Below, in pieces: positions 1 to 64,000 of a stretch of 64,000 bases of DNA (positions are counted from its first letter, which is position 1; the number at the start of each line of letters is the position of its first letter). Under the pieces are notes generated by a model, which was not told where the DNA came from, searched no databases, and worked only from the letters and a program-made list of their open reading frames with translations. A program made the translations under genes and the position numbers. The DNA is from an uncultured Gammaproteobacteria bacterium (GTDB taxonomy: Bacteria > Patescibacteriota > Microgenomatia > Levybacterales > UBA12049): positions 377,316 through 441,315 of the forward strand of contig OZ246394.1 of assembly GCA_965230895.1 (NCBI GenBank), in the 5' to 3' direction.

Positions 1-135
1 ATGTATAAGTATGTCATGAAGAATGAAGACTATCTTAGAAACATCGGAGTTATTGGAACAGCAATTGAAGTTCCATCAGATGCTCTTTATTTTGAACGTC
101 TCATGGGTGTTACAGGTCGAGAACCGCATAAATAA
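1..135 (+). CDS. 3' end of a CDS truncated by the window start (last 44 codons); product unknown
   Basis: Frame +1 is open from position 1 to TAA at 133-135 (…NIGVIGTAIEVPSDALYFERLMGVTGREPHK*); no recognisable motif. Confidence 0.3.
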   Translation: MYKYVMKNEDYLRNIGVIGTAIEVPSDALYFERLMGVTGREPHK

Positions 136-141
136 AACTCC

Positions 142-171
142 TTGACAAATACTTGATGAGTCAAGTATACT
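142..171 (+). promoter_or_regulatory. Sigma70-like promoter (TTGACA-N18-TATACT) containing a perfect palindrome ACTTGAtgagTCAAGT (151-166); candidate autoregulatory operator of the downstream MarR gene
   Basis: TTGACA at 142-147, TATACT at 166-171, ATG at 180; the 6-bp inverted repeat ACTTGA/TCAAGT sits between -35 and -10. Confidence 0.5.
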
Positions 172-179
172 GCAAATAT

Positions 180-608
180 ATGAAAGATTTAAGTACATCC
201 CTAGCGTTTCTTTTGTCGATGGCAAAAGTACAGACTTTGCTGACTCGAAAATTTGATAGTAGTCTCGGTGGTATCAGTTATACAGAATTCATGATTCTTT
301 ATCAATTAAGTATTGCTCCAGATCAAAAGCTCAAGCGTATTGATCTAGCAAATAAAGTTGGTTTGACAGCTTCTGGTATTACTCGACTTCTTCTTCCAAT
401 GGAAAAGATAGGGTTGGTAGCAAAAGAAGTTAACGAACGAGACGCACGTGTAAGCTTTGTTCTTCTTGCTTCTGGTGGTAAAAAGAAGCTTGAAGAGGGC
501 CTGGAGCGAGCCGAACTTTTAGCTTCAGAACTTATCCCGGAATCAAAAGCAGAGAGTATTAAAGCGTTTAATCAATTACTTCAAGAAATGAAAGGCACAA
601 TTAACTAA
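180..608 (+). CDS. MarR-family transcriptional regulator (the ORF-track start at 153 is a TTG inside the promoter; ATG 180 preferred)
   Basis: Winged-helix MarR pattern …ISYTEFMILYQLSIAPDQKLKRIDLANKVGLTASGITRLLLPMEKIGLV…ERDARVSFVLLA; promoter and palindrome immediately upstream. Confidence 0.75.
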   Translation: MKDLSTSLAFLLSMAKVQTLLTRKFDSSLGGISYTEFMILYQLSIAPDQKLKRIDLANKVGLTASGITRLLLPMEKIGLVAKEVNERDARVSFVLLASGGKKKLEEGLERAELLASELIPESKAESIKAFNQLLQEMKGTIN

Positions 609-946
609 TCCTTATTGGGAGTATTTGCCAATTCAAGCATTTTTAATTCTTCACGAGCTTTCATGGTTTTTCCGTATTCAGCTGATATCTGATTGTTTCG
701 CTCAAGGATACTTGGTCCATCTAGTTGCAGATTTGGGTCGATGACTATTTCTTCGGTAGTTTTTTTTGTTTTATCAGCTTGAAAAAAAGCATACGTTGCA
801 GCTGCGACAAGTACTACTGAGAGTCCAAAGTAAAGAAAGTTTGCGCCATCATTTAATGTGTTGAGGAAAAGATAAAATAAGTAAATTCCACCACCTAAAG
901 CAATAACTCCACCCATTGATTTAAAGAATTTCTTTTTTCGCATCAC
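605..946 (-). CDS. Small membrane protein of unknown function (2 predicted TM helices)
   Basis: Hydrophobic segments GGVIALGGGIYLFYLFL and FGLSVVLVAAATYAFF; no known motif. Confidence 0.4.
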   Translation of the reverse strand: MMRKKKFFKSMGGVIALGGGIYLFYLFLNTLNDGANFLYFGLSVVLVAAATYAFFQADKTKKTTEEIVIDPNLQLDGPSILERNNQISAEYGKTMKAREELKMLELANTPNKD

Positions 947-990
947 GTTTAAGATTATAAAAAATGGGAGGAGATTGCAATGCCTTGACC

Positions 991-1818
991 TTACACTGTA
1001 GCTTTTGCGTCTTTATTCCGGATTTGATCTTTCAGTGCATTGAGGACATCATACTTTGCAACGATATCATCAAGAAGTTCTCGTTCTGTGGCTGCAAATA
1101 TATTATCGTTCTTTCTTTTTGCTCGTTCAATTTTTTCCATCCATCCATACCATTCAGAGTTTTTTAACGCCTTAAATTCCTGCTTTTGCATTTCTATATC
1201 ATTCATTATCGTCAGTAGTATTTCTTCAAGATTATCAATGGAGCTTTCCTCATATACTGCGTTTTCTTTATCAATCTTTTCCAATTGATCATAATCCCCT
1301 TCTTGATAGGCACGATTAATTTGTTTCATGATAGCATCGCGTTTCTTTTTCTCGTCTGGATCCTGCACAAGGTCAGGATGGAATCGTGCAATCAATTTTT
1401 TCCATAACTTTTTGAGATCGAATTTATTATCATCATTTTCGTGTTCTTCGCGTTTCTGCATAATTTGTTCATCTTCATTAATTCTTTTCTGTTCGCGCTC
1501 AAACTCTACTTGCTGTGCATAAAATGTTTGTGCTAGTTCTTCAGCTGCTTGATCAAATGTCATCCCTTCTTCCATGAGCTTAAGGATATTCTTGTATCGG
1601 ATGATTTCCAAATCTAAATGATTATCTTTGAGGAATAGACTGCCCACTTTAACCATATACTCTTGCTTTGCCATTTCAAGACTTATGCGCAGAGTTTCAG
1701 TCTTAATAACGAGCTGCTCTAGGACTGCCCGTCTCTTATTAATTGCTTCAAGTAACTTTTTTCTTTTTGCTGCCTCTTTCTTTTCTGAAGCGATAATTTC
1801 AATTGCAAGTTGCGTCAT
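991..1818 (-). CDS. J-domain (DnaJ-like) protein with an N-terminal coiled-coil and an acidic C-terminal region
   Basis: J-domain signature …LWKKLIARFHPDLVQDPDEKKKRDAIMKQINRAYQEGD (HPD motif); remainder Glu/Lys-rich and heptad-like. Confidence 0.6.
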   Translation of the reverse strand: MTQLAIEIIASEKKEAAKRKKLLEAINKRRAVLEQLVIKTETLRISLEMAKQEYMVKVGSLFLKDNHLDLEIIRYKNILKLMEEGMTFDQAAEELAQTFYAQQVEFEREQKRINEDEQIMQKREEHENDDNKFDLKKLWKKLIARFHPDLVQDPDEKKKRDAIMKQINRAYQEGDYDQLEKIDKENAVYEESSIDNLEEILLTIMNDIEMQKQEFKALKNSEWYGWMEKIERAKRKNDNIFAATERELLDDIVAKYDVLNALKDQIRNKDAKATV

Positions 1819-1865
1819 AGCGAATATGTATCATACCATACCCTGATGAGAAACATGTAAAAGGG

Positions 1866-2600
1866 CTATTGTGAAGAATATTTCAACAATTCAGAAACAG
1901 TCACGAAGGTATATCCTTTCTTTTTTAATGCAATAATGATTGGCCGAATAGCTTCTCTATCGTTTACACAAGATGCGCAAAAGGTATGAAGTAAAATTAT
2001 AGATCCTGGCCTCGTATTTTCGACAGTATAGTCTACAATAAATTTTGTTTTTTGCTCAGATGATAAATTTTGATCAATATATGTATCGGGTTCAACATCC
2101 CAAGTGACAGTTTTGATATTATGCTTAGTAAGATAATAAGGAAGTCCAAACAACTTTTTCCCATTTGGTGGACGAAAGGTTATTTCGCCTTGATACCCGG
2201 TTTCTCTAATGAGTCTATTTGTTTTTTGTATCTCTTCATCAATAAATCCTTGCGACTTTAAGTAGAATCGATCATGAGAAAATGAATGATTTCCAAGTTC
2301 CATCCCTGCATCTGCAATAGCTTTTGCTTCTTTTGGATGCTTCTCTGTTTCGGACCCAATCATGTAAAAAGTAGCTTTTACATCTTGCTGTTTTACTATC
2401 TTAAGGACTTCATTACTGTAATCGGTTGGTGCATCATCAAATGTGAGGGCAACGACTTTCTTGTCTGTCTCCACTCGTGAGGTAATTCCTCCAAAGAATT
2501 GAAACGTACGAGATTTACTTATCTCAAACAACGCATAAGCTGAGGTCAACAAAAGAAGAATACTTAGGCCAATTACGATTGCGTATTTTCTCCATCTCAT
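1866..2600 (-). CDS. Polysaccharide deacetylase (NodB-homology, CE4) with an N-terminal membrane anchor
   Basis: N-terminal TM (IVIGLSILLLLTSAYALF); NodB motifs VALTFDDAP…, …GNHSFSHDRF, …ILLH. Confidence 0.8.
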   Translation of the reverse strand: MRWRKYAIVIGLSILLLLTSAYALFEISKSRTFQFFGGITSRVETDKKVVALTFDDAPTDYSNEVLKIVKQQDVKATFYMIGSETEKHPKEAKAIADAGMELGNHSFSHDRFYLKSQGFIDEEIQKTNRLIRETGYQGEITFRPPNGKKLFGLPYYLTKHNIKTVTWDVEPDTYIDQNLSSEQKTKFIVDYTVENTRPGSIILLHTFCASCVNDREAIRPIIIALKKKGYTFVTVSELLKYSSQ

Positions 2601-3108
2601 ACCATTATTATAGTAGATGAATCATACTATTGACATACTATCGCTAGTCTGTGATGCTTAAAGTATGGAAAACGAAACGAATCAGCAGATGCAACCTCAA
2701 CAATCCACTGAAGAAAAGAAGGAAAGAGTTGATGAGCTCGATATCGTAGGTGGAGCTTTAGTAAAACTTGTTATGCAAGGATTTACTAAAATGAAGAACT
2801 TATTTTCTCCAAAATCTGCACAATAGCCTCGAATTGTAATAATTTTCACAATTTATACAATCATGATTTTGATTGATTTAGCAATCCAAACAAAGTTTTC
2901 AGCCTTGTATATTTTCTTGACATGGGTGTGAAAACATATGCTAATATATATTTATATTCAGTTTTTCATGCCTGAATGATTGAATATTTACCCTAAGAGC
3001 ATTGCTTGTCGTACCTGAACTTATCATTTTGAGTAACGAAAGTGATGCTCTTTTTTTTATGAAAATATCCATCTACAAATGCTTCAGTCTTTGCTATAAT
3101 TTTAATAC

Positions 3109-3771
3109 ATGAACAAAGCCTTTATTTTCGATATGGATGGTGTACTTGTTGCAAGTGAACATCTATGGCATCAATATCTTGAAGAAGTCTGGCCAAATTT
3201 GGTTGGTGAAGACGTCGCAAAGGTATTTCGTGTCCCCGTCGGTCAAACACCCCTTAGTATCCATGCTGAAGCAGTTAAACACGGATCTCAAGTCTCACAA
3301 GATGTATTTTTAAAAAAGTTCGATGAGATAGCCCAAAGAGTCTACAAAGAATCACTTTATACACACGGTGTAGAAGAGCTCGGCGAATATCTTCTTAAGA
3401 AGAATTATAAAATGGGTGTTGTTTCATCTTCTCCAAAGGCATGGATGGATATTGTATTGAAAGGACTTTCATTTGGAGACAAAATTGAAGCAGTAATTTC
3501 TATAAACGATAATTCAGAGCTTAAGCCAAAACCTCATCCGGGAAGTTATATTGAAGCGATTGATAAACTACAAGCTGCATCTGAAACGACAATTGTTCTT
3601 GAGGATTCAAACTCAGGTATTCAAGCTGCAAAAGCAGCAGGAGTTTATACAATTGGATTAACAACAAACCTGCTTCCTGAATATACACAGCATGGTGCAG
3701 ATATTTATGCGAATTCTACAGAAGATATTATGAGAATCGTTGAAGAATTTGATAGAAATATAACCGCTTAA
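3109..3771 (+). CDS. HAD-superfamily hydrolase (beta-phosphoglucomutase/phosphatase-like)
   Basis: HAD motif I FIFDMDGVLV at the N-terminus, motif II VVSSS, motif IV …EDSNSGIQAAKAAG. Confidence 0.75.
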   Translation: MNKAFIFDMDGVLVASEHLWHQYLEEVWPNLVGEDVAKVFRVPVGQTPLSIHAEAVKHGSQVSQDVFLKKFDEIAQRVYKESLYTHGVEELGEYLLKKNYKMGVVSSSPKAWMDIVLKGLSFGDKIEAVISINDNSELKPKPHPGSYIEAIDKLQAASETTIVLEDSNSGIQAAKAAGVYTIGLTTNLLPEYTQHGADIYANSTEDIMRIVEEFDRNITA

Positions 3772-4544
3772 TCGTTTAATTTCAAAGCTTCTGAAAGTTT
3801 ATACTCCCCTACCTGCGTTCTTAGAATATCCAAAGCAATAGCACCAGTTCCCAATTGTTCACCTAATTCATGTGCTAAACCTCGAATATACGTTCCACTT
3901 GAGCATGCAATTCGAAATTTTATTACTTGGAAACTCTCCTTGTCTGTCTGTCTTAAAAATTTCGTCCACGATTTGCGTATATCTTCTTGCCTGAAGTCTC
4001 CATTTACTAAGCTAATTTGCTTCAGAACTCTCTTCTCTAAGTCCTCCTTGGTTATCGTTGTATTTTTTACTATTTGGAAGTCAGTTATTGCAATGCTTCG
4101 CTCCGGGATTTGTATTTCTGATAACCTTCCTTCCTTCGCCCATTGAAATAAGGGCTTTCCATTGACGGTTTTTGATGAAAAAGGCGGATATTGTTGTTTC
4201 GTTTTATTCAGAGCTTCCATTACAAAAGAGTTTACAATAATGTTTACGTATTTAATATCTAAGTGAATTTGCTTTAGCTTCACAAGACCAAGCATGTCAT
4301 AGGTGTCAGTAGATACGCCAAGAAGCACTTCAAATTCATACACCTTTGACAAACCAATATATGTATTTTTATCCGCAATTGCTTCATCTACAACAAGAAG
4401 TAACACTCCATGAGCAAGCGGATCTAATCTGCCTGCATAGGTTATAGGAAGATTTTTATACTTATTGTTTTGCTTTTTAAGGAGCTTAATCGTTTCAAGA
4501 GGTGTAGCTCCAAGAGGTTTATAAATGTTTACGACTGTATGCAT
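3768..4544 (-). CDS. truB: tRNA pseudouridine(55) synthase TruB (start moved to ATG 4544, MHTVVNIYKP…; the ORF-track 5' extension to 4625 would overlap the upstream gene)
   Basis: TruB catalytic motif …ITYAGRLDPLAHGVLLLVVDEA (catalytic Asp); typical length once trimmed. Confidence 0.8.
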   Translation of the reverse strand: MHTVVNIYKPLGATPLETIKLLKKQNNKYKNLPITYAGRLDPLAHGVLLLVVDEAIADKNTYIGLSKVYEFEVLLGVSTDTYDMLGLVKLKQIHLDIKYVNIIVNSFVMEALNKTKQQYPPFSSKTVNGKPLFQWAKEGRLSEIQIPERSIAITDFQIVKNTTITKEDLEKRVLKQISLVNGDFRQEDIRKSWTKFLRQTDKESFQVIKFRIACSSGTYIRGLAHELGEQLGTGAIALDILRTQVGEYKLSEALKLND

Positions 4545-4545
4545 G

Positions 4546-5130
4546 TTAGTTATCCTCGATATAATACCGGATTTCGCCTTTTGATGGTTCAAGGAGGTTG
4601 TAGAGATATGTAATATCTTCATCACTGTGGCGTATACATCCAGAGCTACCAGGATCTTGATCTGTTAGTCTTTCAGGTACTCCTGCAACTCCATGTAATC
4701 CGAAATCACCTGGTCGTACCCAATCGCATTGGCCATTACACTCAAGATATGGTGATGGTCCATAGGGAGGAACGCTAGGAGCGGGTACATCAAGTGTTAT
4801 AAAATACGGTGCTGTTTCTGGATTGTTTGGCTCAGGCTGCTTTTTTGTGATAATCCAATATTCTCTGTTAAGCAATTGTGGCAGTGGTGTCGGGCGTTCA
4901 CCTGGCCTTCCCGTTTTTACCACAAACGTTTTCTTCATTTCACTTTGCTCTTTATTTCCAGGTACTCCTAAATACAATACTTCTCTTTGTGATTGGCGAT
5001 GCAGTACAAACCAATATGCTTTAGGTTGAGGTTGTTCTTGTTTGGCGAAGAATGTGGGGATGTGGGCAAGAAAAAGAAATATACTTACCACAATAAAAAG
5101 GAGGACAACGATTGAAAAGATGCGTTTCAT
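4546..5130 (-). CDS. L,D-transpeptidase (YkuD-fold) with an N-terminal membrane anchor
   Basis: TM RIFSIVVLLFIVVSIFLFLA; catalytic stretch …GDFGLHGVAGVPERLTDQDPGSSGCIRHSDEDITYLYNL (His…Ser-x-Gly-Cys-[IV]-Arg). Confidence 0.7.
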   Translation of the reverse strand: MKRIFSIVVLLFIVVSIFLFLAHIPTFFAKQEQPQPKAYWFVLHRQSQREVLYLGVPGNKEQSEMKKTFVVKTGRPGERPTPLPQLLNREYWIITKKQPEPNNPETAPYFITLDVPAPSVPPYGPSPYLECNGQCDWVRPGDFGLHGVAGVPERLTDQDPGSSGCIRHSDEDITYLYNLLEPSKGEIRYYIEDN

Positions 5131-5134
5131 GCGA

Positions 5135-6232
5135 CTACAGTGTTTCTAATGCCTTTTTTGCAGGTTCAAAGTTAGAATTATAGTAGACTGCCTGCTCAAA
5201 TTCACTTCGTGCAGCCTCTTTATTTCCTTCATTCAAATAGATCTCTCCCCGCAATTGATAGAGTTCGGAATATGCTTTATTACCATTATTTAAAATGCCT
5301 TCAGCAATTGTCAAAATTCTATCGTATTTTCCTTCTTGCATGTACGCATATAGTGGCTCATATACATACCAAAGGATTCTATCAGGCAATTGATCTTTAA
5401 TTTTGTCGTAAGACTCTACAGAATTTTTCGAATCACCTAGGTGATAGTACGCAGTAGATTTATTAAATTCGGCGTAAAAGTCATTTGAATCTTTTTCTAA
5501 ATCTTCGTTTGCACGTTTGAGAGCATTTTGATACGCTACTTTCTCATCCATATTTTCTCCAAGAATTGCACTGACTGTTGCTTCTTTTTCTTTTGGATAG
5601 ACAAGGATATAACTATAGTTAAATGGCTTCCACATTTCTTCGACCTGCTGGTATGAATATGTTAAACCCTGACCTTGATACGAATCATCTTGAGTAAAAG
5701 TTTGTGCTGCATCATCATATCCTTTAATAATTCGATAATGGCCGACATCCTCTCCTGGATTTAACCATGTACGAACCACGACCGGAATATCATTTGCAAT
5801 CAATTTCTTCAATGTTTCAATATCACCATTTGGTCGATAGATTGATTCAAAGCCATATGATTTTGCTGTTGTGACGAATTCTGTCGGGAAGACTGATTTA
5901 TCATCATCTCCACCATAAGGAAAATTGTATGGGCGCATTTTACTCGCTAATTCTTCTTGGGAGATATCGAGATTATATGAAGCAAAAACCATCGACATTG
6001 CCGCTGGACCGCAGTTGTTATATGATTGCGATACAAATTTTGTTGCAGGAAGATAATAGGACTCAGGAGGCTGAACAATATCAACTGGTTCAACGTCAAT
6101 CTGATCCTCATGCATAACTTGCTGAAGTGTTGTCAAAAGCACAGGCTTCGATTGTTGCTCGTGAGGTGTTGGCAGAACTCCTACTTGCATTGAAACAAGC
6201 GCGGAAAACATAAGTACAGGTACGATATTCAT
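5135..6232 (-). CDS. Secreted peptidase-C39-like (papain-fold) domain protein with C-terminal TPR repeats
   Basis: Signal peptide; …SQSYNNCGPAAMSMVFASYNL (C39-like catalytic Cys context); C-terminal TPR-like repeats (…AYYHLGDSKNSVESYDK…, …YQLRGEIYLNEGNKEAARSEFEQAVYYN). Confidence 0.55.
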   Translation of the reverse strand: MNIVPVLMFSALVSMQVGVLPTPHEQQSKPVLLTTLQQVMHEDQIDVEPVDIVQPPESYYLPATKFVSQSYNNCGPAAMSMVFASYNLDISQEELASKMRPYNFPYGGDDDKSVFPTEFVTTAKSYGFESIYRPNGDIETLKKLIANDIPVVVRTWLNPGEDVGHYRIIKGYDDAAQTFTQDDSYQGQGLTYSYQQVEEMWKPFNYSYILVYPKEKEATVSAILGENMDEKVAYQNALKRANEDLEKDSNDFYAEFNKSTAYYHLGDSKNSVESYDKIKDQLPDRILWYVYEPLYAYMQEGKYDRILTIAEGILNNGNKAYSELYQLRGEIYLNEGNKEAARSEFEQAVYYNSNFEPAKKALETL

Positions 6233-6273
6233 AGAGGCTCTATTGTAATACAGAAATGAAAAAAATACAAAAA

Positions 6274-7407
6274 CTATTTTTGCTTTAAAGGAAGTTCAAG
6301 AATAAAGCTTGCACCATTATTCAGTTTACTTTCTACAGTGATTCGACCGTTGTGTGCTTGAGCAATTTGATTTGTGATATACAAACCTACACCCAAACCT
6401 TGATAATCCTTCGACGAAACAGCTCGTTCAAATCTTTCAAATATCCTTTTCTGCTGATCATTTGATATACCAATTCCATGATCTTGTACGATTAATTTTG
6501 CTTTGTCGTGTGAATGAGTAACTTTTACAATGATTGGTTTATTGCCACCATATTTAATTGCATTTGAGATAAGGTTCGTTATAGCTTGTGTAATACGGAC
6601 TTTATCCCAAAGACCAATTACCGGTTTCTCAGCTAAGACTTCAATTGTATTATTTTCTTTACGTAACTTCTCGGAGAAATTCTCTGCAACATCTTTAGCT
6701 GTGGCACTCAAATCCATTTCCTCTGGTTCAAGATCCATTTTGCCAGTTGTTATTAATGATAAATTCAAAAGATCATTGACCATTTTTGATAAACGCTGGC
6801 TTTGTTGTTCAGTTCCCTCTAGCATCTTTAATAGATTGGCAACTGAGAAATTTGCGAGGGAAACATTACGGATATTGTGAATTGCTGATTGTACCTGTAA
6901 AAGCATCGAAGTAACTGGAGTTTTTAGTTCATGAGATGCAATTGCGAGGAATTGGTCACGTGCTTTAATTTCTTTTTGCGCAGTTTCATAATTCTTTTCT
7001 AGAGTTTCAATAAGATGCGTGTTTTGTCGAATTTTCTTTTGGTATTCAGTGATAACTTCCTGATTCTTTGCTTTATCTATAAGAGCACTTCCTATAATCC
7101 CAGCAATAAAAAGGAGCGTTAATTCAATCAATAAATCTATATCTGGGATAACGAGTGGACGAGCTAAAGGTAGAAAAATTATAACCACAATACTTGTAAT
7201 ACTGATAAGTGTTGTTATGATTCCTGCTGTAAAACCAGCAAACCAGGTAACAAAGAGAATCGTTGGAATGAATAAGAGCAAAGGAGAAATATTTGGGAAA
7301 AAGGTCAGGAGTAAAACAACAATCATTATTGTCGCTAAATTTATTCCAAGATAACTCAAGGTTATAATGAAAGCCGATGGAGGCGAAGTCTTAAGAAATC
7401 CTCTCAT
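6274..7407 (-). CDS. Sensor histidine kinase (4 N-terminal TM helices; HisKA + HATPase_c); no response-regulator gene adjacent
   Basis: H-box …LAIASHELKTPVTSM; N-box …LISNAIKYGG; G-boxes VQDHGIGIS and GLGVGLYI. Confidence 0.85.
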   Translation of the reverse strand: MRGFLKTSPPSAFIITLSYLGINLATIMIVVLLLTFFPNISPLLLFIPTILFVTWFAGFTAGIITTLISITSIVVIIFLPLARPLVIPDIDLLIELTLLFIAGIIGSALIDKAKNQEVITEYQKKIRQNTHLIETLEKNYETAQKEIKARDQFLAIASHELKTPVTSMLLQVQSAIHNIRNVSLANFSVANLLKMLEGTEQQSQRLSKMVNDLLNLSLITTGKMDLEPEEMDLSATAKDVAENFSEKLRKENNTIEVLAEKPVIGLWDKVRITQAITNLISNAIKYGGNKPIIVKVTHSHDKAKLIVQDHGIGISNDQQKRIFERFERAVSSKDYQGLGVGLYITNQIAQAHNGRITVESKLNNGASFILELPLKQK

Positions 7408-7430
7408 AAGTCGGGTTAATTATAAATGAT

Positions 7431-8333
7431 TCAGGCATTAAATGAAACCGCTTTGCCTCTTCTTTTGAGTTTTTTGAAAAAAGAAAAGAACTTACCTCGT
7501 CGAGTCTGATGATATTGCCATTCTTTAATTGCCTTTTTTATCTGCGGTATTGCTTCTTCTGTAACCCGTTCTCCTTCTTCAATTATCTTTTTGGTTTTCG
7601 CACTATCGAAAAAGAAGCTCCAACCGATAAAACCAGTTTTATATAAATCTCTTGGCGATATGATAACATCAGCATTCTTTACTGAATGTCTTGCAAGATT
7701 ATGTCTAAGAATATTGATCGAATGCACAGGTACTTTAGACAGTGCAGGCATTTCTTCAAGAAGCTTCTCGAGATAAAATGTATCAAGATTTATTGCAATA
7801 GTAACATCTGCACCCATTGAAGTTATCACGTCCACAGGTACAGGATTAGAAAGACCGCCATCGGCAAGAATTCTTCCTTTATAAAGGAGCGGTTGATAAA
7901 ATGCGGGCACGGAAGCACTTGCACGAACAGCTTTTACGAGGTTTCCTTCTCTTAAAATTAATGACTCAGCAGTGTTTATATCCGTAGCTACCGCCGCGAA
8001 TGGTATTTTTAATGTGTCGAATTTTGCGTCTTCAAGTATTTCAGCAAGAAATTTTTCAGTCTTAATCCCCTTAAACAAACCTCCTTTAACGGTAAAGTCA
8101 ATTAATGTAAATCCACTTCGTTTACTAAAATTGAGAATAGTATCTTCAAGTTTTTTGACATCACCATGTGAAGCATATAGAGAACCGATTATCGCGCCAA
8201 TGCTTGTGCCTGCAATGTAATCAATCGGTATAGTATGTTTATTGAGTACTTTCAATACGCCAATATGTGCAATTCCTTTTGCACCTCCGCTGCCTAAAGC
8301 AATGCCAATTTTAGGGAACTTATTTCCTGACAT
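7431..8333 (-). CDS. Patatin-like phospholipase
   Basis: Oxyanion/Gly-rich GIALGSGGAKGIAHIGVL; nucleophile elbow GTSIG; catalytic DGG (…RILADGGLSN). Confidence 0.8.
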   Translation of the reverse strand: MSGNKFPKIGIALGSGGAKGIAHIGVLKVLNKHTIPIDYIAGTSIGAIIGSLYASHGDVKKLEDTILNFSKRSGFTLIDFTVKGGLFKGIKTEKFLAEILEDAKFDTLKIPFAAVATDINTAESLILREGNLVKAVRASASVPAFYQPLLYKGRILADGGLSNPVPVDVITSMGADVTIAINLDTFYLEKLLEEMPALSKVPVHSINILRHNLARHSVKNADVIISPRDLYKTGFIGWSFFFDSAKTKKIIEEGERVTEEAIPQIKKAIKEWQYHQTRRGKFFSFFKKLKRRGKAVSFNA

Positions 8334-8425
8334 ATACTTATTATACTCTTAAAAAATATGTTTGTGCTTTGTATAAAGAAAAAGTCAAGTTTGACTATAG
8401 GATTATTAATAGGTATAATGAATCT

Positions 8426-9643
8426 ATGTTCAAGAAAAATCGTTCAACAAATTTTAGAAAAGGCCGAAATAGCGGTTCAAATCAACATGCACAAAATTCA
8501 TCTCCATCAAAGAGGTTCAGTACTGCTCGAAGAAAAAAGCAAATTAAAAAGCTTGATGAAACACTTTTCATAAAAACAGCGCTCGCTAAAGAAGAAAAAA
8601 CAGTAGTCTCAGATGCAAAATTTACTGATTTTGCCCTGGATGAGAAGCTTCAGAGAAATATCCAAGATAATGGATATGAAACTCCCACTCCTATTCAAGA
8701 ACAATCCATTCCTTTTATTCTTGAAGGTAGAGATGTTATCGGTATTGCGAATACAGGCACTGGAAAAACTGCCGCGTTTTTAATTCCTTTAGTAAATAAA
8801 GCGCACCTTGATCATAATCAGCGAATTATTATTGTTACTCCAACTCGTGAATTGGCGAAACAAATTGCAGATGAATTGCATAAATTTATCAAAGGCATGG
8901 ATCTTGGTGTTGTTTTGTGTATTGGTGGATCTGATATGGATCGACAGGTAAAAAAACTCAAGCACAATCCTCATTTTGTTATTGGAACACCGGGGAGATT
9001 GAAAGATCTTATCGACAGAAACAAAATTAATCTTGGATTATTCCGGAATATTGTCCTCGATGAAGTTGATAAGATGGTTGATATCGGATTTATCAATGAT
9101 ATCAATTACTTTATCTCGTTATTGCCTGAAAAGAGACATTCACTCTTCTTTTCTGCAACCATTACTGATAAAGTAAAAAGTATCCTTAATAACTTTGTAA
9201 CCGATCCCAAAACAATTTCAATTAAAAAGCAAGAAACTTCAGAGAACATCGATCAAGATGTGGTACGTGTTAAAAACGGCAATAAGATAGATATGCTTCA
9301 TGATTTACTCGTAACAGAAGGATTCGATAAAGTCCTTATTTTCGGGAGAACAAAATGGGGTATCGAAAAACTCATGAAATCTTTGCAAGAACGAGGATTC
9401 AAAACAGCAACAATTCATGGAAATAAGACACAAGGCCAAAGACAGCGAGCCCTTGACCAATTCAAGCAAGATCAGGTTCGTATCCTGCTTGCAACGGATG
9501 TAGCGTCAAGAGGTTTAGATATAGAAAATGTTACTCACGTTATTAATTATGATGCGCCTGAATCCTATGATGATTACATCCATAGAATAGGCCGTACAGG
9601 TCGTGCTGGCAAGAAAGGGACAGCGCTTACTTTTGTAGAATAA
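8426..9643 (+). CDS. DEAD-box ATP-dependent RNA helicase (start moved to ATG 8426, preceded by TATAAT at 8412-8417; the ORF track begins at 8369)
   Basis: Motifs Q (TPIQ), I ANTGTGKTAAF, Ia PTRELA, Ib TPGR, II DEVD, III SAT, VI HRIGRTGRAG. Confidence 0.85.
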   Translation: MFKKNRSTNFRKGRNSGSNQHAQNSSPSKRFSTARRKKQIKKLDETLFIKTALAKEEKTVVSDAKFTDFALDEKLQRNIQDNGYETPTPIQEQSIPFILEGRDVIGIANTGTGKTAAFLIPLVNKAHLDHNQRIIIVTPTRELAKQIADELHKFIKGMDLGVVLCIGGSDMDRQVKKLKHNPHFVIGTPGRLKDLIDRNKINLGLFRNIVLDEVDKMVDIGFINDINYFISLLPEKRHSLFFSATITDKVKSILNNFVTDPKTISIKKQETSENIDQDVVRVKNGNKIDMLHDLLVTEGFDKVLIFGRTKWGIEKLMKSLQERGFKTATIHGNKTQGQRQRALDQFKQDQVRILLATDVASRGLDIENVTHVINYDAPESYDDYIHRIGRTGRAGKKGTALTFVE

Positions 9644-9646
9644 TAT

Positions 9647-9919
9647 ATGAATACTCCAAATCGAATTATTAATCCGTGCACTCGATGCGGTAAAGAGAGA
9701 ATACTTTTTAAGAGCTGGGATGAAGAAATCCCTACTTTTGGAAATACGACAATGAAGGTTACAAGATCTCTTAATGTTTGCCCGGATCCAGAATGCCAAA
9801 AAATTGTTGCTGCAGGATTGGATGCTGAGAAAAAGAAACGTGACAAGATTAAGGCAGATAGAGAAGAAAAACTACGTGAACGAATGAAAGGCAAAAACGG
9901 AGTAAAAGAAGAGAAATAG
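9647..9919 (+). CDS. Small zinc-ribbon-like protein with a Lys/Glu-rich tail; unknown function
   Basis: CxxC (CTRCGK) … CPDPEC pair; C-terminal KKKRDKIKADREEKLRERMKGK. Confidence 0.4.
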   Translation: MNTPNRIINPCTRCGKERILFKSWDEEIPTFGNTTMKVTRSLNVCPDPECQKIVAAGLDAEKKKRDKIKADREEKLRERMKGKNGVKEEK

Positions 9920-9922
9920 TCT

Positions 9923-10969
9923 CTATTTTTTACCTGCTAATTTATAATAACTTTGTTTTGTTTTCCCAAATTTCTCCAATAATCCTTTTGTAACCAAGGA
10001 GGAAAGCAACGAATGAGCTTGTTGTCGTGTTACTTCAAAAGCTTTTTCAATATCTGCTGTCTTAATAGCCTTTTTATCAATAACAATTTGAAGCACTTCT
10101 TCTTCTCTTGGCGTTACCAGAACTCGCTTTTCGCCTTCTATAGTGTCCAAGTTTGTACGTTTTAAGTCGTCGATGCGGGCAATAGCTCCTTGCAGTGAAC
10201 TTGCAATTCCTTCTAGGAAATATTCGAGCCATTGCGTTTTATCACCTTTATCTGCACTGTGCAGACAGTCTGAATACAATGTTCTGTCGACGTCATAATA
10301 ATCATCAAGGATAAAGTATTTAGAGACTTCATAATGTTCCTGCAATAAATAATATGTCGTAAGAATTCGAGCAAGCCTTCCATTGCCATCAAAAAAAGGA
10401 TGAATGTACGCAAATTGGTGATGCATAATTCCGGCTTTGATGAGTGGAGGAAGTTCTCCCTCGTCTTTTAACCAGGTAAATAATTCCTCCAAAGCAACTT
10501 TGATTTCTTTTGCTGTATGAAAGGGTGGATTATGTTTGATTACAATTTCTTGCTTTGTCTGATGGCCAACGAAAACTCCCCCATCTCGGATATGACCAAT
10601 ATCTTTTTTTTCATCAATCCCATCAAGCAACATGCCTTGTAACATTTCAATTCGCTCTACCGTGATAGGTTTTCTGTCTCTGACATAAGAAGGTAATAAA
10701 GTTAAAATATTAAAATAGTTTGAAACTTCTTTTTCGGATTTTGTCGTAGGAATTTGGTCACCGAGGATAACATTAGTGACATCTTGCGGAGACAAAGGAT
10801 TTCCTTCAATACTAGTGGAATAATGCGTAGCAAGTATTTGGTTTTCTTGAGATAGGCGCAGAGATAATGAAGGAATCAGCTTTTCGCCTTGAATTTTTCC
10901 ATAAAGCCGTTCAATATTTCCTAAAATGTTAAGAATTCTGAAATTGAGGGTAAATTGTGGCTTAAACAT
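9923..10969 (-). CDS. Fic-family protein (AMPylation/adenylyltransferase-type) with a C-terminal winged-helix-like domain
   Basis: Canonical Fic motif HPFFDGNGRLARILTTY. Confidence 0.8.
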   Translation of the reverse strand: MFKPQFTLNFRILNILGNIERLYGKIQGEKLIPSLSLRLSQENQILATHYSTSIEGNPLSPQDVTNVILGDQIPTTKSEKEVSNYFNILTLLPSYVRDRKPITVERIEMLQGMLLDGIDEKKDIGHIRDGGVFVGHQTKQEIVIKHNPPFHTAKEIKVALEELFTWLKDEGELPPLIKAGIMHHQFAYIHPFFDGNGRLARILTTYYLLQEHYEVSKYFILDDYYDVDRTLYSDCLHSADKGDKTQWLEYFLEGIASSLQGAIARIDDLKRTNLDTIEGEKRVLVTPREEEVLQIVIDKKAIKTADIEKAFEVTRQQAHSLLSSLVTKGLLEKFGKTKQSYYKLAGKK

Positions 10970-11028
10970 AATTCTATTGTAAAAAATCCCTCATCATTTG
11001 TCAATATATATGTAAATATTATTGTAAA

Positions 11029-11580
11029 CTAGAATTTATCAGGATACAGTTCCTTTAAGGTTGGATTTTTTGTATCTTTTTCAGATAGTGTAGGCTCTCC
11101 TTCTACTTCCCATTTCACATTCAATGTAGGATCATTCCAAGCTAGGTTAGATTCTAGACCTGGTGCCCATTCTTGGTCGGTAAGGTACGTATAGTCAGCC
11201 TCATCACACAATACAAGATATGAATTGCCACAACCTGCAGGTACAAATACACTTTGCTTTGTTTCATCGCCAAGGATAAAAGATTCGTATTTTCCAAAGG
11301 TTGGAGATCCTTCTTTTAAGTCGACAATAACGGCCTGAATCTTGCCTCGAGTTGCGTAAATCAATTTGTTCCAAGGCGCTATATGAATGCCTCTCAGTGT
11401 ACCTTTACTTGATCGAGCATGATTTGCTTGAACAATCTTGAAAGGTTTTCCTGTCTCTTCTTCTAAATGTGGAACTCGGATTGATTCTCGGAAGAATCCT
11501 CTATCATCAGCAAACGTTGGACGGACAATTGTAAATACACCTTCTAAAGATGTTTTATTAATAAAATTTGTGGCGCTCAT
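11029..11580 (-). CDS. rmlC: dTDP-4-dehydrorhamnose 3,5-epimerase-like cupin (RmlC family)
   Basis: RmlC-like segments …FADDRGFFRE…, …QANHARSSKGTLRGIHIAP…, …SVFVPAGCGNSYLVL…; typical ~185 aa. Confidence 0.65.
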   Translation of the reverse strand: MSATNFINKTSLEGVFTIVRPTFADDRGFFRESIRVPHLEEETGKPFKIVQANHARSSKGTLRGIHIAPWNKLIYATRGKIQAVIVDLKEGSPTFGKYESFILGDETKQSVFVPAGCGNSYLVLCDEADYTYLTDQEWAPGLESNLAWNDPTLNVKWEVEGEPTLSEKDTKNPTLKELYPDKF

Positions 11581-11915
11581 AATCCTTTTGGTTTTGTCTT
11601 ACGACGTTCTATTTTACGCAATGTATACATGATTCGTTGGTCAAGATTAATATTTTTGATACGTGCGAAGCGTATGATTGCGACCAAAATATCTCCAAGT
11701 TCTTGTTCATAAGTTTCGTCTTGTTGAGCTGATACATTGGTAGGCTTGCGTCCATGTTTTGCCAGATATGCTCGAGCCATTTCTCCCAATTCTTCAACGA
11801 GACTGAGGATTAAAATAGAACCAAATTCAGGATTATTTTTCTGGTCCGCATCAATGGTTTCTAACTTTTTAAAATACTTACCAAAAGGTGAAATTCTTTT
11901 TTGAGCCATAAACAC
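11577..11915 (-). CDS. MazG-like nucleotide pyrophosphohydrolase domain protein (4-bp ATGA overlap with rmlC)
   Basis: MazG-type EExxE-like helix …SLVEELGEMARAYLAKHG… and …ELGDILVAIIRFARIKNINL. Confidence 0.55.
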   Translation of the reverse strand: MFMAQKRISPFGKYFKKLETIDADQKNNPEFGSILILSLVEELGEMARAYLAKHGRKPTNVSAQQDETYEQELGDILVAIIRFARIKNINLDQRIMYTLRKIERRKTKPKGL

Positions 11916-11983
11916 TTTTAACTCTACTCTTTATCGATTATGTTGTCAATTATGGTATTTCTGCAAAAAATGTCCTATACTTT

Positions 11984-12817
11984 ATGTTGTTCATGAAAAC
12001 CTCTGTGAGTTTATTCTTTAGCGATTTGCTTCCTCAGCGACGAAAATTATTTCATAAAGTAGTAAAAAATGATATTTTTGAGAACTTAACGGTGGATGAG
12101 GGTTTAGAAAAGCTAAAGAAGGCTGGATTAGATGGTATAGAAATTTGTTTGTCTCAATATTATGAAACGACAAATAAAGATGTTGATGAATTAAACGTGC
12201 TGCTTAAAAAGCATGATATGCCTGTGTTGAGCTTACATCAGACATTACGCTTCTTCTCAACTACAAGAATTCCAGAAATCACACGTCTTTTTGAGATTGC
12301 TGAAAAACTCCACGTACGATTAGTTGTACTGCATATGAACTCTGCACAAAAGCAGATCTTTGACCCGGCTTATATCAAAGCGTTACATGCACTTGAACAT
12401 AAATACAATATTAAAGTGACCTTCGAAAATATGGAGAAGCATATCGGTTCATTATTTTATAAGCATCGCTGGCAAGATGTTACATTTGCGGAACTGGTGT
12501 ATAAAACAGATTTTCATATCACTCTTGATACCGTCCATTTAGCTCATTCAGGTGGAGATATCGTGGCATTTTATAAAAAATATAAAGAGAGAATTATAAA
12601 TATTCATTTAAGTGATTATCGACATCACATTTTTAATAGTAGTTTGCGTCCAATGAGATATAAGCATATGCCGATTGGTGAAGGAGAGCTTCCTATCACA
12701 GAGTTTCTCAAAACTTTAAAGAAAGAAAATTATGATGGTTTAGTCACTATGGAAATCCATGGGAACTTAGAAGACATTTGCAACGGAGCTGCTGAAATTA
12801 ATAAAGCAAAAAGGTAA
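11984..12817 (+). CDS. Sugar-phosphate isomerase/epimerase (xylose-isomerase-like TIM barrel / AP-endonuclease-2 fold)
   Basis: …LKKAGLDGIEICL…, …LVVLHMN…, …HLSDY… pattern typical of this fold; family assignment tentative. Confidence 0.5.
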   Translation: MLFMKTSVSLFFSDLLPQRRKLFHKVVKNDIFENLTVDEGLEKLKKAGLDGIEICLSQYYETTNKDVDELNVLLKKHDMPVLSLHQTLRFFSTTRIPEITRLFEIAEKLHVRLVVLHMNSAQKQIFDPAYIKALHALEHKYNIKVTFENMEKHIGSLFYKHRWQDVTFAELVYKTDFHITLDTVHLAHSGGDIVAFYKKYKERIINIHLSDYRHHIFNSSLRPMRYKHMPIGEGELPITEFLKTLKKENYDGLVTMEIHGNLEDICNGAAEINKAKR

Positions 12818-12938
12818 TGAGTATACAATTCTACACTAAAAGCTGTATTTGATTGATATATTTTGCCACAGAATGATGCAACTATAGGGTTATTACTCAT
12901 TGCTATTTCATGCTGAAAATGCTATTATCATTCTAGGT

Positions 12939-12963
12939 AGACCGCTTTGAGGCGGTTTCTTTA
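12939..12963 (+). terminator. Hairpin plus T-rich tail (AGACCGC-tttgag-GCGGTTTCTTT) between the isomerase gene and typA; possible intrinsic terminator or attenuator
   Basis: Stem ACCGC/GCGGT with G·U-extended flanks, followed by TTTCTTT. Confidence 0.4.
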
Positions 12964-12970
12964 TGTAAAT

Positions 12971-14788
12971 ATGAATAAATTACGAAATATCGGTATTATC
13001 GCCCACGTAGACCACGGGAAAACAACCTTAGTCGATGCTCTGTTGCGCCAATCTCAAACAAAACTCAACAAAGAAGCTTCCGAAGGGACGCTTATTATGG
13101 ATAACAATGAACTTGAAAGAGAACGTGGTATCACTATCTTCTCAAAGAATGCTTCAGTTGTTTGGAAAGACACAAAGATTAATATCATTGATACTCCTGG
13201 CCACGCGGACTTTGGTGGCGAAGTTGAACGTGTGTTATCTATGGCTGATGGATGTTTGCTCCTTGTTGATGCAAAAGAAGGTCCAATGCCGCAAACACGA
13301 TTTGTTCTGAAGAAAGCGCTTGAAAAGAAAATTAAGATTATCGTGGTGGTAAATAAAATTGACAAACCAGATGCTCGAATCCATCACGTTTTGGATAAAA
13401 CTTTGGATCTCTTCCTTGAACTTGGAGCAGATGACAATACAGCTGACTTTCCTATCGTTTATGCTTCTGCAAAGGCAGGTAAGGCAGGACTTGAAGCAGA
13501 TTTGGATGCAATGACTGACATTACTCCTATCTTTGATGCAATCCTTGAGCACATCCCTGCTCCATCAGGTGATCCAGCAGCACCATTACAACTCCTTATG
13601 ACAACACTTGGTCGAGATGATTACAAAGGAAGAATTGCTATTGGAAGAGTTTACAACGGAACGATTAAAGCTGGACAAGAAGTCATGCATATTAATCGTA
13701 AAGGCGAAATGAAGAGAAACCGATTAACGTCACTTATGACTTTTGAAGGATTAGGTCGAGCTGATGCACAAGAGGTTTCAGCTGGAGATATTGTAGCCAT
13801 TTCAGGTATCCCTGATATCACGATTGGTGAAACAATTGCAGATCCAGCAAATCCAGTTGCAATGCCACTTCTCGCAATTGAAGAACCGACAGTTAAAATG
13901 GCATTTAGTGTCAATGATTCTCCTTTTGCAGGACAAGAAGGTGAATTTAAAACATCACGACAAATCCGAGAGCGATTGATGAAAGAACTCGAGACAGATA
14001 CTGCTCTTCGAGTTGAAGATACAGAAGATGGTAAATGGATGGTAAGTGGTCGTGGCGAACTTCATTTAGCCATCCTCATCGAACGTATGCGTCGTGAAGG
14101 ATACGAATTTGCAGTTGCGCGCCCACAAGTAATTGAAAAAGAGATCGATGGTAAAAAGGTAGCACCTTTTGAACGTGTATTCCTCGAAGCTCCGCAAGAT
14201 TATTCTGGTATTGTAATGCAAAAGATGGGTGCTCGAAAAGCGGTTCTTGAAGACATGACTACTGATGATAACGGAATTGTTTATTTTGAATTTGTTATGC
14301 CGACAAGTGCACTTTTCGGTTATCGAAGTGAATTTATTACAGATACTCGTGGACTTGGAATTATCAATACAAACTTTGATCGATATGATGTCGACAACGG
14401 TGAGCCAATCAAAAGAGAACGTGGTTCGCTTATTGCAAGTGAGAATGGTCAGTCTAATTTATATGGTTTGACTAATATTCAAGAGAGAGGCACACTTTTT
14501 ATCGGTCCGGGCGTTCAAGTGTACAAAGGCCAAGTTGTCGGAGAAAATGCACGTGTTGAAGATATGTCTGTTAATGTTACCAAAGCGAAAGCACTTTCAA
14601 ACATGCGTTCAAAGGGCGACGGCGGTATGGAACACTTTAATGTTCCAAAAGTTATGGATCTTGAAGAATCTTTGGAATTTGTAAATGATGATGAATTAGT
14701 TGAAGTTACCCCAAAAAGTGTACGAATCAGAAAGAAAATTCTTGATGAAGCCCTCGCTCGAAGAATGAAATCACAAGGCCTCCTCTAA
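12971..14788 (+). CDS. typA: Translational GTPase TypA/BipA (start at ATG 12971, MNKLRNIGII…)
   Basis: G1 AHVDHGKTTL, G3 DTPGHADF, G4 NKID; EF-G-like domains; ~600 aa. Confidence 0.9.
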   Translation: MNKLRNIGIIAHVDHGKTTLVDALLRQSQTKLNKEASEGTLIMDNNELERERGITIFSKNASVVWKDTKINIIDTPGHADFGGEVERVLSMADGCLLLVDAKEGPMPQTRFVLKKALEKKIKIIVVVNKIDKPDARIHHVLDKTLDLFLELGADDNTADFPIVYASAKAGKAGLEADLDAMTDITPIFDAILEHIPAPSGDPAAPLQLLMTTLGRDDYKGRIAIGRVYNGTIKAGQEVMHINRKGEMKRNRLTSLMTFEGLGRADAQEVSAGDIVAISGIPDITIGETIADPANPVAMPLLAIEEPTVKMAFSVNDSPFAGQEGEFKTSRQIRERLMKELETDTALRVEDTEDGKWMVSGRGELHLAILIERMRREGYEFAVARPQVIEKEIDGKKVAPFERVFLEAPQDYSGIVMQKMGARKAVLEDMTTDDNGIVYFEFVMPTSALFGYRSEFITDTRGLGIINTNFDRYDVDNGEPIKRERGSLIASENGQSNLYGLTNIQERGTLFIGPGVQVYKGQVVGENARVEDMSVNVTKAKALSNMRSKGDGGMEHFNVPKVMDLEESLEFVNDDELVEVTPKSVRIRKKILDEALARRMKSQGLL

Positions 14789-14789
14789 A

Positions 14790-15416
14790 TTATTTATCAG
14801 GGCACAAATCTCCAAGGGGACAATCTTTACAATCATGTGGTCGCGCTGTGCAGAAATGTCGTCCATGAAGAATTAATCGTGCGGGGAACTCAATCCATAA
14901 CTCTTTCGGGACAATCTTCATCAAATCCTGCTCAATTTTCACTGGATCTTTTTGTGATGTAAATCCGAGCTTGTTGGACATGCGGATCATATGAGTATCA
15001 ATGACAATACCTTCAGGCTTATGAAATGCTTGTCCGAGGACAACATTTGCGGTCTTTCGTGCAACACCAGGTAATGCATCAAGATCTTCCATATTGTCTG
15101 GTACTTCTCCTCCATGCTTCTCAACAATTTGTTGTGCTGCGGCTTTAATATTCTTAGCTTTATTTCCTGCAAAGTTAACGCCTTTAATCAAATTGTAAAT
15201 ATCTTCTACGTCTGCTTCTGCAAAGTCCTTTGGAGTTGGATATTTTTTAAAAAGTGCTGGAGTCAATGTATTAACAAGTTTATCTGTTGTTTGTGCAGCC
15301 ATCATTGTTGCAACAAGAATTTCCATTGGATTTTTGAAATCAAGTTCAATTTTTGGTTTTGGATAGATCTTTTCGAGACGTTTATTAACTTCTAAAACCT
15401 TTTCTTCAAGTGTCAT
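14790..15416 (-). CDS. nth: Endonuclease III (Nth; HhH-GPD DNA glycosylase with [4Fe-4S] cluster); start at MTLEEK…
   Basis: HhH …LDALPGVARKTANVVL…; catalytic K/D region; C-terminal CTARPHDCKDCPLGDLC cluster ligands. Confidence 0.85.
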   Translation of the reverse strand: MTLEEKVLEVNKRLEKIYPKPKIELDFKNPMEILVATMMAAQTTDKLVNTLTPALFKKYPTPKDFAEADVEDIYNLIKGVNFAGNKAKNIKAAAQQIVEKHGGEVPDNMEDLDALPGVARKTANVVLGQAFHKPEGIVIDTHMIRMSNKLGFTSQKDPVKIEQDLMKIVPKELWIEFPARLILHGRHFCTARPHDCKDCPLGDLCPDK

Positions 15417-15435
15417 AAACCGATTATAACAACAA

Positions 15436-16026
15436 ATGTTTTTCGTTGCCAGTTTGACTTTGAACAGAGTGGTGCTTATACTGTTCATCTTTCCTATGGT
15501 CGAACACGAACAACGAAGAATATCTCATAAAGAAACTGACACAAGCAATCCTTCCTCATTAATGGAAGCGATGAAAGCTAATGCTCAGAGTTCTATTTTC
15601 CCTGAAATTAGAGCTGTTTTAGAGCAGCGAGAAGAACAGGCAAAAGAAGCAAAGCCAAATGTCGATGTGCCGGGATTCGCACATGTTGACGATGCAGTCG
15701 CACGAATTCTCACATTCGAAGATCCAGAAGTAACAGAAGCTCGAATAACTTCGTCGCTCCTGCAATCTCCTTTACCGAGCGAAGCCGAGTCGAAAGATGG
15801 CATTGTTAATCAAGGTCCAATGGATGTCATGGATGATCGGGTACAGCAGCGTATTGATCATATCTTTGCTTTGGCCGGTGCGGCAAGACATCCTTATGCA
15901 TTAGAAGATAGTAATCAACTTATTGTAAATGTAACTTCAAAAACAAAACTTGCTCCAGATATTTTGCTTGTTGAAGAACGCTCAATTCGAAGTGTAGCAC
16001 TTCGTTTTGAAAGAGTTCCTAAATAG
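15436..16026 (+). CDS. Hypothetical protein (start uncertain)
   Basis: Open frame with coding-like composition; no recognisable motif. Confidence 0.3.
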   Translation: MFFVASLTLNRVVLILFIFPMVEHEQRRISHKETDTSNPSSLMEAMKANAQSSIFPEIRAVLEQREEQAKEAKPNVDVPGFAHVDDAVARILTFEDPEVTEARITSSLLQSPLPSEAESKDGIVNQGPMDVMDDRVQQRIDHIFALAGAARHPYALEDSNQLIVNVTSKTKLAPDILLVEERSIRSVALRFERVPK

Positions 16027-16073
16027 TTTTTCCCTCTTGCTTTTAACTCCTTATTTTTTGTATAGTAATTGTT

Positions 16074-16565
16074 ATGACAATTATTGACGAGCAAGACCAA
16101 CAAGTAGTTGATGCTGATGAGGTAGATACCACAACAGATACAGATAACGAAACTTTTTCCCAGGACGCAGCAGGTGCAGCAACAATGTTAAATCTTGAAG
16201 AATTAATCAAGAACCACATTGATTCAATTGATAAGCTCAAAGACGAACTTCGAACAGCTCGAGAAATGTTTGAGGATTCTTTCAATAATAATCCTACGTA
16301 CAAGGAACATGTCGATAAGGTAAAAGATGTCCAGAGAGCAAAGAACTCTGTACGACAACAGATCGCAAAACAACCATCAGTTGCATCTCTTGAACAAAAA
16401 GTAAAAGATATTCGCTTTGATATCAGTGAAAAGGGAAAAACACTTTCTGATCTCCTCCAAGATTATAAAGAACAAACAGGTGCAACATCAATCGAAACTC
16501 GAAATGGACAAGTGCTTGAGATCGTCAGTACATCAAAGCTTGTCCGAAGCAAGGGCTCTAAATAA
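16074..16565 (+). CDS. Hypothetical acidic coiled-coil protein
   Basis: Asp/Glu-rich N-terminus (…DEQDQQVVDADEVDTTTDTDNE…), heptad-like central region. Confidence 0.4.
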   Translation: MTIIDEQDQQVVDADEVDTTTDTDNETFSQDAAGAATMLNLEELIKNHIDSIDKLKDELRTAREMFEDSFNNNPTYKEHVDKVKDVQRAKNSVRQQIAKQPSVASLEQKVKDIRFDISEKGKTLSDLLQDYKEQTGATSIETRNGQVLEIVSTSKLVRSKGSK

Positions 16566-16619
16566 TAACTCTTCCTTCTTAAATCTTCATTCATTTTTTG
16601 TTATACTTTCGCTTGTAGC

Positions 16620-18095
16620 ATGAAATTCATCAATAAAGTACTTTTGACCCTCCCCTTTCTTTTTGTTTTTATCTTCTCAATATATAAACCGACAGATCCT
16701 GATTTCGGATGGCATTTAAAATATGGTGAGTATTTTTTTCAACACGGAATTATTCTTAGAGATAATATCTTTTCAACGATGATGCCTGGTTATCATTGGG
16801 CAAATACTTCCTGGTTAACTGATATTCTTACATATGGCGTCTATCAACGTGGAGGTTTCTTTGGAGTAAGTCTTCTTGGAGCATTTGTGGTTACCGCAAC
16901 GTTTTATTTCTTTTCAAAAGTTGCCAAGCTTACAACATGGGATCAGCTTTTTCTTTTTCCGTTGATACTTTATTTGGTTCAACCACTGAATGCAGTCTCT
17001 TTCAGAGGACAACAACTTTCAATGCTATTTATAGGAATTTTGTTTTACCTCCTTAGCTTTCATTCAAGTAGACCAAAATTGCTTTACCTCACGATACCGT
17101 TATTTCTTCTGTGGGCAAACTTTCATGGACAATTTATTTTAGGTTTAGGGTTATTTGCTCTATGGATAGTCCTTTTTATCGCTCAATCGATTATTTCTTC
17201 TCTAAGCGAGCAAAAAGTGACGGAGGGTAAAATAGGAAAAGTATTTATTATTAGTCTTCGACGAGCTCAGGCAATACTCATAATCTTTTTACTTAGCGTC
17301 TTAGCAACGCTTGTGAATCCTTTTGGTTGGGGAATTCATCTCGCTGCAATTTCACACATCGGAAGCCCACTGCTGCAATATATAGCAGAATACCTTCCAT
17401 TTGAAATGTTTTCTATTCCCTGGTGGAATCAAATCATTGCAGGATTATTATTATTTGTTTGCTTCATTGCTCTTTTCTTTGGAGACAAAGTGCGCCAAAA
17501 TTTACCGCTCCTTGGTTCTGGCTTGGCTCTCTTTATTCTTTCTTTTGGTGTTAGAAGATATGCATGGCCAGCTTACTATCTTATTCTTCCTTTACTCGTA
17601 CCGTTATCGACATATCTCAGACCCGATAATAAAAAGCTTACAAAGATATTGAGTGCTGTATTTCTTGTGGTCCTCATCGCTATCGCAGTCGTTTCTAAAT
17701 ACCCTTTTACGACATTTACTCAATACAATTGGACGCTGTATTGTAAAGAAACGAAATGTTCCACGTCGGCTGCAAAATATATAATTGATAATAAACTCAC
17801 CGACAATATTTATACATTATATGGTTGGGGCGGATGGCTTATTTGGGAGTATCCACAGATCAAACCATCTATCGACGGTCGAATGCATCTTTGGCACGAA
17901 AATGGTTATAGCGCATTTGAAGAGTATTACGCAGTTGAACAAAATAACAAAGATATTGATAAAACAAAATATAACACTGTGTTGATTTCTCCCGACAAAC
18001 CTGTCTATGAACGATTAATTAAATTAGAAAATGCGGGGAAATGGAAAATGGTTTACAACGATCCAAATGCTTCAGTCTTTGTCAGGACAGAATAA
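16620..18095 (+). CDS. Polytopic membrane protein (≥10 TM helices plus a C-terminal soluble domain); possible GT-C-type glycosyltransferase or DUF2079-like protein
   Basis: Many hydrophobic helices rich in Trp/Phe; family unassigned. Confidence 0.5.
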   Translation: MKFINKVLLTLPFLFVFIFSIYKPTDPDFGWHLKYGEYFFQHGIILRDNIFSTMMPGYHWANTSWLTDILTYGVYQRGGFFGVSLLGAFVVTATFYFFSKVAKLTTWDQLFLFPLILYLVQPLNAVSFRGQQLSMLFIGILFYLLSFHSSRPKLLYLTIPLFLLWANFHGQFILGLGLFALWIVLFIAQSIISSLSEQKVTEGKIGKVFIISLRRAQAILIIFLLSVLATLVNPFGWGIHLAAISHIGSPLLQYIAEYLPFEMFSIPWWNQIIAGLLLFVCFIALFFGDKVRQNLPLLGSGLALFILSFGVRRYAWPAYYLILPLLVPLSTYLRPDNKKLTKILSAVFLVVLIAIAVVSKYPFTTFTQYNWTLYCKETKCSTSAAKYIIDNKLTDNIYTLYGWGGWLIWEYPQIKPSIDGRMHLWHENGYSAFEEYYAVEQNNKDIDKTKYNTVLISPDKPVYERLIKLENAGKWKMVYNDPNASVFVRTE

Positions 18096-18214
18096 TCCTT
18101 TACTCAGGCTTAAAAATATGGTATTTTAAATATATGATAATCGTAAATAATTCAGTTTGTTGTTGCGCACCTCTCTCGTAGGGAGTTTTTGCGTTACACT
18201 TTTTGTTTTCGTGA

Positions 18215-18237
18215 CCTCCCTCTTGGGAGGTTTTTTT
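18215..18237 (+). terminator. Rho-independent terminator CCTCCC-tctt-GGGAGG-TTTTTTT (a weaker hairpin precedes it at 18172-18190)
   Basis: Perfect 6-bp GC stem, 4-nt loop, 7-T tail; downstream of the 16620-18095 gene. Confidence 0.6.
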
Positions 18238-18248
18238 GTGGTTTTATT

Positions 18249-18959
18249 ATGAGAGAATTTGAGATTAGACAAGCAATTATTACACCAGAGAAAACGGATC
18301 GTCCACAGTTTCTCTTTCTGGGTGCGCATACTGATGACGATGCAATGATGAAGCTCACTGCTGTGCTGGATGAGGAAGGCTTTGGTTTAACTATCGGCAC
18401 AATGACGAACAGTGCTAACTATGATGAAGATCTCATTGATACTCGCTGGGATGAAGCATTACGTTCAGGAAGGGTTGGCGGCATCACAGCAGTTCATAGA
18501 ATGGAAGCTGAGGATGGATCATTAAGAAATTATAAAGATTCAGGTATTTGGTTTGCGGGAAATTTAATTGACGATATCGAACCGGTCGCAATTATTACTC
18601 CTCATTCTCTGGATCCTCATTCCGATCATGAAGCCGCATTTCAGATTGGAAAAGCTGTTGCTGGAGATAGAACTCCTCACTACACTACAGATACTATTTA
18701 CGGTGTAGGAAAAGATGGATCGATATTGGTCCCAGATTTATATATCCCTCTTTCTTCGAGGAAAGCAGCTTTTGAGACCGCTATTTATGAAGCAAATACA
18801 AGTCAAATGGTTGACTCACAAGATGTACGAGAGGTTAAGAGAATGACTCGAAGAAGAGGTAGTGAAGTCGGAATTGATCATGCAGCTGTAATATTTGAAG
18901 CAAGAGTTAAAACAAATCCATTACGAGAAATCTTTCAGGGCACATTGGCCAAAAGATAA
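18249..18959 (+). CDS. PIG-L/LmbE-family N-acetylglucosaminyl deacetylase
   Basis: …LFLGAHTDDDAMM… (metal-binding HxDD) and …PHSLDPHSDHEAA… (HxDH) signatures. Confidence 0.7.
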   Translation: MREFEIRQAIITPEKTDRPQFLFLGAHTDDDAMMKLTAVLDEEGFGLTIGTMTNSANYDEDLIDTRWDEALRSGRVGGITAVHRMEAEDGSLRNYKDSGIWFAGNLIDDIEPVAIITPHSLDPHSDHEAAFQIGKAVAGDRTPHYTTDTIYGVGKDGSILVPDLYIPLSSRKAAFETAIYEANTSQMVDSQDVREVKRMTRRRGSEVGIDHAAVIFEARVKTNPLREIFQGTLAKR

Positions 18960-18961
18960 AT

Positions 18962-19486
18962 TTAGAAAACTTCTGGATGGAGAAATCTTCCAAGGGCGCA
19001 AAAAACAGCATCTTGATATGCATCAGTTCTTGTAATTGCATCGTTTGTCATAAGTCCGAAATGACCATTGGCATGTTTGGAATTACTTTTCTTGAAAACA
19101 ATATCGTTGGCATGTCCCATTTCTACTCCGCTTAAAATAATTTCCAGAAGTTTTGGTGGAACAACCATTTTAATGCTTGAGCCTTTCCCGACGATACCAT
19201 CGTTGCTTACGACCACTGCCCAGCCACTTGTGAACCACTCATTGCCAATTCTCTGCATTCCACCTTCAATACCGACACCATAATCTGCATCAAGTTTTTT
19301 AAGAGCTCTTTTAGCTCTATTTGTAGATCCACGAATACTTTGCTTGTCACTCATTGGTTGATCCGGGACCCCAGAAGGCACAGAAACACCTTCAACTTCC
19401 CACTTGGTATCAGGAAATACTTTTTCGAATGCTAATTTGACTGCATTAATTTTTGTAGGATTGAGGGAGCCGACTGCGACCTTCAT
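18962..19486 (-). CDS. Inosine/xanthosine triphosphatase-like protein (YjjX / DUF84 family); start at MKVAVGS…
   Basis: N-terminal MKVAVGSLNPTKINAVKLAF… and …GVPDQPMSDKQSIRGSTNRAKRA…, characteristic of YjjX-like non-canonical NTPases. Confidence 0.55.
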   Translation of the reverse strand: MKVAVGSLNPTKINAVKLAFEKVFPDTKWEVEGVSVPSGVPDQPMSDKQSIRGSTNRAKRALKKLDADYGVGIEGGMQRIGNEWFTSGWAVVVSNDGIVGKGSSIKMVVPPKLLEIILSGVEMGHANDIVFKKSNSKHANGHFGLMTNDAITRTDAYQDAVFCALGRFLHPEVF

Positions 19487-19490
19487 GAAG

Positions 19491-20141
19491 TTATTTAGCA
19501 AGAGCTGCGTCGATCTTTTCTTTAAATTCGTTGTATGGAAGACCACCTTCTTGTTTAACGCCGTTAATGTAGAAGGTCGGTGTAGAATTTACTCCAACGG
19601 CATATCCATCGTTCACATCTTTTTCGATCTTCTTTGCATATTTCTTTCCTTCGACATCAGCTTTGAACTTTGCTTCATCAAGCTTTAATTCTTTTGCATA
19701 TTGAGAAAACTGTTCCATTGGATTTGAGCTATTTTCCCATTCCTTTTGATTTGAAAATAAGAGATTATGCATTTCGAAGAACTTACCTTGAGCACCAGCT
19801 GCTTCAGCCGCTTCCGCTGCTGTTTGTGCGTTCTTATGCATTGGTAATGGGAAGTTTCGGAAAACAAATGTAACTTTTCCTTGGTATTCTCGAAGTATTT
19901 GAGCAACTACTGGATGAGCAGCACCACAAGCTGGACATTGGAAATCACCGAATTCAACGATAGTAACTTTTGCATTTTTTTCACCTTCGACATGACTATC
20001 TGAACGAATTAATGCTTCAGTATTTGCGATTGGAGCGGCATCTTCAGAAGGACTTTTACCACCAACAAGAACTGATGCGCCGATGACAATGGCGATTGTA
20101 GCGATACTAATTCCGATAAGTACTTTTGCTTCGTTAGACAT
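19491..20141 (-). CDS. DsbA-like thiol:disulfide oxidoreductase (thioredoxin fold) with an N-terminal membrane anchor
   Basis: TM VLIGISIATIAIVIGASVLV; active site FGDFQCPACGAAHP (CPAC). Confidence 0.75.
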   Translation of the reverse strand: MSNEAKVLIGISIATIAIVIGASVLVGGKSPSEDAAPIANTEALIRSDSHVEGEKNAKVTIVEFGDFQCPACGAAHPVVAQILREYQGKVTFVFRNFPLPMHKNAQTAAEAAEAAGAQGKFFEMHNLLFSNQKEWENSSNPMEQFSQYAKELKLDEAKFKADVEGKKYAKKIEKDVNDGYAVGVNSTPTFYINGVKQEGGLPYNEFKEKIDAALAK

Positions 20142-20217
20142 ATTCTTGTAAAATCTCCTTTATATTATCACAACTATTGCAATAAGTGCAAAGACCAACT
20201 TTCTTACAGTCAAGGCG

Positions 20218-20481
20218 CTATTTTACTTTTGTCAGCAACTTATAAATGTTATACATTCCTCCGACAAATCCAGCTATACCTCCGATGATAAGAAAAATAT
20301 ACCCAGTGTTAAAAACTTTATCGAGAAAGAACCCAATTCCCATTAAGATTAGTACCGGCGTGACAAGAAGAATTGCAGTACTTATGCCGACTAAGGTGAA
20401 ATAAACAACTTTTGATTTCTTTTGCGTTTTTTGTTCCATACCGTAAGTGTAATTAATTTCAATTAGGGAAACTAGTATCAA
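20218..20481 (-). CDS. Small 2-TM membrane protein (AtpZ/AtpI-like?)
   Basis: Two hydrophobic helices; 4-bp overlap with the upstream gene. Confidence 0.35.
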   Translation of the reverse strand: MILVSLIEINYTYGMEQKTQKKSKVVYFTLVGISTAILLVTPVLILMGIGFFLDKVFNTGYIFLIIGGIAGFVGGMYNIYKLLTKVK

Positions 20482-21758
20482 TACAGGACCCGAAATCGAA
20501 TGGTATGTGGAATTCGTTTAAGAACTGAAAGAACTTTTCTATCATATTTTTTATCGACATCAATAATTACATAACCAATTTCGGTATTCGTTTTTAGATA
20601 TTGTCCGAGGATATTAATCTTATGTTCTGATAAGACATTATTAATCTGTGCCAACATACCCGGAGTATTTTCATGGATATGTAATAGCCGATGCGAGTGT
20701 TTATATTGCGCTAATGAAAGGTTTGGAATATTTGTTGATTGTGACGTGCTGCCCGTATTGATGTACGCAATTATGTTTCGAGCGATACTTTTTTTATGAA
20801 AAACCGCAATCCCTTTCGCCTGCAACGTGCTATTTAAAACAGGTTTCGTGTCTTCGTAGAATCCTATTGCTAGTGCTTTATGTATCTTTGTTAAAAGGTT
20901 CTCACTTTTTTTGTCCGTCAATAAAATAGAAGCATTTTCGGAATCAGACGCTTTGAGAAATTGGTACCCTTCATTCTTTAGTAACTCCAAATCAGCTTTT
21001 GGAACAGTTGTATTTACTACGACTGTAATTCTATTCTTTGGATAAGAAAAAGATCTTGGTAATTTATTCACAAATAAAAACTCATCAAAATTTGGAACTA
21101 TGTAATCAGCATTTTTCACCACATTGTCGCGAATAATGTTTTCCGTGAATGCAATAAACTTTTTTGCGAAACCAAGCTTCTTCAATTCATAATCAGTATA
21201 GCCATCACCGATTATATAAAGATCATTCGCGAGTTTTAGTGAACGGACAACTTTTACTTTCCCTTGATCGCGACTCATGAGATTCTTTGTATCAATTCCT
21301 ATAACAGCTCCTTTGTCATTATATGTAAATGTATTTGCAAAAATATGTTTTGGAGGAATGCCAAAGGATTTTACAACTGGCTGGATAAGTTCATGGAATC
21401 CACCCGAAATAATATAGATTTGATTTTTATGTTCTTGAAAGAACGCTTTATTACGTTGTATTGATGGTGAAATATGTTTTTTAAGTATTTGAGCAGCTTG
21501 TTTAATGAGCTGTCTGTTTGTCTGAAGAAGCGCTACTCTTTCTCGTAAACTTTCTGCAAAAGAAATTTTTCCTTCCATTCCCTGCTGTGTAAGATATTTA
21601 ATTTGATTAACTATACTTTCCTTGTCAGAATGCTTTTCCAAAGATAATTCTGCTAAAACATCAAGTCCTTCACTTTGTATGAAGGTGCTATCAAAATCGA
21701 TAAGATATCGGGTAGGTTTTGTAGATTGCATAGCGATAGTATACTCTTCTTCGAACAA
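20478..21758 (-). CDS. HAD-family phosphatase (phosphoserine-phosphatase-like) fused to a C-terminal ACT-like regulatory domain
   Basis: Motif I YLIDFDSTFI (DxDxT); motif IV …YIIGDGYTDYE…; C-terminal βαββαβ-like …MLAQINNVLSEHKINILGQYL…IGYVIIDVD…. Confidence 0.55.
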   Translation of the reverse strand: MFEEEYTIAMQSTKPTRYLIDFDSTFIQSEGLDVLAELSLEKHSDKESIVNQIKYLTQQGMEGKISFAESLRERVALLQTNRQLIKQAAQILKKHISPSIQRNKAFFQEHKNQIYIISGGFHELIQPVVKSFGIPPKHIFANTFTYNDKGAVIGIDTKNLMSRDQGKVKVVRSLKLANDLYIIGDGYTDYELKKLGFAKKFIAFTENIIRDNVVKNADYIVPNFDEFLFVNKLPRSFSYPKNRITVVVNTTVPKADLELLKNEGYQFLKASDSENASILLTDKKSENLLTKIHKALAIGFYEDTKPVLNSTLQAKGIAVFHKKSIARNIIAYINTGSTSQSTNIPNLSLAQYKHSHRLLHIHENTPGMLAQINNVLSEHKINILGQYLKTNTEIGYVIIDVDKKYDRKVLSVLKRIPHTIRFRVLY

Positions 21759-21884
21759 AATTGTAGGAAAATTTTGAGCTCAATTGAGGCTATTTTTTGA
21801 TTCATTTTGTATATCTTTGATTAAGTTTAGTCCTTGACAGCGCTTTTCTGCTTTGATAATATCCAGTCAATTGCTGCCCGCTAA

Positions 21885-22550
21885 TTGAACAAAATTATGG
21901 CAGACTTTTCATCACAATCAACTTTCAACCAACCATCTTCGTTTTCGAATAATTCGAACTTCAACAACAGTAAGAAATCAAAAAAGTTTTTCAGTAGTAA
22001 GTATATGCCTTTTATCGTCGTTATCGCGGTAGTCGGACTTATTGGTATTTTTGCAGTGAACAATGCAATGCAGAGCAACGCATCAGCTCCATCAGTTCTT
22101 TCAGCAAACAAAAAAGTCGATATTGAAAAGCCAGTTGCACAACAAACATTAAACAGAAGTTTCAGTTTCCCTTTGCGTGATGCAGCAGGAAAAGAAGTCA
22201 GTCAATTAAAATATGAAATCCAAAATGCTGAGTTGCGAGATGAAATTGTTGTCAAAGGACAAAGAGCTACAGCGGTTCAAGGAAGAACGTTTCTTATTCT
22301 TAATTTAAAGATAACAAATAATTATGACAAATCAATCCAATTAAATTCAAAAGATTATGTTCGATTGATCGTTGGAAGTTCACCTGAGCAACTTGCAGCA
22401 GATATTCATAATGACCCAGTCGATGTTCAAGCTATCTCCACAAAATATACTCGTCTCGGATTCCCCATCAATGATGACGAGAAGTCATTAACTATCCAGG
22501 TTGGTGAAATAACTGGAAAGAAAGAACTTATCAAATTAGATCTTAAGTAA
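21885..22550 (+). CDS. Membrane-anchored DUF4352-like β-sandwich protein
   Basis: Asn/Ser-rich N-terminus, TM MPFIVVIAVVGLIGIFAV, then …GRTFLILNLKITNNYDKSIQLNSKDYVRLI… typical of DUF4352. Confidence 0.45.
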   Translation: MNKIMADFSSQSTFNQPSSFSNNSNFNNSKKSKKFFSSKYMPFIVVIAVVGLIGIFAVNNAMQSNASAPSVLSANKKVDIEKPVAQQTLNRSFSFPLRDAAGKEVSQLKYEIQNAELRDEIVVKGQRATAVQGRTFLILNLKITNNYDKSIQLNSKDYVRLIVGSSPEQLAADIHNDPVDVQAISTKYTRLGFPINDDEKSLTIQVGEITGKKELIKLDLK

Positions 22551-22600
22551 ATTCGTCACCGCGAGCAAAGCGTGGCGATCTTATAGAAGACGCCAAATAT

Positions 22601-22783
22601 ATGAGAGATTATTCATCCAAACAAGTAAGTACCCAACTCCTCGAAGAAATTGTTGACGCGTTAAAAAACATCCGCGGTTGGGGTAGTGTTGAGATTTTTG
22701 TCCAAGATCATAAAGTAGTTCAAATCGTTGAAAGAAATATTAAGAAGACAAATAATTTAGCGCAAAATTCAGTAAAGCAATAA
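22601..22783 (+). CDS. YezD-like small protein (DUF2292)
   Basis: 60 aa; …NIRGWGSVEIFVQDHKVVQIVERNIKK… resembles the YezD core. Confidence 0.4.
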   Translation: MRDYSSKQVSTQLLEEIVDALKNIRGWGSVEIFVQDHKVVQIVERNIKKTNNLAQNSVKQ

Positions 22784-23288
22784 CCTCTTCTATATTGATC
22801 TTAATTTGAGTTCAATTTCTCGCGTTCACAAAATATGCTCTATTTCATCAATTTAGCCTCAAAATTTTAGGGTATTGACAAGGTTAGGACGGGTAAGATA
22901 TAGTTAGATCTGTTACAGGGTTACACGGGTTACGTAAAGATTTAATCAGACGCTGACCGCACACGGAGGCATCTATTCGTTATTAGGCTTATTCGCTTAA
23001 TAAGGAATAGGTGTCTTTTTTTGTACGAAATTTTAGTGAATCTGGTTACGTAAAATAAGTAATCATTTATAAGGGTTTGTTACAAAATACCATGAGAAAG
23101 AACTATTCATTAGTAAATTTTGCTGTACGATCAAATGAATCATACCGTTTGGAAACAACGGAGATGCTTGTATCTAAGTAGTTAGGTGCAAACATTTCCG
23201 TTTTTTTGGTCTTAGGGCTCAATCAGGCGGATGAAGTGCTCCGAATAATATCGGAGATCATTTATCAGGAAAGGAGGTGACAATATAT

Positions 23289-24536
23289 ATGACATACACA
23301 AAACGTATTACAACAGCTATCGCAACGGGCGCAGTCTTAGTCAATGCTTTAGCACCTGTCGCATTCGCGCAGGAAATAACTGTTAGTGGAAATGGTGCAT
23401 TCTCAGATAGTGCAGTTAACGTTTCTAACAACAGTAGTACATCAGTTAACCAGTCAAATAATGCAAATGTTGTTAACAAAGTTTCATCAAACGCAAACTC
23501 AGGTGGTAACTCTTCAAAGTTCAACACAGGAGGTTCAACAAACATTACAACTGGTAAAGCCGTAACAGACACAACAGTAAGTAATTCACTTAACATGAAC
23601 AGTGCAAGTGTTTCTGACTGTGGTGCATGCACAGGTGGAGCTGATGTTAAAGTTCAAGGTAACGGAGCCTATTCTGACAATGGTGTCAGTCTTAACAATA
23701 ATAAATCCGTAAGTTTGAACCAAAACAATAATGCAAACGTCAAAAATTTCATTGAATCAAATGCAAATTCAGGAAAGAACGATTCAAAGTTCAATACTGG
23801 TGGCGATAACAGCATTAAAACTGGATTAGCAGGATCAGTCGTTAACGTTACAACAAAAGCAAATGCAAATGTTGCAACAATCGGCGGCGGTAATGGTAGT
23901 CTCGGTGGTTCAAGTGTTGTCATCGGAGGCCCTAGTGCAACTGATGGTAACGGAGCATTCAGTGATAATGGTGTAGCTTTGAATGGAAATTCAGCAGTTG
24001 TTCTTTCACAAGACAACTCAGCTAGTATCAAAAATATCGTTGATGCGAACTCCAACTCAGGTAAAAACGACTCAAAGTTCAATACTGCTGGCGACAACAG
24101 TATTGTAGCTGGAGATGCAGTAACTGATGTTGCAGTAGATAATGCTGCAAACTTCAATTTTGCATCAGTCGATTGTGACTGTGTACTTGGAGAAGATGTA
24201 GCGGTAACAATCGAAGGTAATGGTGCTAAATCTCTTAACGAGATTGGAGCTTCATTAAACCACGCATTGGTAAACGCTCAAGATAATAATGCTCATCTTT
24301 GGAATGAGGTAGACGGAAATGCTAAATCTGGTCACAACGACTCAGCATTTGGTACAGGTGGAGATAACGATGTTACTGCAGGTGGGTCTTACTCAACTAC
24401 AGCCGTTAACAACGCTGGAAACGCTAACTTCTTCAACAATGGAGCAAGTATGCATCTTCCAGGAAATTGGGAAATGAATGTAGATTTTGATCTATCAGAT
24501 CTATTATCAAGTCTCAATCACTGGTTAGTAGCGTAA
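23289..24536 (+). CDS. Secreted Asn-rich repeat protein A (4 × ~80-aa repeats; predicted β-solenoid-like); RBS AGGAGGTG 23273-23279, start ATG 23289
   Basis: Signal peptide …AIATGAVLVNALAPVAFAQE; repeat GNGA(F/Y)SDN-V-LN-N-SV-L-Q-NNANV-N-V-SNANSG-N-SKFNTGGDNSI-TG-AVTD four times. Confidence 0.7.
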   Translation: MTYTKRITTAIATGAVLVNALAPVAFAQEITVSGNGAFSDSAVNVSNNSSTSVNQSNNANVVNKVSSNANSGGNSSKFNTGGSTNITTGKAVTDTTVSNSLNMNSASVSDCGACTGGADVKVQGNGAYSDNGVSLNNNKSVSLNQNNNANVKNFIESNANSGKNDSKFNTGGDNSIKTGLAGSVVNVTTKANANVATIGGGNGSLGGSSVVIGGPSATDGNGAFSDNGVALNGNSAVVLSQDNSASIKNIVDANSNSGKNDSKFNTAGDNSIVAGDAVTDVAVDNAANFNFASVDCDCVLGEDVAVTIEGNGAKSLNEIGASLNHALVNAQDNNAHLWNEVDGNAKSGHNDSAFGTGGDNDVTAGGSYSTTAVNNAGNANFFNNGASMHLPGNWEMNVDFDLSDLLSSLNHWLVA

Positions 24537-24623
24537 TCTTTGATTGGTAGTGGTGTCTTACTGGCACTTCGGTAAGGCACCCTACCTCAGAGTTTAAAAG
24601 AATAAGAAAAAAAAGATACTAAT

Positions 24624-26873
24624 ATGAAACAAATACTTAAAAAAACACTAGCAATAACTATGATGGCAATCGTGATGTTCGTACAAACGACACCAGTAAT
24701 TGTCCATGCTGAAGATGCTGTAACACCAACAGCGGTTCCTTCACCAACGCAACAACCTGAGCCAACTCAACAGGCGACTCCAACAAGTACACCGCAAACA
24801 ACGGTTGCTCCATCACCTACTGCAAAACCATTGACACCAGAAGAGCAAAAAGCAAAAGAACGTGATGAGCGAGAAAAGCAAAGAAAAGCAGCTGAAGAAG
24901 CTTGGGTAGCAAATTATAATGCAAATAAAAATAAGACTCAAAATAGCCAGGGTTCAGGGACTGGATCAACTTCAAACGGAAATAATGGAAGTACTGCAAT
25001 TAACACAGGCAATGCTACCAATAATAGTGCAACTGTCACGAACGGAAATACAAATGCAGCGGCAAATGGTTCCGGTGCAGTGGTCGGAACAAGTCCGACT
25101 GGAGCAACAATCGCAAACACAAATAATGGTGCAGGTTCTTTAAACAATGGTTCATCAGCTGCTGTTTCAAACAATACTACAAACCAAAACAATAGTGCTT
25201 CAGTAATAAATGAAGCGACGCAATCAGCAACAACTGGGGACAATCAAGCGTCTTTCAATAATGGAGATACAAAAATAAAAACAGGTAATGCTAACGTTTC
25301 AGGAACAGCGATTACTGCAGTAAATACCAATGTCGATGGAGTCATGGTTTCGGAATTTAACTTCGCTGATGATCACAAAGGCGACTTCGTCCTCACCCAA
25401 GAAGCATTTAACCAGAATTGCACAATGGGATGTGGTGGCTACCCTGCAAACGTCGCAAATACTGGCAATGGTGCAGATTCGACAAACACTGCAAGTAATT
25501 CTTCACAAGCAAATAACAATTTGAATCAAACCAATAACGCAAATGTTGGAAATAACATGACACTCACAGCAAACACTGGAAATAATGATGCAAGCATGAA
25601 TACTGGTGGCAATTCCTCAATCGAAACAGGTGACGCAAATATCAACGCGAATGCACTCACCTTTGCCAACAATAATATTAGTGGCAACGTGAACTTCGGA
25701 GTCGTAAATATCTACGGAAACTTTGAAGGAGACATCATACTCCCTGAATTCTCAAGCGGACCAGTAAGCGGTACAACAGTAGCAAACACAAATAATGGCG
25801 CGGGTTCTGATAATACAGTCCTTTCCGATAGTAGTACAAACGGGAATACGTTCCAAGGAAATAATGTGACTATTAATAATGATTTGGTCTTGAATGGAAC
25901 AACTGGAAATAATAACGCGGACTACAATACAGGCGGAAATTCAAATATCACAACTGGAAACACAAATGTAGATGCAAATGTGCTCAATATTGCGAACACA
26001 AATATAACTGGCGGTAACTATTGGTTGGTATTCGTAAACCAAGCTGGTAATTGGATAGGAAAATTGATCGGTGCTCCAGATGGAAGTACTATGGCAGCGT
26101 CAACTGGAATGGAATTATCTTACGGACCAGACGGACAGGTAGTTGCGACCAATAATGGCGTTTCCAACACAGGAAATGGTGCTATGTCCAATAATGCTGC
26201 AAGCAATTCATCTCAGACAAGTAATAATACCAACCAAACGAACAATGGCGTGATTAACAATACTATGAATTTGAATGCAAATACAGGCGGAAACAGTACT
26301 AATTTCAATACGGGTGGAAACAATTCGATCCAAACTGGAGATGCAAATATCATCGCGACCATGGTCAACTTTGTAAACAATAACATTGTTGGCAATGGTA
26401 AATTAAATGTTGTCTTCGTTAACTTGTTCGAAGGTGCAAAATGGACTGGTGACTTTGTACTCCCTGGCCAACAACAGCGACCAAAGACAACACCTACACC
26501 AGTTCCGAACCAAGGCTCAATTGCAGCAAACAGTGATTCTAAAAATACACAATCTGGAAGTACCGTTTCAAATGAAAAGACTACAGATCAGACCAAAGTT
26601 GTTGTAGATCCGAAAACTGGTTCAACAGCAATCACGAAATCAACAACATTCTCAGGATCAAAAGTTTCAAGTAAGAGTATCGAAAATAATTCAGAAACAA
26701 AAGTAGCGGGCGCACAGGCTACAAATGAAAACTTGCTAGTAAAAGCTATGCAAGGAGACGAAGTAAGTAAGAAAAAACTATCACTTAACTTAGCATGGTT
26801 TTTAGTTGCTCTTCCAGTCTTTGGATTCCTGCTCTTCGGCAAGAAACTTATTGCCAAAAGGTTTGCAAAATAA
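24624..26873 (+). CDS. Secreted Asn-rich repeat protein B (paralog of A) with a Pro/Thr linker, 3 larger repeats and a C-terminal TM + Lys-rich tail
   Basis: Signal peptide; PT-rich linker; repeats …NTGGNSSIETGDANI…ILPEFS, …NTGGNSNITTGNTNV…, …NTGGNNSIQTGDANI…FVLPGQ; C-terminus …LAWFLVALPVFGFLLFGKKLIAKRFAK. Confidence 0.7.
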   Translation: MKQILKKTLAITMMAIVMFVQTTPVIVHAEDAVTPTAVPSPTQQPEPTQQATPTSTPQTTVAPSPTAKPLTPEEQKAKERDEREKQRKAAEEAWVANYNANKNKTQNSQGSGTGSTSNGNNGSTAINTGNATNNSATVTNGNTNAAANGSGAVVGTSPTGATIANTNNGAGSLNNGSSAAVSNNTTNQNNSASVINEATQSATTGDNQASFNNGDTKIKTGNANVSGTAITAVNTNVDGVMVSEFNFADDHKGDFVLTQEAFNQNCTMGCGGYPANVANTGNGADSTNTASNSSQANNNLNQTNNANVGNNMTLTANTGNNDASMNTGGNSSIETGDANINANALTFANNNISGNVNFGVVNIYGNFEGDIILPEFSSGPVSGTTVANTNNGAGSDNTVLSDSSTNGNTFQGNNVTINNDLVLNGTTGNNNADYNTGGNSNITTGNTNVDANVLNIANTNITGGNYWLVFVNQAGNWIGKLIGAPDGSTMAASTGMELSYGPDGQVVATNNGVSNTGNGAMSNNAASNSSQTSNNTNQTNNGVINNTMNLNANTGGNSTNFNTGGNNSIQTGDANIIATMVNFVNNNIVGNGKLNVVFVNLFEGAKWTGDFVLPGQQQRPKTTPTPVPNQGSIAANSDSKNTQSGSTVSNEKTTDQTKVVVDPKTGSTAITKSTTFSGSKVSSKSIENNSETKVAGAQATNENLLVKAMQGDEVSKKKLSLNLAWFLVALPVFGFLLFGKKLIAKRFAK

Positions 26874-26924
26874 TCTTTTCACTGCCTCTGTAAGTTGCTA
26901 CCAATTACTCATATATGAATCATC

Positions 26925-27746
26925 ATGATTAAAAAAATATATACACTAACATTCTTCATTTCTTCAACATTATTGTTGACTCTTTTTTTTGCGCCTCTTG
27001 CGAGTGCTCAAGAGAATGAAACAAAGCCTATTCAACCATTATTCGCAGGTACAATTGCTACGTTCGAGAAGATATCTCCTTCAAATACTCCAATACAAAC
27101 AGATCCCGTAACAGCACCAGTTCTTGCTATGAACGAAGTGGGTTCTTATCATATAACAACTCCAGCCATTCAGATAGAACCTACTAAGCCCGCTACAGTG
27201 CAAGTATCGACAGACAAGGCTACGCAAAGCGCAAATGTGAACGTTCTAGAAAAGAGTACAAATATAGATATTTCTACTGACCCAGCAATAGATAATGCAA
27301 CCTCTCTAAAAATTGAAACCACTGAAAGCACCAGTAATTTTATAAATACAAACGATACAAGTATTGTTGAATCGGCAACGAAGGATAATAAAAGCTTGAA
27401 CTATACTGAAGGGTTTACAAACACATCAAATCAAATTCATAATCTTGAATTTATAACAGCACCTGTTTATTATTCTTCCGATTGCGCTTGTAACCGCGAA
27501 GATAGTCCCCCATTTCCATATGACAATTCTTCTCCCCTCCATACGCAATCAGCACTATTGAACATAAGTGGTCCAACAATTGTGCCTGTTGTTGGAGACA
27601 TTGTTGCGGCTGTCTTATTCCCAACCGAACCAATCAATGTTAACTTCCTTGTTCTAGCGCTCTTTGGAAATATAATGATGCTTTTACTTCGCTCGTACTT
27701 AAGACTGCGATCCGGGCGATCTCCAGCATACAGATTACCCTTGTAA
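26925..27746 (+). CDS. Secreted hypothetical protein with a C-terminal hydrophobic segment + Arg-rich tail
   Basis: Signal peptide …LTLFFAPLASAQE; C-terminus …PTEPINVNFLVLALFGNIMMLLLRSYLRLRSGRSPAYRLPL. Confidence 0.5.
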   Translation: MIKKIYTLTFFISSTLLLTLFFAPLASAQENETKPIQPLFAGTIATFEKISPSNTPIQTDPVTAPVLAMNEVGSYHITTPAIQIEPTKPATVQVSTDKATQSANVNVLEKSTNIDISTDPAIDNATSLKIETTESTSNFINTNDTSIVESATKDNKSLNYTEGFTNTSNQIHNLEFITAPVYYSSDCACNREDSPPFPYDNSSPLHTQSALLNISGPTIVPVVGDIVAAVLFPTEPINVNFLVLALFGNIMMLLLRSYLRLRSGRSPAYRLPL

Positions 27747-27803
27747 CAAACCCTCTCCTTCAGACTTTACTATCCTTTCACAAACATTGTATAATCAATC
27801 TTT

Positions 27804-28805
27804 ATGCCTCTACCTGAACAAAGAACTTTTTCAAATATTCGAGAACGTTTTACTGATCCTTCTATAACAATTATATATAACGATAATGCTGGAATATCTA
27901 AGAAAAATCCTCTGAAAGCTGCATCATTTCGCCATAAGATTCGGTCTCTCCATCATTTATTAAACAGCCCTGAGGCTTTTGACCTTGATATTAATTTACA
28001 ACCCACAAAAAGTGCCAACCATGCTATTGATGAAGTAGGTAAAGCTATCGATCAAGGAAGAGGTGCAATCGCTGTGGTTGGAGGAGATGGAACAATTGCA
28101 CCAATAGCACATCGTTTAGCTGTCGAAACTGCTGATCGAAAACCAGATTTATTACTACTCGGCGGAGGCACGCAGAATATTTTTAGAAGAGAAGTTTCAA
28201 AAAGAAGCGACCCTATCCAAGTTGCTATAGATGTTCTCCAAAATGGTGAGCGAAAAGCCATAGATGTAGGAGTTCTTCAAAGCAATGATAAAGCATATCC
28301 ATTTGTCGCAAATGGTGGATTTGGACTCGACGCCCAAGTCATGGAATTTTGGGAGAGAGCCGGCAAAAAACATCGCGGGCAAATTTTCCCACTCTTTTGG
28401 AAGGAAAGAAATAATTTCCAACCTTTTTCTTTGCATATAGTCGATGAGCAAACGAACGTAGATGAAGTCTTCGACAACGTTATCGCTATGCCCATTATAA
28501 ATGCTGGAAAATATGGTGGCTTTTTCAAGTTAACAGAAAGTGATAAATCAGATGGCATTTTAGAAGGAGTTGTTCTCCCTGCCGATCTAAGAAAACCTCA
28601 AGAGTTTATGCATATGCTTCCGAAAGTTCTCTTTTCAGGAAACGAGATTAATGGAGCAAACTATGTAGAGTTAAGGCAAGCAACATTAAGAGAAACCCAA
28701 GGAGAAGAATTATTATTTCAACATGATGGAGAACCTGTACGAGCTGATTCTTCTGAAGTATCAGTAACAACGTTACATCAAAGTGTCACCATTTGGGCTG
28801 CATAA
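27804..28805 (+). CDS. Lipid kinase of the diacylglycerol-kinase catalytic-domain family (YegS/BmrU/DagK-like)
   Basis: …ITIIYNDNAG…, …AIAVVGGDGTIAPIAHRL… (GGDGT), …LLLLGGGTQNIF…. Confidence 0.7.
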   Translation: MPLPEQRTFSNIRERFTDPSITIIYNDNAGISKKNPLKAASFRHKIRSLHHLLNSPEAFDLDINLQPTKSANHAIDEVGKAIDQGRGAIAVVGGDGTIAPIAHRLAVETADRKPDLLLLGGGTQNIFRREVSKRSDPIQVAIDVLQNGERKAIDVGVLQSNDKAYPFVANGGFGLDAQVMEFWERAGKKHRGQIFPLFWKERNNFQPFSLHIVDEQTNVDEVFDNVIAMPIINAGKYGGFFKLTESDKSDGILEGVVLPADLRKPQEFMHMLPKVLFSGNEINGANYVELRQATLRETQGEELLFQHDGEPVRADSSEVSVTTLHQSVTIWAA

Positions 28806-30566
28806 TTAGTTTGAGGAAAGGAGTTGCTTAACCGATTTATATCCAGGGCGAGGAAGCATATCTGACCCATAGAGACCATCAATACCTGTTTTGATACTGC
28901 TATCATCGTCCTTCCAGAAATTATATCTGTCCGACAGGATCCATATTCTCCAAGCAACACAATTAGCTTCAGATAGACATGTTTGTAAGACAGAAGCATA
29001 TTGCTCAGCCTGCACCCTATCTCCGTCACCACTAAAAACATCTTGCTCAGATACTTGTGCTATATAGCCTAACTTCTGAAGCTGCTGCAAATGCTTCTTT
29101 AATATTTGCGGATCAACTTTATCTTCACTCTCGTAGATATGGGACTGAAAACCAACGCCCACTTGTTTGACGGGAATACCTCTTTCTTCAAGCTGTGGTT
29201 TAAGTCGGGTTAAAAGTGCAACCATTGCATCCCAACGTTCGCCATCATCCTCAAGTCCAAATTCATTGATAAAAAGTCTGGCATTTGGATTCGTATTATG
29301 CGCTGTATCCAAAGCTTCAATGATAAAGTCTTCGCCCATTGCCTGATACCACTTTGTATTTCTCATAAGTTGACCTTCTTCAAACTCATCATAATCTGCT
29401 AACGGTTCATTTATAACATCCCAGGAATTAATTTTATTTCCAAAGTGTCCGACTACTGTTTCAATATGATCATTCATAATGTTTTCGATCACATCTTTCT
29501 CATTTTGTGTGGCTGCTGGCAATTGGTTAAACCAGGCAGGGTTTGCTTCTCCAAACACAAGTGCATGCCCATGTACTTTCATATTATTTTGCTCAGCTAT
29601 TTGTACTAAAGCATCAGCTTTGGCAAAAGAATACACACCACGTTTTGGTTGGAGATTAATCATCTTCATATCATTTTCAGGAGTCATCCCTCCAAAATCG
29701 CTAAGCGCGGCTTTAGCATATTGCGGATCAGAAACAAGCGGACCCAATGCCATCGCACTGCCAATCGTAAAGTCCTGTCTTTTTTTATTTGCAAGTTGCT
29801 GCAAGCTTTCCGTTGAAGAGTGATCTACTTTTATAGTTGCTCCATCAGCAAGGACAAATGAATTATTCTTAAGTTCAAGGCTCTGGAGACCCCATGCTTT
29901 ATCTTGCGCATCAAGGCCAAACCATATTTTACCTAACTTAAAGATGCCCGGATCATTGATGGTTCCAACTTCTTGCTTATTCACGATAAAAGTAAAGATG
30001 TTAGATTTCTTCTGAATCGTCAATTGCATGGTTCCAGCAGGCGTATATTTAAATTCGCGGACAGCTGTAGGGTTTTGGTTCGTTCCATCCCAAACTTTTA
30101 CAACCAATGAGCTCTTCGTAACAGCAACTTGGATGCTTTCACGCTCAATACGGAATTCGTCCGCTATAATTGGAACATTTCCGTAGAGTTGGATTGTCCC
30201 TGAGGCACTATCCTGCAAGTCAATCTTGCTTATAACAGAAAAGTCACCTTTAAGGTTTTCGATATGTGTTCCTGCAAGATTAATGGGTAGATTTTTTTGT
30301 ACAACTTTACCCTCTTGGTCAACGATACTAGTGTCTAAAGGTTGCACTTCCAAGCCGTTCTCAGTTTTTTGAACACCTGGCATATACTTCCAGTTTGCAT
30401 TTAATAAATTGTCATCTTTTTCAATTGGTTGTTTTTGATAATTCACAGTTGGGCTTCCTTTCTTCTCAAATTGAGCTGTAATTATACCTGCTGCGAGTAA
30501 CAGCACTCCTCCTGCAAGCAATAAAATACGATATTTCGTGTTGTCGAGTTTTTGTTTGTTTTTCAT
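28806..30566 (-). CDS. Membrane-anchored clan GH-A glycoside hydrolase, GH10 (xylanase)-like, with an N-terminal β-sandwich region
   Basis: Signal-anchor YRILLLAGGVLLLAAGIITA; …VHGHALVFGE…, …WDVINEPL… (acid/base Glu), …FINEFGLE… (nucleophile region, slightly atypical). Confidence 0.65.
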   Translation of the reverse strand: MKNKQKLDNTKYRILLLAGGVLLLAAGIITAQFEKKGSPTVNYQKQPIEKDDNLLNANWKYMPGVQKTENGLEVQPLDTSIVDQEGKVVQKNLPINLAGTHIENLKGDFSVISKIDLQDSASGTIQLYGNVPIIADEFRIERESIQVAVTKSSLVVKVWDGTNQNPTAVREFKYTPAGTMQLTIQKKSNIFTFIVNKQEVGTINDPGIFKLGKIWFGLDAQDKAWGLQSLELKNNSFVLADGATIKVDHSSTESLQQLANKKRQDFTIGSAMALGPLVSDPQYAKAALSDFGGMTPENDMKMINLQPKRGVYSFAKADALVQIAEQNNMKVHGHALVFGEANPAWFNQLPAATQNEKDVIENIMNDHIETVVGHFGNKINSWDVINEPLADYDEFEEGQLMRNTKWYQAMGEDFIIEALDTAHNTNPNARLFINEFGLEDDGERWDAMVALLTRLKPQLEERGIPVKQVGVGFQSHIYESEDKVDPQILKKHLQQLQKLGYIAQVSEQDVFSGDGDRVQAEQYASVLQTCLSEANCVAWRIWILSDRYNFWKDDDSSIKTGIDGLYGSDMLPRPGYKSVKQLLSSN

Positions 30567-30687
30567 AATTTTGCTCTACTTTATTATTATCCTGTTATAA
30601 AATATAGTAAAGAGGACAGATACGGATAGCCGTAAAAGCAGGTATATAGTATACCATATTTAGCCTCGACAACCTAATTGGGAGGGT

Positions 30688-31308
30688 TTATTTCGTTTCA
30701 ATACTGACAAGTTCTGCTCGAACCATGTGTCTGTAAATATCATTTGGTCCATCACATGTGATCAAAGTCACTGATGGTTTTTCTGTGGGATAAAAAACAT
30801 CAACTTGTGTAGGTTTGATTGTTTTGATAGTGGTTACTTTATATGTGGCCTTGTAATTTTTTCCGTACAAGACGATTTCTTGTCCGACTTTAACATCTTT
30901 AATTGGGAGAAAAGCATTTGCCTGTGCGTGTCCAAAAAGACCGACATTACCATCTTTGGTATTTACCAAACTTGTACCTTCTGCATAGTTCGCTACTGCT
31001 GGTTGTACTTCCCACGTCCCGTTTTTAAGTGGTACTGAAACAACTTTCTTATCCAATTTAATACTCTCGATAACGATTCGTTCTGGTTTAAATGTTTTGT
31101 TCTTTACAGCGTCTTCAGTTGTTTCAGTACCACAATCAGTTGTGCAGGCATTGGTCTGTGTTTGCCACGACAAACCCTGCACCCATTCTGAAATGTTACT
31201 TCCATTGAAGAATTCATTCTTCAAAGAGCCTAACTGTATCAGTGAAGCTAGGACTGTGATTGTTAGTATCACAGCAAACGTATTCAGTTTCATGCGTAAA
31301 ACTTTCAT
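30688..31308 (-). CDS. Sortase (intact catalytic triad)
   Basis: N-terminal TM; His in …GNVGLFGHAQ…, Cys in …TLITCDG… (TLxTC), Arg in …YRHMVRAEL…. Confidence 0.8.
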   Translation of the reverse strand: MKVLRMKLNTFAVILTITVLASLIQLGSLKNEFFNGSNISEWVQGLSWQTQTNACTTDCGTETTEDAVKNKTFKPERIVIESIKLDKKVVSVPLKNGTWEVQPAVANYAEGTSLVNTKDGNVGLFGHAQANAFLPIKDVKVGQEIVLYGKNYKATYKVTTIKTIKPTQVDVFYPTEKPSVTLITCDGPNDIYRHMVRAELVSIETK

Positions 31309-31313
31309 AAACC

Positions 31314-31493
31314 TTATTTGTTGAACATGTAACGACTGATATGTCCTACCAACATAATAAGTAATAATGTATTTACAGCGACAAATCCAACCGCAATAAG
31401 TGGGTGCACTTTGTCAGCAAGCATAAGACCTGCGGCTGATGTAGCTGGTAATGTTGTTGCTGCTCCTACTAATCCTTTTCCATATTCGTTCAT
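31314..31493 (-). CDS. 59-aa mini-protein consisting of a short N-tail plus a complete LPXTG-like sorting signal (MNEYGKGLVGAATTLPATSAAG-TM-ISRYMFNK); not in the ORF track (<60 aa)
   Basis: Translated by hand from the minus strand; paralog of the 61-aa ORF at 42746-42931 with invariant YGKG, LPATSAAG and ISRY; sits between GT2 and sortase. Confidence 0.5.
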   Translation of the reverse strand: MNEYGKGLVGAATTLPATSAAGLMLADKVHPLIAVGFVAVNTLLLIMLVGHISRYMFNK

Positions 31494-31534
31494 AATCTAA
31501 TCACCTCCTTCTTGACTCGCCCTAAGGGCGGGTA

Positions 31535-32833
31535 TTACCTGGTTCCCCAGGCTGTTGAGTAACCAACTCTACGAAACGCAGAGTGGCCAAGCGAAATTAT
31601 ATAAGTAAGTGTCGAAAGGATAGATTTGGTCACGATATTGTAGAAATAAAATAAATATGAGCCAAACAATACCAGACTTAAGAAGTTGCTATAAATAAAT
31701 TCTGGTAATATAGAGAGTTTTATCAACCAATCGTTCGTATCACGATCAGCATACTCACGCATAACTATGATGTTATAAATTGTTGAAATAGCAAAACTAC
31801 CCCATGCCAGGAAAATAAGTACAGGAATTAAGCCTTGTGTTCGTGTATAGCTATCAGCAAACATAAACGACAGACCAACCAATACAAACAAACTTAAGAA
31901 AGAAGCATGGCCGACAAAATCTTGAAAGACTGAAGGAATATTTCTCCAATGCTGAGCAAGGACGTGCAAACCACCGCTTGTCCAACGTGCTCGTTGCTTC
32001 CAAAGTGCTTCTGCAGTTTCTGGTACCTCTGTCCATGCAATTGCTTTTTTAGCAATTTTTACTTCCCAACCTTGTATCTTCAATCGTGCTGTAATGTCAT
32101 AATCTTCAATCAAATGACCTGTACTAAATCCATTAATTGATTCAAGCACTTCCATTCGGAAAGCTGTAAGCATTCCTTGCATGACCAATGGCCCTTTCAA
32201 GAAGCCATTATCTGAGATTTTGGTGATATTAAAGCCATGATACTCGAGTCCTTGGAGACGAGTTACTATGTTTTTATTCTTATTTGTAATTCTGACTTGG
32301 GAGCAAACGGCTCCAATTTTATAACTTGAGAATAATGTGTTTACCATATTTGGTATCGTTTCTTTATTGATGACTACATCATCATCGAAGGTGAATACCG
32401 CATCAGGCTTAATAGCAAGTGATTGGAGATATTCAATTCCATAATTTAACGCACCAGCTTTTAAGGTGTTTTTCGGAGTTCGTAGAGAAACTATCTGAAG
32501 ATTGTTCGCTGCGAGCCAATTAATCTTACTGAGCACAGGTGCTGTATCAACGTTTAAAGGAGTACAATCATCGACTACTACTACAAGTACTTTTGAATGG
32601 TATTTTACGATTGATTCAACGAGTTGTACGGTCATTTCACTCGGACGGAAGGTCGGGATAATGACTGCTACGTTTTTTCTTGAGAAGACTGATCTTGTAT
32701 GTATACTTACTGGCTTTTTCGGCACAAAGAAATGGCCGACCTGTGCGACTGTTTCTATAAGGTTCTGGTTTAATTTAGTCTTACGATTCATACTATGAGT
32801 CGTATTATAACCTATAATAATGTGGATTGTCAA
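31535..32833 (-). CDS. Processive family-2 glycosyltransferase (IcaA/PgaC/NodC/cellulose-synthase-like), membrane-embedded
   Basis: …AVIIPTFRP…, DxD …FTFDDDVV…, QxxRW …WKQRARWTSGGL…; 4-5 C-terminal TM helices. Confidence 0.8.
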   Translation of the reverse strand: MTIHIIIGYNTTHSMNRKTKLNQNLIETVAQVGHFFVPKKPVSIHTRSVFSRKNVAVIIPTFRPSEMTVQLVESIVKYHSKVLVVVVDDCTPLNVDTAPVLSKINWLAANNLQIVSLRTPKNTLKAGALNYGIEYLQSLAIKPDAVFTFDDDVVINKETIPNMVNTLFSSYKIGAVCSQVRITNKNKNIVTRLQGLEYHGFNITKISDNGFLKGPLVMQGMLTAFRMEVLESINGFSTGHLIEDYDITARLKIQGWEVKIAKKAIAWTEVPETAEALWKQRARWTSGGLHVLAQHWRNIPSVFQDFVGHASFLSLFVLVGLSFMFADSYTRTQGLIPVLIFLAWGSFAISTIYNIIVMREYADRDTNDWLIKLSILPEFIYSNFLSLVLFGSYLFYFYNIVTKSILSTLTYIISLGHSAFRRVGYSTAWGTR

Positions 32834-32912
32834 GTACTATGGGGCTAAATTTTGGGTATAAAAAAAGCACGGGTATTTCTATACTCGTGCTACTTAAAAC
32901 GACTAATAAGCC

Positions 32913-35243
32913 TTATTTACTAAGACTTACTGAGTCGATGTACAAGTTAAATGTACTATTTGGTGTTGTGTAGTATTGCAATCTTACTTTATTAACATTT
33001 GCACTTGTTGGAACATATTGGAATGATTGTACTCCAGTTGTTGGACCCGTAACCATACCCTTCCATTGTCCTGAAAGCCAATTTCCTGCTGCATCGTATT
33101 CATCGATGTAGAATCCGAATTCACCTGTTCCTGTAAGAGCACTGATGAATTGTGACCATGTGTATGTTGTAGCAGGTGTTACTGTGATCATGTCACTGAA
33201 TGCATGCGCATAATTTGTGTTAGCTGCGATGTGCAAACTGTTCGCTCCAGCATTCCCCTTTGTTGTTGTATCAACTGAGAAGTCAGATGTATCTCGTGTC
33301 CAGTTAGCTGCGAATCCACTTGTTACTGTTTCGAATCCACCATTTACTACCAAGTTTGTTGCAGGTGTCCCTGTTGGCGCAACTGTTGGAGTTGCACTTG
33401 GTGTTCCTGTAGGAGTACTTGTTGGTGTAACACTAGGCGTACCTGATGGTGTTGCTGTTGGAGTTACACTTGCTGCTGTATTAGTTAATGCATAGTTATC
33501 AACTGTAGCTGTTCCTGTTGAATTAGCTGTAAGGTATGTTTGGACTCGGATTGAGTTAACCAACGTTGATGTTGCTTTGTAAGCTCGTGAGAATGTTGAT
33601 GTAACACCATTTGCTACTGCGCCCAACCATTGACCTGAAATCCAAGTACCTTGTGCATTGTATTCGTCGATGTAGAAGCCAAGTTCGCCTGATGTTAATC
33701 CACCTGTGTTTGCTACTGCACTAAAGTTATATGTAGCTGCTGTATCGATTCCAGAAACAGTTTGGAATAAGTGAGCTGCTGCTGTATTACCTTTTATAGA
33801 TGCTTCACCATTCGCTGCTGTAACGTTTACTGTGTTATCAGTTGTCCAAGGAGTCAAACCATCTGTGAATGATCCATTAACGATAACATTATTCGCTGCT
33901 GGAGTTGGAGTTACACTTGGTGTACCTGATGGTGTTGCTGTTGGTTCAGCACTCGGTGTAGGTGTAACACTTGGTGCACCATCAATGTTGTTCAAGTTAA
34001 CACTATCAATGTATGCTGTTCCTGTAGCTCCACCTGTAAGGTAGGTTTGGACTCGAACTGAGTTCACAAGGTTTGAAGTTGCATTGTAAAGCTTTGTGAA
34101 GAACCCAACTGTACCGTTTGTAACCATACCTAACCATTGTCCTGAGATCCAGTTACCGTTCGCATCATATTCATCGACATAGAATCCGAGTTCACCTGCA
34201 GTCAAACCTGTTGCATTATAGAATGCATCAAGGATGTAACTAGAGTTAAATGAAACATTTGTCAAACCTGAGAATAAGTGAGTAGCTGAAGCAGCACCTG
34301 TCATACTAACTGATTGTGTTGGTGAACCGTAGTTACCATGGTTAGCATTGTCAGCTTTTACTGCTGTTGCATTATCTGTGTTCCATCCATTTGCAAGTCC
34401 TGCTTCAAATCCTGAGTTTTGAAGTACATTTGCTCCAGGGATAGTGATACCTTGCTCTGTTGTAACAACTTGGATTTGTCCTGCGTTAACCTTTGTTTGA
34501 ACATAATTCGCCATTGTTGTAAGGTTTGCTGTTGTTACTGTGTATTCGTAATTAGGGTTCTTTGCAACTGCTGTGTCATGGAAGACAAGAATTAACCATT
34601 GCTTGTTTGCAATTGCTTGATCAACCCATGCTTGTACTTGTGCTGGTGTTGTCGCGTCATTAACATCTTGTACCATCAAGATAGCTCTATTATAAGGTGC
34701 ACTGTTTAATGCATCTCGATCTTGGAAAGCTCGATGTGATTTGTAGTATTTAAGGATTTCTGCAATTGTGTTGTTGTCATATGCTCCAAATGGTGAAGCA
34801 AAATTAGTAACGTTTAATCCATTTGCTTGGAATGCTGTATTTGAAGTTGTTAATTCAGCTTCATTTTGTGTAGCTGTAACTGTAGGCATTTCTACGTGAG
34901 TTCGTGTGTGACCACCAATTTCCCATCCATAAACATCTTGCAATTCTCGTACCTGTGCCCAAGTAATTCCTGGCTGATTATCATCCAAAGTAATTTGGCC
35001 ATCTGGAACTCCTGAAGTTAGGTAAAGAACACCATCGATTCCTCGTGCTTCAAGAATTGGAGCTGCAAGTGTTCGAGTAGATGCGAAACCATCATCAAAT
35101 GTGAAAGAAACTCGTGCCTTATTAAGTTCTGAGAGGTTAGTTATTTTAGCTGCTGATGCTACTGGAGCTTGTGACAAAACAAGAGCCGCCATCAATGCGA
35201 AAGCGGTCAAAGACTTTACTACTTTGTTTACTAAGTTGTTCAT
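32913..35243 (-). CDS. Large secreted surface protein: N-terminal NodB polysaccharide deacetylase + 3 carbohydrate-binding (CenC/CBM4_9-like) β-sandwich modules separated by Pro/Thr linkers
   Basis: Signal peptide; NodB motifs …VSFTFDDGFAS…, …GGHTRTHVEM…; 3 × …GELGFYVDEYDANGNWISGQWLGMVTNG… modules; linkers TPTPSAEPTATPSGTPSVTPTP. Confidence 0.8.
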   Translation of the reverse strand: MNNLVNKVVKSLTAFALMAALVLSQAPVASAAKITNLSELNKARVSFTFDDGFASTRTLAAPILEARGIDGVLYLTSGVPDGQITLDDNQPGITWAQVRELQDVYGWEIGGHTRTHVEMPTVTATQNEAELTTSNTAFQANGLNVTNFASPFGAYDNNTIAEILKYYKSHRAFQDRDALNSAPYNRAILMVQDVNDATTPAQVQAWVDQAIANKQWLILVFHDTAVAKNPNYEYTVTTANLTTMANYVQTKVNAGQIQVVTTEQGITIPGANVLQNSGFEAGLANGWNTDNATAVKADNANHGNYGSPTQSVSMTGAASATHLFSGLTNVSFNSSYILDAFYNATGLTAGELGFYVDEYDANGNWISGQWLGMVTNGTVGFFTKLYNATSNLVNSVRVQTYLTGGATGTAYIDSVNLNNIDGAPSVTPTPSAEPTATPSGTPSVTPTPAANNVIVNGSFTDGLTPWTTDNTVNVTAANGEASIKGNTAAAHLFQTVSGIDTAATYNFSAVANTGGLTSGELGFYIDEYNAQGTWISGQWLGAVANGVTSTFSRAYKATSTLVNSIRVQTYLTANSTGTATVDNYALTNTAASVTPTATPSGTPSVTPTSTPTGTPSATPTVAPTGTPATNLVVNGGFETVTSGFAANWTRDTSDFSVDTTTKGNAGANSLHIAANTNYAHAFSDMITVTPATTYTWSQFISALTGTGEFGFYIDEYDAAGNWLSGQWKGMVTGPTTGVQSFQYVPTSANVNKVRLQYYTTPNSTFNLYIDSVSLSK

Positions 35244-35386
35244 ATATAAAATTGGACAGTTTCATATTGAGCAGATTACATCTATTTATATAGATGAGAA
35301 TCGGATGATATCATAGATAGGCAAAGTATGTCAACAGGAGATTGCTAAGTTTCTGGTTGTTTTACTTATTCTATTCAGAATGTATG

Positions 35387-38023
35387 TTATTTGTATAGAG
35401 GGTTTTTTAAAAGATAGTCATTTATAATAATTTGTTCCTTTACTATTTTTTCAAAATCTACATCTGAATTTAACGCAAAATCAGCATTTTTGAAGTTTTG
35501 ATTAAAGAAAATTACTGCTTTAATCTTAGGATAGCTTGGTAATGTTACAAGAGCGTCTTTAAACCACTGTTCTTTATCTCCACCTTTACTTGTCGTGGAT
35601 GTTTCTGCAAGCATAATTGGTTTGTTCAATTTATCCAATTCTCCATAGGCTTTACCTATTGTTTGATCAAGAGTAAGCCATTTTGTTTTTGCATTTGAAC
35701 TTCCCCAATTAAATCCACTGAACCCTACCCAATCAACATACTCATCGCCTGGGTAATATGAAAGCATTGATGATGTACTTCCATGACTGTCTGTATTATT
35801 AGGAGCCCAGACCCAGACAACATTGGTTGCACCTTCTTCTTCAAAGATGTTATGAACATGTCTCCACATCGCGATATATGTTTTAGGGTCATTTTTGCTA
35901 CCCCACGGATACCAATCTCCATTCATCTCATGCGCAAATCGTAAGAAAACAGGCTGTTTAAAATCAGCTGCCTCTTTTGCAAATTTTCTTATGTACTCAT
36001 CATGGTCACCTTCAATGATTGATTGGGGAGAATAAATATTCTTCGCGGAAGGATCAGTACTAAATTTTTTAGATTCCCATGGTTCCCAAGTAATTATTGG
36101 AACAAGATTATTTTCAGAAAGTTTTTGTACATATACTTTGTCAAATGTATTGGTTGATGACCAATCCTGATAGTACATACTTAAAGATGTTTTTTCCTCA
36201 GGTATTGTAGTTAACTTAAAGTTGTTTGAATGAGCATTAAGAGAGGGGTGATAATATCCATAGTATACACCACTTGCCGGAACCAATAACTCTTTTTGAG
36301 GAGTTGGTGAAATTTGCTCGCTTAAGGTTTTCAAACTGGCAGATGTTTGAAATTCTGGGATAGTGGTGACATAATAACCAATTAATCCCATGACTACTAC
36401 TGCCGTTAAACCGCGTGTCAATAAAGAATAACCAAAGGTGTTACTCATGATTCGTGAAGTACTATTTTTGATTGCGAATACTATGTTTTCGAAAACTGAA
36501 AAGTCGTAATTTTCTCTAACGATAAGGTAAAATCCTAAACTCAATATAATGACATCAAAAGCAGCCCAAAAGAAATTAAGAAGAGCACCTACATTACCAA
36601 CGGCATGTTGATACCCGTACAATAACCCACATGCTAATAAAATAGCGACAATCCCTTGAAGTTTATAAACAGCGAAAGGATTTTCTTTCTCATATTTCTT
36701 AATAGTTACAATAAAGGAAAGTTCTTTTTTAAACACACTCGAAAGGAATGCGCTTACAAATATTGGAAACGAAGCAATATCTAGTACAAGACTTTTGATA
36801 GGATTTCGGAAAAGTGTAGCATAAAGGATACTGTTATACAGTAACAACGGACCATAAACAAATGCGAGATACTGCCATGTATTTGCATTTACAAGGGCAA
36901 GACCAAAGAATAAATATGGTAATGGAGCAAGCATTAGGATCAAATCACGAACACCGATCAAATAATATGATGCAGATAACAAATAATGAAACTTTTGTCT
37001 TATTGTTAAAGGACCAAATACTATTTGTTTTAGGTAATGAAATGAAACATCAAAACTTCCTTTTGCCCAACGTTGTTGTTGACTAAAGTATTGTTTCAAT
37101 GAAGAAGGAGCAATACCTTCAGCGAGGACTTCAGGAATAAATACACCTTTACTGCCTCTTAAATGAAGCTCCAACGAAGTTGCATAGTCTTCAGTAATAA
37201 ACTTAGTATCCATTCCACCAATGCTATCTAATGCGCTTCTTCGAATCGCAAAATTTGTACCGCATAAGAAAAGTGCATTATCATGTCCTTTAGAGTCACA
37301 TATGTGGTCAAAGAAGAAGATTTGATGCGCTGCAGAAGCTTTTGCAACCCATGTTTTTTCATTTTTGTATCTTTGTGGACTTTGCGCAAAATCAATTGAA
37401 GGATTATTAAATGGTTTAGCTATCTCAGTTAGGAAATGCTCTTTTACAGCAAAATCGGCATCAAGTACAATATCTAATGTATTAAAAGCATCTTGTGCTG
37501 GAATTTCTCGCAGACCATTATTGATATTACCTGCCTTAAATCCTCCACCTACAGAACGTGCAATATGGATTACATCCAGCTCTTCTGCTAAGGCTTGAAT
37601 GTCTCTCCAATTGTCTTTATTTGCAGCTTTACCGTCATTTAATACGATAACTTTAGGTTGTACATTTGGGTTAGTAGTACTAATGTAATAATCTCTAGCT
37701 TTCTTTGCTGCCAAAATAGTTTCTCTTATTACTTCTTCTGGCTCTCCGCAGACGCAAATAAACATATTCATTTCTACATTCTTATTCTCATTTACCGCAG
37801 TGTAACGTCTGTATTTTCGAGGCCAAAGAGAATAAAACATTCCATAGAGATGAAATATTGTATGGAGTTCAGCAATGAAAAGAATAATACTAAACACCAT
37901 CAAGGCTGGGGAGAAATTAATAAAAGTAATTCTATAGAAGAAATAGACAGTAAGAAGCATCGCTCCGCTCAGAAGAAGGGAACGCAATCCTATACTTTTT
38001 AAGAACGTCTTAAAATCATTCAT
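35387..38023 (-). CDS. Cellulose-synthase-like processive GT2 (BcsA-like) fused to a C-terminal clan GH-A (GH26-like) glycoside hydrolase domain
   Basis: GT2: …VLDADF…, …FITEDYATS… (TED), …QQQRWAKGS… (QxxRW), multiple TM; C-terminal: …LRFAHEMNGDWYPWG…, …YYPGDEYVDWVGFSGFN…, …IMLAETS…. Confidence 0.8.
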   Translation of the reverse strand: MNDFKTFLKSIGLRSLLLSGAMLLTVYFFYRITFINFSPALMVFSIILFIAELHTIFHLYGMFYSLWPRKYRRYTAVNENKNVEMNMFICVCGEPEEVIRETILAAKKARDYYISTTNPNVQPKVIVLNDGKAANKDNWRDIQALAEELDVIHIARSVGGGFKAGNINNGLREIPAQDAFNTLDIVLDADFAVKEHFLTEIAKPFNNPSIDFAQSPQRYKNEKTWVAKASAAHQIFFFDHICDSKGHDNALFLCGTNFAIRRSALDSIGGMDTKFITEDYATSLELHLRGSKGVFIPEVLAEGIAPSSLKQYFSQQQRWAKGSFDVSFHYLKQIVFGPLTIRQKFHYLLSASYYLIGVRDLILMLAPLPYLFFGLALVNANTWQYLAFVYGPLLLYNSILYATLFRNPIKSLVLDIASFPIFVSAFLSSVFKKELSFIVTIKKYEKENPFAVYKLQGIVAILLACGLLYGYQHAVGNVGALLNFFWAAFDVIILSLGFYLIVRENYDFSVFENIVFAIKNSTSRIMSNTFGYSLLTRGLTAVVVMGLIGYYVTTIPEFQTSASLKTLSEQISPTPQKELLVPASGVYYGYYHPSLNAHSNNFKLTTIPEEKTSLSMYYQDWSSTNTFDKVYVQKLSENNLVPIITWEPWESKKFSTDPSAKNIYSPQSIIEGDHDEYIRKFAKEAADFKQPVFLRFAHEMNGDWYPWGSKNDPKTYIAMWRHVHNIFEEEGATNVVWVWAPNNTDSHGSTSSMLSYYPGDEYVDWVGFSGFNWGSSNAKTKWLTLDQTIGKAYGELDKLNKPIMLAETSTTSKGGDKEQWFKDALVTLPSYPKIKAVIFFNQNFKNADFALNSDVDFEKIVKEQIIINDYLLKNPLYK

Positions 38024-38068
38024 GGACTATAGGATATCATAAATACGTCCAAAAGTCAAGCTATAGGT

Positions 38069-39151
38069 CTATAAAGAGGTTTTAAATGCGTTGAGGCTTG
38101 ATGAGGATGAATCTATTCTCCAATCGGCTTCTTTTATTAAATTAAACCAAATAACCTCATTTACCCTTGGAAAAGCGGTATGAATCGAATAGAACATATC
38201 ATTTACCCAAGCTTCTTTATTGCCCCCTTGTTCGGAAGAAGCAATCTCGGCAATTATTATGGGCTTATCATATTGAGCAGCAATATATTGATAGGTTGGC
38301 TGAAAGAGTGCACTAAAAGACCTCCAGCCCCCATAACTACGTGTTGTTCCGAAGTTAAAGCCATCAATACCTATAACATCAACTACATCGCTTCCTGGAT
38401 AATATCCATTTATTTCACTAGGATTTTCTGTTATATTCACGCACCACATCCATTGCACATTCGTAACTCCTTCTTGCTGGAAAACTGTATGTATATGACG
38501 GTAAGCTGCAATATATTCTTCAGGCCTCTTTCCCCACGGATACCAATCACCATTCATTTCATGCCCAAAGCGCAATGTGACAGGACTGCCGTATTGCTTT
38601 ATGGACTGGGCAAATTGTCTTATATATGTATCATGCGTTCCTTGGGAAATTTCTTTAAGGTAATCAACAGCTTGAGATGAGCCTTGTTCAGGGTTCCAGG
38701 GCTCCCAGGCCAGTTGTATTTTTTTCCTGCTTTGTTTACTGTATGTAAGTTGAGTAAGGTTAAAACCTTTATTATTTTGATTCCCAAATTGTTTAAAAAT
38801 AGAAAGTGTTGTTATATTTGTATCTAATTGTTTTTCTAAAGAAGTAACTGTATTTTGGTTATTTGCGTAGTCATCAACTACAACACCAAATAGTAGTGTA
38901 TTATTTTTCGGAACTACTGCTTGTATTGTGGGAGTCGGAGTCACAACTGTAATAGGTTTTGGTTTTGCAGTAGGAGTTGGTGTAATCTCTTGAAATCGAG
39001 TTGCTGTAGTTTTTTGACTGGCAGCAAAGGCTGGTTGTGTTGTTTTAGATTGTGATTTAAAAAAGAATGCAGTGAGCAAGGTACTACTTAAGACGATGAG
39101 AAGGAGCGTTATCATTGTTATATTTTTCTTAGAGAACTTAGTAAATTTCAT
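38069..39151 (-). CDS. Membrane-anchored clan GH-A (GH26-like) glycoside hydrolase, paralog of the C-terminal domain of the upstream fusion
   Basis: N-terminal TM; …LRFGHEMNGDWYPWG…, …YYPGSDVVDVIGIDGFN…, …IIIAEIAS…. Confidence 0.7.
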   Translation of the reverse strand: MKFTKFSKKNITMITLLLIVLSSTLLTAFFFKSQSKTTQPAFAASQKTTATRFQEITPTPTAKPKPITVVTPTPTIQAVVPKNNTLLFGVVVDDYANNQNTVTSLEKQLDTNITTLSIFKQFGNQNNKGFNLTQLTYSKQSRKKIQLAWEPWNPEQGSSQAVDYLKEISQGTHDTYIRQFAQSIKQYGSPVTLRFGHEMNGDWYPWGKRPEEYIAAYRHIHTVFQQEGVTNVQWMWCVNITENPSEINGYYPGSDVVDVIGIDGFNFGTTRSYGGWRSFSALFQPTYQYIAAQYDKPIIIAEIASSEQGGNKEAWVNDMFYSIHTAFPRVNEVIWFNLIKEADWRIDSSSSSLNAFKTSL

Positions 39152-39260
39152 GATCCAGTGTGAGCACGATCAGGATATATGAAATCACTTAATGTGTCAA
39201 GAAGATATTTGCTGTTTAGCCTGATTTAACAGGAGAATTGCGTAAGAAGATCGCGTAAGC

Positions 39261-42035
39261 TTAGTTAGCTGATAGACTAACAGAGTCGATATAGATAGGG
39301 AATGTACTGTTTGGTGTTTTGTAATACTGAAGTCGTACACTTTTAACTGTTGCACTCGTAGGAGTATACGAGAAAGTTTTTGTTCCTGTTGATGCTCCAT
39401 TAACCATACCTTTCCATTGTCCTGAGACCCAAGTACCTGCTGCATCATATTCATCGATATAGAATCCGAATTCACCTGTTCCTGCAAGCGCCATTATGTA
39501 TTGTGTCCATGTATATGTTTTTGTTGAATCAACTGAAACACTAGAACTGAATGCGTGAGCGTAAGCTGTATTTGCTGGAATGAACAGACTGTTCGCTCCA
39601 TTGTTTCCCTTTGATGTAGTATCAATTGTTGTAACATCTCCTGTGTCATGAGTCCAATTTGATGCAAATCCACCTGCAACTGTTTCAAAACTACCGTTTG
39701 GAATTAAGTTAGTTACTACAGGTGTTGTAGTTGGTGTAGGCGTAACAGTACTTGTTGGTGTCACAGTTGGTGTTGGTGAAACTGTACCTGTAGGTGCTGC
39801 TGTGTTTGTCATACTATAGTTGTCTACAAATGCTGTCCCGTTAGAGTTTGCAGCCATGTATGTTTGAATGCCAATTCTTGATACAAGTGCACTAGTAGCT
39901 TTATATGTTTTTTCAATGCTTGTTACTGCACCATTTACAACTGATCCCAACCATTGACCAGAAATCCATGTTCCATTTATGTCATATTCATCGATATAGA
40001 AGCCAAGCTCCCCTGATGTAACTGCTGTTGCATCAGCTGTAGCTTTAAGCAAGTATGTAGCTGTTGTATCAATAGCGTTTAGGTTGTAGAACAAGTGAGA
40101 TGCTGTTGTTGTTCCTGTAAATTTAACTGCATTTTGGCCACCATTTGCATCAGCGACAACGTTTGCAGGTTTATCAGTAGTCCAACCATTTGAGATCCCT
40201 TGATCAAATGAACCATTTGTAATTACGTTCGTTGCTGCAGGTGTCGGAGTTGCAACCGCTGGACCAGTTAAACTATAGTTGTCAACATATGCTGTTCCGT
40301 TAGAGTTTGCAGCCATGTATGTTTGAATACCAATTCTCGCAACGAGATTACTTGTAGCTTTATAAGCTTTTTGGAAAGTTGACGTTACACCGTTAGATAC
40401 ATTACCAAGCCACTGTCCTGATATCCAAGTACCTGCTGCATTGTATTCATCAATATAAAAACCAAGTTCTCCACTAGTAAGACCATTTGCGTTTACCGTT
40501 GAACTAAGAAGGTATGTAGCTGTTGTATCAATAGCGTTTAGGTTGTAGAACAAGTGAGATGCTGTTGTTGTTCCTGTAAATTTAACTGCATTTTGGCCAC
40601 CATTTGCATCAGCGACAACGTTTGCAGGTTTATCAGTAGTCCAACCATTTGAGATCCCTTGATCAAATGAACCATTTGTAATTACGTTCGTTGCTGCAGG
40701 TGTTGGCGTAGGTGTACCACTTACACTAGCTGTAGGAGTTGGAGTTACACTTGTTGTTGGCGCAGGTGTACCATCCAAGTTGTATACTTGAACACTATCA
40801 ACATATGCTGTACCTGTTGCACCCGCTGTAAGGTATGTCTGTACTCGGATAGTATTTACCAATTCAGAAGTTGCGTTATAAAGCTTTGTGAAGAATCCAA
40901 TTGTACCATTTGTAACCATACCCAACCATTGTCCTGAGGTCCAGTTACCATTTGCATCATATTCATCGACGTAGAATCCGAGTTCACCTGATGTTAAGCC
41001 AAGCGAATTAACGAAAGCGTCCAATACATAACTTGAATTGTATGATACTTGTACATTTCCTGAGAATAAATGTCCTTCAGTTGCAGTTCCAGTCAAGTTA
41101 ATAGATTGTACTGGTGAACCGTAATTACCATTATTTCCATTGTCAGCAGCTACACCAGCAGCATTATCTGTTGTCCAACCGTCAGCGAGACCATTTTCAA
41201 ATCCTGAGTTTTGCAAGATGTTCACTCCTGGGATTGTAATTCCCTGTTCAGTTGTAACGACTTGGATTTGTCCTGCATTAACCTTTGTTTGAACATAACT
41301 CGCCATTGTTGTAAGGTTTGCTGTTGTTACTGTATATTCATAATTTGGATTTTTCTTTGTTGCTGTGTCATGGAACACAAGGATCAACCATCGCTTTTCA
41401 GTGATTGCTTGATCAACCCATGCTTGGACTTGTGCTGATGTTGTCGCGTCATTAACGTCTTGTACCATTAATATATCTTTATGAAGTGGGTTACTATTTA
41501 ATGCATCTCGATCTGCAAAACCTCTGTGAGACTTATACAATTTCAAAATTTCAGTTAATGTCATGGTATCGTATGCACCAAACGGTGAAGCAAAGTTAGT
41601 AACGTTTAATCCATTTGCTTTAAATGCTGCGTTTGAATTTGCAAGTTCTGCTACGTTTTGTTCTCGTGTAATTGTAGGCATTTCAGCATGGTCTACTGTG
41701 TGACCACCGATTTCCCAACCATAAACGTTTTGGAGTTCTCGTACTTGGTCCCAAGTAATTCCTGGTTGGTTATCATCTAGCGTAGCTGTACCATCTGGAA
41801 CACCAGATGTGAGGTAGAGAACACCATCAATACCATGTGCTTCAAGAATTGGAGCTGCGAGTGTTCGAGTTGATGCAAATCCATCGTCAAATGTGAAGGA
41901 AACTCGTGCACGATCAAGATCTGAGATACTATTTAATCGAGCTGCTTGAGCAATTGGTGCTTGCGCCAAGAAGAGGACCGCACTCAAAACGATTGCGGTT
42001 AATGCTCGTACTATTTTATTAGTTAATGTATTCAT
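39261..42035 (-). CDS. Large secreted surface protein (paralog of 32913-35243): NodB deacetylase + 4 CBM-like modules; contains a 202-bp perfect intragenic direct repeat
   Basis: N-terminal ~200 aa nearly identical to the paralog (…RVSFTFDDGFASTRTLAAPILEA…); modules with …GELGFYIDEY…SGQWLG…; identical DNA at 40053-40254 and 40512-40713. Confidence 0.8.
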   Translation of the reverse strand: MNTLTNKIVRALTAIVLSAVLFLAQAPIAQAARLNSISDLDRARVSFTFDDGFASTRTLAAPILEAHGIDGVLYLTSGVPDGTATLDDNQPGITWDQVRELQNVYGWEIGGHTVDHAEMPTITREQNVAELANSNAAFKANGLNVTNFASPFGAYDTMTLTEILKLYKSHRGFADRDALNSNPLHKDILMVQDVNDATTSAQVQAWVDQAITEKRWLILVFHDTATKKNPNYEYTVTTANLTTMASYVQTKVNAGQIQVVTTEQGITIPGVNILQNSGFENGLADGWTTDNAAGVAADNGNNGNYGSPVQSINLTGTATEGHLFSGNVQVSYNSSYVLDAFVNSLGLTSGELGFYVDEYDANGNWTSGQWLGMVTNGTIGFFTKLYNATSELVNTIRVQTYLTAGATGTAYVDSVQVYNLDGTPAPTTSVTPTPTASVSGTPTPTPAATNVITNGSFDQGISNGWTTDKPANVVADANGGQNAVKFTGTTTASHLFYNLNAIDTTATYLLSSTVNANGLTSGELGFYIDEYNAAGTWISGQWLGNVSNGVTSTFQKAYKATSNLVARIGIQTYMAANSNGTAYVDNYSLTGPAVATPTPAATNVITNGSFDQGISNGWTTDKPANVVADANGGQNAVKFTGTTTASHLFYNLNAIDTTATYLLKATADATAVTSGELGFYIDEYDINGTWISGQWLGSVVNGAVTSIEKTYKATSALVSRIGIQTYMAANSNGTAFVDNYSMTNTAAPTGTVSPTPTVTPTSTVTPTPTTTPVVTNLIPNGSFETVAGGFASNWTHDTGDVTTIDTTSKGNNGANSLFIPANTAYAHAFSSSVSVDSTKTYTWTQYIMALAGTGEFGFYIDEYDAAGTWVSGQWKGMVNGASTGTKTFSYTPTSATVKSVRLQYYKTPNSTFPIYIDSVSLSAN

Positions 42036-42141
42036 ATATATTTATTAACAATTAAATGTTAAATTTATAAGACTCATAGTAACATATATAGAACCTTATG
42101 TCAATATATTAAATAACTTATAGTTATATATTGACTTGAAC

Positions 42142-42732
42142 TTATTTTTCGTTAGAAAGTTCTATCTTTACTAATGCAGCTTTTACAATATATTGCTTGT
42201 TCGAGAACGTTTCATCTGATGTAACAAGAGTCAAAATAGGTGTTTTTGTTGGTGCAAAAACATTTGTATCTGTTGTTTTTGCCAATCTTGAAGAAGTTAC
42301 TTTATATGTTGCTTTTTGACCGTTACCATAGACTACAATTTCAGTATTATTATTAAGTTGTTGGATTCGAGTAAATCCATCAAGTCTATCGTTTGCAAAA
42401 AGTCCAACGTTTCCTTCTTTATCATTGACCAAGCTTGTGCCTTCAGCAAAGTTGGCAACATGTGGAAGAAGCTCCCAAGTACCATCTCTTAATGGTACTG
42501 AAAATACTGGAAGGTCAATTTCTACAGAAGAGATAACGATTCGTTCAGGAGTGAAAGCTGATAATGTCTTAACAGGAGTAACTGTTGGTGTCTTTGATGC
42601 AAATGGCGTTGCTGTCAATTCTTGAGAATTAGCTACAGTAGATGACACACCAGTACCAAGCGCACCAAGTTGCGCGATACTAGCAAAAGCCGCCAAAACA
42701 AAAATAGTTGTATAAACACTTACTTTCTTCAT
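42142..42732 (-). CDS. Sortase-fold paralog with all three catalytic residues substituted (degenerate / pseudo-sortase)
   Basis: Aligns along its length with the sortase at 30688-31308, but GLFGHAQ→GLFANDR (His→Asn), TLITCDG→TLVTSDE (Cys→Ser), VRAEL→VKAAL (Arg→Lys). Confidence 0.7.
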   Translation of the reverse strand: MKKVSVYTTIFVLAAFASIAQLGALGTGVSSTVANSQELTATPFASKTPTVTPVKTLSAFTPERIVISSVEIDLPVFSVPLRDGTWELLPHVANFAEGTSLVNDKEGNVGLFANDRLDGFTRIQQLNNNTEIVVYGNGQKATYKVTSSRLAKTTDTNVFAPTKTPILTLVTSDETFSNKQYIVKAALVKIELSNEK

Positions 42733-42745
42733 ATCGTTAATTGAC

Positions 42746-42931
42746 TTATTTAGCTCTATTAACTAAATATCGACTGATTTGACCTGCTAAGATAACAAGC
42801 CATACGACATTAAGTACTATAAAACCTGCAAGTACAATCGGATTACTTAAGTCAGCAAAGAATGCTCCTGCTGCTGAAGTAGCCGGTAATACCGCTGCGC
42901 CTAATACTTGTCCTTTTCCGTAATCTGTCAT
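42746..42931 (-). CDS. 61-aa mini-protein, paralog of 31314-31493 (MTDYGKGQVLGAAVLPATSAAG-TM-ISRYLVNRAK)
   Basis: Same architecture and invariant LPATSAAG; same position between GT2 and sortase homolog. Confidence 0.5.
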   Translation of the reverse strand: MTDYGKGQVLGAAVLPATSAAGAFFADLSNPIVLAGFIVLNVVWLVILAGQISRYLVNRAK

Positions 42932-42946
42932 AGCTTTCTCCTTTCG

Positions 42947-44209
42947 TTAGTTTTTTGTACCCCACTTTGTTGAGAATCCTGCCTTATTGAAGGCTGCGAG
43001 TCCCCAGTTATATGGAGCATTGAATAATGATATTCTTGTTGCAATTGGCTTAAAGACTTTGTTGTATACGATAAATAAGTATGATCCGAGCAAGATAAGA
43101 CTTAACAAGTTACTGTAAATAAGTTCTGGAAGAACGGTTAACTTCATTAACCAATCTCTCTTATCACTATCTTCATATAAAGATAATGAAACGACATTAA
43201 AGATGAATGCTACAAGGAAGTTGAATAATGAAAGAGCGAATAATATAAGTACTGTTTCTGGATTACTTGTTTCAGTTCGTACAAAAAAGAATGACAACAC
43301 AATCAATCCAAAAAGACTGATGAACAACATATGTCCGATAAGATCTTGGTAAATAACATCAAATTTCTTCCAGAATTCACCCAACACATGGAGTCCACCA
43401 CTTACCCATCGAACACGCTGTTTCCAGAGTGCTTCGATTGATTCAGGAACTGTTGTCCATGCAATTGCTTTTTGAGCAATCTTTACATTCCAACCTTCAC
43501 TCTTCAATCGTGCTGTAATATCATAGTCTTCAATCAAGTGGCCTTTTGTAAAACCATTAATTTCTTTAACTGCTGCTGTTCGAAAAGCTGTTAACATGCC
43601 ATGCATTACAAGTGGTCCTTTTAAGAAACCATTGTCAGCAATCTTTGTGATATTAAAGTTATGGTATTCAAGTGCTTGCAATCGAGTTAAGAAGTTTTTG
43701 TTCTTATTAATAACTCGTACTTCAGAACAGACGGCACCGACTGTATCGTCAGAATACAATGTCGCAACCATTTGTGGAACTGTGTTCTTAGTAATGATCA
43801 CATCATCATCGAAAGTGAAGATAACATCTGGAACATGCTTGAGACTCAAGACATATTCAATACCATGATTTAAGGCCGCTGCTTTTAACTCATTTTTAGG
43901 AGTTCGCAAATAAGCCATATTATTGTGTTCGTTTGCAAGAGCTTTGATTTTGTTAAGTGTCTTAAGATTTTTTTCAGTTTCTGGAGTACAATCATCAATG
44001 ACAACAAGAATTGCTTCAGGATGCCAATCAAGAATAGACTTAATTAGGTTATAGGTCATATCAGTTGGAGTATGAGTTGGTACCAGAATTGCAGGAAGTT
44101 TACTCTGAATAAGCTTCTCACTCATCAAGATTATTTCCTTTTTAGGAGCGAAAAAGTTCACGGATTCTTCCGCGATTCGTTTGAATGTATTTGTATTTTT
44201 TCTCTTCAT
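42947..44209 (-). CDS. Processive family-2 glycosyltransferase, paralog of 31535-32833
   Basis: …AILVVIDDCTPE…, …FTFDDDVI…, QxxRW …WKQRVRWVSGGL…; C-terminal TM helices. Confidence 0.8.
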   Translation of the reverse strand: MKRKNTNTFKRIAEESVNFFAPKKEIILMSEKLIQSKLPAILVPTHTPTDMTYNLIKSILDWHPEAILVVIDDCTPETEKNLKTLNKIKALANEHNNMAYLRTPKNELKAAALNHGIEYVLSLKHVPDVIFTFDDDVIITKNTVPQMVATLYSDDTVGAVCSEVRVINKNKNFLTRLQALEYHNFNITKIADNGFLKGPLVMHGMLTAFRTAAVKEINGFTKGHLIEDYDITARLKSEGWNVKIAQKAIAWTTVPESIEALWKQRVRWVSGGLHVLGEFWKKFDVIYQDLIGHMLFISLFGLIVLSFFFVRTETSNPETVLILFALSLFNFLVAFIFNVVSLSLYEDSDKRDWLMKLTVLPELIYSNLLSLILLGSYLFIVYNKVFKPIATRISLFNAPYNWGLAAFNKAGFSTKWGTKN

Positions 44210-44266
44210 GAAGTGTGATTATATAGGACGTCTTATAAGATGTCAATAGGGTAATATTATGGGGTA

Positions 44267-45532
44267 TTAATTATTAATTTTAGGATCGTAGTTATCTACG
44301 ATTTCTAAGAAATCTGATGTCGCTTCAATATACTCACGATACTGATCAGTTGTTGTAAGTGGTCCATCGTTTAAAAGCGCTGGATCATTCCTTCGATCAA
44401 GAATATTTTCAAAAACTTCGACTGGACCACCTCGTGATTGGACAAATGGAGCAAAAGTAAGCCGTAAATCTCCTTTAGATGTAATATCAGTCAAAATCCG
44501 TACAGATGGTTGTCGCGTAATTTCTTTTGGATCATCAATCCCATAACGCTTCGTAAGTTCCTCTTGAGCACCTGGTTGTCCTGCAAGTCGTTTCGCAATC
44601 CAAGAATAACCTCGATGGATTCCTTCTTTCAAAGCAAGTATGCGTTGAAGGTTTTCTGGATCAGTCATATTATCAATATTTATTCCTTGCTCTCCTCCGA
44701 AAACAACAGTAAATCCATAAGGTGCAGTTTGGCGTTGCGCGATGGTAAACCCTTCTGTTGGCATACCTTTATGTTCGAGTACTGCTTTGGCTGTTCGGTC
44801 AAGGACGCCAATGACGCGATCCCCCAATTCTCTATCTTGCATTACCCGTTGCTCATCTTCCATATTTGGAACTTTTTCTTCTGTTGGTACGAAGTTATTC
44901 AAGTTGTGGATTGTTGCATGGAAATGTGGTAGGCCAATACTTTGACTTGTTGCAGGTGCAATTGCACTTGCTGAGTTTTCCATAATAATCGCTTTTTTAC
45001 GACTACCCTTTTGATTTTGTCCAGTGACATCTTTATGCATTTCCTGGAGGAGATACATCTGGGATGTTACATATCTGAATTTTGTTTCGTCTGAAAGTTC
45101 TGTCCAAAGAAGAGGAACTGGCATACCTGATTTATCAACTTCTGGTAAGCCATTATGAAGAACATCTTCAGTAGCTCCAACTCCAAGCACATCAATTTCT
45201 CCATACGCACTTGTAGGCTCTGATAAGGAGAATGTATCGCCCACTACTTCGTGAACATATGTGCCATTTTCTTTCAATCCAGGAGTTAGAAAAATATCTT
45301 TATAATAGTCAGCGTTATTCATATTTAGAATTCGCTGACGAAGCTCACCTGGATCATTTTTAAATGAAGTAGTTGCTTTGGAATCAGTAGCGTACACACT
45401 CGTTCTCATTCCTGTTGGCATGATTTTTTCGTGGGCTCCAGCTAACAAGCTAGACATGAGATTATCTACAGTTGCAATCCTTTGAGGACCTTCTGGATGA
45501 ATATGGCGAGTTCGAGCTTCTAGTACTGGCAT
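44267..45532 (-). CDS. Hypothetical 421-aa protein (possible HIT/GalT-like nucleotidyl-transfer motif HFHATIH; family unassigned)
   Basis: Long ORF with coding-like composition in the same-strand array; only a weak H-x-H-x-x-x-H motif recognised. Confidence 0.4.
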   Translation of the reverse strand: MPVLEARTRHIHPEGPQRIATVDNLMSSLLAGAHEKIMPTGMRTSVYATDSKATTSFKNDPGELRQRILNMNNADYYKDIFLTPGLKENGTYVHEVVGDTFSLSEPTSAYGEIDVLGVGATEDVLHNGLPEVDKSGMPVPLLWTELSDETKFRYVTSQMYLLQEMHKDVTGQNQKGSRKKAIIMENSASAIAPATSQSIGLPHFHATIHNLNNFVPTEEKVPNMEDEQRVMQDRELGDRVIGVLDRTAKAVLEHKGMPTEGFTIAQRQTAPYGFTVVFGGEQGINIDNMTDPENLQRILALKEGIHRGYSWIAKRLAGQPGAQEELTKRYGIDDPKEITRQPSVRILTDITSKGDLRLTFAPFVQSRGGPVEVFENILDRRNDPALLNDGPLTTTDQYREYIEATSDFLEIVDNYDPKINN

Positions 45533-45543
45533 AAAAAACCTCC

Positions 45544-46305
45544 CTAAACGTTTTTAACTTCTGAATAGAGCTCATTCGCACGTGCCACATCCGCCTGAGT
45601 GGAAACGCCAAAAAATTGTAATGCATCTTCAAGAAGGTGTGTACCAACCTTCTTATCTTCTTCCAACGCCATATTAATGACAGCTGGGAGATAGTATTCT
45701 TGTGTTACTTCTGAAGGGACAACGTTTGGAAGATTTGTTTGCAAGAATTCTCGATCAAAAACATAAAATCCTGTGTTTACTTCTTTAACATGTCGTTCTT
45801 TAACTGTTGCGTCTTTTTCTTCAACAATTTTTTCGAAATCACCATGTGCATCATAGACGATTCTTCCAAAACCAGTCGGATCTTGTTTTAGAACTGTAAC
45901 GATTGTAACTTTGTTGTGTTCTCTTTTGTGTTTTGACAAAACATCTTTAAAGGTTTTCGCTTCGTAGAACATACTGTCATCACCATTAACGACGAGGACA
46001 TTTTCTACATCAGGGTTAAGAACTGGGATTGCTGCTTCTACAGCTTTTGCTGTACCGTAAGCTTCTCCTTGGCGAGCAATTGTAGAATAAGGTTCAGCGA
46101 CAGGTGCAACAAGTTCTGCACCATGGTTTACAACTGTGACAATTTGACCGAACTTCAAAGAAGTAAGCATTCGTAATGGTTTAACAAGCATTGGTTCCCC
46201 ATCGATTTCATGGAGTACCTTCGGCAAGTCAGATTTCATTCTGCTACCACGTCCAGCTGCTAAAACAACTGCTGCGTCTCTTCCAAAGTTTTCTTTATTA
46301 GCCAT
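45544..46305 (-). CDS. Sugar-phosphate nucleotidyltransferase (NTP_transferase / MobA-like fold)
   Basis: N-terminal AAVVLAAGRGSRMKSDLPKVL… signature; …VVNGDD…. Confidence 0.7.
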   Translation of the reverse strand: MANKENFGRDAAVVLAAGRGSRMKSDLPKVLHEIDGEPMLVKPLRMLTSLKFGQIVTVVNHGAELVAPVAEPYSTIARQGEAYGTAKAVEAAIPVLNPDVENVLVVNGDDSMFYEAKTFKDVLSKHKREHNKVTIVTVLKQDPTGFGRIVYDAHGDFEKIVEEKDATVKERHVKEVNTGFYVFDREFLQTNLPNVVPSEVTQEYYLPAVINMALEEDKKVGTHLLEDALQFFGVSTQADVARANELYSEVKNV

Positions 46306-46467
46306 AAGGTGAGCAGTATAACATAGGCTTATAATAATTGCAATAGGTATATTTAAAACTCTTACAATAGATTCTTCATGGATGACTTTGATATGAAAAG
46401 TGACAGATCACAATCTTAGTCCCATAATAGAATTGACAAATAATTATTATGGGATATAATTCGTTTT

Positions 46468-47175
46468 ATGCCAGAGATTATACGAAATAGGCTACGCGCT
46501 CAAGAACTATTAAATACTGTCGCAGAAAATAGCGGTGTTCCCTCGTCATTAAAACGGAATGGAATAATACTTGGATCTGGAGATGAAAATATTGTTTTCC
46601 CGCATCCCAGTAGACAGGATAAAGTATATGCCGTTACATATTATATGGGATTAGACGCAGAAAAAGCGAAAGAATCCTTTTATGCTCATAAGATCTTAGC
46701 GACAATTTTTCCATACAATTTTCCGCCTCTGCACGCAGCTTATGGTAAAAAATTCAAGTCATTTAGTGATCCGACTTTCGCAACCGAACTCTCTGGAACC
46801 GTTCGTGGGAGACTTGATCTCGACGCAGGTACGCCTGTGAGTCATCCTTTTAGCGCGGTTCAAACGTTCTTTGATGATCTCGGCTTAAATAGTAATAGTG
46901 TGCTTGATCTTCATGGAAGCAATGTTTTAACTGCAGCAGATGGCGGAGAATATTATACTGATATTGTAAAGTCTCCAGCGTTTATTCGAACAATCCCTGA
47001 AGAGGTATTATCTGGTTGGATGTCGTCTCATAAAGTAACAGACAAGAAAACACACGAAGAACGTGAGTACAATCAAAATGAAATGAATACTGTTATGAAA
47101 TCGCTGCGAAGATTAAAAGAACTGAGTCCTATTAACAGAACATACACATTCGTCGACGACGGAGAAGAGACGTAA
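46468..47175 (+). CDS. Hypothetical protein
   Basis: Coding-like ORF; no recognisable motif. Confidence 0.35.
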   Translation: MPEIIRNRLRAQELLNTVAENSGVPSSLKRNGIILGSGDENIVFPHPSRQDKVYAVTYYMGLDAEKAKESFYAHKILATIFPYNFPPLHAAYGKKFKSFSDPTFATELSGTVRGRLDLDAGTPVSHPFSAVQTFFDDLGLNSNSVLDLHGSNVLTAADGGEYYTDIVKSPAFIRTIPEEVLSGWMSSHKVTDKKTHEEREYNQNEMNTVMKSLRRLKELSPINRTYTFVDDGEET

Positions 47176-47180
47176 AAAGA

Positions 47181-48218
47181 TTATTTTCGAAGAACTTCTT
47201 TGAATGCTTCAGCAAGTTTTGCTGGATCATGTCGAGCTGATTCAGCTCCATCTTTATTTACAATCTTCAAAGCATCATGAGTGATAATTTCTATGCCATC
47301 TTTTTCCGCATCTTTCAAAGTTTTATAATCCCACCCTAAGAAATGTGAATGCTCTGTTGCGTAGAGTTCAGCAGCTCGTTGATGTCTTTCTTCAAATTGC
47401 GCTCTTGTTACAGCTGGGACAATAAGGCCACTTGGTCTTCTCCCTGCGTATTCATCAAGTTTATCGGCAAAATCTGTTGGTCTGAATTCATGTGTTTCAT
47501 TTCGCGTACTTGTCATTGGTGTGACCATATAAATATCTGCATTACTTCCTGCCACTGCTTCTCTCATCCCTTCAGGTAAAAGAGGTGCAAGTACTGAACC
47601 GTAGAGACTTCCTGTTGAGAAAATAACTATTTCAGCCTCCTTAACAGCTTCTAAAGCTTCTGGGTAAGCTGGAACATCTGGAGCTAAATGCATTTCACTT
47701 ACCAGATCAGCAGACATACTTTGTTCATCTAATTTATGTTCTCCAAGAAATGTTCTACCATGTTCTGTCGTAAATTCAATATTACTTGGTACTGTTGATG
47801 CTGGTAAGACTCTTCCACGAAGATGAATGTTCATCTTTTGTAAAAAATCTTCAACTTTTGCATATGCATTCTCTGGAGTAAAATACTGTTCCATTATTTC
47901 TTGCCCGATCACATTATCACTTACGTCATGTCTACTATTAAATAGCTCTTTCATTGCTTCTCGTGCTTGAGGGTTTCCATTGGGAGTAGTCAACGACATG
48001 AGAACACGCATTGAATCACTGTGTGCAATTTCTTGTCCGCGTGCTGCATGTCTTCGTCTTCCTGTTGCTCCACCAGAATCAAATGGAGTTACAACAGCAT
48101 TTACATGATCCACTTCTCCTGTTAAGAAAAGAGATTCATGCGTTAAAGGAGATCCTGTGCCTCCACCGAATGTTACAATTTTTGGTTTTTCTGCGACTGA
48201 TAGCCTTTCGTTTGCCAT
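47181..48218 (-). CDS. CofD/YvcK-family protein (2-phospho-L-lactate transferase-like / UPF0052 'gluconeogenesis factor')
   Basis: N-terminal IVTFGGGTGSPLTHESL… and …PFDSGGATGRRR… typical of the CofD/YvcK family. Confidence 0.65.
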   Translation of the reverse strand: MANERLSVAEKPKIVTFGGGTGSPLTHESLFLTGEVDHVNAVVTPFDSGGATGRRRHAARGQEIAHSDSMRVLMSLTTPNGNPQAREAMKELFNSRHDVSDNVIGQEIMEQYFTPENAYAKVEDFLQKMNIHLRGRVLPASTVPSNIEFTTEHGRTFLGEHKLDEQSMSADLVSEMHLAPDVPAYPEALEAVKEAEIVIFSTGSLYGSVLAPLLPEGMREAVAGSNADIYMVTPMTSTRNETHEFRPTDFADKLDEYAGRRPSGLIVPAVTRAQFEERHQRAAELYATEHSHFLGWDYKTLKDAEKDGIEIITHDALKIVNKDGAESARHDPAKLAEAFKEVLRK

Positions 48219-48368
48219 AAGAAGAGGATTATAGCAATATTTTTACTATGAGTCAATATGTATGCATAATATTGCATTAATATAATATGTACTATTTATA
48301 TATGTATAAATATGAATTATATATCCTTTTATATTGACTTATGGGACTATATATAGTAAAATCCTCGA

Positions 48369-49718
48369 ATGGTTGAAAGAAGAGAGCGCAGAAGAGCGCC
48401 TGAAGTGAAAGAGAAGCCGTCACGGCATGTGCCGCAAGTTGCTATCATTGATTTTGATAGAACATTGGGTGATGTTGACGCGAGTATGAAGCGTTTTTAC
48501 AACGCTGCTGAATTTGTTGGAGTAAATGCCGCTCACGTCAAAAGTGCTCAAACAAAAACTGAAGCAGATGGTGGCACATTTGAACCGCTTAGTTTTGTGA
48601 AAGACCAACTCGATGAAGAAGGATACGCTGCATTTAAAAATCATTTTATCACTGCAGACGGCCCTTCAATCATGTATCCAGAATCACAACCCTTCCTCGA
48701 CATGCTTACTGAAAAAAATATGCCTTTCGTTGTACGGACATGGGGAGTTAGTGCCGAGTGGCAACATTTAAAGATCGCTGCTGCTGGATATACAGGTGCA
48801 TACGAAGTAATGGATAAAAAAGATAAGGGAGCAGAAATCGAATCATGGAGACAAGAAACCGCTGATGGCAATTCCATTATTGTTGTCCCAGACCATCCAA
48901 GTAGTCCCGAATTAATCACTGCAGATAGTGCTGTACTTATTGATGATAAAGCGTCTTCATTCAAATCTTTGAACAGAAAAGATACCGGTTTTTGGATCGT
49001 TCCAAAAGATGGCGAACTTCTCAAAAGCCAACAAGGCGATGTCCCAGCAAACGTTCAAAAAACTTCGTTGGATGAATTGACCGTTGTTGAAGGACACATT
49101 GTCAAAAAAGCATTACCAAATGAAGGTGAAGTATTTAATGCGCAAGAAATGAAAGATGGTCTTCCAGAAGGAATCTTTTTCTCAACAGAATTGACTGAAA
49201 AACACATTGAGCAACTTGTAGCTTTCTCTACAGACACAGAAGATGTAGGCGTACAAAATAACACTTCAGACAAAAAACGCTTTAAAGATCGTGAAGCAGT
49301 AAATAAATGGATTGAAAAAGGAAGATCTGTTGTTGTGTTAACAGATGATGAAGGCGACTTGCTTGGTATTAGTTGGTTGGGTGCAGAAGACATTAATCTT
49401 GATAATCGTGAGCTTTTGCCATCATTTGACCCTGCTGAAGCAGCTCGATATGGTGTGACATTTGCTATCCGAACATATGAAAAGGCACGAGGAAAAGGAT
49501 TGTCACGTAAATTAGCACAACAAGCTGAAAGACAATTTGAAACAACAGCTGAATATCAAAAGCTAGTCAAAGAAGGAAAGCAATTCCCATGGTTAGAGGT
49601 TTCAGCAGATAATATCCCTGCGGTGAAATCATACTCAAAGAATGGTTATGTTCAAATAACTGCACGCAACGAAGAAGGCAAGATCCTGATGGTTCAAAAA
49701 GAAGAGCCACAGAAATAA
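48369..49718 (+). CDS. Two-domain protein: N-terminal HAD-like domain (paralog of the next gene) + C-terminal GNAT-like acetyltransferase fold
   Basis: …VAIIDFDRTLGD… (DxDxT); N-terminal 230 aa align with 49763-50443 (…DGGTFEP…, …VLIDDKASSFKSL…); C-terminal …RGKGLSRKLAQQAE… GNAT-like. Confidence 0.5.
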   Translation: MVERRERRRAPEVKEKPSRHVPQVAIIDFDRTLGDVDASMKRFYNAAEFVGVNAAHVKSAQTKTEADGGTFEPLSFVKDQLDEEGYAAFKNHFITADGPSIMYPESQPFLDMLTEKNMPFVVRTWGVSAEWQHLKIAAAGYTGAYEVMDKKDKGAEIESWRQETADGNSIIVVPDHPSSPELITADSAVLIDDKASSFKSLNRKDTGFWIVPKDGELLKSQQGDVPANVQKTSLDELTVVEGHIVKKALPNEGEVFNAQEMKDGLPEGIFFSTELTEKHIEQLVAFSTDTEDVGVQNNTSDKKRFKDREAVNKWIEKGRSVVVLTDDEGDLLGISWLGAEDINLDNRELLPSFDPAEAARYGVTFAIRTYEKARGKGLSRKLAQQAERQFETTAEYQKLVKEGKQFPWLEVSADNIPAVKSYSKNGYVQITARNEEGKILMVQKEEPQK

Positions 49719-49762
49719 TCTAATTTATAGACACTCCTCCCCTTTCCTCGTATAATCTCTCT

Positions 49763-50443
49763 ATGACAAACAAACACATCCCTCAGGCTGTAGTTATTGA
49801 TTTCGATAGAACATTGAGTGATGTCCAAAAATCAGTTGAACATCTTTATGCTGTGACAAAAGAATTTGGAATTGATGCTGAAAAAATAGAATCCGCTCGA
49901 AGAGCACTCGAAGATGATGGCGGAACATTTGAGCCAATCACGTATCTTCAAAGCGTTCTAACAAAAGATCAAATGAAAGAGTTTTACGCCAAGTTTTTGG
50001 CAACAAGAATGGACTCATTTTTTGATGACGCACACCCTTTTCTTTCGTTATTAGAAGCAAACAACATCCCTTATTATGTCCTTACATATGGAGTCAGCTC
50101 CATATGGCAGGAATTAAAAGTCAAAGGAAGTGGATATGATGGGCCCATGAAAATTATGGACCACAGTGATAAAGGTGCAGAAATAGCGAAATGGAGAAAT
50201 TCTGAAAAGAAATATGCGCTTCCGCTATTTCAAAATATTCAGTGGACTGCAGATACCATTTGTCTGATTGATGACAAAGCATCAGCATTTAAAAGTTTAC
50301 CTGAAGATTGCACCGGATATCTTATCCAACGAAGCAAAACCCAACTCCCAAGCCAACAAGGAAAAGTAGGAAATCACATCCAAACCATCAAATCGCTAAG
50401 TGAGTTAACAATTCAAAATAAAATCCTCACGTTAAAAAGATAA
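49763..50443 (+). CDS. HAD-like domain protein, tandem paralog of the N-terminal half of 48369-49718
   Basis: …AVVIDFDRTLSD…, …DDGGTFEP…, …ICLIDDKASAFKSL…. Confidence 0.5.
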   Translation: MTNKHIPQAVVIDFDRTLSDVQKSVEHLYAVTKEFGIDAEKIESARRALEDDGGTFEPITYLQSVLTKDQMKEFYAKFLATRMDSFFDDAHPFLSLLEANNIPYYVLTYGVSSIWQELKVKGSGYDGPMKIMDHSDKGAEIAKWRNSEKKYALPLFQNIQWTADTICLIDDKASAFKSLPEDCTGYLIQRSKTQLPSQQGKVGNHIQTIKSLSELTIQNKILTLKR

Positions 50444-50614
50444 TCTAATTCATTCGGCAACCCAGCGCACAGCGTTAAGAAAATCATTGGAATGAAGCGT
50501 TAAAAAGGACGGCAAGCGAATGCGTGTCCTTTAGCGGAATGGAAGTGATTTTTAGCGAGCACTGCCTTGCCGAGAGTTTGCGCTACTTTGCGGTCAAAGT
50601 AGCATAAGAAAAAC

Positions 50615-53254
50615 TTACTTTTTCGTCTGTAAGTTTTTAGATGTCCAGAGGTTTGGTAAATCGTTATTGTAGAGTGCAGTTCCGAACCAAGCCCAATTCT
50701 GTGTATAATAATTCTTAGAATCTTCCCAATAACTTCCATCCTTATCTTCGTACAACTTGTTCAATACTTGCTTGTCATATACTTCTTTTGCAGCAGCTTT
50801 ATCAGTAACAACAAAGTTTGCCAAATTTGACGCATATGCACTTGCTGATTCATAGTCTTCCCATGGTTTTCCATCATGTGTATACGCTACACTGATTCGT
50901 TGATTGTTTTTCCATTCCTTGCGGATGAAATCATTCTTTGAGAGATATGCCTGCGCACGAGGTTCTTTGAACCATTGATAATCAAGAGCAATTCTCCAAG
51001 GAGTTCTAAATGCATCAAAGCCATATTCTGTTGAGTCCAAACCTTTTTCTGGAGATTTAATAATTCTTCCATTCGCATCAACTGCACACCAATTTGGAGC
51101 GAGCCCTGCAGATGATTCTTTATCCAGATCGCTATCAGTACATGCATTCAGCACTTCATACGATGTGTCTACGAGATCCATCCAATCATGTTTTGTATCA
51201 ATTTCTGCAAAGATTCGGTAACTACTTGGTGCAAGATATGATGGATTGATGATCGCTGCATTCTTTGCCTTAGCCCAGTTACCTGCGACGAGATATGGCT
51301 TACCTCTGACAACTTTCACTTCGTTGTCCCAAATTGCTTGCATAATCGTTCGACCATCGATAATATAGCCGGGATTGTTCCATCGCTTTCCAGCAAAAGC
51401 GAGTGCCAGAGCGATATCTTCATCTGCATCAGTTGCTGAACTTCGGTCAACCACACCCATGGTTCCATCGGCTTTCTTTCCCCACTTCCATGCAATAAGA
51501 TTGTTCTCTTGTTGCATGTTACGTTTGGTGAATCCCCATGCTTTATCAAAGGTTTGCTTATCGTTCATCCAGACTGCTCGAAGCATTGTGTATGATTGCG
51601 CTTCGGATGTTGTTAAGTTATTCGCTGGATCAACAGCATTTCCATCTTTCTTGATAAATGTACTTTTATATGTTTCCCATGTCGAGACAAGAATTCTTCG
51701 AGAGTTCTTTACAGCCCAGATCTGAACATACCAACCATCTCCTGCGAAACTCGTAATCGGATTGGACTGAGCCAAAGCACTTCCGGTCATTGGGATTTCA
51801 CCTGTACCCAAGTCACCACCGATAAGCGGTGTAAACAAGACATAATCAATATTATTGTAGTCATTCTTCAAAATCTTTTCTTTAATGTCTTTATCACCAT
51901 CAACTTTCCAATAATATTCTGCATTTGCGAAATTGTTGTTATTTCGATAGTTCAAATCGAGGTATGCATAATTATCAATTGCATAAAAAGCATTTGGATT
52001 TTGTCGACTCAAGATCCAATTGACCGCTTCGATCTGCGCATTTGTTTCATTTGAGGTATAGATATTAAATTTCCCTGAGCGGACATTGTTTGAATAATTG
52101 AAGACTAAGACACCCATATAAATGATAAATGCCATAATTGGGAAAATTGCATAAATCTGTAATGGCCAGAACCTCATCCGGGCAAAGAAGTGATAGATTC
52201 TATAAAGAACGTATGACGTGGTGAGTGCTACTAACGGAACCAAGGGAATGATATAGAATTCAAGCACCAATCCTCCACGAAGTAAGAAAGCCCAGTAAGA
52301 AACAGCAAGTCCAGCAATAATTCGTGCCGCAACACTTCGAATAGCCAAGAGGAGCGTGATAAGAGTACTGATTGCCCCAACAATCATGAATGATGGATCA
52401 TCATTTTTCCAGTTCCCTGTCATCTCCCAGAAACTCGAATCAGGATTAAGAATACTGACATTTCCCCGTCCCCCTTGGAATTGCAATGTTCCCAAAAGAC
52501 TTACGTGCTCATGTTGGCCACCCAGAAGCGTTCCTGCCGGAAAGAATTCACCTTTAAACATACTGAAGATGAAATAAAGCGAGATAACGACACCTGCGAC
52601 AGCAATCCATTTGATTGTACCGAATATTCTATTTATTTTATGCAATTGTGAATAAACCAGTGCGGCCATGAACGGCAGGAAGAAAATCGCACTTTCTTTA
52701 CTAAGGACAGAAATACCAAATGTCACCGCACTGGCGATAATCCAGCGAAGTCGTTGCTTACTAAAGAGTACAAAAGCAACTGACAAGAGCAGCCAAAATA
52801 CCATGATATTGTCCAGAAGTACACGTCGCTGGAAATAAATTGCCAAAGGTGAAAGTGAAAACATCAGCACAGCAAACGAACCAACCATCTTAGAATTTGT
52901 GATCTTCTTTCCTATGAAATACAGCAGCAATGCTGATCCAATGTGTAGCAAGAGCATGAGTACGCGGCCTGAGTTAATGGCAAACCCAAAAGTAAATAAG
53001 CCACCTGTAAGCTTTATCCATAGTGCAATAAGCATCCAGCCAACTGGAGCATGATCGTACCAATAGGTATACGGAGCTAATTTGCCATCATTGATGATCG
53101 CCCAGGCTTGTGCCATATATGTTCCCTCATCAGATTCATAATATGGATAACCAAGCATGTTATAACCATGAGCAATTGCCGCAATCGCCAGCAAACCAAA
53201 TACAAGAACGTATTCCATCTTATTACTGTTAAAAAATTCTTTAATCTTTTTCAT
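50615..53254 (-). CDS. GT-C-fold membrane glycosyltransferase (PMT/ArnT-like, polyprenyl-phosphate-sugar dependent) fused to a C-terminal GH8 (BcsZ-like endoglucanase) domain
   Basis: N-terminal ~12 TM with …YYESDEGTY… first-loop acidic motif; C-terminal GH8 signature …SSATDADEDIALALAFAGKRW…. Confidence 0.8.
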   Translation of the reverse strand: MKKIKEFFNSNKMEYVLVFGLLAIAAIAHGYNMLGYPYYESDEGTYMAQAWAIINDGKLAPYTYWYDHAPVGWMLIALWIKLTGGLFTFGFAINSGRVLMLLLHIGSALLLYFIGKKITNSKMVGSFAVLMFSLSPLAIYFQRRVLLDNIMVFWLLLSVAFVLFSKQRLRWIIASAVTFGISVLSKESAIFFLPFMAALVYSQLHKINRIFGTIKWIAVAGVVISLYFIFSMFKGEFFPAGTLLGGQHEHVSLLGTLQFQGGRGNVSILNPDSSFWEMTGNWKNDDPSFMIVGAISTLITLLLAIRSVAARIIAGLAVSYWAFLLRGGLVLEFYIIPLVPLVALTTSYVLYRIYHFFARMRFWPLQIYAIFPIMAFIIYMGVLVFNYSNNVRSGKFNIYTSNETNAQIEAVNWILSRQNPNAFYAIDNYAYLDLNYRNNNNFANAEYYWKVDGDKDIKEKILKNDYNNIDYVLFTPLIGGDLGTGEIPMTGSALAQSNPITSFAGDGWYVQIWAVKNSRRILVSTWETYKSTFIKKDGNAVDPANNLTTSEAQSYTMLRAVWMNDKQTFDKAWGFTKRNMQQENNLIAWKWGKKADGTMGVVDRSSATDADEDIALALAFAGKRWNNPGYIIDGRTIMQAIWDNEVKVVRGKPYLVAGNWAKAKNAAIINPSYLAPSSYRIFAEIDTKHDWMDLVDTSYEVLNACTDSDLDKESSAGLAPNWCAVDANGRIIKSPEKGLDSTEYGFDAFRTPWRIALDYQWFKEPRAQAYLSKNDFIRKEWKNNQRISVAYTHDGKPWEDYESASAYASNLANFVVTDKAAAKEVYDKQVLNKLYEDKDGSYWEDSKNYYTQNWAWFGTALYNNDLPNLWTSKNLQTKK

Positions 53255-53258
53255 ATTT

Positions 53259-55484
53259 TTATCTGTTCACCGTGAAATATCTTGCATTCACCTTTGCTGG
53301 TGAAGGCATCGGTTTTTCTGGTCGGTGCGCATTCAAATGCAATGTTTTTTCCCAACTGTCTTGACCCACAGCCAATCGATAAATCGCACGCATCGCGCTA
53401 AAGCCCAAAATAATCTGGAACGGATAGAATACATAGAGAACTTTTAAAGGAATCCAAAATGGATATTTCAGGTTATAACCCTTTGTAAATTCAAATAATC
53501 CGATATTGTATGCAACCAATTGCAGAATCAACAGAAGCAATGGCACAATCGTAATCATGGCAAAAAGTACTGGAAGATCCAGAACAAATGCCATAAATAT
53601 TGATACAGGCAACATCATGAAGAAGAATGCCTGCAACTGTGGAACGAGCAAAATATATGCAGCCAGGAATCGCTGTGATGCCTTTGGAAGATCAAGCCAT
53701 TCACCTTTCATAAAGATTTGGATAAACCCTTGATTCCATCGAGTTCGTTGCTTAATGAAACTTTCAAGACTATGTGGAGTTTCTTCCTGAGTGGTATGTC
53801 GTTCATCATACACAACACCAATTCTTGCTCCACGAATACTCATACGGATACCAATATCTGCATCTTCTGTAAGACAATTTTCATCCCATCCACCAATCTT
53901 ATTAAGCAGATTTCTCTTAAAGAAAACTGTATTTCCACCCAATGGGATAATTCCTTGTTTTGCGAAATAATGCAACGATGACTTAAACCAGAAGAAGTAT
54001 TCCAACACATTAAGCGCTGAGAACCATTTTGATCGGAAGTTCATCAATTGGACTCCTGACTGTAATACATCAAATCCTCGCAACACCATCTCTGTATTAA
54101 CCAGATTATAAATTCCTCGACTTGGTTGGTCTTCTGCGTCAAAGACTGTGACAATATCTTTTGTTGCATGTCTCAAACCGATATTCAAACTGTGTGGCTT
54201 GTTGATTGGCATATCACTAAAGATAAGTAATTTAACATTTGGTTTATTTAAACGGGCAATTGTTTGCTCTGCTTTTGCACGAGTCCTGTGATCATCAGAT
54301 CGAACAATAACGAGTAATTCTTTCAAATGCTCAGGATAATCAATCGCTGCAATTGCACGAATAGTATCACCAATAACACGCTCTTCATGTCGGACAGGAA
54401 GAAGCGCTGTGAAAGAATATTTGGGCTTAAGGTATTTCTCTGGCGGCTTTTCTTTTTGGATTCTATCGACATCTTCCCAACCATAAATCATGAGGTAAAG
54501 ACTAAAAATACTTTGCCAAATCATCAGGACAGACAGCGTGACAATCGCCATTGAAACCATAGTCTGTGTACTAATCATTCCTGCATCACGTGCTCCGAAT
54601 AATACAAGTGCGGCTAAATTCCCGAATGCAAATGCGGTAATTGCGATAAATCCAGCCACGAGAATCATACCGACATGCGCCAAAAACGGAAAACGAATAA
54701 GGAAAGAATTCGTCACAAATTCGATAATATCTTGTTTTCTGAGCTTAGAATTCCCGAAAACCCTATCGGTAAATTGTATAGGAACTTCCTTGATGCGCGC
54801 ATTACTTTTAATGGCTTTATGGAGCAAATCAATCTGGAATGCATAGCCTTTCGACATGAGCTTGTTAAGATTGATCCTCTTAAGAAGTGAGGTACGAATT
54901 GCTCTATAACCACTTGTACAATCTTTTACCTTGCCTAGGCCTGCTACATGACGCGCAAAGATGTTTCCCCATTGGCTATTAAGCTTACGAAGTAACGGCC
55001 AATTACCCGGGATTGAGCCTCCATCAACATACCGTGAACCTATGACGAAGTCACTTCCCTTTTGTATCTCATAAACAAAGAATGAAATCATGGCTGGATC
55101 ATGAGACAGATCAGCATCCATCTCGAACACTATGTCTGCATGAAGGTAGCGCATAGCATACCTAAAACCTCGTATATAAGCATTCCCGAGGCCTTGCTTT
55201 CTTCCTCTGAGTAGATAAATATTTGTATACTTTCTAGCCAGCTTTGTTACTATATTTGCTGTACCATCAGGTGACCCATCATCTACGACAAGGATTGAAA
55301 GTTTGGCATTGTGGAGATATCTGATTTGAGCTTGGATTTCGGTGATAAGCTGTTCAATATTATCCTTTTCGTTATATGTAGGTACGACAATAACCACGTG
55401 ATCTTTCTGCAGATCCGGGTTAATTGGCTGGGTTCTATAAAACCGCTGATATAAATTAGACTGTTTATTCCGTGCTCGAATCAT
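53259..55484 (-). CDS. Dual-GT2 fusion: N-terminal DPM1/ArnC-like polyprenyl-phosphate glycosyltransferase + TM segment + processive QxxRW GT2 synthase
   Basis: …VVIVVPTYNEKDNI…VVDDGSPDGT…EMDADLSHDP…; second domain …LLPVRHEE…VFDAEDQP…QRTRWNQGF…; TM blocks between and after. Confidence 0.8.
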   Translation of the reverse strand: MIRARNKQSNLYQRFYRTQPINPDLQKDHVVIVVPTYNEKDNIEQLITEIQAQIRYLHNAKLSILVVDDGSPDGTANIVTKLARKYTNIYLLRGRKQGLGNAYIRGFRYAMRYLHADIVFEMDADLSHDPAMISFFVYEIQKGSDFVIGSRYVDGGSIPGNWPLLRKLNSQWGNIFARHVAGLGKVKDCTSGYRAIRTSLLKRINLNKLMSKGYAFQIDLLHKAIKSNARIKEVPIQFTDRVFGNSKLRKQDIIEFVTNSFLIRFPFLAHVGMILVAGFIAITAFAFGNLAALVLFGARDAGMISTQTMVSMAIVTLSVLMIWQSIFSLYLMIYGWEDVDRIQKEKPPEKYLKPKYSFTALLPVRHEERVIGDTIRAIAAIDYPEHLKELLVIVRSDDHRTRAKAEQTIARLNKPNVKLLIFSDMPINKPHSLNIGLRHATKDIVTVFDAEDQPSRGIYNLVNTEMVLRGFDVLQSGVQLMNFRSKWFSALNVLEYFFWFKSSLHYFAKQGIIPLGGNTVFFKRNLLNKIGGWDENCLTEDADIGIRMSIRGARIGVVYDERHTTQEETPHSLESFIKQRTRWNQGFIQIFMKGEWLDLPKASQRFLAAYILLVPQLQAFFFMMLPVSIFMAFVLDLPVLFAMITIVPLLLLILQLVAYNIGLFEFTKGYNLKYPFWIPLKVLYVFYPFQIILGFSAMRAIYRLAVGQDSWEKTLHLNAHRPEKPMPSPAKVNARYFTVNR

Positions 55485-55797
55485 CGTACATTACGGGCAG
55501 TAAGTATGGGGCAGAATTGATGAGCTTAATTGTATAGTTTAATACTATAAGTCAACAAAGGTTGAGTATATTATAGATGTACGCATATGTCAAGCTAAGC
55601 TATCCTCAATGACAATCACTCTCTGTGAGAAAATGTAATTTATCTAATTGACACTCAAACGAATAATTGATATACATGAAGTCTGCCACGGTAATAAAAA
55701 CAACGCAAAAGGATTTACTGCCCCTTTTTACTATAAGTTTTAAAATAGGTTAAATCTACAGTACTATTTACTTTAGCTATATCTACTAAGTAGGTAC

Positions 55798-55826
55798 TTG
55801 ACATTTACTTAAATATCCTATAATAT
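55798..55826 (+). promoter_or_regulatory. Candidate sigma70 promoter TTGACA-N17-TAATAT for the giant GT gene in the 390-bp AT-rich divergent intergenic region
   Basis: TTGACA 55798-55803, TAATAT 55821-55826, ~50 nt upstream of ATG 55879. Confidence 0.4.
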
Positions 55827-55878
55827 ACTGATTAATTCAATATTATGGGATATATCCTGTACTAAAGAAGAACGAATT

Positions 55879-58800
55879 ATGCAAACGAATCAACAACTTA
55901 TAAGTGTCGTAGTACCAGTTTATAATGAAATTGGTATCATTATGCAATTCAATGAGCAATTGCTTTTGACGCTTAACAACTCCAATCAGCCTTACGAAGT
56001 TATCTACGTTGATGACAATTCTACAGATGGAACATTTGAATGGCTCCAAAGTATCGCAAACGATACTATTAAAGTAATCCGAAAAATAGGCACAAAAGGA
56101 AAAGCGTATTCTCTTATGCAAGGGTTTGAAGTTGCTCAAGGAGAAATTCTTGCAATGATTGATGGAGACTTGCAATACCCTCCAGCAAAGATTCCTGAGA
56201 TGACTCAAGCGTTACAAAATGCTGACATTGTAGTAGCAAATAGAAAAGACTATAAGGACTCAAAAATGAGAAAACTTTTAAGCCGAGGTTTTAGAAATGT
56301 TTTTGGAAAAATGCTCTTTGGTCTAAACACGGATATCCAATCAGGTCTTAAAGTCTTTAAAAAAGAAGTCTATGAGACAGTGAAGTTCCAACCAGTATCA
56401 CCTTGGACATTTGACTTAGAATTTCTGCATCGAGCAAAGCAAGCTGGTTATACATTAAAAAATACAGAGATTGTATTTGCGCCGCGACGAAATGGCCAAT
56501 CAAAGATGAATGTGGTCAAGCAGTCATATGAAATTGGAGCAAATGCGTTGAATATCAAAATGAAGCCAGTCACATACTTCCCAGTCGAACCGGAAAAAGG
56601 GACAATGCGTGGTGCTGGAGTGAAAGCAAAGAATAAAAAGTATGTGACACACACAACCCTTCCGTCTGCGCTTTCAGCGATTGAAACATTTACGTTCCCA
56701 CAAAAGGTATTCTTTATCGGAACGCCAATTCTTTTACTCTTAGCGTATATCTTAATTCCTTTACAAGCAGCGCGTGTAACTGTTGGTGTATTGAGTATTC
56801 TCTACTTCATTGATGCGATCTTCAATATCTATGTCGTTGGAAAAAGTTTGAGCAAGAAAAACGAAATTGATGTTTCAGAAGCAGAACTTGCAGAAATCAA
56901 TGAATCTGAATTACCAGTCTATACAATTCTTTGTCCTTTATATAGAGAAGCACACGTTGTACCACAGTTTTTGGAAGGTATTTCAAAGATTGATTGGCCA
57001 AAAGAAAAGCTTGATGTGATGTTTCTTCTTGAAGAAGACGATACAGAAACGATTGCGGAATTCGAAAAGATGAATTTACCATTCTATGCTCGAACTGTTA
57101 TCGTCCCTGATTCACAACCAAAGACAAAACCAAAAGCATGTAACTATGGTCTTTCATATGCAAAGGGTGAATACTTGGTTATTTTCGATGCGGAAGATGT
57201 ACCAGATCCATTACAGTTGAAGGTTGCATACCTTGGGTTTAAGAAAGCACCAAGCAATGTAAAATGTTTGCAAGCTAAGTTGAGTTATTACAACTCACGA
57301 TACAACTTGCTTACTCGATTCTTTACAGCTGAATATGCATTGTGGTTCGATGTTACATTGCCTGGTTTGCAATCTCTTAATTCTGCACTTCCACTCGGAG
57401 GTACAAGTAACCATTTCTTGACTGAAAACTTGCGAGAGCTTCAAGGTTGGGATCCATTTAACGTTACTGAAGATGCTGACTTGGGTGTCCGACTTTTTCA
57501 ACGAGGGTATCGTACAGCTATCATTAACAGTACAACATATGAAGAAGCTACGAGTGTCCGAAAAGTATGGTTGAAGCAACGATCACGATGGATCAAAGGA
57601 TATATGCAAACATACTTGGTTCACATGCGAAACCTTCCAGGATTCGTTAAGCAAGTAGGTTTGTGGCACAACTTCATCTTCCAACTTACAGTTGGTGGAA
57701 AGATCTTGTTCGTCCTTTTGAATCCGTTCATGTGGGTTATCACTGCACTTTATTTCTTAGCTAACCCTGTCTTTGGCCCAATCATGGAAGCGATCTATCG
57801 CCCACCTGTTTCATATATCGCGGTATTCTCATGGATCTTTGGTAACTTCATGTTCTTATATTGTTACATGATCGCGGTTGGTAAACGAAAAGACTGGGAT
57901 CTTGCAAAATATGTCCTTTTGATTCCTTTGTACTGGGTCATGATGAGTACAGCTGCCATGATCGCGCTTTACCAATTGATCTTAAAACCCCACTATTGGG
58001 AAAAGACGTTGCATGGATTCCATCTTGGTCGAAAAGATAGTAAAGCAACTGAATCAGCACCGATGCAGGCGCCAAGACCAGCAATTCAGCCAGCATATGT
58101 ACCGGTTGCTGAACCTACAGTAAAGCCTAGTGCGAAATCTGCGGCATCTTTCACAATGCCAAATATTTCATTACCAAGTATTACTTTGCCTAAATTTACA
58201 GGTTTCTATGCGAAATTCTTGCAAGTATTACCTATCCTCGTTCTCTTGAACCTTGATTTAGCTTTGGCTCATGCATTCTTGTCACCAGAAGAAGCACAAA
58301 CATATCTCGTGCTTTCACTTATTGGTAAAGCAGCTTTTGTCATAAGTCAATTCGGTTCAACATTCATTGCAGGAGTTCTTTCTCGAGGTAAATCTGCGAC
58401 AAACCATTTCTTTAATTTGATCTTCTTTACCTTCCTCTTTAACTGGATTGGTTATGTTGTCTTTGGACTTGAAGGCCAATACTTCATCCCGGCAATGTTT
58501 GGTAATAGCCTTGATGGAATCATTGCTTACATGCCATTCTATATGTTTGCATTGCTTTGTTTCGCAGTTGCAAACCGATTCAGTGCCTTCCATGCACAGA
58601 AAAAGAACTATGCTTTCATAGGTATTTCACTCGCAACAATCTTGGCATTCGTTCCATTCATCTTAGTAAACAATGAAACAATCTCTGATTACGTCCGAAC
58701 ATTTGCTTATCTTGGATCAATCAATTTGTTCTTCGTAGTTATCATGCATTTGAGTAATCCATACGTTCGAGTTATGGAAAACAACCTTGCAAGTTTCATC

Positions 58801-60015
58801 GCAGTCTTCGATAAATCAAAAACAAAAAAAGTCTGGAAAGACAATGGTATGAAGATCCTTATCTTCAATTGGAGAGATACAAAACATATTTATGCTGGCG
58901 GTGCTGAAGTATATATCAATGAACTTGCAAAACGATGGGTAAAAAACGGTAATAAAGTAACACTTTTTAGTGGAAATGATAATAGAAATCTTTTCTACGA
59001 GAACGTCAACGGTATTGAAGTCTACCGACGTGGTGGAACATACACAGTATATTTCTTTGCGGTAATGTATTACCTTCTTAAGTTCCGAGGTAAGTACGAC
59101 GTTATCATTGATTGCGAAAATGGTATTCCATTCTTTATGCCTCTCTTTGCAAAAGAACAGGTTATCTTGCTTGTCCATCACGTTCATCAAGAAATCTTCC
59201 GAAAGTTTCTTAAGTTCCCGATGAGTACTGTTGCAGAATTCCTTGAAGGCAAAGTAATGCCGTTTATTTATCAAAATAAAAACGTTGTTACAGTATCTGC
59301 ATCTTCACAAAGTGAAATCTTTAATCTTGGATTTACAAATTCAGGGAACATCGCAATTATTCCAAATGGTGTTGATGAAACACTCTATGTTGATTATCCA
59401 AAAACAGATCATCCTTCATATATTTATCTTGGCCGATTGAAGGAATATAAAAATATTGATGTAGCCATCAAAGCTTTTGCGAAAGTTTTGAAAATACATA
59501 AGAATGCGACATTATCAATTGTTGGAACTGGAGAAAGTTACTATGAATTGCGAGGATTAGTTGAGAGACTTGGTGTTTCAAATGCAGTTACATTCCATGG
59601 TCGTGTATCAGAGAAAGAAAAAGCACGACTCCTTTCCCAAAGCTGGGCAGCGATACAACCTTCACAAATGGAAGGTTGGGGTATCACAGTTATTGAAGCA
59701 AATGCTGCTGGGACACCAGTTATCGCATCTCGAGTAAATGGTTTGCAAGATTCAGTTATCGATAATCAAACAGGACTTCTCGTAGAAGCTGGTGACGTTG
59801 CATCATTTGCAATCGCGATGAGAAAGCTTGCTGATAATGACTTAGTTCGAGTATCACTTTCAAATGAAGCAAGAAAATGGGCTCAGAACTTCAATTGGGA
59901 TAAAAGTGCTGAAGATTTCTATACATTAATTGGTCGAAATTTTGCACAAGGAACTATCAGTCCAGCATATACAAATGTTGTATTGAATACTGCTGAGAAA
60001 GGATCTACAAACTAA
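55879..60015 (+). CDS. 1378-aa triple-glycosyltransferase fusion: DPM1-like GT2 + processive QxxRW GT2 + polytopic membrane region + C-terminal GT4 (group-1) glycosyltransferase
   Basis: …ISVVVPVYNE…VDDNSTDGT…IDGDLQYPP…; …LCPLYRE…IFDAEDVPDP…QRSRWIKGY…; ~10 TM helices; GT4 …KILIFNWRD…GGAEVY… and EX7E …EGWGITVIEANAAGTPVIA…. Confidence 0.85.
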   Translation: MQTNQQLISVVVPVYNEIGIIMQFNEQLLLTLNNSNQPYEVIYVDDNSTDGTFEWLQSIANDTIKVIRKIGTKGKAYSLMQGFEVAQGEILAMIDGDLQYPPAKIPEMTQALQNADIVVANRKDYKDSKMRKLLSRGFRNVFGKMLFGLNTDIQSGLKVFKKEVYETVKFQPVSPWTFDLEFLHRAKQAGYTLKNTEIVFAPRRNGQSKMNVVKQSYEIGANALNIKMKPVTYFPVEPEKGTMRGAGVKAKNKKYVTHTTLPSALSAIETFTFPQKVFFIGTPILLLLAYILIPLQAARVTVGVLSILYFIDAIFNIYVVGKSLSKKNEIDVSEAELAEINESELPVYTILCPLYREAHVVPQFLEGISKIDWPKEKLDVMFLLEEDDTETIAEFEKMNLPFYARTVIVPDSQPKTKPKACNYGLSYAKGEYLVIFDAEDVPDPLQLKVAYLGFKKAPSNVKCLQAKLSYYNSRYNLLTRFFTAEYALWFDVTLPGLQSLNSALPLGGTSNHFLTENLRELQGWDPFNVTEDADLGVRLFQRGYRTAIINSTTYEEATSVRKVWLKQRSRWIKGYMQTYLVHMRNLPGFVKQVGLWHNFIFQLTVGGKILFVLLNPFMWVITALYFLANPVFGPIMEAIYRPPVSYIAVFSWIFGNFMFLYCYMIAVGKRKDWDLAKYVLLIPLYWVMMSTAAMIALYQLILKPHYWEKTLHGFHLGRKDSKATESAPMQAPRPAIQPAYVPVAEPTVKPSAKSAASFTMPNISLPSITLPKFTGFYAKFLQVLPILVLLNLDLALAHAFLSPEEAQTYLVLSLIGKAAFVISQFGSTFIAGVLSRGKSATNHFFNLIFFTFLFNWIGYVVFGLEGQYFIPAMFGNSLDGIIAYMPFYMFALLCFAVANRFSAFHAQKKNYAFIGISLATILAFVPFILVNNETISDYVRTFAYLGSINLFFVVIMHLSNPYVRVMENNLASFIAVFDKSKTKKVWKDNGMKILIFNWRDTKHIYAGGAEVYINELAKRWVKNGNKVTLFSGNDNRNLFYENVNGIEVYRRGGTYTVYFFAVMYYLLKFRGKYDVIIDCENGIPFFMPLFAKEQVILLVHHVHQEIFRKFLKFPMSTVAEFLEGKVMPFIYQNKNVVTVSASSQSEIFNLGFTNSGNIAIIPNGVDETLYVDYPKTDHPSYIYLGRLKEYKNIDVAIKAFAKVLKIHKNATLSIVGTGESYYELRGLVERLGVSNAVTFHGRVSEKEKARLLSQSWAAIQPSQMEGWGITVIEANAAGTPVIASRVNGLQDSVIDNQTGLLVEAGDVASFAIAMRKLADNDLVRVSLSNEARKWAQNFNWDKSAEDFYTLIGRNFAQGTISPAYTNVVLNTAEKGSTN

Positions 60016-60914
60016 TGAAGCCAGTAACAGTATCAGTTGGAATTCCAGCATTTAATGAAGGCAAAAATATTCAACGCTTGCTTTTATCGGTTCTTGCACA
60101 AAAAGAAAATGGTATAGTTCTCAAAGAAGTATTCGTCATGTCAGACGGCAGTAGTGATGACACAGCAAAGAAAGTAAAAGCGCTGAAGGATAAACGAATC
60201 AAATTCTTTGACGATGGAAAGCGTTTGGGAAAATCCGCTCGGATGGATCAGCTCTTCCGAAAAGTTTCAGGCGATGTCCTCATGCTTATGGATGCAGATA
60301 TTGTGATTGATGATCGTTTACTATTTTCAAAAGTAGTTCGTCGAGGGAAGCTTGAGAAAGCAGGTATTGCTGGAGTAAATGTACAACCTTTGAAATCAGA
60401 AGTGTTCTTTGAAGAGATTATCAAAACTGGTGTACTCATCATGAAAGACATCGCAAAGAACTGGAATGCGGGAAGAAATTACTTATCATACAAAGGTGCA
60501 TTTTTAGCGCTTGATGGCAGTTTCGCACGATCAATTCATATCCCAGCAAGTATCGTAAACAATGACCCGTACCTTTATTTCGCAGCTGTTGAGAAAGGTT
60601 TTAAACCTTCATACATTACAAGTTGTGAAGTCTTTTATCGCTCCCCTATGACATTGCATGACCATATAAAACAATCTTCACGATTCCAAAGTTCACGTGA
60701 AGAGCTTTCAAAACATTTCAAGCTTGATTGGGACAAAGAATACACGATGCCAGTTGCAATCGTTATGAAAAGTATCTTAAAATCAATTGGTACCCGCCCT
60801 TTCCATTTTGCTCTTTATGGTGCCGTTAATGTCATTTCTAAGGTCAAAAGACAAACGAAACTTAAAAGTACGTGGAGCATTGCAAACTCTACAAAAGGGA
60901 AAATTAGTATATGA
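60015..60914 (+). CDS. Family-2 glycosyltransferase (start overlaps the upstream stop, TAATG)
   Basis: …VSVGIPAFNEGKNI…, …VMSDGSSDDT…, …MDADIV…. Confidence 0.7.
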   Translation: MKPVTVSVGIPAFNEGKNIQRLLLSVLAQKENGIVLKEVFVMSDGSSDDTAKKVKALKDKRIKFFDDGKRLGKSARMDQLFRKVSGDVLMLMDADIVIDDRLLFSKVVRRGKLEKAGIAGVNVQPLKSEVFFEEIIKTGVLIMKDIAKNWNAGRNYLSYKGAFLALDGSFARSIHIPASIVNNDPYLYFAAVEKGFKPSYITSCEVFYRSPMTLHDHIKQSSRFQSSREELSKHFKLDWDKEYTMPVAIVMKSILKSIGTRPFHFALYGAVNVISKVKRQTKLKSTWSIANSTKGKISI

Positions 60915-62002
60915 GCAGAGATAAATACGAAAGCCTTCCAATTCTCCACTTTGCAGAACAGATTAAAAAAAAGCATGTTAAAAAATCCCTCAAATGTATT
61001 ATTTTTGGTAACTTTGGTGCACTAAATTTAGGCGATGAAGCAATATTGGCAGGAGAAATCACGGAGTTACAAAAGATTCCTAATCTCAGTATTACTGTGA
61101 TTGGACGTTTCCCCAAAGAAGTTCATAAACTCCATAAGGTGCATGCTCTTTCAATGTACGATCTCTACAAAGTCCGTCGCGAAATTAGAAAGTCTGATTT
61201 CGTTATCGTCGGTGGAGGCGGATTAATCAATAAAGTTGAGCGTAGTATCAATGGCTTTCTTTTCCAACTCTATATGATTTTCACCTTTTTCTTTCTCCCA
61301 CGATTTTTCAAAAAGCGATTGTATGTGACTGGCATTGGAATCTACGATAATGCAAATCCTCTTATCGTGAATCTCGTGCTTCCATTCTTGAAAGGTGCAA
61401 CCCTTTTGACAGTTCGTGATGCTCATTCGCATGAATTCTTAAAACACAAAAATGTTCATGCAGGCTTGTACAAAGATAATAGTTTCCTCATGGAACAGTT
61501 AAACAAAGAAGATGTCCTCAAGCATGATCTTTTCAAAAAACATTATCGAAAAGATCGCATGAATATCGGAATCTCGCTTGTTAAACCTGATAGCAAAAAA
61601 GATGAAAAACGATTAATGGAAGAAGTGAAAAAGTTTATTGGCGAGTATCGAGAGAAAGCTGATTTTTGGCTTTATGCAACCGATGCCAACCCTTCATATG
61701 TAAATGATCTGATCATTGGCACAAATTTGATAAATGACGTCCAACGAGAATTTGGAAGTGGAGTTACGTTCCATACAGTCCCGACAAATCTCTCACCGAA
61801 AGTATATTTCTCGTCATTTAAGCTCATGAACTTTATGATCGCTATGCGATTTCATGCAGCTGTTTTTGCATACAGAAATAAAGTGGCTTTTGCAGGCATC
61901 CCATATGATAAGAAATGTACAAGCTTTATAACCTCAATTGGCAAGAAGCCAATCAACCTCAAAAGCCTCACTCATAGTGAGATTAGCAAAACCGTCTTAT
62001 AG
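60911..62002 (+). CDS. Polysaccharide pyruvyl transferase (CsaB/WcaK-like)
   Basis: …CIIFGNFGALNLGDEAILAGE… and …FVIVGGGGLIN… signatures of the PS_pyruv_trans family; 4-bp overlap with upstream gene. Confidence 0.7.
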   Translation: MSRDKYESLPILHFAEQIKKKHVKKSLKCIIFGNFGALNLGDEAILAGEITELQKIPNLSITVIGRFPKEVHKLHKVHALSMYDLYKVRREIRKSDFVIVGGGGLINKVERSINGFLFQLYMIFTFFFLPRFFKKRLYVTGIGIYDNANPLIVNLVLPFLKGATLLTVRDAHSHEFLKHKNVHAGLYKDNSFLMEQLNKEDVLKHDLFKKHYRKDRMNIGISLVKPDSKKDEKRLMEEVKKFIGEYREKADFWLYATDANPSYVNDLIIGTNLINDVQREFGSGVTFHTVPTNLSPKVYFSSFKLMNFMIAMRFHAAVFAYRNKVAFAGIPYDKKCTSFITSIGKKPINLKSLTHSEISKTVL

Positions 62003-62069
62003 TAGACTTTTGAGGCTAAATCCACTATAATGTCATCAATTCGTGTATTATTAATAAAGGAATATTTTT

Positions 62070-62885
62070 ATGAAGAAAACACTTTTTACAGCACTTACAA
62101 AAACCCGTCAAGCAGTTTATAAAACACTTGCCTCTTTTGATAAAAATGTTACCAAGCAAAGCAATCCAATCTTTGTCCTTTCCTACCACAGTATTGCAAA
62201 TGACAGTTGGCGCTTTAGTGTTTCAGAGAAAGCACTAAAAGAGCAAATCGAATATTTGCAAGAACATTTCACTATCGTCACACTCAAAGATTTACAAAAT
62301 CATATCTCTGGCAAAAAGATGATTACCAGACCATCAGTCGTTTTAACATTTGATGATGGATATAAAGATATTTTGCAATGGAAAGAGTATTTCGCAAAAC
62401 GAAATATCACTCCAGCATTGTTCATCCTTTCAAATACAAAAAATCCTAACTGGAAAGAGCTCGGAACAAAGAGAGAATTCCTTACTCCAAGTGATATAAA
62501 GTCACTTCTTAAATTAGACTGGGAAATTGGCAGTCACAGTGCTACACATGCTAACCTCGCAACACTAAACGATAAAGAATTACAAAAAGAAATTGTCGAT
62601 GCAAAAGCTGATTTAGAAAAATCCATTGGACAAAAGGTTAATTATTTTGCATATCCAAGAGGTAAATATGATGAAAATGTAGTACGCTATATAAAGGAAG
62701 CAAAGTACACGATGGCCCTAACCATGGACGATGGATTTATCCAGGAAGGCATGGACATGTTGAGAATACCAAGAGTTGGCATAGATAACACCCATACCTT
62801 TGAAGAATTTAAGGCAACGTTCTCGCCTTCAGTTGTACGCTTCCGAAAAATAATTAAAGAAAGTCCTGCCGGTAAATATCTATGA
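62070..62885 (+). CDS. Polysaccharide deacetylase (NodB-homology, CE4)
   Basis: …VVLTFDDGYKD…, …WEIGSHSATHANL…, …YFAYPRGKYD…. Confidence 0.8.
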   Translation: MKKTLFTALTKTRQAVYKTLASFDKNVTKQSNPIFVLSYHSIANDSWRFSVSEKALKEQIEYLQEHFTIVTLKDLQNHISGKKMITRPSVVLTFDDGYKDILQWKEYFAKRNITPALFILSNTKNPNWKELGTKREFLTPSDIKSLLKLDWEIGSHSATHANLATLNDKELQKEIVDAKADLEKSIGQKVNYFAYPRGKYDENVVRYIKEAKYTMALTMDDGFIQEGMDMLRIPRVGIDNTHTFEEFKATFSPSVVRFRKIIKESPAGKYL

Positions 62886-64000
62886 GTAACCTATTCAAGC
62901 AACATACCTTAAAAGTTGTTGGCCATATTTTATTGGCTATTTTCTGTGCGATAGTCCTTGCACTTTCTGTCCGTGGTATTGGAGGAAATCCAACAGCTCC
63001 GGAATTGAATCGTTTAATCTGGAAAGATAATGGACCGCTTGAACTTTCACCTGAACGAGGAAGGTTTGCGTTGATGTATGCTGTAGCAGAAGAAAAATCT
63101 TTTTCATTCTCCCCTGACTTAGCTCGGTTTGCTGCTCCTGACGTTGCCTACACTGCTGGGAAGTATGTTTCACTCTTTGCGCCAGCAGTTTCATATATTG
63201 CTGTGCCTGGATATCTTATCGGAAAAATGTTTGGGCTCTCGCAAGTTGGAGCTTTTGGTACGATTGCATTGTTCGCATTGATAAATATGTATCTTATCCG
63301 TGCAATTGCAATGAGAGTAGGTGCACATCCGGTTGCTGCAACTATTGGAGGGCTTACCTTTCTCTTTGCGACACCAGGCTTTGCATATGCAGTGACTTTG
63401 TATCAGCATCATATATCAACGTTTCTGATCTTGATGAGTTTGTATTTGCTGATACGCTTTACCAGTATCTGGTCGCTTATGGCTATTTGGCTCTTGTGCG
63501 CAGCCTCGATCCCTGTTGATTACCCAAATCTTTTTATGATGCTCCCAATCGGTGTTGCGGCACTTGGACAGGTCATCATGACCAAACGTGAGGAAGGAAA
63601 AATTAAAGTAAATATCCCTGTTCTTCGTGTTTTATCTGTCGCAGTCATGGCATTACCATTGGCTTTCTTCTTATGGTTCAATGCTATGTCCTATGGTAAT
63701 CCATTCACGCTTTCAGGAACGATTGAACGATCAATTGAAGTCAAAGCTGACGGATCACCTGTTCTTGAAAGTGAAAAAATTATTGAAGAATTGAAGAAGT
63801 CAGGTCAACCAATTCCACAAGGAGAGTTCAGTAAAAGTAATTTTCTCGCTTTCTTCCAGACAAGACAATTGATGAATGGTATGTATGAGCATTTCGTCAG
63901 TCAAGATCGAGGAATGCTGTACTTCACACCAATTATGCTCATTGGTTTCATCGGCATTATCTACGCTATCCGTAAAAGGATGCCACATGTTGGACTTTTT
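62882..64000 (+). CDS. Polytopic membrane protein, 5' part only (runs off the window end); possible GT-C-type glycosyltransferase/polymer-assembly protein
   Basis: ATG 62882 overlapping the upstream TGA; frame open to 64000 (not in the ORF track because no stop); ≥8 hydrophobic helices. Confidence 0.45.
   Translation, partial: MSNLFKQHTLKVVGHILLAIFCAIVLALSVRGIGGNPTAPELNRLIWKDNGPLELSPERGRFALMYAVAEEKSFSFSPDLARFAAPDVAYTAGKYVSLFAPAVSYIAVPGYLIGKMFGLSQVGAFGTIALFALINMYLIRAIAMRVGAHPVAATIGGLTFLFATPGFAYAVTLYQHHISTFLILMSLYLLIRFTSIWSLMAIWLLCAASIPVDYPNLFMMLPIGVAALGQVIMTKREEGKIKVNIPVLRVLSVAVMALPLAFFLWFNAMSYGNPFTLSGTIERSIEVKADGSPVLESEKIIEELKKSGQPIPQGEFSKSNFLAFFQTRQLMNGMYEHFVSQDRGMLYFTPIMLIGFIGIIYAIRKRMPHVGLF

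What the first reader, a model, noticed from the sequence alone, without database searches (positions are those of the whole stretch)
35387..38023. Cellulose-synthase-like GT2 fused in one polypeptide to a GH26-like glycanase, with a free-standing glycanase paralog next door
The N-terminal ~560 aa carry BcsA-type motifs (DxD, TED, QQQRW) and multiple TM helices. The C-terminal ~330 aa carry clan GH-A motifs (RFAHEMNGDWYPWG, IMLAETS) shared with the adjacent secreted protein at 38069-39151. Synthase/hydrolase pairs (BcsA/BcsZ) are normally separate genes. A covalent synthase-glycanase fusion suggests obligatory trimming or transglycosylation of the nascent chain.
Basis: partly seen in the sequence, partly recalled or inferred. 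Interest (0 to 1): 0.65.

Follow-up and report, generated by a model that had tools for sequence, protein, structure and literature searches.

The report
Glycan synthase fused to GH26 glycanase
One gene of an uncultivated ultra-small (Patescibacteria) bacterium joins a cellulose-synthase-like sugar-polymer pump to an outward-facing sugar-cutting enzyme; this design is real and recurs in several bacterial phyla, but I found no study of it.

Summary
Window 35387..38023 (-) is one uninterrupted 878-aa ORF.

- **Synthase half.** Residues 1-505 are a BcsA-type processive GT2 synthase. It has the DxD, TED, QQQRW and FxVTxK motifs and a BcsA-like fold, but no PilZ domain.
- **Junction.** An extra conserved transmembrane helix (534-556) and a 26-residue linker follow.
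- **Glycanase half.** Residues 583-878 are a GH26 (beta/alpha)8 domain. Its closest solved relative is the Clostridium thermocellum lichenase CtLic26A (E 9e-43), and both catalytic Glu (E699, E807) are kept.
- **Neighbour.** The neighbour at 38069..39151 is a membrane-anchored GH26 paralog, 38% identical.

The fusion is not an artefact. About 59 full-length homologues exist in Patescibacteria. More distant single-ORF fusions occur in Actinomycetota and Bacteroidota, and other phyla carry the same pair as adjacent genes.

Predicted topology puts GH26 outside the cell. The best reading is a self-contained synthase-translocase whose tethered retaining endoglycanase processes its own nascent beta-glycan. 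That is a covalent analogue of BcsA/BcsZ and of tunicate CesA (GT2-GH6).

Two things remain unproven: the polymer, and whether the domain trims or transglycosylates. The polymer is most likely a beta-glucan, but close relatives carry a CE4 deacetylase in the same position. I found no literature on this architecture. It is a new variant of a known kind, of moderate interest.

The parts
35387..38023 (-). Whole fusion gene, 878 aa plus stop: GT2 synthase, membrane channel, extra TM helix, linker, GH26
   Evidence: Single ORF. Pfam GT2 + GH26. AF2 mean pLDDT 88. Foldseek matches BcsA and CtLic26A on separate halves.
37826..38023 (-). Residues 1-66: two N-terminal TM helices, equivalent to BcsA TM3/TM4
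   Evidence: Hydropathy. AF2 helices 2-32 and 42-66. Aligned to BcsA from residue 46/58. M1 is conserved in at least 90% of homologues.
37004..37786 (-). Residues 80-340: cytoplasmic GT2 catalytic domain with NDG (D130), KAGN, DxD (D188/D190), QSPQ, FLCG, TED (277-279) and QQQRW (315-319)
   Evidence: Pfam. Motif-by-motif alignment to BcsA. D188, D190, E278, D279, Q315 and W319 are invariant in 42/42 fusions.
36509..37003 (-). Residues 341-505: translocation-channel region with four TM helices (BcsA TM5-TM8 equivalents), an interface helix and the gating loop FIVTIK (437-442; 36698..36715)
   Evidence: AF2 helices. BcsA alignment up to residue 494. K442 is invariant and T440 is kept in 40/42.
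36425..36508 (-). Residues 506-533: short amphipathic helices, predicted cytoplasmic, where BcsA would continue into its PilZ domain
   Evidence: AF2. Net positive charge +1.4 averaged over 42 homologues. No PilZ hit.
36356..36424 (-). Residues 534-556: extra (seventh) TM helix that carries the chain to the outside
   Evidence: Hydrophobic segment present at the same alignment position in nearly all of 42 fusions, including those 26-28% identical. The charge pattern flips after it. It is also present in the CE4-bearing relative P0063.
36278..36355 (-). Residues 557-582: flexible linker (EFQTSASLKTLSEQISPTPQKELLVP)
   Evidence: pLDDT below 50 for residues 558-572. Homology with the CE4-bearing relative ends here.
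35390..36277 (-). Residues 583-878: GH26 (beta/alpha)8 domain, CtLic26A-like. Acid/base E699 (35927..35929) and nucleophile E807 (35603..35605)
   Evidence: PDB phmmer E 9e-43 to 2bv9, against 2e-10 or weaker for GH26 mannanases and xylanases. Foldseek TM 0.80-0.88, rmsd 2.0-2.8. The two Glu align to E109/E222 and are kept in 40/42 and 41/42 fusions.
38069..39151 (-). Free-standing, N-terminally anchored GH26 paralog, 45 nt upstream of the fusion
   Evidence: Pfam. 38% identity, with both catalytic motifs. The same upstream neighbour is found in L002, L005, L084, L089 and L090, and two genes away in L083. It forms a separate clade from the fused domains.
50615..53254 (-). PMT/GT-C-like membrane domain fused to a BcsZ-like GH8. 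Probable member of the same ancestral envelope-glycan cluster
   Evidence: Pfam and NCBIfam. Sits in one compact same-strand cluster with the GT2-GH26 gene in the closest relative, L089. At least 120 full-length homologues.
45544..46305 (-). GlmU-N-terminal-type sugar-1-phosphate nucleotidyltransferase, a conserved member of the cluster
   Evidence: NCBIfam E 6e-63 to the GlmU N-terminal half. The 67%-identical orthologue lies two genes upstream of the free GH26 in L089.

Best explanation
The gene encodes a self-contained, synthase-dependent exopolysaccharide machine in a monoderm Patescibacteria (Levybacteria-like) cell. The proposed mechanism has five steps.

1. The cytoplasmic GT2 domain polymerises a nucleotide-sugar processively. 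UDP-glucose is the most likely donor.
2. The BcsA-like six-helix channel threads the growing beta-glycan across the membrane.
3. Where BcsA continues into its cytoplasmic PilZ regulator, this protein has one more TM helix. That helix places a catalytically competent, retaining GH26 endo-beta-glycanase on the outer face, on a linker of about 26 residues next to the channel exit.
4. The tethered glycanase acts in cis on the enzyme's own product. It would cut or release chains and clear stalled ones, which is the role BcsZ (GH8) and CcsZ (GH5) play as separate proteins.
5. The free, membrane-anchored GH26 paralog encoded just upstream acts in trans on the released or wall-associated polymer.

What is shown:
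- the domain identities
- intact catalytic motifs in both halves
- conservation of the fusion and of the extra helix
- genetic linkage of GT2 and GH26 across phyla

What is inferred:
- the outside location of GH26
- that its substrate is the synthase's own product
- that the product is a beta-glucan, either cellulose-like or mixed-linkage 1,3;1,4
For: - **Domain identity and intact active sites.** Pfam, PDB and NCBIfam hits. All BcsA motifs including the gating loop align and are invariant or nearly so in 42 fusions. E699 and E807 align with CtLic26A E109 and E222 and are kept in 40/42 and 41/42. The AF2 model has pLDDT 88, with BcsA and CtLic26A as top structural matches.
- **Real and selected.** The identical ORF appears in an independent assembly. 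About 59 full-length fusions at 46-71% identity were found. Single-ORF fusions occur in 20 loci from Patescibacteria, Actinomycetota and Bacteroidota.
- **Functional coupling.** The same two activities are adjacent separate genes in Coriobacteriia, Acidobacteriota, Micromonospora and Pseudomonadales loci. That gives the fused-in-one-lineage, separate-in-another ('Rosetta stone') pattern.
- **Topology.** The alignment to BcsA ends in the TM8 equivalent. An additional hydrophobic helix is conserved at 534-556. Net loop charge alternates and drops from +1.4 to -0.4 across that helix. Free homologues mostly carry N-terminal signal or anchor segments.
- **Non-redundant paralogs.** The fused and the free GH26 form separate clades that are each conserved among relatives.
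- **Known roles of cognate hydrolases.** These are reviewed in PMC8892547 and PMC7710045.
Against: - No experiment exists, and neither the polymer nor the GH26 substrate is known.
- Close relatives of the synthase half (54-65% identity) have no GH26. Some carry a CE4 deacetylase in the same C-terminal slot (P0063, P0065) and others have a CE4 gene directly upstream (L086, L088). Hydrolysis is therefore not intrinsic to this synthase clade, and the product may be an acetylated or hexosamine-containing glycan rather than plain glucan.
- One close homologue (L082) lacks the free GH26 neighbour.
- The cluster also contains a GlmU-like nucleotidyltransferase, which hints at UDP-GlcNAc.
- GH26 is retaining, so transglycosylation is mechanistically possible.
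- AF2 confidence is low for residues 520-575, and the relative placement of the two halves is uncertain (pTM 0.63).
- Topology is predicted only.
Confidence: 0.6

Rival explanations
1. The tethered GH26 works mainly as a transglycosylase. Its glycosyl-enzyme intermediate is resolved by a sugar acceptor rather than by water. This would graft or cross-link the nascent chain onto the wall, onto another glycan made by the same cluster, or onto a second chain. The analogy is plant XTH or fungal Crh enzymes.
For: GH26 uses a retaining double-displacement mechanism (PMC10470212), and both Glu are intact. The cell is monoderm with sortases, and many other glycan enzymes lie in the same conserved cluster. 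A second, free GH26 could then supply the purely hydrolytic activity, which would fit the two conserved paralog lineages.
Against: As far as I know, no GH26 has been shown to be a dedicated transglycosylase (from memory). The closest characterised relative is a hydrolytic lichenase. Nothing in the sequence distinguishes the two outcomes.
Confidence: 0.15
2. The product is not a plain beta-glucan. It could be an acetylated or hexosamine-containing beta-glycan, or a mannan or xylan. In that case the GH26 domain has a specificity not yet described for the family. The mechanism of cis-processing would stay the same, but the chemistry would differ.
For: The same synthase chassis, including the seventh helix, carries a CE4 deacetylase instead of GH26 in P0063 and P0065. 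CE4 genes sit directly upstream of the closest unfused relatives. A GlmU-N-type nucleotidyltransferase is a conserved cluster member. Most characterised GH26 enzymes are mannanases or xylanases (PMC10470212, PMC13390465).
Against: The GT half scores far better against cellulose synthase models than against PNAG or NodC models: TIGR03030 at 183 bits against PgaC at 56 bits. It carries TED and FxVTxK as in BcsA. The GH26 half is much closer to the lichenase than to mannanases or xylanases, E 9e-43 against 2e-10 or weaker. In the closest relative the cluster has no CE4, so the CE4 genes in this window are insertions.
Confidence: 0.3
3. The GH26 domain degrades foreign polysaccharide, either for food or to breach a host envelope. 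On this view the synthase half serves only as its membrane anchor, or acts independently.
For: Patescibacteria encode many secreted glycanases. This window also has a GH10 and a GH8. The CtLic26A-like family is large (1426 representatives at E<=1e-30) and mostly not fused.
Against: All GT2 catalytic motifs are invariant across the fusions, so the synthase half is under selection as an enzyme. GT2-GH26 linkage recurs as fusion or adjacency in at least five phyla. A single TM helix would be enough as an anchor, as in the free paralog.
Confidence: 0.08
4. The fusion is an assembly, frameshift or gene-calling artefact that joins two separate genes.
For: None found. The only annotation discrepancy is a shorter start codon choice in the public record.
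Against: The ORF is uninterrupted. The same ORF appears in an independent run assembly. About 59 full-length homologues from many samples and assemblers were found. The junction helix is conserved, and AF2 models a continuous chain.
Confidence: 0.01

Closest known systems
Bacterial cellulose synthase BcsA with its cognate endoglucanase BcsZ (GH8)
   Same: A processive GT2 with D,D,D,QxxRW, the FxVTxK gating loop and an integral translocation channel. An extracytoplasmic glycanase is genetically coupled to the synthase, and it modulates production (PMC8892547).
   Different: Here the two activities are one polypeptide. The hydrolase is GH26 (clan GH-A) rather than GH8. There is no PilZ domain, and no BcsB was seen among the ORFs scanned. 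NCBIfam scores are far below the BcsA cut-offs.
Clostridial CcsA / CcsZ (membrane-tethered GH5 endoglucanase; PMC7710045, PMC8892547)
   Same: A monoderm synthase-dependent system. Its cognate (beta/alpha)8 hydrolase is held at the membrane by a single TM helix. That is the arrangement produced here by the seventh helix and linker, and by the anchored free paralog.
   Different: CcsZ is a separate protein of family GH5 that acts on beta-1,4-glucan. Here the hydrolase is GH26 and is covalently joined to the synthase.
Tunicate cellulose synthase CesA (GT2 + GH6 in one protein) with the free GH6-1 paralog (PMC7464555)
   Same: A covalent synthase-glycanase fusion with the GH domain C-terminal, plus a free-standing paralog of the GH domain in the same genome.
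   Different: Tunicate CesA is eukaryotic. The GH family is unrelated (GH6), and the fused GH6 has lost its catalytic Asp. Here both catalytic Glu are conserved. This is an analogue, not a homologue, of the fusion event.
CtLic26A, the GH26 lichenase module of Clostridium thermocellum CelH (PDB 2bv9, 2cip, 2vi0)
   Same: 38.5% identity over 231 aligned positions. The fold matches (TM 0.80-0.88), and both catalytic Glu and the HE(x)NGDWYPW motif align.
   Different: CtLic26A is a secreted cellulosomal enzyme that degrades plant glucan. It is not membrane-bound and is not linked to a synthase.
Bifunctional tailoring enzymes PgaB (CE4 + GH153) and PelA (hydrolase + deacetylase) of PNAG and Pel systems
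   Same: Hydrolase and deacetylase activities serve one synthase-dependent polymer. In this GT2 clade the C-terminal slot holds either GH26 or CE4.
   Different: In those systems the tailoring domains are on a separate periplasmic protein, not on the synthase. The GH families also differ. This comparison is from established knowledge and was not tested here.
Bacterial mixed-linkage glucan synthases RiGT2 (Romboutsia ilealis; PMC10374906) and BgsA (Sinorhizobium meliloti)
   Same: BcsA-like GT2 enzymes that need no BcsB. Their product would be the natural substrate of a lichenase-type GH26.
   Different: RiGT2 keeps a PilZ domain and has no fused or reported cognate hydrolase. Sequence relatedness to RiGT2 could not be tested here.

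Membership tests
Processive membrane-integrated GT2 beta-glycan synthases (BcsA/CesA type) | D, D, D, Q(Q/R)xRW catalytic signature (NDG, DxD, TED, QxxRW) | tested here: met
   D130, D188/D190, E278-D279 and Q315..W319 align to the BcsA motifs. They are invariant in 41-42 of 42 homologues.
Processive membrane-integrated GT2 beta-glycan synthases (BcsA/CesA type) | FxVTxK gating loop and a BcsA-like TM channel fold | tested here: met
   FIVTIK 437-442 aligns to the BcsA sequence FAVTAK. K442 is kept in 42/42 and T440 in 40/42. Foldseek to 4p00/4hg6 gives E 1e-27 and target-normalised TM 0.57-0.58.
BcsA proper (UDP-forming cellulose synthase catalytic subunit, TIGR03030 / PRK11498) | Score at or above the curated NCBIfam cut-off | tested here: not met
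   183 bits against 699 for TIGR03030, and 107 against 992 for PRK11498.
BcsA proper (UDP-forming cellulose synthase catalytic subunit, TIGR03030 / PRK11498) | [quoted passage not shown] | tested here: not met
   No PilZ hit. The BcsA alignment stops at the TM8 equivalent, and the C-terminus is TM helix + linker + GH26.
BcsA proper (UDP-forming cellulose synthase catalytic subunit, TIGR03030 / PRK11498) | Partner BcsB co-polymerase encoded alongside | tested here: inconclusive
   No BcsB family hit among the 30 window ORFs scanned with Pfam or among the called neighbours of homologues. Not every ORF was scanned.
BcsA proper (UDP-forming cellulose synthase catalytic subunit, TIGR03030 / PRK11498) | Product is beta-1,4-glucan made from UDP-glucose | not testable with these tools
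   Needs in vitro synthesis and linkage analysis.
Glycoside hydrolase family 26 | Significant match to the family model and a (beta/alpha)8 fold | tested here: met
   PF02156 at 63 bits against a cut-off of 20.2. Foldseek to CtLic26A gives TM 0.80-0.88 and rmsd 2.0-2.8.
Glycoside hydrolase family 26 | Two catalytic glutamates (acid/base and nucleophile) | tested here: met
   E699 and E807 align with E109 and E222 of CtLic26A. The assignment of those two CtLic26A residues as the catalytic pair is from memory of Taylor et al. 2005, and that paper was not held.
GH26 lichenase subgroup (EC 3.2.1.73, CtLic26A-like) | Closest characterised relative is the lichenase rather than a mannanase or xylanase | tested here: met
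   E 9e-43 to CtLic26A, against 2e-10 or weaker for GH26 mannanases, beta-1,3-xylanase and the mixed-linkage xylanase.
GH26 lichenase subgroup (EC 3.2.1.73, CtLic26A-like) | Hydrolysis of beta-1,3;1,4-glucan | not testable with these tools
   38.5% identity does not fix specificity. An enzyme assay is needed.
Cognate hydrolase of a synthase-dependent exopolysaccharide system (BcsZ/CcsZ role) | Conserved genetic coupling to the synthase | tested here: met
   Fused in 20 loci and adjacent in several others across at least five phyla.
Cognate hydrolase of a synthase-dependent exopolysaccharide system (BcsZ/CcsZ role) | Extracytoplasmic location | tested here: met
   In silico only. Evidence is the BcsA-based helix count plus one extra conserved helix and the positive-inside pattern over 42 sequences.
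Cognate hydrolase of a synthase-dependent exopolysaccharide system (BcsZ/CcsZ role) | Cleaves the polymer made by its synthase | not testable with these tools
   Needs biochemistry.
Tunicate-type CesA (GT2-GH6 fusion) | C-terminal GH6 domain | tested here: not met
   The C-terminal domain is GH26. The resemblance is architectural only.

The most novel reading that the evidence does not exclude
BcsA-like synthases of this clade have a modular extracytoplasmic 'tailoring slot' after an added seventh helix, which holds GH26 in some members and CE4 in others. In the GH26 form the tethered retaining enzyme would not be a mere clean-up cellulase. It would act as the chain-length-setting or wall-grafting (transglycosylating) step of a one-polypeptide make-export-process machine. 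In Patescibacteria this machine would belong to a conserved envelope-glycan cluster. That cluster holds a second membrane glycosyltransferase-glycanase fusion (GT-C + BcsZ-like GH8), and together the two would build a so far undescribed surface glycan of these epibiotic cells.
Probability: 0.3. Interest if true: 0.75.

Novelty: new variant of a known kind. Interest (0 to 1): 0.55.

Why it matters
**An open question about synthase-dependent polysaccharides.** Why synthase-dependent polysaccharide systems almost always carry an enzyme that destroys their own product is still debated. That includes BcsZ, and PMC8892547 calls the roles 'enigmatic'. A natural covalent fusion with intact catalytic residues fixes the stoichiometry at 1:1 and places the hydrolase at the channel exit. 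Single point mutations (E699Q, E807Q) in one protein could then test whether the cognate hydrolase sets chain length, releases chains or grafts them.

**Practical tractability.** The protein apparently needs no BcsB, PilZ or outer-membrane partners, so it should be easy to reconstitute. Culturable hosts carry distant versions: Salinimicrobium, Mucilaginibacter, Fibrella and Cognataquiflexum.

**Relevance to Patescibacteria.** The surface chemistry that mediates attachment of these cells to hosts is essentially unknown. This gene marks a conserved envelope-glycan cluster.

**Limit on the claim.** The sequences are already in public databases under generic names. The general logic of a synthase plus a cognate hydrolase is well known.

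Tried and rejected
- **Artefact.** Rejected. The ORF is intact, is found again in an independent assembly, and has dozens of full-length homologues.
- **Degenerate GH domain, as in tunicate CesA.** Rejected. Both Glu are conserved in 40-41 of 42 fusions, and only two distant homologues (P0088, P0090) have substitutions.
- **Free GH26 as a recent tandem duplicate of the fused domain.** Rejected. The two form separate clades, each conserved in relatives (NJ tree without bootstrap, so approximate).
- **Flanking CE4 deacetylases (32913..35243, 39261..42035) as the fusion's dedicated partners.** Rejected for this lineage. The closest relative, L089, has the same cluster without them, so CE4 + PgaC-like GT2 + sortase are inserted, duplicated modules. 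CE4 linkage does hold for other members of the GT2 clade.
- **Literature.** Six searches found no description of a GT2-GH26 fusion. A 2026 paper on Actinoplanes only notes an uncharacterised GH26 in a Wzx/Wzy cluster.
- **Dead ends.**
  - The afdb50 fold library was unavailable.
  - Taylor et al. 2005 was not held, so CtLic26A subsite residues could not be compared.
  - There were no tRNA or Rfam hits in the window.
  - Promoter-like sites were not more frequent than in shuffles.
  - Model coordinates and PAE are not exposed, so the position of GH26 relative to the channel exit could not be measured.


Full report
**1. Is it there?**

Yes. The ORF listing gives a single minus-strand ORF at 35387..38023, 878 aa with an ATG start. 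The translation has no internal stop.

Pfam finds GT2 families over residues 88-378 (best E 1e-22) and GH26 (PF02156, E 4e-17, 63 bits against a cut-off of 20.2) in the C-terminal part.

A phmmer search of PDB chains splits the protein cleanly:
- Residues 6-494 match Rhodobacter BcsA (4hg6/4p00, E 1e-35).
- Residues 611-856 match the GH26 lichenase module of C. thermocellum CelH, CtLic26A (2bv9 and others, E 9e-43).
- GH26 mannanases, a beta-1,3-xylanase and a mixed-linkage xylanase reach only E 2e-10 or weaker.

The neighbour at 38069..39151 (-) is a 360-aa GH26. It has an N-terminal hydrophobic anchor, a Pro/Thr-rich linker and the same two catalytic motifs. It is 38% identical to the fused domain (E 1e-52).

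**2. Anatomy**

The residue-by-residue alignment to BcsA pairs these motifs:

| BcsA | This protein |
|---|---|
| HAKAGN | GFKAGN |
| DAD | DAD (188-190) |
| QTPH | QSPQ |
| FFCGS | FLCGT |
| TED | TED (277-279) |
| QQRGRW | QQQRW (315-319) |
| gating loop FAVTAK | FIVTIK (437-442) |

The alignment ends at residue 494 of the query, inside the helix that corresponds to BcsA TM8.

An AlphaFold2 model built on 42 homologues has mean pLDDT 88. Foldseek against the PDB returns BcsA (E 1e-27, target-normalised TM 0.57-0.58) for the N-terminal half. It returns CtLic26A (TM 0.80-0.88, rmsd 2.0-2.8 A) for the C-terminal half. No solved chain covers both halves.

After the TM8 equivalent (helix 480-505) come:
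- two short amphipathic helices (509-530)
- one further hydrophobic helix (534-556)
- a low-confidence linker (557-582)
- the (beta/alpha)8 barrel (583-878)

There is no PilZ domain. NCBIfam scores against the two cellulose-synthase models are far below their cut-offs, 183 against 699 and 107 against 992. The protein is therefore BcsA-like but not a BcsA equivalog.

**3. Topology (inferred)**

In BcsA the chain after TM8 is cytoplasmic and continues into PilZ. This is established knowledge from Morgan et al. 2013, cited from memory. One extra TM helix should therefore put the C-terminal domain outside. Three observations support this:
- A hydrophobic segment sits at the same alignment position (reference 530-560) in nearly all 42 fusions, including those only 26-28% identical.
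- Mean net charge of the loops alternates as the positive-inside rule predicts. It falls from +1.4 before the seventh helix to -0.4 after it.
- The free paralog and most free homologues carry an N-terminal signal or anchor.

**4. Active sites**

In the 42-sequence alignment D188, D190, E278, D279, Q315, W319 and K442 are invariant. E699 (aligned to CtLic26A E109) is kept in 40/42 and E807 (aligned to E222) in 41/42. Both halves are therefore under selection as enzymes. This differs from tunicate CesA, whose fused GH6 has lost its catalytic Asp (PMC7464555).

**5. Not an artefact, and not unique**

The identical gene is on a 1.61-Mb NCBI contig and also in an independent Logan assembly of SRR14271372, again next to the free GH26.

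The large protein search returned about 59 full-length GT2+GH26 proteins at 46-71% identity. Where named, they come from Microgenomates-group Patescibacteria (Blackburnbacteria, Woesebacteria and others). It also returned more distant fusions at 27-29% identity.

A scan of GTDB species representatives found single-ORF fusions in 20 loci:
- Patescibacteria
- Actinomycetota (Solirubrobacteraceae and relatives)
- Bacteroidota: Salinimicrobium, Sediminicola, Mucilaginibacter, Fibrella, Cognataquiflexum. Most of these are about 1250 aa with a further C-terminal region; the Fibrella protein is 834 aa.

In Coriobacteriia, Acidobacteriota, Micromonospora and a Pseudomonadales MAG, the GT2 and one to three GH26 genes are adjacent but separate. 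Fused in some lineages and split but adjacent in others is the classic signature of a functional pair.

A full scan of 1.84 billion representatives with the GH26 domain alone found 1426 at E<=1e-30. Among the best 150, only a few have the length and domain position expected of the fusion. The fused form is therefore a minority of a large CtLic26A-like family.

**6. The paralog**

A free GH26 directly upstream of the fusion recurs in L002, L005, L084, L089 and L090, and two genes away in L083. It is absent in L082.

In a neighbour-joining tree, the fused domains of the Patescibacteria clade form one group and their free neighbours another. The tree has no bootstrap, so it is approximate. The pair is old and both copies are retained, which argues for different jobs.

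**7. Wider context**

TypA/BipA from the window is 76-90% identical to proteins named Levybacteria/Levyibacteriota and Patescibacteria. The host is therefore a CPR bacterium of the Microgenomates group.

The closest relative's locus (L089, fusion 67% identical) has a compact same-strand cluster:
- double-GT2
- PMT(GT-C)-GH8
- GlmU-N-type nucleotidyltransferase
- an unknown protein
- free GH26
- the GT2-GH26 fusion
- a triple-GT gene, divergent upstream

The window has the same genes in the same order. It is interrupted by four genes at 46468..50443 and by a PgaC-like GT2 / sortase / CE4 block at 39261..44209. A second copy of that module lies at 30688..35243, and the two CE4 proteins are 63% identical. 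The CE4 genes beside the fusion are therefore lineage-specific insertions.

The conserved core includes a second membrane glycosyltransferase-glycanase fusion at 50615..53254. It joins a PMT-like domain to a BcsZ-like GH8 (E 3e-40 to PRK11097) and has at least 120 full-length homologues in Patescibacteria.

**8. What is the polymer?**

This is unresolved.

For a beta-glucan:
- The GT half resembles cellulose synthases much more than PNAG or NodC models and has TED and FxVTxK.
- The GH half is closest to a beta-1,3;1,4-glucanase.
- BcsB-independent bacterial synthases of mixed-linkage glucan exist (PMC10374906).

Against a simple glucan:
- Proteins 54-56% identical through the seventh helix carry a CE4 deacetylase where this one carries GH26 (P0063, P0065).
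- The closest unfused relatives have a CE4 gene immediately upstream (L086, L088).
- A GlmU-like nucleotidyltransferase is in the conserved cluster.

The C-terminal position thus behaves as a swappable slot for an extracytoplasmic tailoring domain. My estimate is about 0.5-0.6 for a glucan and about 0.3 for an acetylated, hexosamine-containing or other glycan.

**9. Mechanism**

Best-supported explanation (confidence 0.6): polymerise in the cytoplasm, translocate through the integral channel, and process in cis by the tethered retaining endoglycanase. The free anchored paralog would act in trans. This is a covalent version of BcsA/BcsZ or CcsA/CcsZ (PMC8892547, PMC7710045).

Rivals:
- transglycosylation or wall grafting (0.15)
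- different polymer chemistry (0.3, not exclusive of the mechanism)
- a foreign-substrate hydrolase merely anchored by the synthase (0.08)
- artefact (0.01)

**10. Novelty**

Six literature searches found no description of a GT2-GH26 fusion. The nearest items are:
- the tunicate GT2-GH6 CesA
- a 2026 note that GH26 genes in exopolysaccharide clusters are uncharacterised

The proteins are already in public databases under generic automatic names.

I rate this a new variant of a known kind, with moderate interest (0.55). Specialists would find it neat rather than astonishing. It does offer a clean single-protein system to test what cognate hydrolases do for synthase-dependent polysaccharides.

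Noticed in passing
window 50615..53254 (-): An 879-aa protein joins an N-terminal PMT/GT-C-like polytopic membrane domain (PF02366, residues 68-223) to a C-terminal BcsZ-like GH8 (PF01270 E 1e-48; PRK11097 E 3e-40). This is a second membrane glycosyltransferase-glycanase fusion in the same window. It has at least 120 full-length homologues in Patescibacteria and is syntenic with the GT2-GH26 gene in L089.
   Followed up: partly
window 53259..55484 (-) and 55879..60015 (+): Two multi-domain glycosyltransferase fusions: GT2+GT2 (741 aa) and GT2+GT2+GT4 (1378 aa). They are divergently arranged. Orthologues at 70% and 75% identity occupy the same positions in L089.
   Followed up: partly
window 32913..35243 (-) and 39261..42035 (-): Two secreted CE4 deacetylase paralogs, 63% identical. 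Each has three or four internal repeats of a CBM-like module (weak NTTRR-F1 hits) separated by Pro/Thr linkers. Each sits with a PgaC/IcaA-like GT2 (31535..32833, 42947..44209) and a sortase (30688..31308, 42142..42732). This looks like a duplicated module inserted into the conserved cluster.
   Followed up: partly
P0063, P0065; loci L085, L086, L088: The same GT2 chassis, including the seventh TM helix (54-56% identity), carries a C-terminal CE4 deacetylase instead of GH26. The closest unfused relatives have a CE4 gene directly upstream, overlapping the start codon in L088. L088 also has two GH16 genes and a GDSL esterase nearby.
   Followed up: partly
window 45544..46305 (-): A 253-aa nucleotidyltransferase matches only the N-terminal (uridylyltransferase) half of GlmU (E 6e-63) and lacks the acetyltransferase half. 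It is conserved in the cluster (67% identical in L089).
   Followed up: partly
window 37901..38023 (-), first 41 codons of the fusion gene: The public annotation of the identical protein (P0001, 837 aa) starts at Met42 and so omits the first TM helix. Homologues conserve M1 and helix 1, which favours the 878-aa form.
   Followed up: yes
L006, L007, L009-L014 and L018 (Bacteroidota) and L008 (Cognataquiflexum rubidum): Most of the Bacteroidota-type GT2-GH26 fusions are about 1250-1300 aa, with roughly 400 extra C-terminal residues. In L006 this region gives a weak GH2 TIM-barrel hit (E 1.5e-4). P0103 also lists GH72 and GH2_C families, so there may be a third, clan GH-A-like domain.
   Followed up: partly
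L048, L061, L062, L066 (Solirubrobacterales): Tandem arrays of three to five CtLic26A-like GH26 paralogs lie side by side, most with signal peptides. Many representatives also have two or three GH26 domains in one protein.
   Followed up: no
window 28806..30566 (-): A 586-aa GH10 xylanase-family protein (E 7e-69, residues 261-580) has about 260 N-terminal residues with no Pfam match. It lies at the downstream end of the same-strand gene run.
   Followed up: no
window 44246..44218 (-), 32833..32804 (-), 46433..46460 (+): Three perfect 12/12 sigma-70 consensus sites (TTGACA-N16-18-TATAAT) lie just upstream of GT2_420, at the listed TTG start of GT2_432 (so the real start is probably downstream), and upstream of 46468..47175. 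Overall, promoter-like sites are no more frequent than in shuffles.
   Followed up: no
window 16620..18095 (+), 23277..24536 (+), 24624..26873 (+), 44267..45532 (-): Four sizeable ORFs (491, 419, 749 and 421 aa) have no Pfam match. The 421-aa ORF also has no NCBIfam match. It occupies the cluster position where L089 has an unrelated 371-aa protein.
   Followed up: no

What the first reader, a model, noticed from the sequence alone, without database searches (positions are those of the whole stretch)
40053..40713. 202-bp perfect direct repeat inside the 924-aa deacetylase-CBM gene (tandem CBM module duplication)
DNA at 40053-40254 is identical base-for-base to 40512-40713, an offset of 459 bp (153 aa). 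It encodes two identical copies of …PAATNVITNGSFDQGISNGWTTDKPANVVADANGGQNAVKFTGTTTASHLFYNLNAIDTTATYLL…. Such a recent in-frame module duplication is a substrate for RecA-mediated expansion or contraction of CBM copy number, i.e. a length- or phase-variable surface protein. It also explains why this paralog is 924 rather than 776 aa. The N-terminal NodB domains of the two giant paralogs are also near-identical at the protein level, permitting inter-locus recombination.
Basis: seen in the sequence. Interest (0 to 1): 0.6.

Follow-up and report, generated by a model that had tools for sequence, protein, structure and literature searches.

The report
Gene-conversion patch between two old CBM modules
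Two neighbouring sugar-binding modules of a secreted polysaccharide deacetylase share a 192-base stretch of perfect identity because one old, diverged module recently overwrote part of the other, which is an ordinary example of repeats homogenising each other and not a fresh duplication.

Summary
The repeat is real but shorter than claimed. It is the only exact direct repeat of 40 nt or more in the window, and it is far longer than the modules' divergence allows (bound about 2e-20).

It is not a recent module duplication. The rest of the 459-nt unit is only 69% identical, with saturated synonymous divergence (pS 0.70, against 0 of 47 synonymous sites in the tract). That is at least as diverged as the 776-aa paralog or the ortholog in another genome, which also has four modules.

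The best reading is a recent intragenic gene-conversion tract between modules 2 and 3 of a Patescibacteria protein with a signal peptide, a NodB/CE4 deacetylase domain and four CBM-like beta-jelly-roll modules. An older 78-nt patch, a 71-nt perfect tract in the ortholog and tracts up to 83 nt in a five-module relative show this recurs in the family.

The extra module does explain 924 versus 776 aa. In-frame loss of one module by recombination across the tract is possible but untested. Programmed phase variation has no support. This is a new member of a known kind, of low to moderate interest.

The parts
39261..42035 (-). Gene A: 924-aa secreted protein with a signal peptide, a NodB/CE4 deacetylase domain and four CBM-like modules joined by Pro/Thr linkers
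   Evidence: ORF, translation. Pfam PF01522 scores 55 bits against a cutoff of 23.1. Four module matches.
41943..42035 (-). Probable Sec signal peptide (aa 1-31, ...LAQAPIAQA/AR)
   Evidence: Read from the translation: basic n-region, hydrophobic core and an AQA motif. This is inference; no predictor was run.
41226..41939 (-). NodB/CE4 polysaccharide deacetylase domain (aa 33-270), carrying the TFDDG and HTVDH metal and catalytic motifs
   Evidence: Pfam PF01522 matches aa 41-163, E 1e-14. Motifs are visible in the translation.
40743..41225 (-). CBM-like module 1 (aa 271-431)
   Evidence: Module HMM envelope. Pfam CBM_4_9 E 8e-4, below threshold.
40236..40691 (-). CBM-like module 2 (aa 449-600)
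   Evidence: CBM_4_9 E 2.8e-4. AlphaFold2 model with pLDDT 93. Best PDB matches are CBM16, CBM22 and CBM4, TM about 0.75.
39777..40232 (-). CBM-like module 3 (aa 602-753), the old duplicate of module 2
   Evidence: 82.6% aa identity to module 2 overall, and 70% outside the identical tract.
39264..39713 (-). CBM-like module 4 (aa 775-924), the C-terminal module type
   Evidence: it clusters with the last modules of relatives.
40512..40703 (-). Copy 1 of the 192-nt perfect tract: end of the linker plus the first 60 residues of module 2 (aa 445-508)
40053..40244 (-). Copy 2 of the 192-nt perfect tract: end of the linker plus the first 60 residues of module 3 (aa 598-661)
40269..40346 (-). Older partly homogenised patch near the C-terminal end of module 2 (gene nt 1690-1767). 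It is 87% identical to its partner at 39810-39887 and contains a 32-nt exact run.
   Evidence: dS 0.52, against about 2 in the surrounding sequence.
39810..39887 (-). Partner of the older patch, in module 3 (gene nt 2149-2226)
32913..35243 (-). Paralog B: 776 aa, the same architecture with three modules. Used as the reference for dating.

Best explanation
Modules 2 and 3 of gene A are an old tandem duplicate of one CBM-like module. Recently a non-reciprocal homologous exchange copied about 192 nt from one module onto the same position of the other, 459 nt away and in register. The exchange was intragenic gene conversion, by RecA-type recombination between sister or misaligned copies or by template switching during replication. 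It covered the linker end and the first 60 residues of the module and erased all divergence there, while the rest of the unit stayed at about 69% identity.

Shown: the mosaic pattern, its statistical significance, the saturation of synonymous sites outside the tract, and similar mosaics in relatives.

Inferred: the molecular mechanism, the direction of transfer, and that the event is recent on the scale of point mutation.

Consequence (inferred): the gene now carries a 192-nt in-frame direct repeat. Rare homologous deletion across it would remove exactly one module (153 aa) and give the three-module architecture that dominates the family. The reciprocal event would give five modules.
For: The exact tract is 192 nt and is bounded by mismatches on both sides. 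Inside the tract 0 of 47.3 synonymous sites differ. In the following 81 codons pS is 0.70 and dN 0.23. The permutation and analytic tests give 0 of 5000 and a bound of 2e-20. Synonymous divergence of the unconverted part is at least that of A versus ortholog A2 (dS 0.87-1.28) and A versus paralog B (0.73-1.31). Outside the tract, aa identities are 70% for m2-m3, 71% for m2-B.m2 and 61% for m3-B.m2. A second, older patch has 87% identity and dS 0.52. The ortholog in GCA_964507055.1 also has four modules. Its m2 and m3 are mosaic (72-100% per 60-nt block, with a 71-nt perfect tract) and group with each other rather than with A's m2 and m3. Module-period exact tracts of 44-71 nt occur in 7 of 80 other loci, and tracts up to 83 nt occur among the four similar modules of the five-module relative P0009 (82-88% identical), including non-adjacent ones. 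There is no Rfam match and no unusual RNA structure in the tract (z = +1.46). No reverse transcriptase matched any of the 30 larger window ORFs scanned, about half of those in the window.
Against: Only one genome carries this sequence, so there is no pre-conversion allele or outgroup close enough to show the event directly. P0001 is a singleton, and the nearest A-type relative is 63% identical. Synonymous sites are saturated, so 'older than the speciation' is semi-quantitative. If the contig comes from a short-read metagenome assembly, bubble-popping could have turned 'nearly identical' into 'identical'. Independent duplications in the two lineages cannot be formally excluded as the cause of the m2+m3 pairing in the tree, although that would not explain the mosaic.
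Confidence: 0.8

Rival explanations
1. This is a recent tandem duplication of the whole 459-nt module. The C-terminal 60% of one copy was then replaced by recombination with a divergent allele or paralog.
For: The repeat is in frame at exactly one module period, and gene A has one more module than B.
Against: It needs two events where one suffices. No near-identical donor exists for either C-terminal part: the best is B.m2 at about 70-73% DNA identity. The ortholog already has four modules. There is an older intermediate-identity patch, and similar mosaics occur in relatives.
Confidence: 0.05
2. This is an assembly artefact. Either two similar but non-identical stretches were collapsed to one consensus and traversed twice, or a loop in the assembly graph was traversed the wrong number of times, possibly mixing strains.
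For: The close relative's record is a SPAdes co-assembly of short reads, going by its name. A 192-nt exact repeat exceeds typical k-mer sizes. The sequence is a singleton in the databases.
Against: The result is in frame, with the reading frame and module boundaries intact. The four-module architecture is shared with the ortholog in an independent assembly. The flanks of the two copies are distinct and each continues into its own diverged C-terminal part. Collapse could change perhaps 97% into 100% identity, but it could not create the contrast with the 69% flanks.
Confidence: 0.1
3. This is a programmed variation system: a contingency locus or length-variable adhesin, or a diversity-generating retroelement template/variable repeat pair.
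For: Module number varies from 2 to 5 across the family. The middle modules are the fastest-evolving part, at 37-41% aa identity between orthologs against 93% for NodB. From my own knowledge, CPR genomes are rich in DGRs.
Against: There are only two copies, and they are identical over 42% of the unit. There are no adenine-specific mismatches, because there are no mismatches at all. Both copies are coding and lie within one gene. No reverse transcriptase or recombinase matched any of the 30 larger window ORFs scanned, about half of those in the window. No population data show switching.
Confidence: 0.04

Closest known systems
Concerted evolution and gene conversion among tandem repeat domains of bacterial secreted or surface proteins (for example streptococcal alpha C/Rib repeats and the staphylococcal SasG/Aap repeats, from my own knowledge; general reviews PMC4534519 and PMC3899988)
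   Same: In-register, in-frame exchange between tandem protein-coding repeats. The mosaic of identical and diverged segments. Repeats within a species resemble each other more than their positional counterparts in a related species. Repeat number varies across the family.
   Different: Here there are only two partners, and they are old and diverged (dS saturated), not long arrays of near-identical units. No copy-number polymorphism has been observed. The protein is an enzyme with CBM-like modules in an uncultured Patescibacteria genome, not an antigen of a pathogen.
Tandem CBM arrays of glycoside hydrolases (for example CBM22-1-CBM22-2 of Paenibacillus barcinonensis Xyn10C, PDB 4xup, and CBM16-1/-2 of Caldanaerobius polysaccharolyticus Man5A, PDB 2zex/2zez)
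   Same: The same beta-jelly-roll fold (TM about 0.64-0.78), arranged as repeated modules joined by linkers next to a carbohydrate-active catalytic domain.
   Different: Sequence identity is only 15-20%. The Pfam CBM_4_9 match is below threshold for these modules. The catalytic partner is a CE4 deacetylase, and the ligand is unknown.
IcaB/PgaB-type CE4 deacetylases of poly-N-acetylglucosamine systems
   Same: An extracellular NodB/CE4 domain with the TFDD and HxxxH motifs, encoded next to a processive GT2 whose best NCBIfam match is PgaC_IcaA (E 4e-35).
   Different: The GT2 scores far below the PgaC_IcaA cutoff (122 against 422 bits). IcaB and PgaB lack CBM-like module arrays. The sortase and the tiny LPXTG-like protein are not part of the ica or pga operons. 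The polymer is unknown.

Membership tests
Intragenic gene-conversion tract between diverged tandem duplicates | An identical run significantly longer than expected from the divergence of the surrounding homologous sequence | tested here: met
   A run of 192 nt against a maximum of 73 in 5000 permutations, with a bound of 2e-20.
Intragenic gene-conversion tract between diverged tandem duplicates | The flanking sequence is homologous, in register, and old (high synonymous divergence) | tested here: met
   pS is 0.70 outside the tract and 0 inside; the ungapped offset is 459 nt.
Intragenic gene-conversion tract between diverged tandem duplicates | The unconverted state is seen in a close relative or in the population | not testable with these tools
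   No close relative carries gene A; the nearest is 63% identical.
Recent tandem duplication of a whole module | The entire duplicated unit is (near-)identical in DNA | tested here: not met
   Only 192 of 459 nt are identical and the remainder is 69% identical.
NodB / CE4 polysaccharide deacetylase (Pfam PF01522) | Profile match above the curated threshold | tested here: met
   55 bits against 23.1, aa 41-163.
NodB / CE4 polysaccharide deacetylase (Pfam PF01522) | Asp-His-His metal-binding and catalytic motifs (TFDD and H-S/T-x-x-H) | tested here: met
   'SFTFDDGF' and 'GGHTVDH' are present in the translation. Motif definitions are from my own knowledge of CE4 enzymes.
NodB / CE4 polysaccharide deacetylase (Pfam PF01522) | Deacetylase activity and substrate | not testable with these tools
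   This needs biochemistry.
CBM4/9/16/22-type carbohydrate-binding module | Sequence-profile membership (Pfam CBM_4_9 PF02018) | tested here: inconclusive
   Modules 1-3 give E 3e-4 to 8e-4, at 20-22 bits against a cutoff of 25.9. Module 4 has no hit. Many homologs carry a precomputed PF02018 hit.
CBM4/9/16/22-type carbohydrate-binding module | Beta-jelly-roll fold superimposable on solved CBMs | tested here: met
   Model pLDDT 93. Foldseek top hits are CBM16 2zex/2zew/3oeb with TM 0.74-0.78, followed by CBM22, CBM4 and CBM61.
CBM4/9/16/22-type carbohydrate-binding module | Binds a carbohydrate | not testable with these tools
   No ligand data exist.
Length- or phase-variable repeat protein (contingency locus) | Copy-number or on/off heterogeneity within a population | not testable with these tools
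   No reads or sibling strains are available; the protein is a database singleton.
Length- or phase-variable repeat protein (contingency locus) | An array of several (near-)identical tandem units | tested here: not met
   Two units, identical over 42% of their length.
Diversity-generating retroelement (template/variable repeat pair) | A reverse transcriptase nearby, and mismatches confined to template adenines | tested here: not met
   No RT matched any of the 30 larger window ORFs scanned, about half of those in the window. The repeat has no mismatches, and both copies are coding.

The most novel reading that the evidence does not exclude
The duplicated middle CBM pair may be the specificity-determining, fast-evolving part of a Patescibacteria polysaccharide-remodelling cassette (GT2, mini-LPXTG protein, sortase, NodB-CBM). 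Recurrent conversion would keep the two modules matched so that both bind the same changing ligand. The long perfect tract would also let the population toggle between three- and four-module forms. That would make it a simple evolvability and length-variation device in an episymbiont's attachment or matrix system.
Probability: 0.12. Interest if true: 0.5.

Novelty: new member of a known kind. Interest (0 to 1): 0.25.

Why it matters
The result corrects the history of the gene. The extra module is old, and the identity comes from homogenisation. It adds a clean, statistically unambiguous example of intragenic gene conversion in an uncultured Patescibacteria genome. It also shows that tandem CBM-like modules in this widespread family of NodB deacetylases with CBM-like modules evolve in concert, and that module number ranges from 2 to 5. 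In practice it marks a spot where short-read assemblies may mis-count or mis-polish modules. It also points to the middle modules as the rapidly diverging part of the protein, and so the likely ligand-specificity part. It does not reveal a new mechanism.

Tried and rejected
(1) An exact-protein look-up for the window gene and for P0001 returned nothing, so the source contig and sibling strains could not be retrieved. The cluster look-up gave no names or accessions.

(2) The genome-contig scan did not contain the window's own genome. The closest locus was the 63% ortholog.

(4) A functional RNA or DNA element as the reason for identity was rejected. Rfam gave only a chance-level hit (E 0.5), and the fold z-score was +1.46.

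(5) A DGR was rejected, as set out under the rival explanations.

(6) Recent conversion from paralog B into A was rejected. No tract between A and B is near-identical, and the longest exact match is 34 nt.

(7) Unequal crossing-over as the sole cause was considered. It would give hybrid modules with two reciprocal identical segments, or a change in copy number, not a single internal patch.

(8) Literature searches for this gene family or this cassette in Saccharibacteria/CPR found nothing specific.

Full report
OBSERVATION. Gene A (window 39261-42035, minus strand, 924 aa) contains an exact direct repeat. Window 40053-40244 is identical to 40512-40703, which is 192 nt at an offset of 459 nt, or 153 codons. 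In gene coordinates the tract is nt 1333-1524 and 1792-1983, aa 445-508 and 598-661. The protein identity extends to 68 aa, because the two codons on each side differ only synonymously. This is the only exact direct repeat of 40 nt or more in the 64-kb window.

WHAT THE GENE IS. Pfam finds a NodB/CE4 polysaccharide deacetylase domain (PF01522, 55 bits). The TFDDG and HTVDH motifs are present. An N-terminal signal-peptide-like segment precedes the domain, and no LPXTG or other anchor follows it.

A profile built from the repeated unit finds four ~150-aa modules, at aa 271-431, 449-600, 602-753 and 775-924, joined by Pro/Thr linkers. Taken alone, modules 1-3 hit Pfam CBM_4_9 just below threshold (E about 3e-4). 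Many homologs carry a precomputed PF02018 hit. An AlphaFold2 model of module 2 built on 33 homologous modules is confident (pLDDT 93, all-beta). Its best PDB matches are CBM16, then CBM22, CBM4 and CBM61, at TM about 0.6-0.78 and 15-20% identity. 'Deacetylase with CBM-like modules' is therefore supported at the fold level. The ligand is unknown.

The 776-aa paralog B (32913-35243) has the same architecture with three modules, so the extra middle module does explain the length difference.

The source organism is a Patescibacteria/CPR bacterium. The window's TypA is 90% identical to one labelled Candidatus Levyibacteriota. Relatives of the deacetylase come from Saccharimonadales, Levybacteria, Woesebacteria, Dojkabacteria and WWE3.

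WHY IT IS NOT A RECENT DUPLICATION. The two 459-nt units are a mosaic. The first 192 nt are 100% identical. The next 243 nt are 68.7% identical. Nei-Gojobori counts give 0 of 47 synonymous sites changed in the tract. In the following 81 codons pS is 0.70 (dS about 2, saturated) and dN is 0.23. That is at least as diverged as gene A versus its ortholog A2 in GCA_964507055.1 (dS 0.87-1.28), or A versus paralog B (0.73-1.31). Outside the tract, module 2 is as similar to B's middle module (71% aa) as to module 3 (70%). With 78 differences over 441 aligned nt, a 192-nt identical run never occurred in 5000 permutations (maximum 73), and an analytic bound is 2e-20. The duplication is therefore old, and the identity was imposed secondarily.

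EVIDENCE THAT HOMOGENISATION RECURS. A second patch (gene nt 1690-1767 versus 2149-2226) is 87% identical with dS 0.52, intermediate between the tract and the background. The syntenic ortholog A2 (L001 10001-12898, 965 aa) also has four modules. Its modules 2 and 3 are 81% identical in DNA and are themselves a mosaic, at 72-100% per 60-nt block with a 71-nt perfect run.

In a neighbour-joining tree, A.m2 pairs with A.m3 and A2.m2 pairs with A2.m3. First and last modules group by position across genomes. Between the orthologs the NodB domain is 93% identical, module 1 is 80% and module 4 is 64%, but the middle modules are only 37-41% identical. This is the pattern of concerted evolution, although independent duplications cannot be formally excluded.

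Among 80 loci from other genomes, 7 have module-period exact tracts of 44-71 nt. In the five-module relative P0009, four modules are 82-88% identical, with perfect tracts up to 83 nt, including between non-adjacent modules. The window's 192-nt tract is the longest seen. Across 120 homologs the module count is 2, 3 (the commonest), 4 or 5; one protein had a single match.

MECHANISM. The simplest account is one non-reciprocal, in-register homologous exchange (gene conversion) between modules 2 and 3, of at most 192 nt. It would arise by RecA-type recombination between misaligned sister copies or by template switching. The mosaic and its age structure are shown. The enzymology, the direction of transfer and the exact timing are inferred.

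One consequence, also inferred, is that a 192-nt in-frame direct repeat 459 nt apart could support rare deletion of exactly one module, giving a 771-aa three-module protein, or the reciprocal expansion. No data here show that this happens.

ALTERNATIVES. A recent whole-module duplication followed by replacement of its C-terminal part needs two events and a donor, and no donor is seen. An assembly artefact could sharpen near-identity into identity, but it cannot create the contrast with the 69% flanks. The four-module layout is also shared with an independently assembled ortholog. A DGR or another programmed system lacks its defining parts. A constrained RNA or DNA element is not supported.

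COMPARISON WITH WHAT IS KNOWN. Homogenisation and copy-number change of tandem coding repeats are well documented for bacterial surface and secreted proteins. General reviews are PMC4534519 and PMC3899988; the specific examples I name come from my own knowledge. This case works in the same way. It differs in having only two old partners, in involving CBM-like modules of a CE4 enzyme, and in coming from a CPR genome. I found no paper describing this gene family or its cassette.

VERDICT. This is a new member of a known kind, with interest about 0.25.

Noticed in passing
window 42746-42931 (-) and 31314-31493 (-); also L001 9145-9330 and 16806-16985, and 26 of the 82 sequences scanned: A tiny ORF (59-61 aa) sits between each GT2 synthase gene and each sortase gene. 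Its product is about 14 N-terminal residues, then an LPXTG-like motif (LPATS here, LPNTG in most Saccharibacteria loci), then a hydrophobic helix and a basic tail. It looks like a sortase substrate with almost no passenger domain and no signal peptide. No NCBIfam match reached threshold; the best was LPXTG_anchor at E 0.098. The deacetylase itself has no sorting motif.
   Followed up: partly
window 30688-44209 versus L001 7869-17612: The cassette of GT2 (PgaC/IcaA-like, below cutoff), mini-LPXTG protein, sortase and NodB-CBM deacetylase is present twice, with the two deacetylase genes facing each other's ends. In the related genome the two deacetylase genes are adjacent. In the window a GH26-like gene (38069-39151) and a GT2-GH26-like fusion (35387-38023, 878 aa) lie between them.
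   Followed up: partly
gene A modules 2 and 3 (window 39777-40691) versus L001 11411-12335: Between syntenic orthologs the middle modules are only 37-41% identical in protein (dN 0.5-0.6). NodB is 93% identical and module 1 is 80%. Paralog B's middle module is 80% identical to its own ortholog. The cause is either very fast divergence or module replacement specific to the duplicated pair.
   Followed up: partly
L010, L012, L015, L016, L019, L023-L025, L030, L033, L036, L039, L041, L044, L048 and others: About 40%-identical full-length relatives of this Patescibacteria protein occur in cultured Micrococcaceae and Microbacteriaceae (Arthrobacter, Pseudarthrobacter, Kocuria, Cryobacterium). From my own knowledge, Actinobacteria are the known hosts of Saccharibacteria, so transfer between host and epibiont is possible.
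   Followed up: no
L001/L002 (CAZDOJ010000001.1, 1.32 Mb), L017, L031: Records titled 'uncultured Gammaproteobacteria bacterium' carry this CPR-type cassette and are the closest relatives of the window. The window's TypA points to Levybacteria/Patescibacteria. The taxonomic labels of these TPA assemblies look wrong.
   Followed up: no
window 50615-53254 (-), 53259-55484 (-), 55879-60015 (+): There are several large fused carbohydrate-active genes. One is a PMT-like membrane glycosyltransferase fused to GH8 (879 aa). One is a double GT2 with a PgaC/IcaA-like half (741 aa). One is a 1378-aa protein with GT2, CelA-like and GT4 regions. Together with GH10 (28806-30566), the window is dominated by polysaccharide synthesis and remodelling.
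   Followed up: no
L082 6001-9168 (GCA_004196315.1): A five-module relative (P0009, 1055 aa) has four modules that are 82-88% identical in DNA, with scattered perfect tracts of 39-83 nt between adjacent and non-adjacent modules. It would be a better system than the window gene for studying inter-module exchange.
   Followed up: partly

Follow-up and report, generated by a model that had tools for sequence, protein, structure and literature searches.

We found that a four-gene cassette encoding a family-2 glycosyltransferase (GT2), a mini-peptide, a sortase and a polysaccharide deacetylase has been duplicated in tandem within the 64,000-nucleotide stretch of contig OZ246394.1 analysed here (the window), and that the sortase of the duplicated copy, cassette B, has lost its catalytic His, Cys and Arg. 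The other invariant positions of this protein, which we call SrtB, have been kept under purifying selection, together with its reading frame and its tight position in the operon. In the best reading of these data, SrtB would be a genuine pseudo-sortase: a protein predicted to face outward, in which the sortase fold is kept and thiol-based transpeptidation should no longer be possible. It has probably become a non-enzymatic partner in a sugar-polymer cassette of ultra-small CPR/Patescibacteria-type bacteria. As an overall explanation we favour, with moderate confidence, a pseudo-sortase that serves a catalysis-independent role in cassette B while the chemistry is carried out in trans.

An intact sortase homologue lacking the catalytic triad

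SrtB is encoded on the reverse strand at 42142–42732 (196 aa). Its ORF starts with ATG and runs unbroken for 196 codons, in agreement with an earlier reading of the letters alone (the sequence-only reading), which had described the frame as intact. The same protein, identical in sequence, was present on five contigs from several sequencing runs. We rejected an assembly or frameshift artefact on the basis of the unbroken ORF, the five contigs and the occurrence of the same residues in an orthologue.

SrtB gave a full-length match to the Pfam Sortase family PF04203 (model positions 1–125 of 125, E = 1.4e-13, 51.1 bits against a cutoff of 26.6). An AF2 model of the protein had a mean pLDDT of 80.9, with most of the domain above 90. 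It places a hydrophobic transmembrane (TM) helix at the N terminus (about residues 6–23), followed by a Thr/Pro-rich linker that is of low confidence or disordered (residues 28–54) and a sortase β-barrel spanning about residues 60–192. The topology that we infer from this model would anchor SrtB in the membrane with its domain outside the cell. When the model was compared with the PDB using Foldseek, the best 50 matches were all sortases (probability 1.0), led by sortase E and sortase A structures, with target-normalised TM-scores of up to 0.79. There is no Cys anywhere in SrtB, and its one His (H91) occupies a position that is variable across the family. By evolution and fold SrtB is thus a member of the sortase family, but it lacks the catalytic triad and cannot be filed as a functional sortase.

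Its intact paralog, SrtA (30688–31308, reverse strand; 206 aa), aligned with SrtB over 199 columns at 42% identity (BLASTP, E = 7e-48), bearing out the sequence-only reading, which had the two proteins aligning from end to end. This alignment was free of gaps at all three sortase motifs. GLFGHAQ at the His motif of SrtA corresponds to GLFANDR in SrtB, a change of His to Asn, and TLITCDG at the Cys motif corresponds to TLVTSDE, a change of Cys to Ser. At the Arg motif, IYRHMVRAEL is aligned with NKQYIVKAAL, so that the catalytic Arg is replaced by Gln and the second Arg by Lys. Residues H127, C186 and R195 of SrtA (R195 being the first Arg of its motif) fell on the catalytic His, Cys and Arg of class A sortases in the PDB, and the three columns held H/C/R in 152 of about 170 homologues aligned with hmmalign. 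SrtB has Asn114, Ser172 and Gln180 at these columns (N/S/Q), which upholds the earlier claim that every catalytic residue had been replaced. The earlier account of the third motif (YRHMVRAEL to YIVKAAL) was correct in that the Arg is lost, but it omitted the decisive residue, Gln180, with which the catalytic Arg aligns.

The triad assignment rests on the paralog and profile alignments and not on direct phmmer alignments between SrtB and PDB sortases. We preferred the former because the phmmer alignments of SrtB with distant PDB sortases slipped in register by 1–3 residues near the missing His. In the AF2 model, N114 ends the strand formed by residues 108–114, S172 ends the strand 166–173 and Q180 lies within the strand 175–192; these are the canonical β4, β7 and β8 sites. 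A misaligned triad, with the substitutions lying away from the catalytic positions, was rejected, as the gapless paralog alignment, the alignments to PDB sortases and the strand positions in the model were concordant.

Outside the triad, SrtB has kept the hallmarks of its family. Ten positions are invariant (100% in 80 intact members), and SrtB deviates from them at the triad only, retaining the remaining seven (W86, N94, A96, G107, N108, Y143 and T171). Where the family is at least 75% conserved, SrtB retains 40 of 50 positions.

Triad loss after duplication

The duplicated copies form a monophyletic B clade with 100% bootstrap support in NJ trees of both the GT2 and the sortase. Within this clade are members with an intact H/C/R triad (L027/P0003, P0004 and P0006), a member with partial loss (L026, Y/C/R) and several with dead triads: N/S/Q in the window and at locus L005, D/A/Q (L024), D/V/Q (L052), N/V/L (L025), L/V/T (L028) and E/V/T (L030). 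Because the clade holds intact, partial and dead members, loss of the triad is later than the duplication, with the three sites drifting freely thereafter. This free variation argues against a new conserved chemistry. Bootstrap values within the B clade were 3–40% (NJ), and both a single loss and several independent losses are possible. In the family-wide NJ tree, fast-evolving dead sequences grouped together, probably as a result of long-branch attraction. Degenerate triads were also seen in more distant homologues (P0064, P0065, P0081, P0086, P0092, P0095 and P0099), of which P0081 was covered for its gene context. The sortases of the single-copy cassettes that we recovered were always H/C/R.

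Selection on the inactive copy

An orthologue of SrtB in GCA_964507055.1 (locus L005, which holds both modules) is 84% identical at the amino acid level and carries the same N/S/Q substitutions. For this single close pair of orthologues, NG86 estimates for SrtB were dN 0.106 and dS 0.97, the latter near saturation, giving an ω of 0.11 (bootstrap 0.06–0.17). Against their own L005 orthologues, the dN/dS ratio was 0.16 for the active paralog SrtA, 0.15 for mini-peptide B, 0.07 for GT2 B and 0.08 for GT2 A. The dN of SrtB was also lower than that of the active paralog between the same two genomes, a comparison that is independent of dS. Of the three replacement codons, two show synonymous differences between the window and L005 (AAC/AAT and CAA/CAG); the third, TCA for Ser172, is identical in both.

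Full-length dead-triad ORFs, free of stops and frameshifts, were found in at least seven sequences that have diverged to 40–60% identity. In dead lineages other than N/S/Q, GT2-normalised terminal branches were approximately 1.5–2 times longer than those of intact B orthologues, so the constraint on these lineages is reduced, though not abolished, and a degree of relaxation is real. Some dead members have also lost further invariant positions, for example W86, N94 and T171. The lineage of the window is the least altered among the dead ones.

The faster evolution of several dead lineages and the additional losses at W86, N94 and T171 are what would be seen if SrtB were a redundant duplicate in early decay, in which the first chance mutations had fallen in the triad and the ORF was still unbroken; the confinement of dead copies to the duplicated clade, with an intact paralog close by on every contig of sufficient length, points the same way. 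We nevertheless regard decay as improbable, since the ω of SrtB is not above that of the active paralog, 40 of its 50 well-conserved positions are still present, and the dead ORFs have stayed full-length at 40–60% identity despite an AT-rich genome in which stops arise easily. The low ω and the intact dead-triad ORFs in at least six further sequences, diverged to 45–60% identity, support the proposal of the sequence-only reading that SrtB is a retained pseudo-enzyme and not a decaying gene. By these comparisons SrtB qualifies as a pseudo-enzyme in the operational sense, as an enzyme homologue that has lost its catalytic residues and is maintained under purifying selection.

The conservation of Ser172 and of its codon in the two N/S/Q genomes bears on a different possibility, that SrtB is still an enzyme but one with altered chemistry. 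Here Ser172 would act as the nucleophile, forming a slow or trapped acyl-enzyme, or the protein would catalyse a different reaction. The change from Cys to Ser is isosteric and requires a single step. However, the general acid/base His and the transition-state-stabilising Arg are both gone, and with no Cys and a sole His at a family-variable position SrtB has no substitute residues of these kinds. Moreover, Ala or Val replaces Ser172 in the D/A/Q, D/V/Q, N/V/L, L/V/T and E/V/T proteins, indicating that a Ser nucleophile is not the conserved feature, and the positions shared by dead members revealed no other conserved polar cluster. Altered chemistry is therefore very improbable, and the acyl-enzyme trap that the sequence-only reading had offered as an alternative is disfavoured.

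A conserved cassette with an LPATS mini-peptide

All cassette genes in the window lie on the reverse strand. In cassette B, GT2 B (42947–44209) encodes a processive, PgaC/IcaA-like family-2 glycosyltransferase with C-terminal TM helices. Mini-peptide B (42746–42931; 61 aa) has the layout MTDYGKGQVLGAAV-LPATS-AAG followed by a TM helix and a basic tail (SRYLVNRAK), and amounts to a sorting signal with next to no passenger; the LPATSAAG motif is retained, as had been claimed. This gene is preceded by a strong Shine-Dalgarno site (AAAGGAG), and 13 nt separate its stop codon from the start of SrtB. Deacetylase B (39261–42035) has an N-terminal CE4 domain (PF01522, E = 1e-14), beyond which are repeated β-rich modules with Thr/Pro linkers between them, including exact internal repeats.

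Cassette A contains, in addition to SrtA, mini-peptide A (31314–31493; 59 aa), the LPATSAAG octamer of which is identical to that of B and which likewise has a strong Shine-Dalgarno site (AAGGAGGTGA) upstream. GT2 A (31535–32833) and polysaccharide deacetylase A (32913–35243; PF01522) are paralogs of their B counterparts. Downstream of the duplicated locus lies a gene for a GH10 glycoside hydrolase (28806–30566, reverse strand), a neighbour that is conserved in the window, L005, L024/L049 and L052. We found no LPXTG-type substrate in the window other than the two mini-peptides. Similarly, no third sortase was detected in the window with the family profile, or among the genes scanned with Pfam beside the DAGK gene.

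Scans of a genome collection and of metagenomes returned 16 and 17 related loci, respectively, and the cassette was present in all of the approximately 35 related loci recovered. The order GT2, mini-peptide, sortase, deacetylase was observed at 16 of 16 genome loci and at every metagenome locus long enough to judge, and the genes often overlap by 4 nt. According to their record titles, these loci belong to candidate division WWE3, Levyibacteriota, Saccharibacteria and the 'Patescibacteria group'. A few of the cassette-bearing MAGs, including the nearest relative, are titled 'uncultured Gammaproteobacteria', a label that we regard as doubtful. In the mini-peptides, approximately 14 residues (MTDYGKGxVLGAAx) precede LPAT[S/A/T], from which a short linker leads to a single TM helix and a basic tail of the form SR[YF]LxN. 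The family had no match in Pfam or NCBIfam, and its members are annotated only as 'hypothetical'.

A proposed catalysis-independent role with chemistry in trans

In the four dead-sortase species with a contig of at least 13 kb (the window, L005, L024/L049 and L052/L053), an intact family paralog was located 3–11 kb away in every case. At L024 and L052, the second module consists of an intact sortase and a deacetylase, with neither GT2 nor mini-peptide, so that the sole cognate-type substrate at the locus is the mini-peptide of copy B, adjacent to the dead sortase. Across the B clade, residues 1–20 of the mini-peptide (through LPATSA) had a mean identity of 97%, compared with 76% for the TM helix and only 40–60% for the adjacent dead sortases. 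The cleavable N-terminal part of the B mini-peptide is thus under the strongest constraint.

Two kinds of variant separate the mini-peptide from its motif or join it to its neighbour. The L028/L029 lineage, represented by short metagenomic contigs from two samples, has an in-frame deletion of the N-terminal part including LPATS; what is left is a 39-aa peptide of TM helix and tail, with its own Shine-Dalgarno site, beside an L/V/T pseudo-sortase. On a single short metagenomic contig (L051), a mini-peptide-like segment (LPAS, TM helix, SRYVTNKK) and a D/A/K pseudo-sortase form a continuous in-frame fusion, although our reading of this fusion is tentative. Together, the deletion and fusion variants are suggestive of a mini-peptide/pseudo-sortase pair that cooperates without transpeptidation.

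We propose that the sortase protein of the cassette would have a second, catalysis-independent role, with SrtB acting as a structural or peptide-binding subunit alongside the TM helix of the mini-peptide, the synthase and the deacetylase. Following duplication, the intact SrtA 11 kb away could provide the chemical step in trans, cutting LPATS between Thr and Ser and transferring the 18-residue N-terminal peptide; the same LPATSAAG motif is present in both mini-peptides. Selection on copy B would then be confined to the non-catalytic role. SrtA is the presumed trans-acting catalytic sortase for mini-peptide B.

The same observations bear on a decoy or negative regulator, in which SrtB would shield the LPATS of mini-peptide B from active sortases, or would titrate or allosterically control the active paralog. 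In the shielding version the peptide would remain uncut and membrane-bound, perhaps as a subunit of the synthase. Several features fit a decoy: conserved positions on the substrate side are mostly retained where the catalytic ones are lost, the LPATS region next to dead sortases is 97% conserved, and the genes for mini-peptide B and SrtB are tightly coupled. There is also established precedent for dead paralogs that regulate envelope enzymes, in bacterial envelope pseudo-enzymes of hydrolase origin such as the degenerate LytM-domain proteins EnvC and NlpD and, more broadly, in the iRhom-type dead proteases. Like these, SrtB keeps its fold and its substrate or partner surface, has lost its catalytic residues and is selected beside active relatives; unlike them, it has the sortase fold and comes from another family, and a role as activator or regulator is only putative here. 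The L028/L029 lineage, however, keeps a pseudo-sortase without LPATS, so shielding of the motif cannot be the whole function, and the intact, substrate-less sortases next door at L024 and L052 fit processing of mini-peptide B better than its protection. A pure motif-shielding decoy is weakened by both observations. We consider a decoy or regulator unlikely overall, with pure shielding still conceivable for the lineage of the window.

An extended form of the favoured explanation, a pseudo-sortase with chemistry in trans, is possible but doubtful. According to it, a membrane machine composed of synthase, mini-peptide, sortase and deacetylase would depend on the sortase-family proteins of this cassette as obligatory structural subunits, and would use sortase chemistry to couple a poly-GlcNAc-like polymer to the 18-residue peptide (MTDYGKGQVLGAAVLPAT). 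On this view the N/S/Q protein would represent the first pseudo-sortase to be documented, serving the LPATS peptide and the synthase as a non-catalytic partner with its chemistry outsourced to the paralog. Coupling in such a machine might proceed by ligation to free amines made by the deacetylase, or to peptidoglycan.

Comparison with known systems

The fold, the N-terminal anchor and the motif layout (..GH.., TLxTC, R in β8) match those of canonical sortases (MEROPS C60, PF04203, classes A–F). SrtA shows every one of these features, whereas SrtB differs in its Asn/Ser/Gln triad and the absence of Cys. As in canonical systems, the adjoining substrate gene encodes LPAT[S/A] ahead of a TM helix and basic tail, and both LPATS and LPATA have previously been seen bound to the SrtA of S. 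pyogenes (7s4o and 7s51). Unlike canonical LPXTG substrates, the mini-peptide is only about 60 aa long, with approximately 14 residues before the motif and no surface protein, and the cassette genes sit within a polysaccharide synthase/deacetylase operon. Against the NCBIfam models for sortase classes A–F/GN (cutoffs 140–166), the best scores were 20–24 bits for SrtB and 24–36 bits for SrtA, and the generic sortase model TIGR01076 was barely reached, by SrtA only (40.1 against 39.35). As neither paralog reached a class cutoff, the family constitutes a distinct Patescibacteria-type group.

Like IcaADBC and PgaABCD, the cassette combines a GT2 synthase and a CE4 deacetylase within a single operon (the adjacent deacetylase being present in all related loci), and its synthase gene is directly followed by one for a small membrane protein, in the manner of IcaD and PgaD. 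Unlike in those systems, the small protein is unrelated and bears a sortase motif, and a sortase gene lies between it and the deacetylase. PgaC_IcaA (TIGR03937) was the best NCBIfam match of both GT2s (121.6 and 119.7 bits, cutoff 422.3). With its GT2 below the equivalog cutoff, the cassette resembles PNAG systems in kind but is not a member of them.

PEP-CTERM/exosortase systems have been linked to exopolysaccharide loci (PMC1569441). As in these and in XrtG-type systems, the cassette couples a sorting transpeptidase and a short signal genetically to exopolysaccharide glycosyltransferases, and its GT2s gave weak matches to the XrtG- and XrtP-associated glycosyltransferase models of NCBIfam. 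Exosortases, by contrast, are polytopic and unrelated in fold, their signal is PEP-CTERM and not LPXTG, and no dead paralog is involved.

Sortases are regarded purely as enzymes, and the retention of a dead one under selection implies that the fold has a second function, in binding or scaffolding. In open-access papers and bioRxiv, we found no literature on a pseudo- or inactive sortase, or on a sortase in CPR bacteria combined with a deacetylase/glycosyltransferase cassette; as far as these sources show, SrtB is the first pseudo-sortase. The selection and comparative data support the pseudo-enzyme reading, and the precise non-catalytic role proposed for SrtB is one that we infer from sequence. 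The conserved arrangement of GT2, LPATS mini-peptide, sortase and deacetylase is itself undescribed and extends across Patescibacteria, in WWE3, Levyibacteria/Microgenomates and Saccharibacteria.

CPR genomes are enriched in sortases, the substrates of which are largely unknown (PMC6744442). The cassette may represent a sortase-linked polysaccharide/peptide surface chemistry in organisms that are still beyond genetic manipulation. Its variants offer natural controls (the triad intact, dead, dead with the motif deleted, and dead in fusion with the peptide) and together can tell a catalytic from a structural role, as a ready-made genetic experiment. Elsewhere, the window forms a dense surface-glycan island, with GT2-GH26 and PMT-GH8 fusions, GH10, a 1378-aa multi-glycosyltransferase protein and a pyruvyl transferase.

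A conserved four-gene cassette in Patescibacteria

The dead sortase copy lies within a cassette of four genes that encode a PgaC-like GT2 glycosyltransferase, a mini-peptide of about 60 amino acids with an LPAT[S/A/T] motif, a sortase and a CE4 deacetylase. The window holds it twice (28806-35243 and 39261-44209), and further cassette loci were found at L009-L023 and L032-L047, with gene order kept and genes closely spaced in metagenome-assembled genomes (MAGs) of WWE3, Levyibacteria, Saccharibacteria and other Patescibacteria. Neither Pfam nor NCBIfam offers a model for the mini-peptide family, and a literature search returned no paper describing the set of GT2, mini-peptide, sortase and deacetylase. 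The cassette may be of broader interest than the dead sortase copy itself.

The MAGs of L005/L008, L011, L012 and L021 carry the cassette under the title 'uncultured Gammaproteobacteria bacterium', and among MAGs so titled is the window's nearest relative. Because all remaining cassette carriers are Patescibacteria, this label looks like a taxonomic mis-assignment.

Degenerate sortases and their mini-peptides

Degenerate triads also occur in more distant sortase homologues (28-36% identity; P0064, P0065, P0086, P0092, P0095 and P0099), which have K/C/R, D/Y/R, I/T/R, A/S/T, Y/N/K and T/T/G at the catalytic His/Cys/Arg columns. On these sequences, triad loss may be recurrent well outside the B clade, that of the duplicated copy.

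Two kinds of altered mini-peptide were found with pseudo-sortases. In L028 (1122-1241) and L029, loci from two samples, the mini-peptide gene adjoining an L/V/T pseudo-sortase is cut in frame to 39 amino acids: the entire N-terminal part, including LPATS, is deleted, and the product (MIFADFTNP...) consists of a transmembrane (TM) helix and basic tail, with the gene having its own Shine-Dalgarno site (AAGGAG). On one metagenomic contig (L051:379-1260), a mini-peptide-like segment (..VILPASGIAS.., a TM helix and SRYVTNKK) is joined in frame with a D/A/K pseudo-sortase. This fusion could be a Rosetta-stone hint of physical pairing, or it could stem from read-through or faulty assembly.

Two related species have, directly behind the module with the dead sortase, a reduced second module (L024:11235-13146 and L052:6048-8040), which comprises an intact H/C/R sortase and a deacetylase only, with neither a GT2 nor a mini-peptide of its own.

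Variable genes within and around the cassette copies

Between the two cassette copies (35387-39151, minus strand), the window encodes an 878-amino-acid fusion of a GT2 with a GH26-like domain and, as a second gene product, a GH26-like protein of 360 amino acids. L005, the orthologous locus, lacks both genes, and its two deacetylase genes are direct neighbours. Deacetylase B (39261-42035) is the fastest-evolving cassette gene, with 68% amino acid identity to its orthologue versus 84-89% for sortase and GT2. Within this gene, stretches of at least 138 nt at 40079-40216 and 40538-40675, spaced 459 nt apart, are identical in DNA sequence and code for a duplicated module (..TNVITNGSFDQGISNGWTTDKPANVVADANGGQNAVKFTGTTTASHLFYNLNAIDTTATYLL..).

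Directly upstream of GT2 B, a 421-amino-acid ORF (44267-45532, minus strand) had no match in Pfam. Unannotated proteins are encoded at the corresponding position in L005 (480 amino acids) and in L052/L053, from one other species (446 and 478 amino acids, truncated by the contig end).

Just past the DAGK gene, two relatives carry a third sortase of unrelated type (L049:14957-15508 and L052:10906-11463, minus strand) with H/C/R intact (FLFAHSS.., LILQTCTP). In the window, the gene at the corresponding position encodes a 273-amino-acid secreted Thr/Ser-rich protein (26925-27746), whose hydrophobic C-terminal segment and basic tail (..FPTEPINVNFLVLALFGNIMMLLLRSYLRLRSGR..) may be a sorting signal of a different kind.
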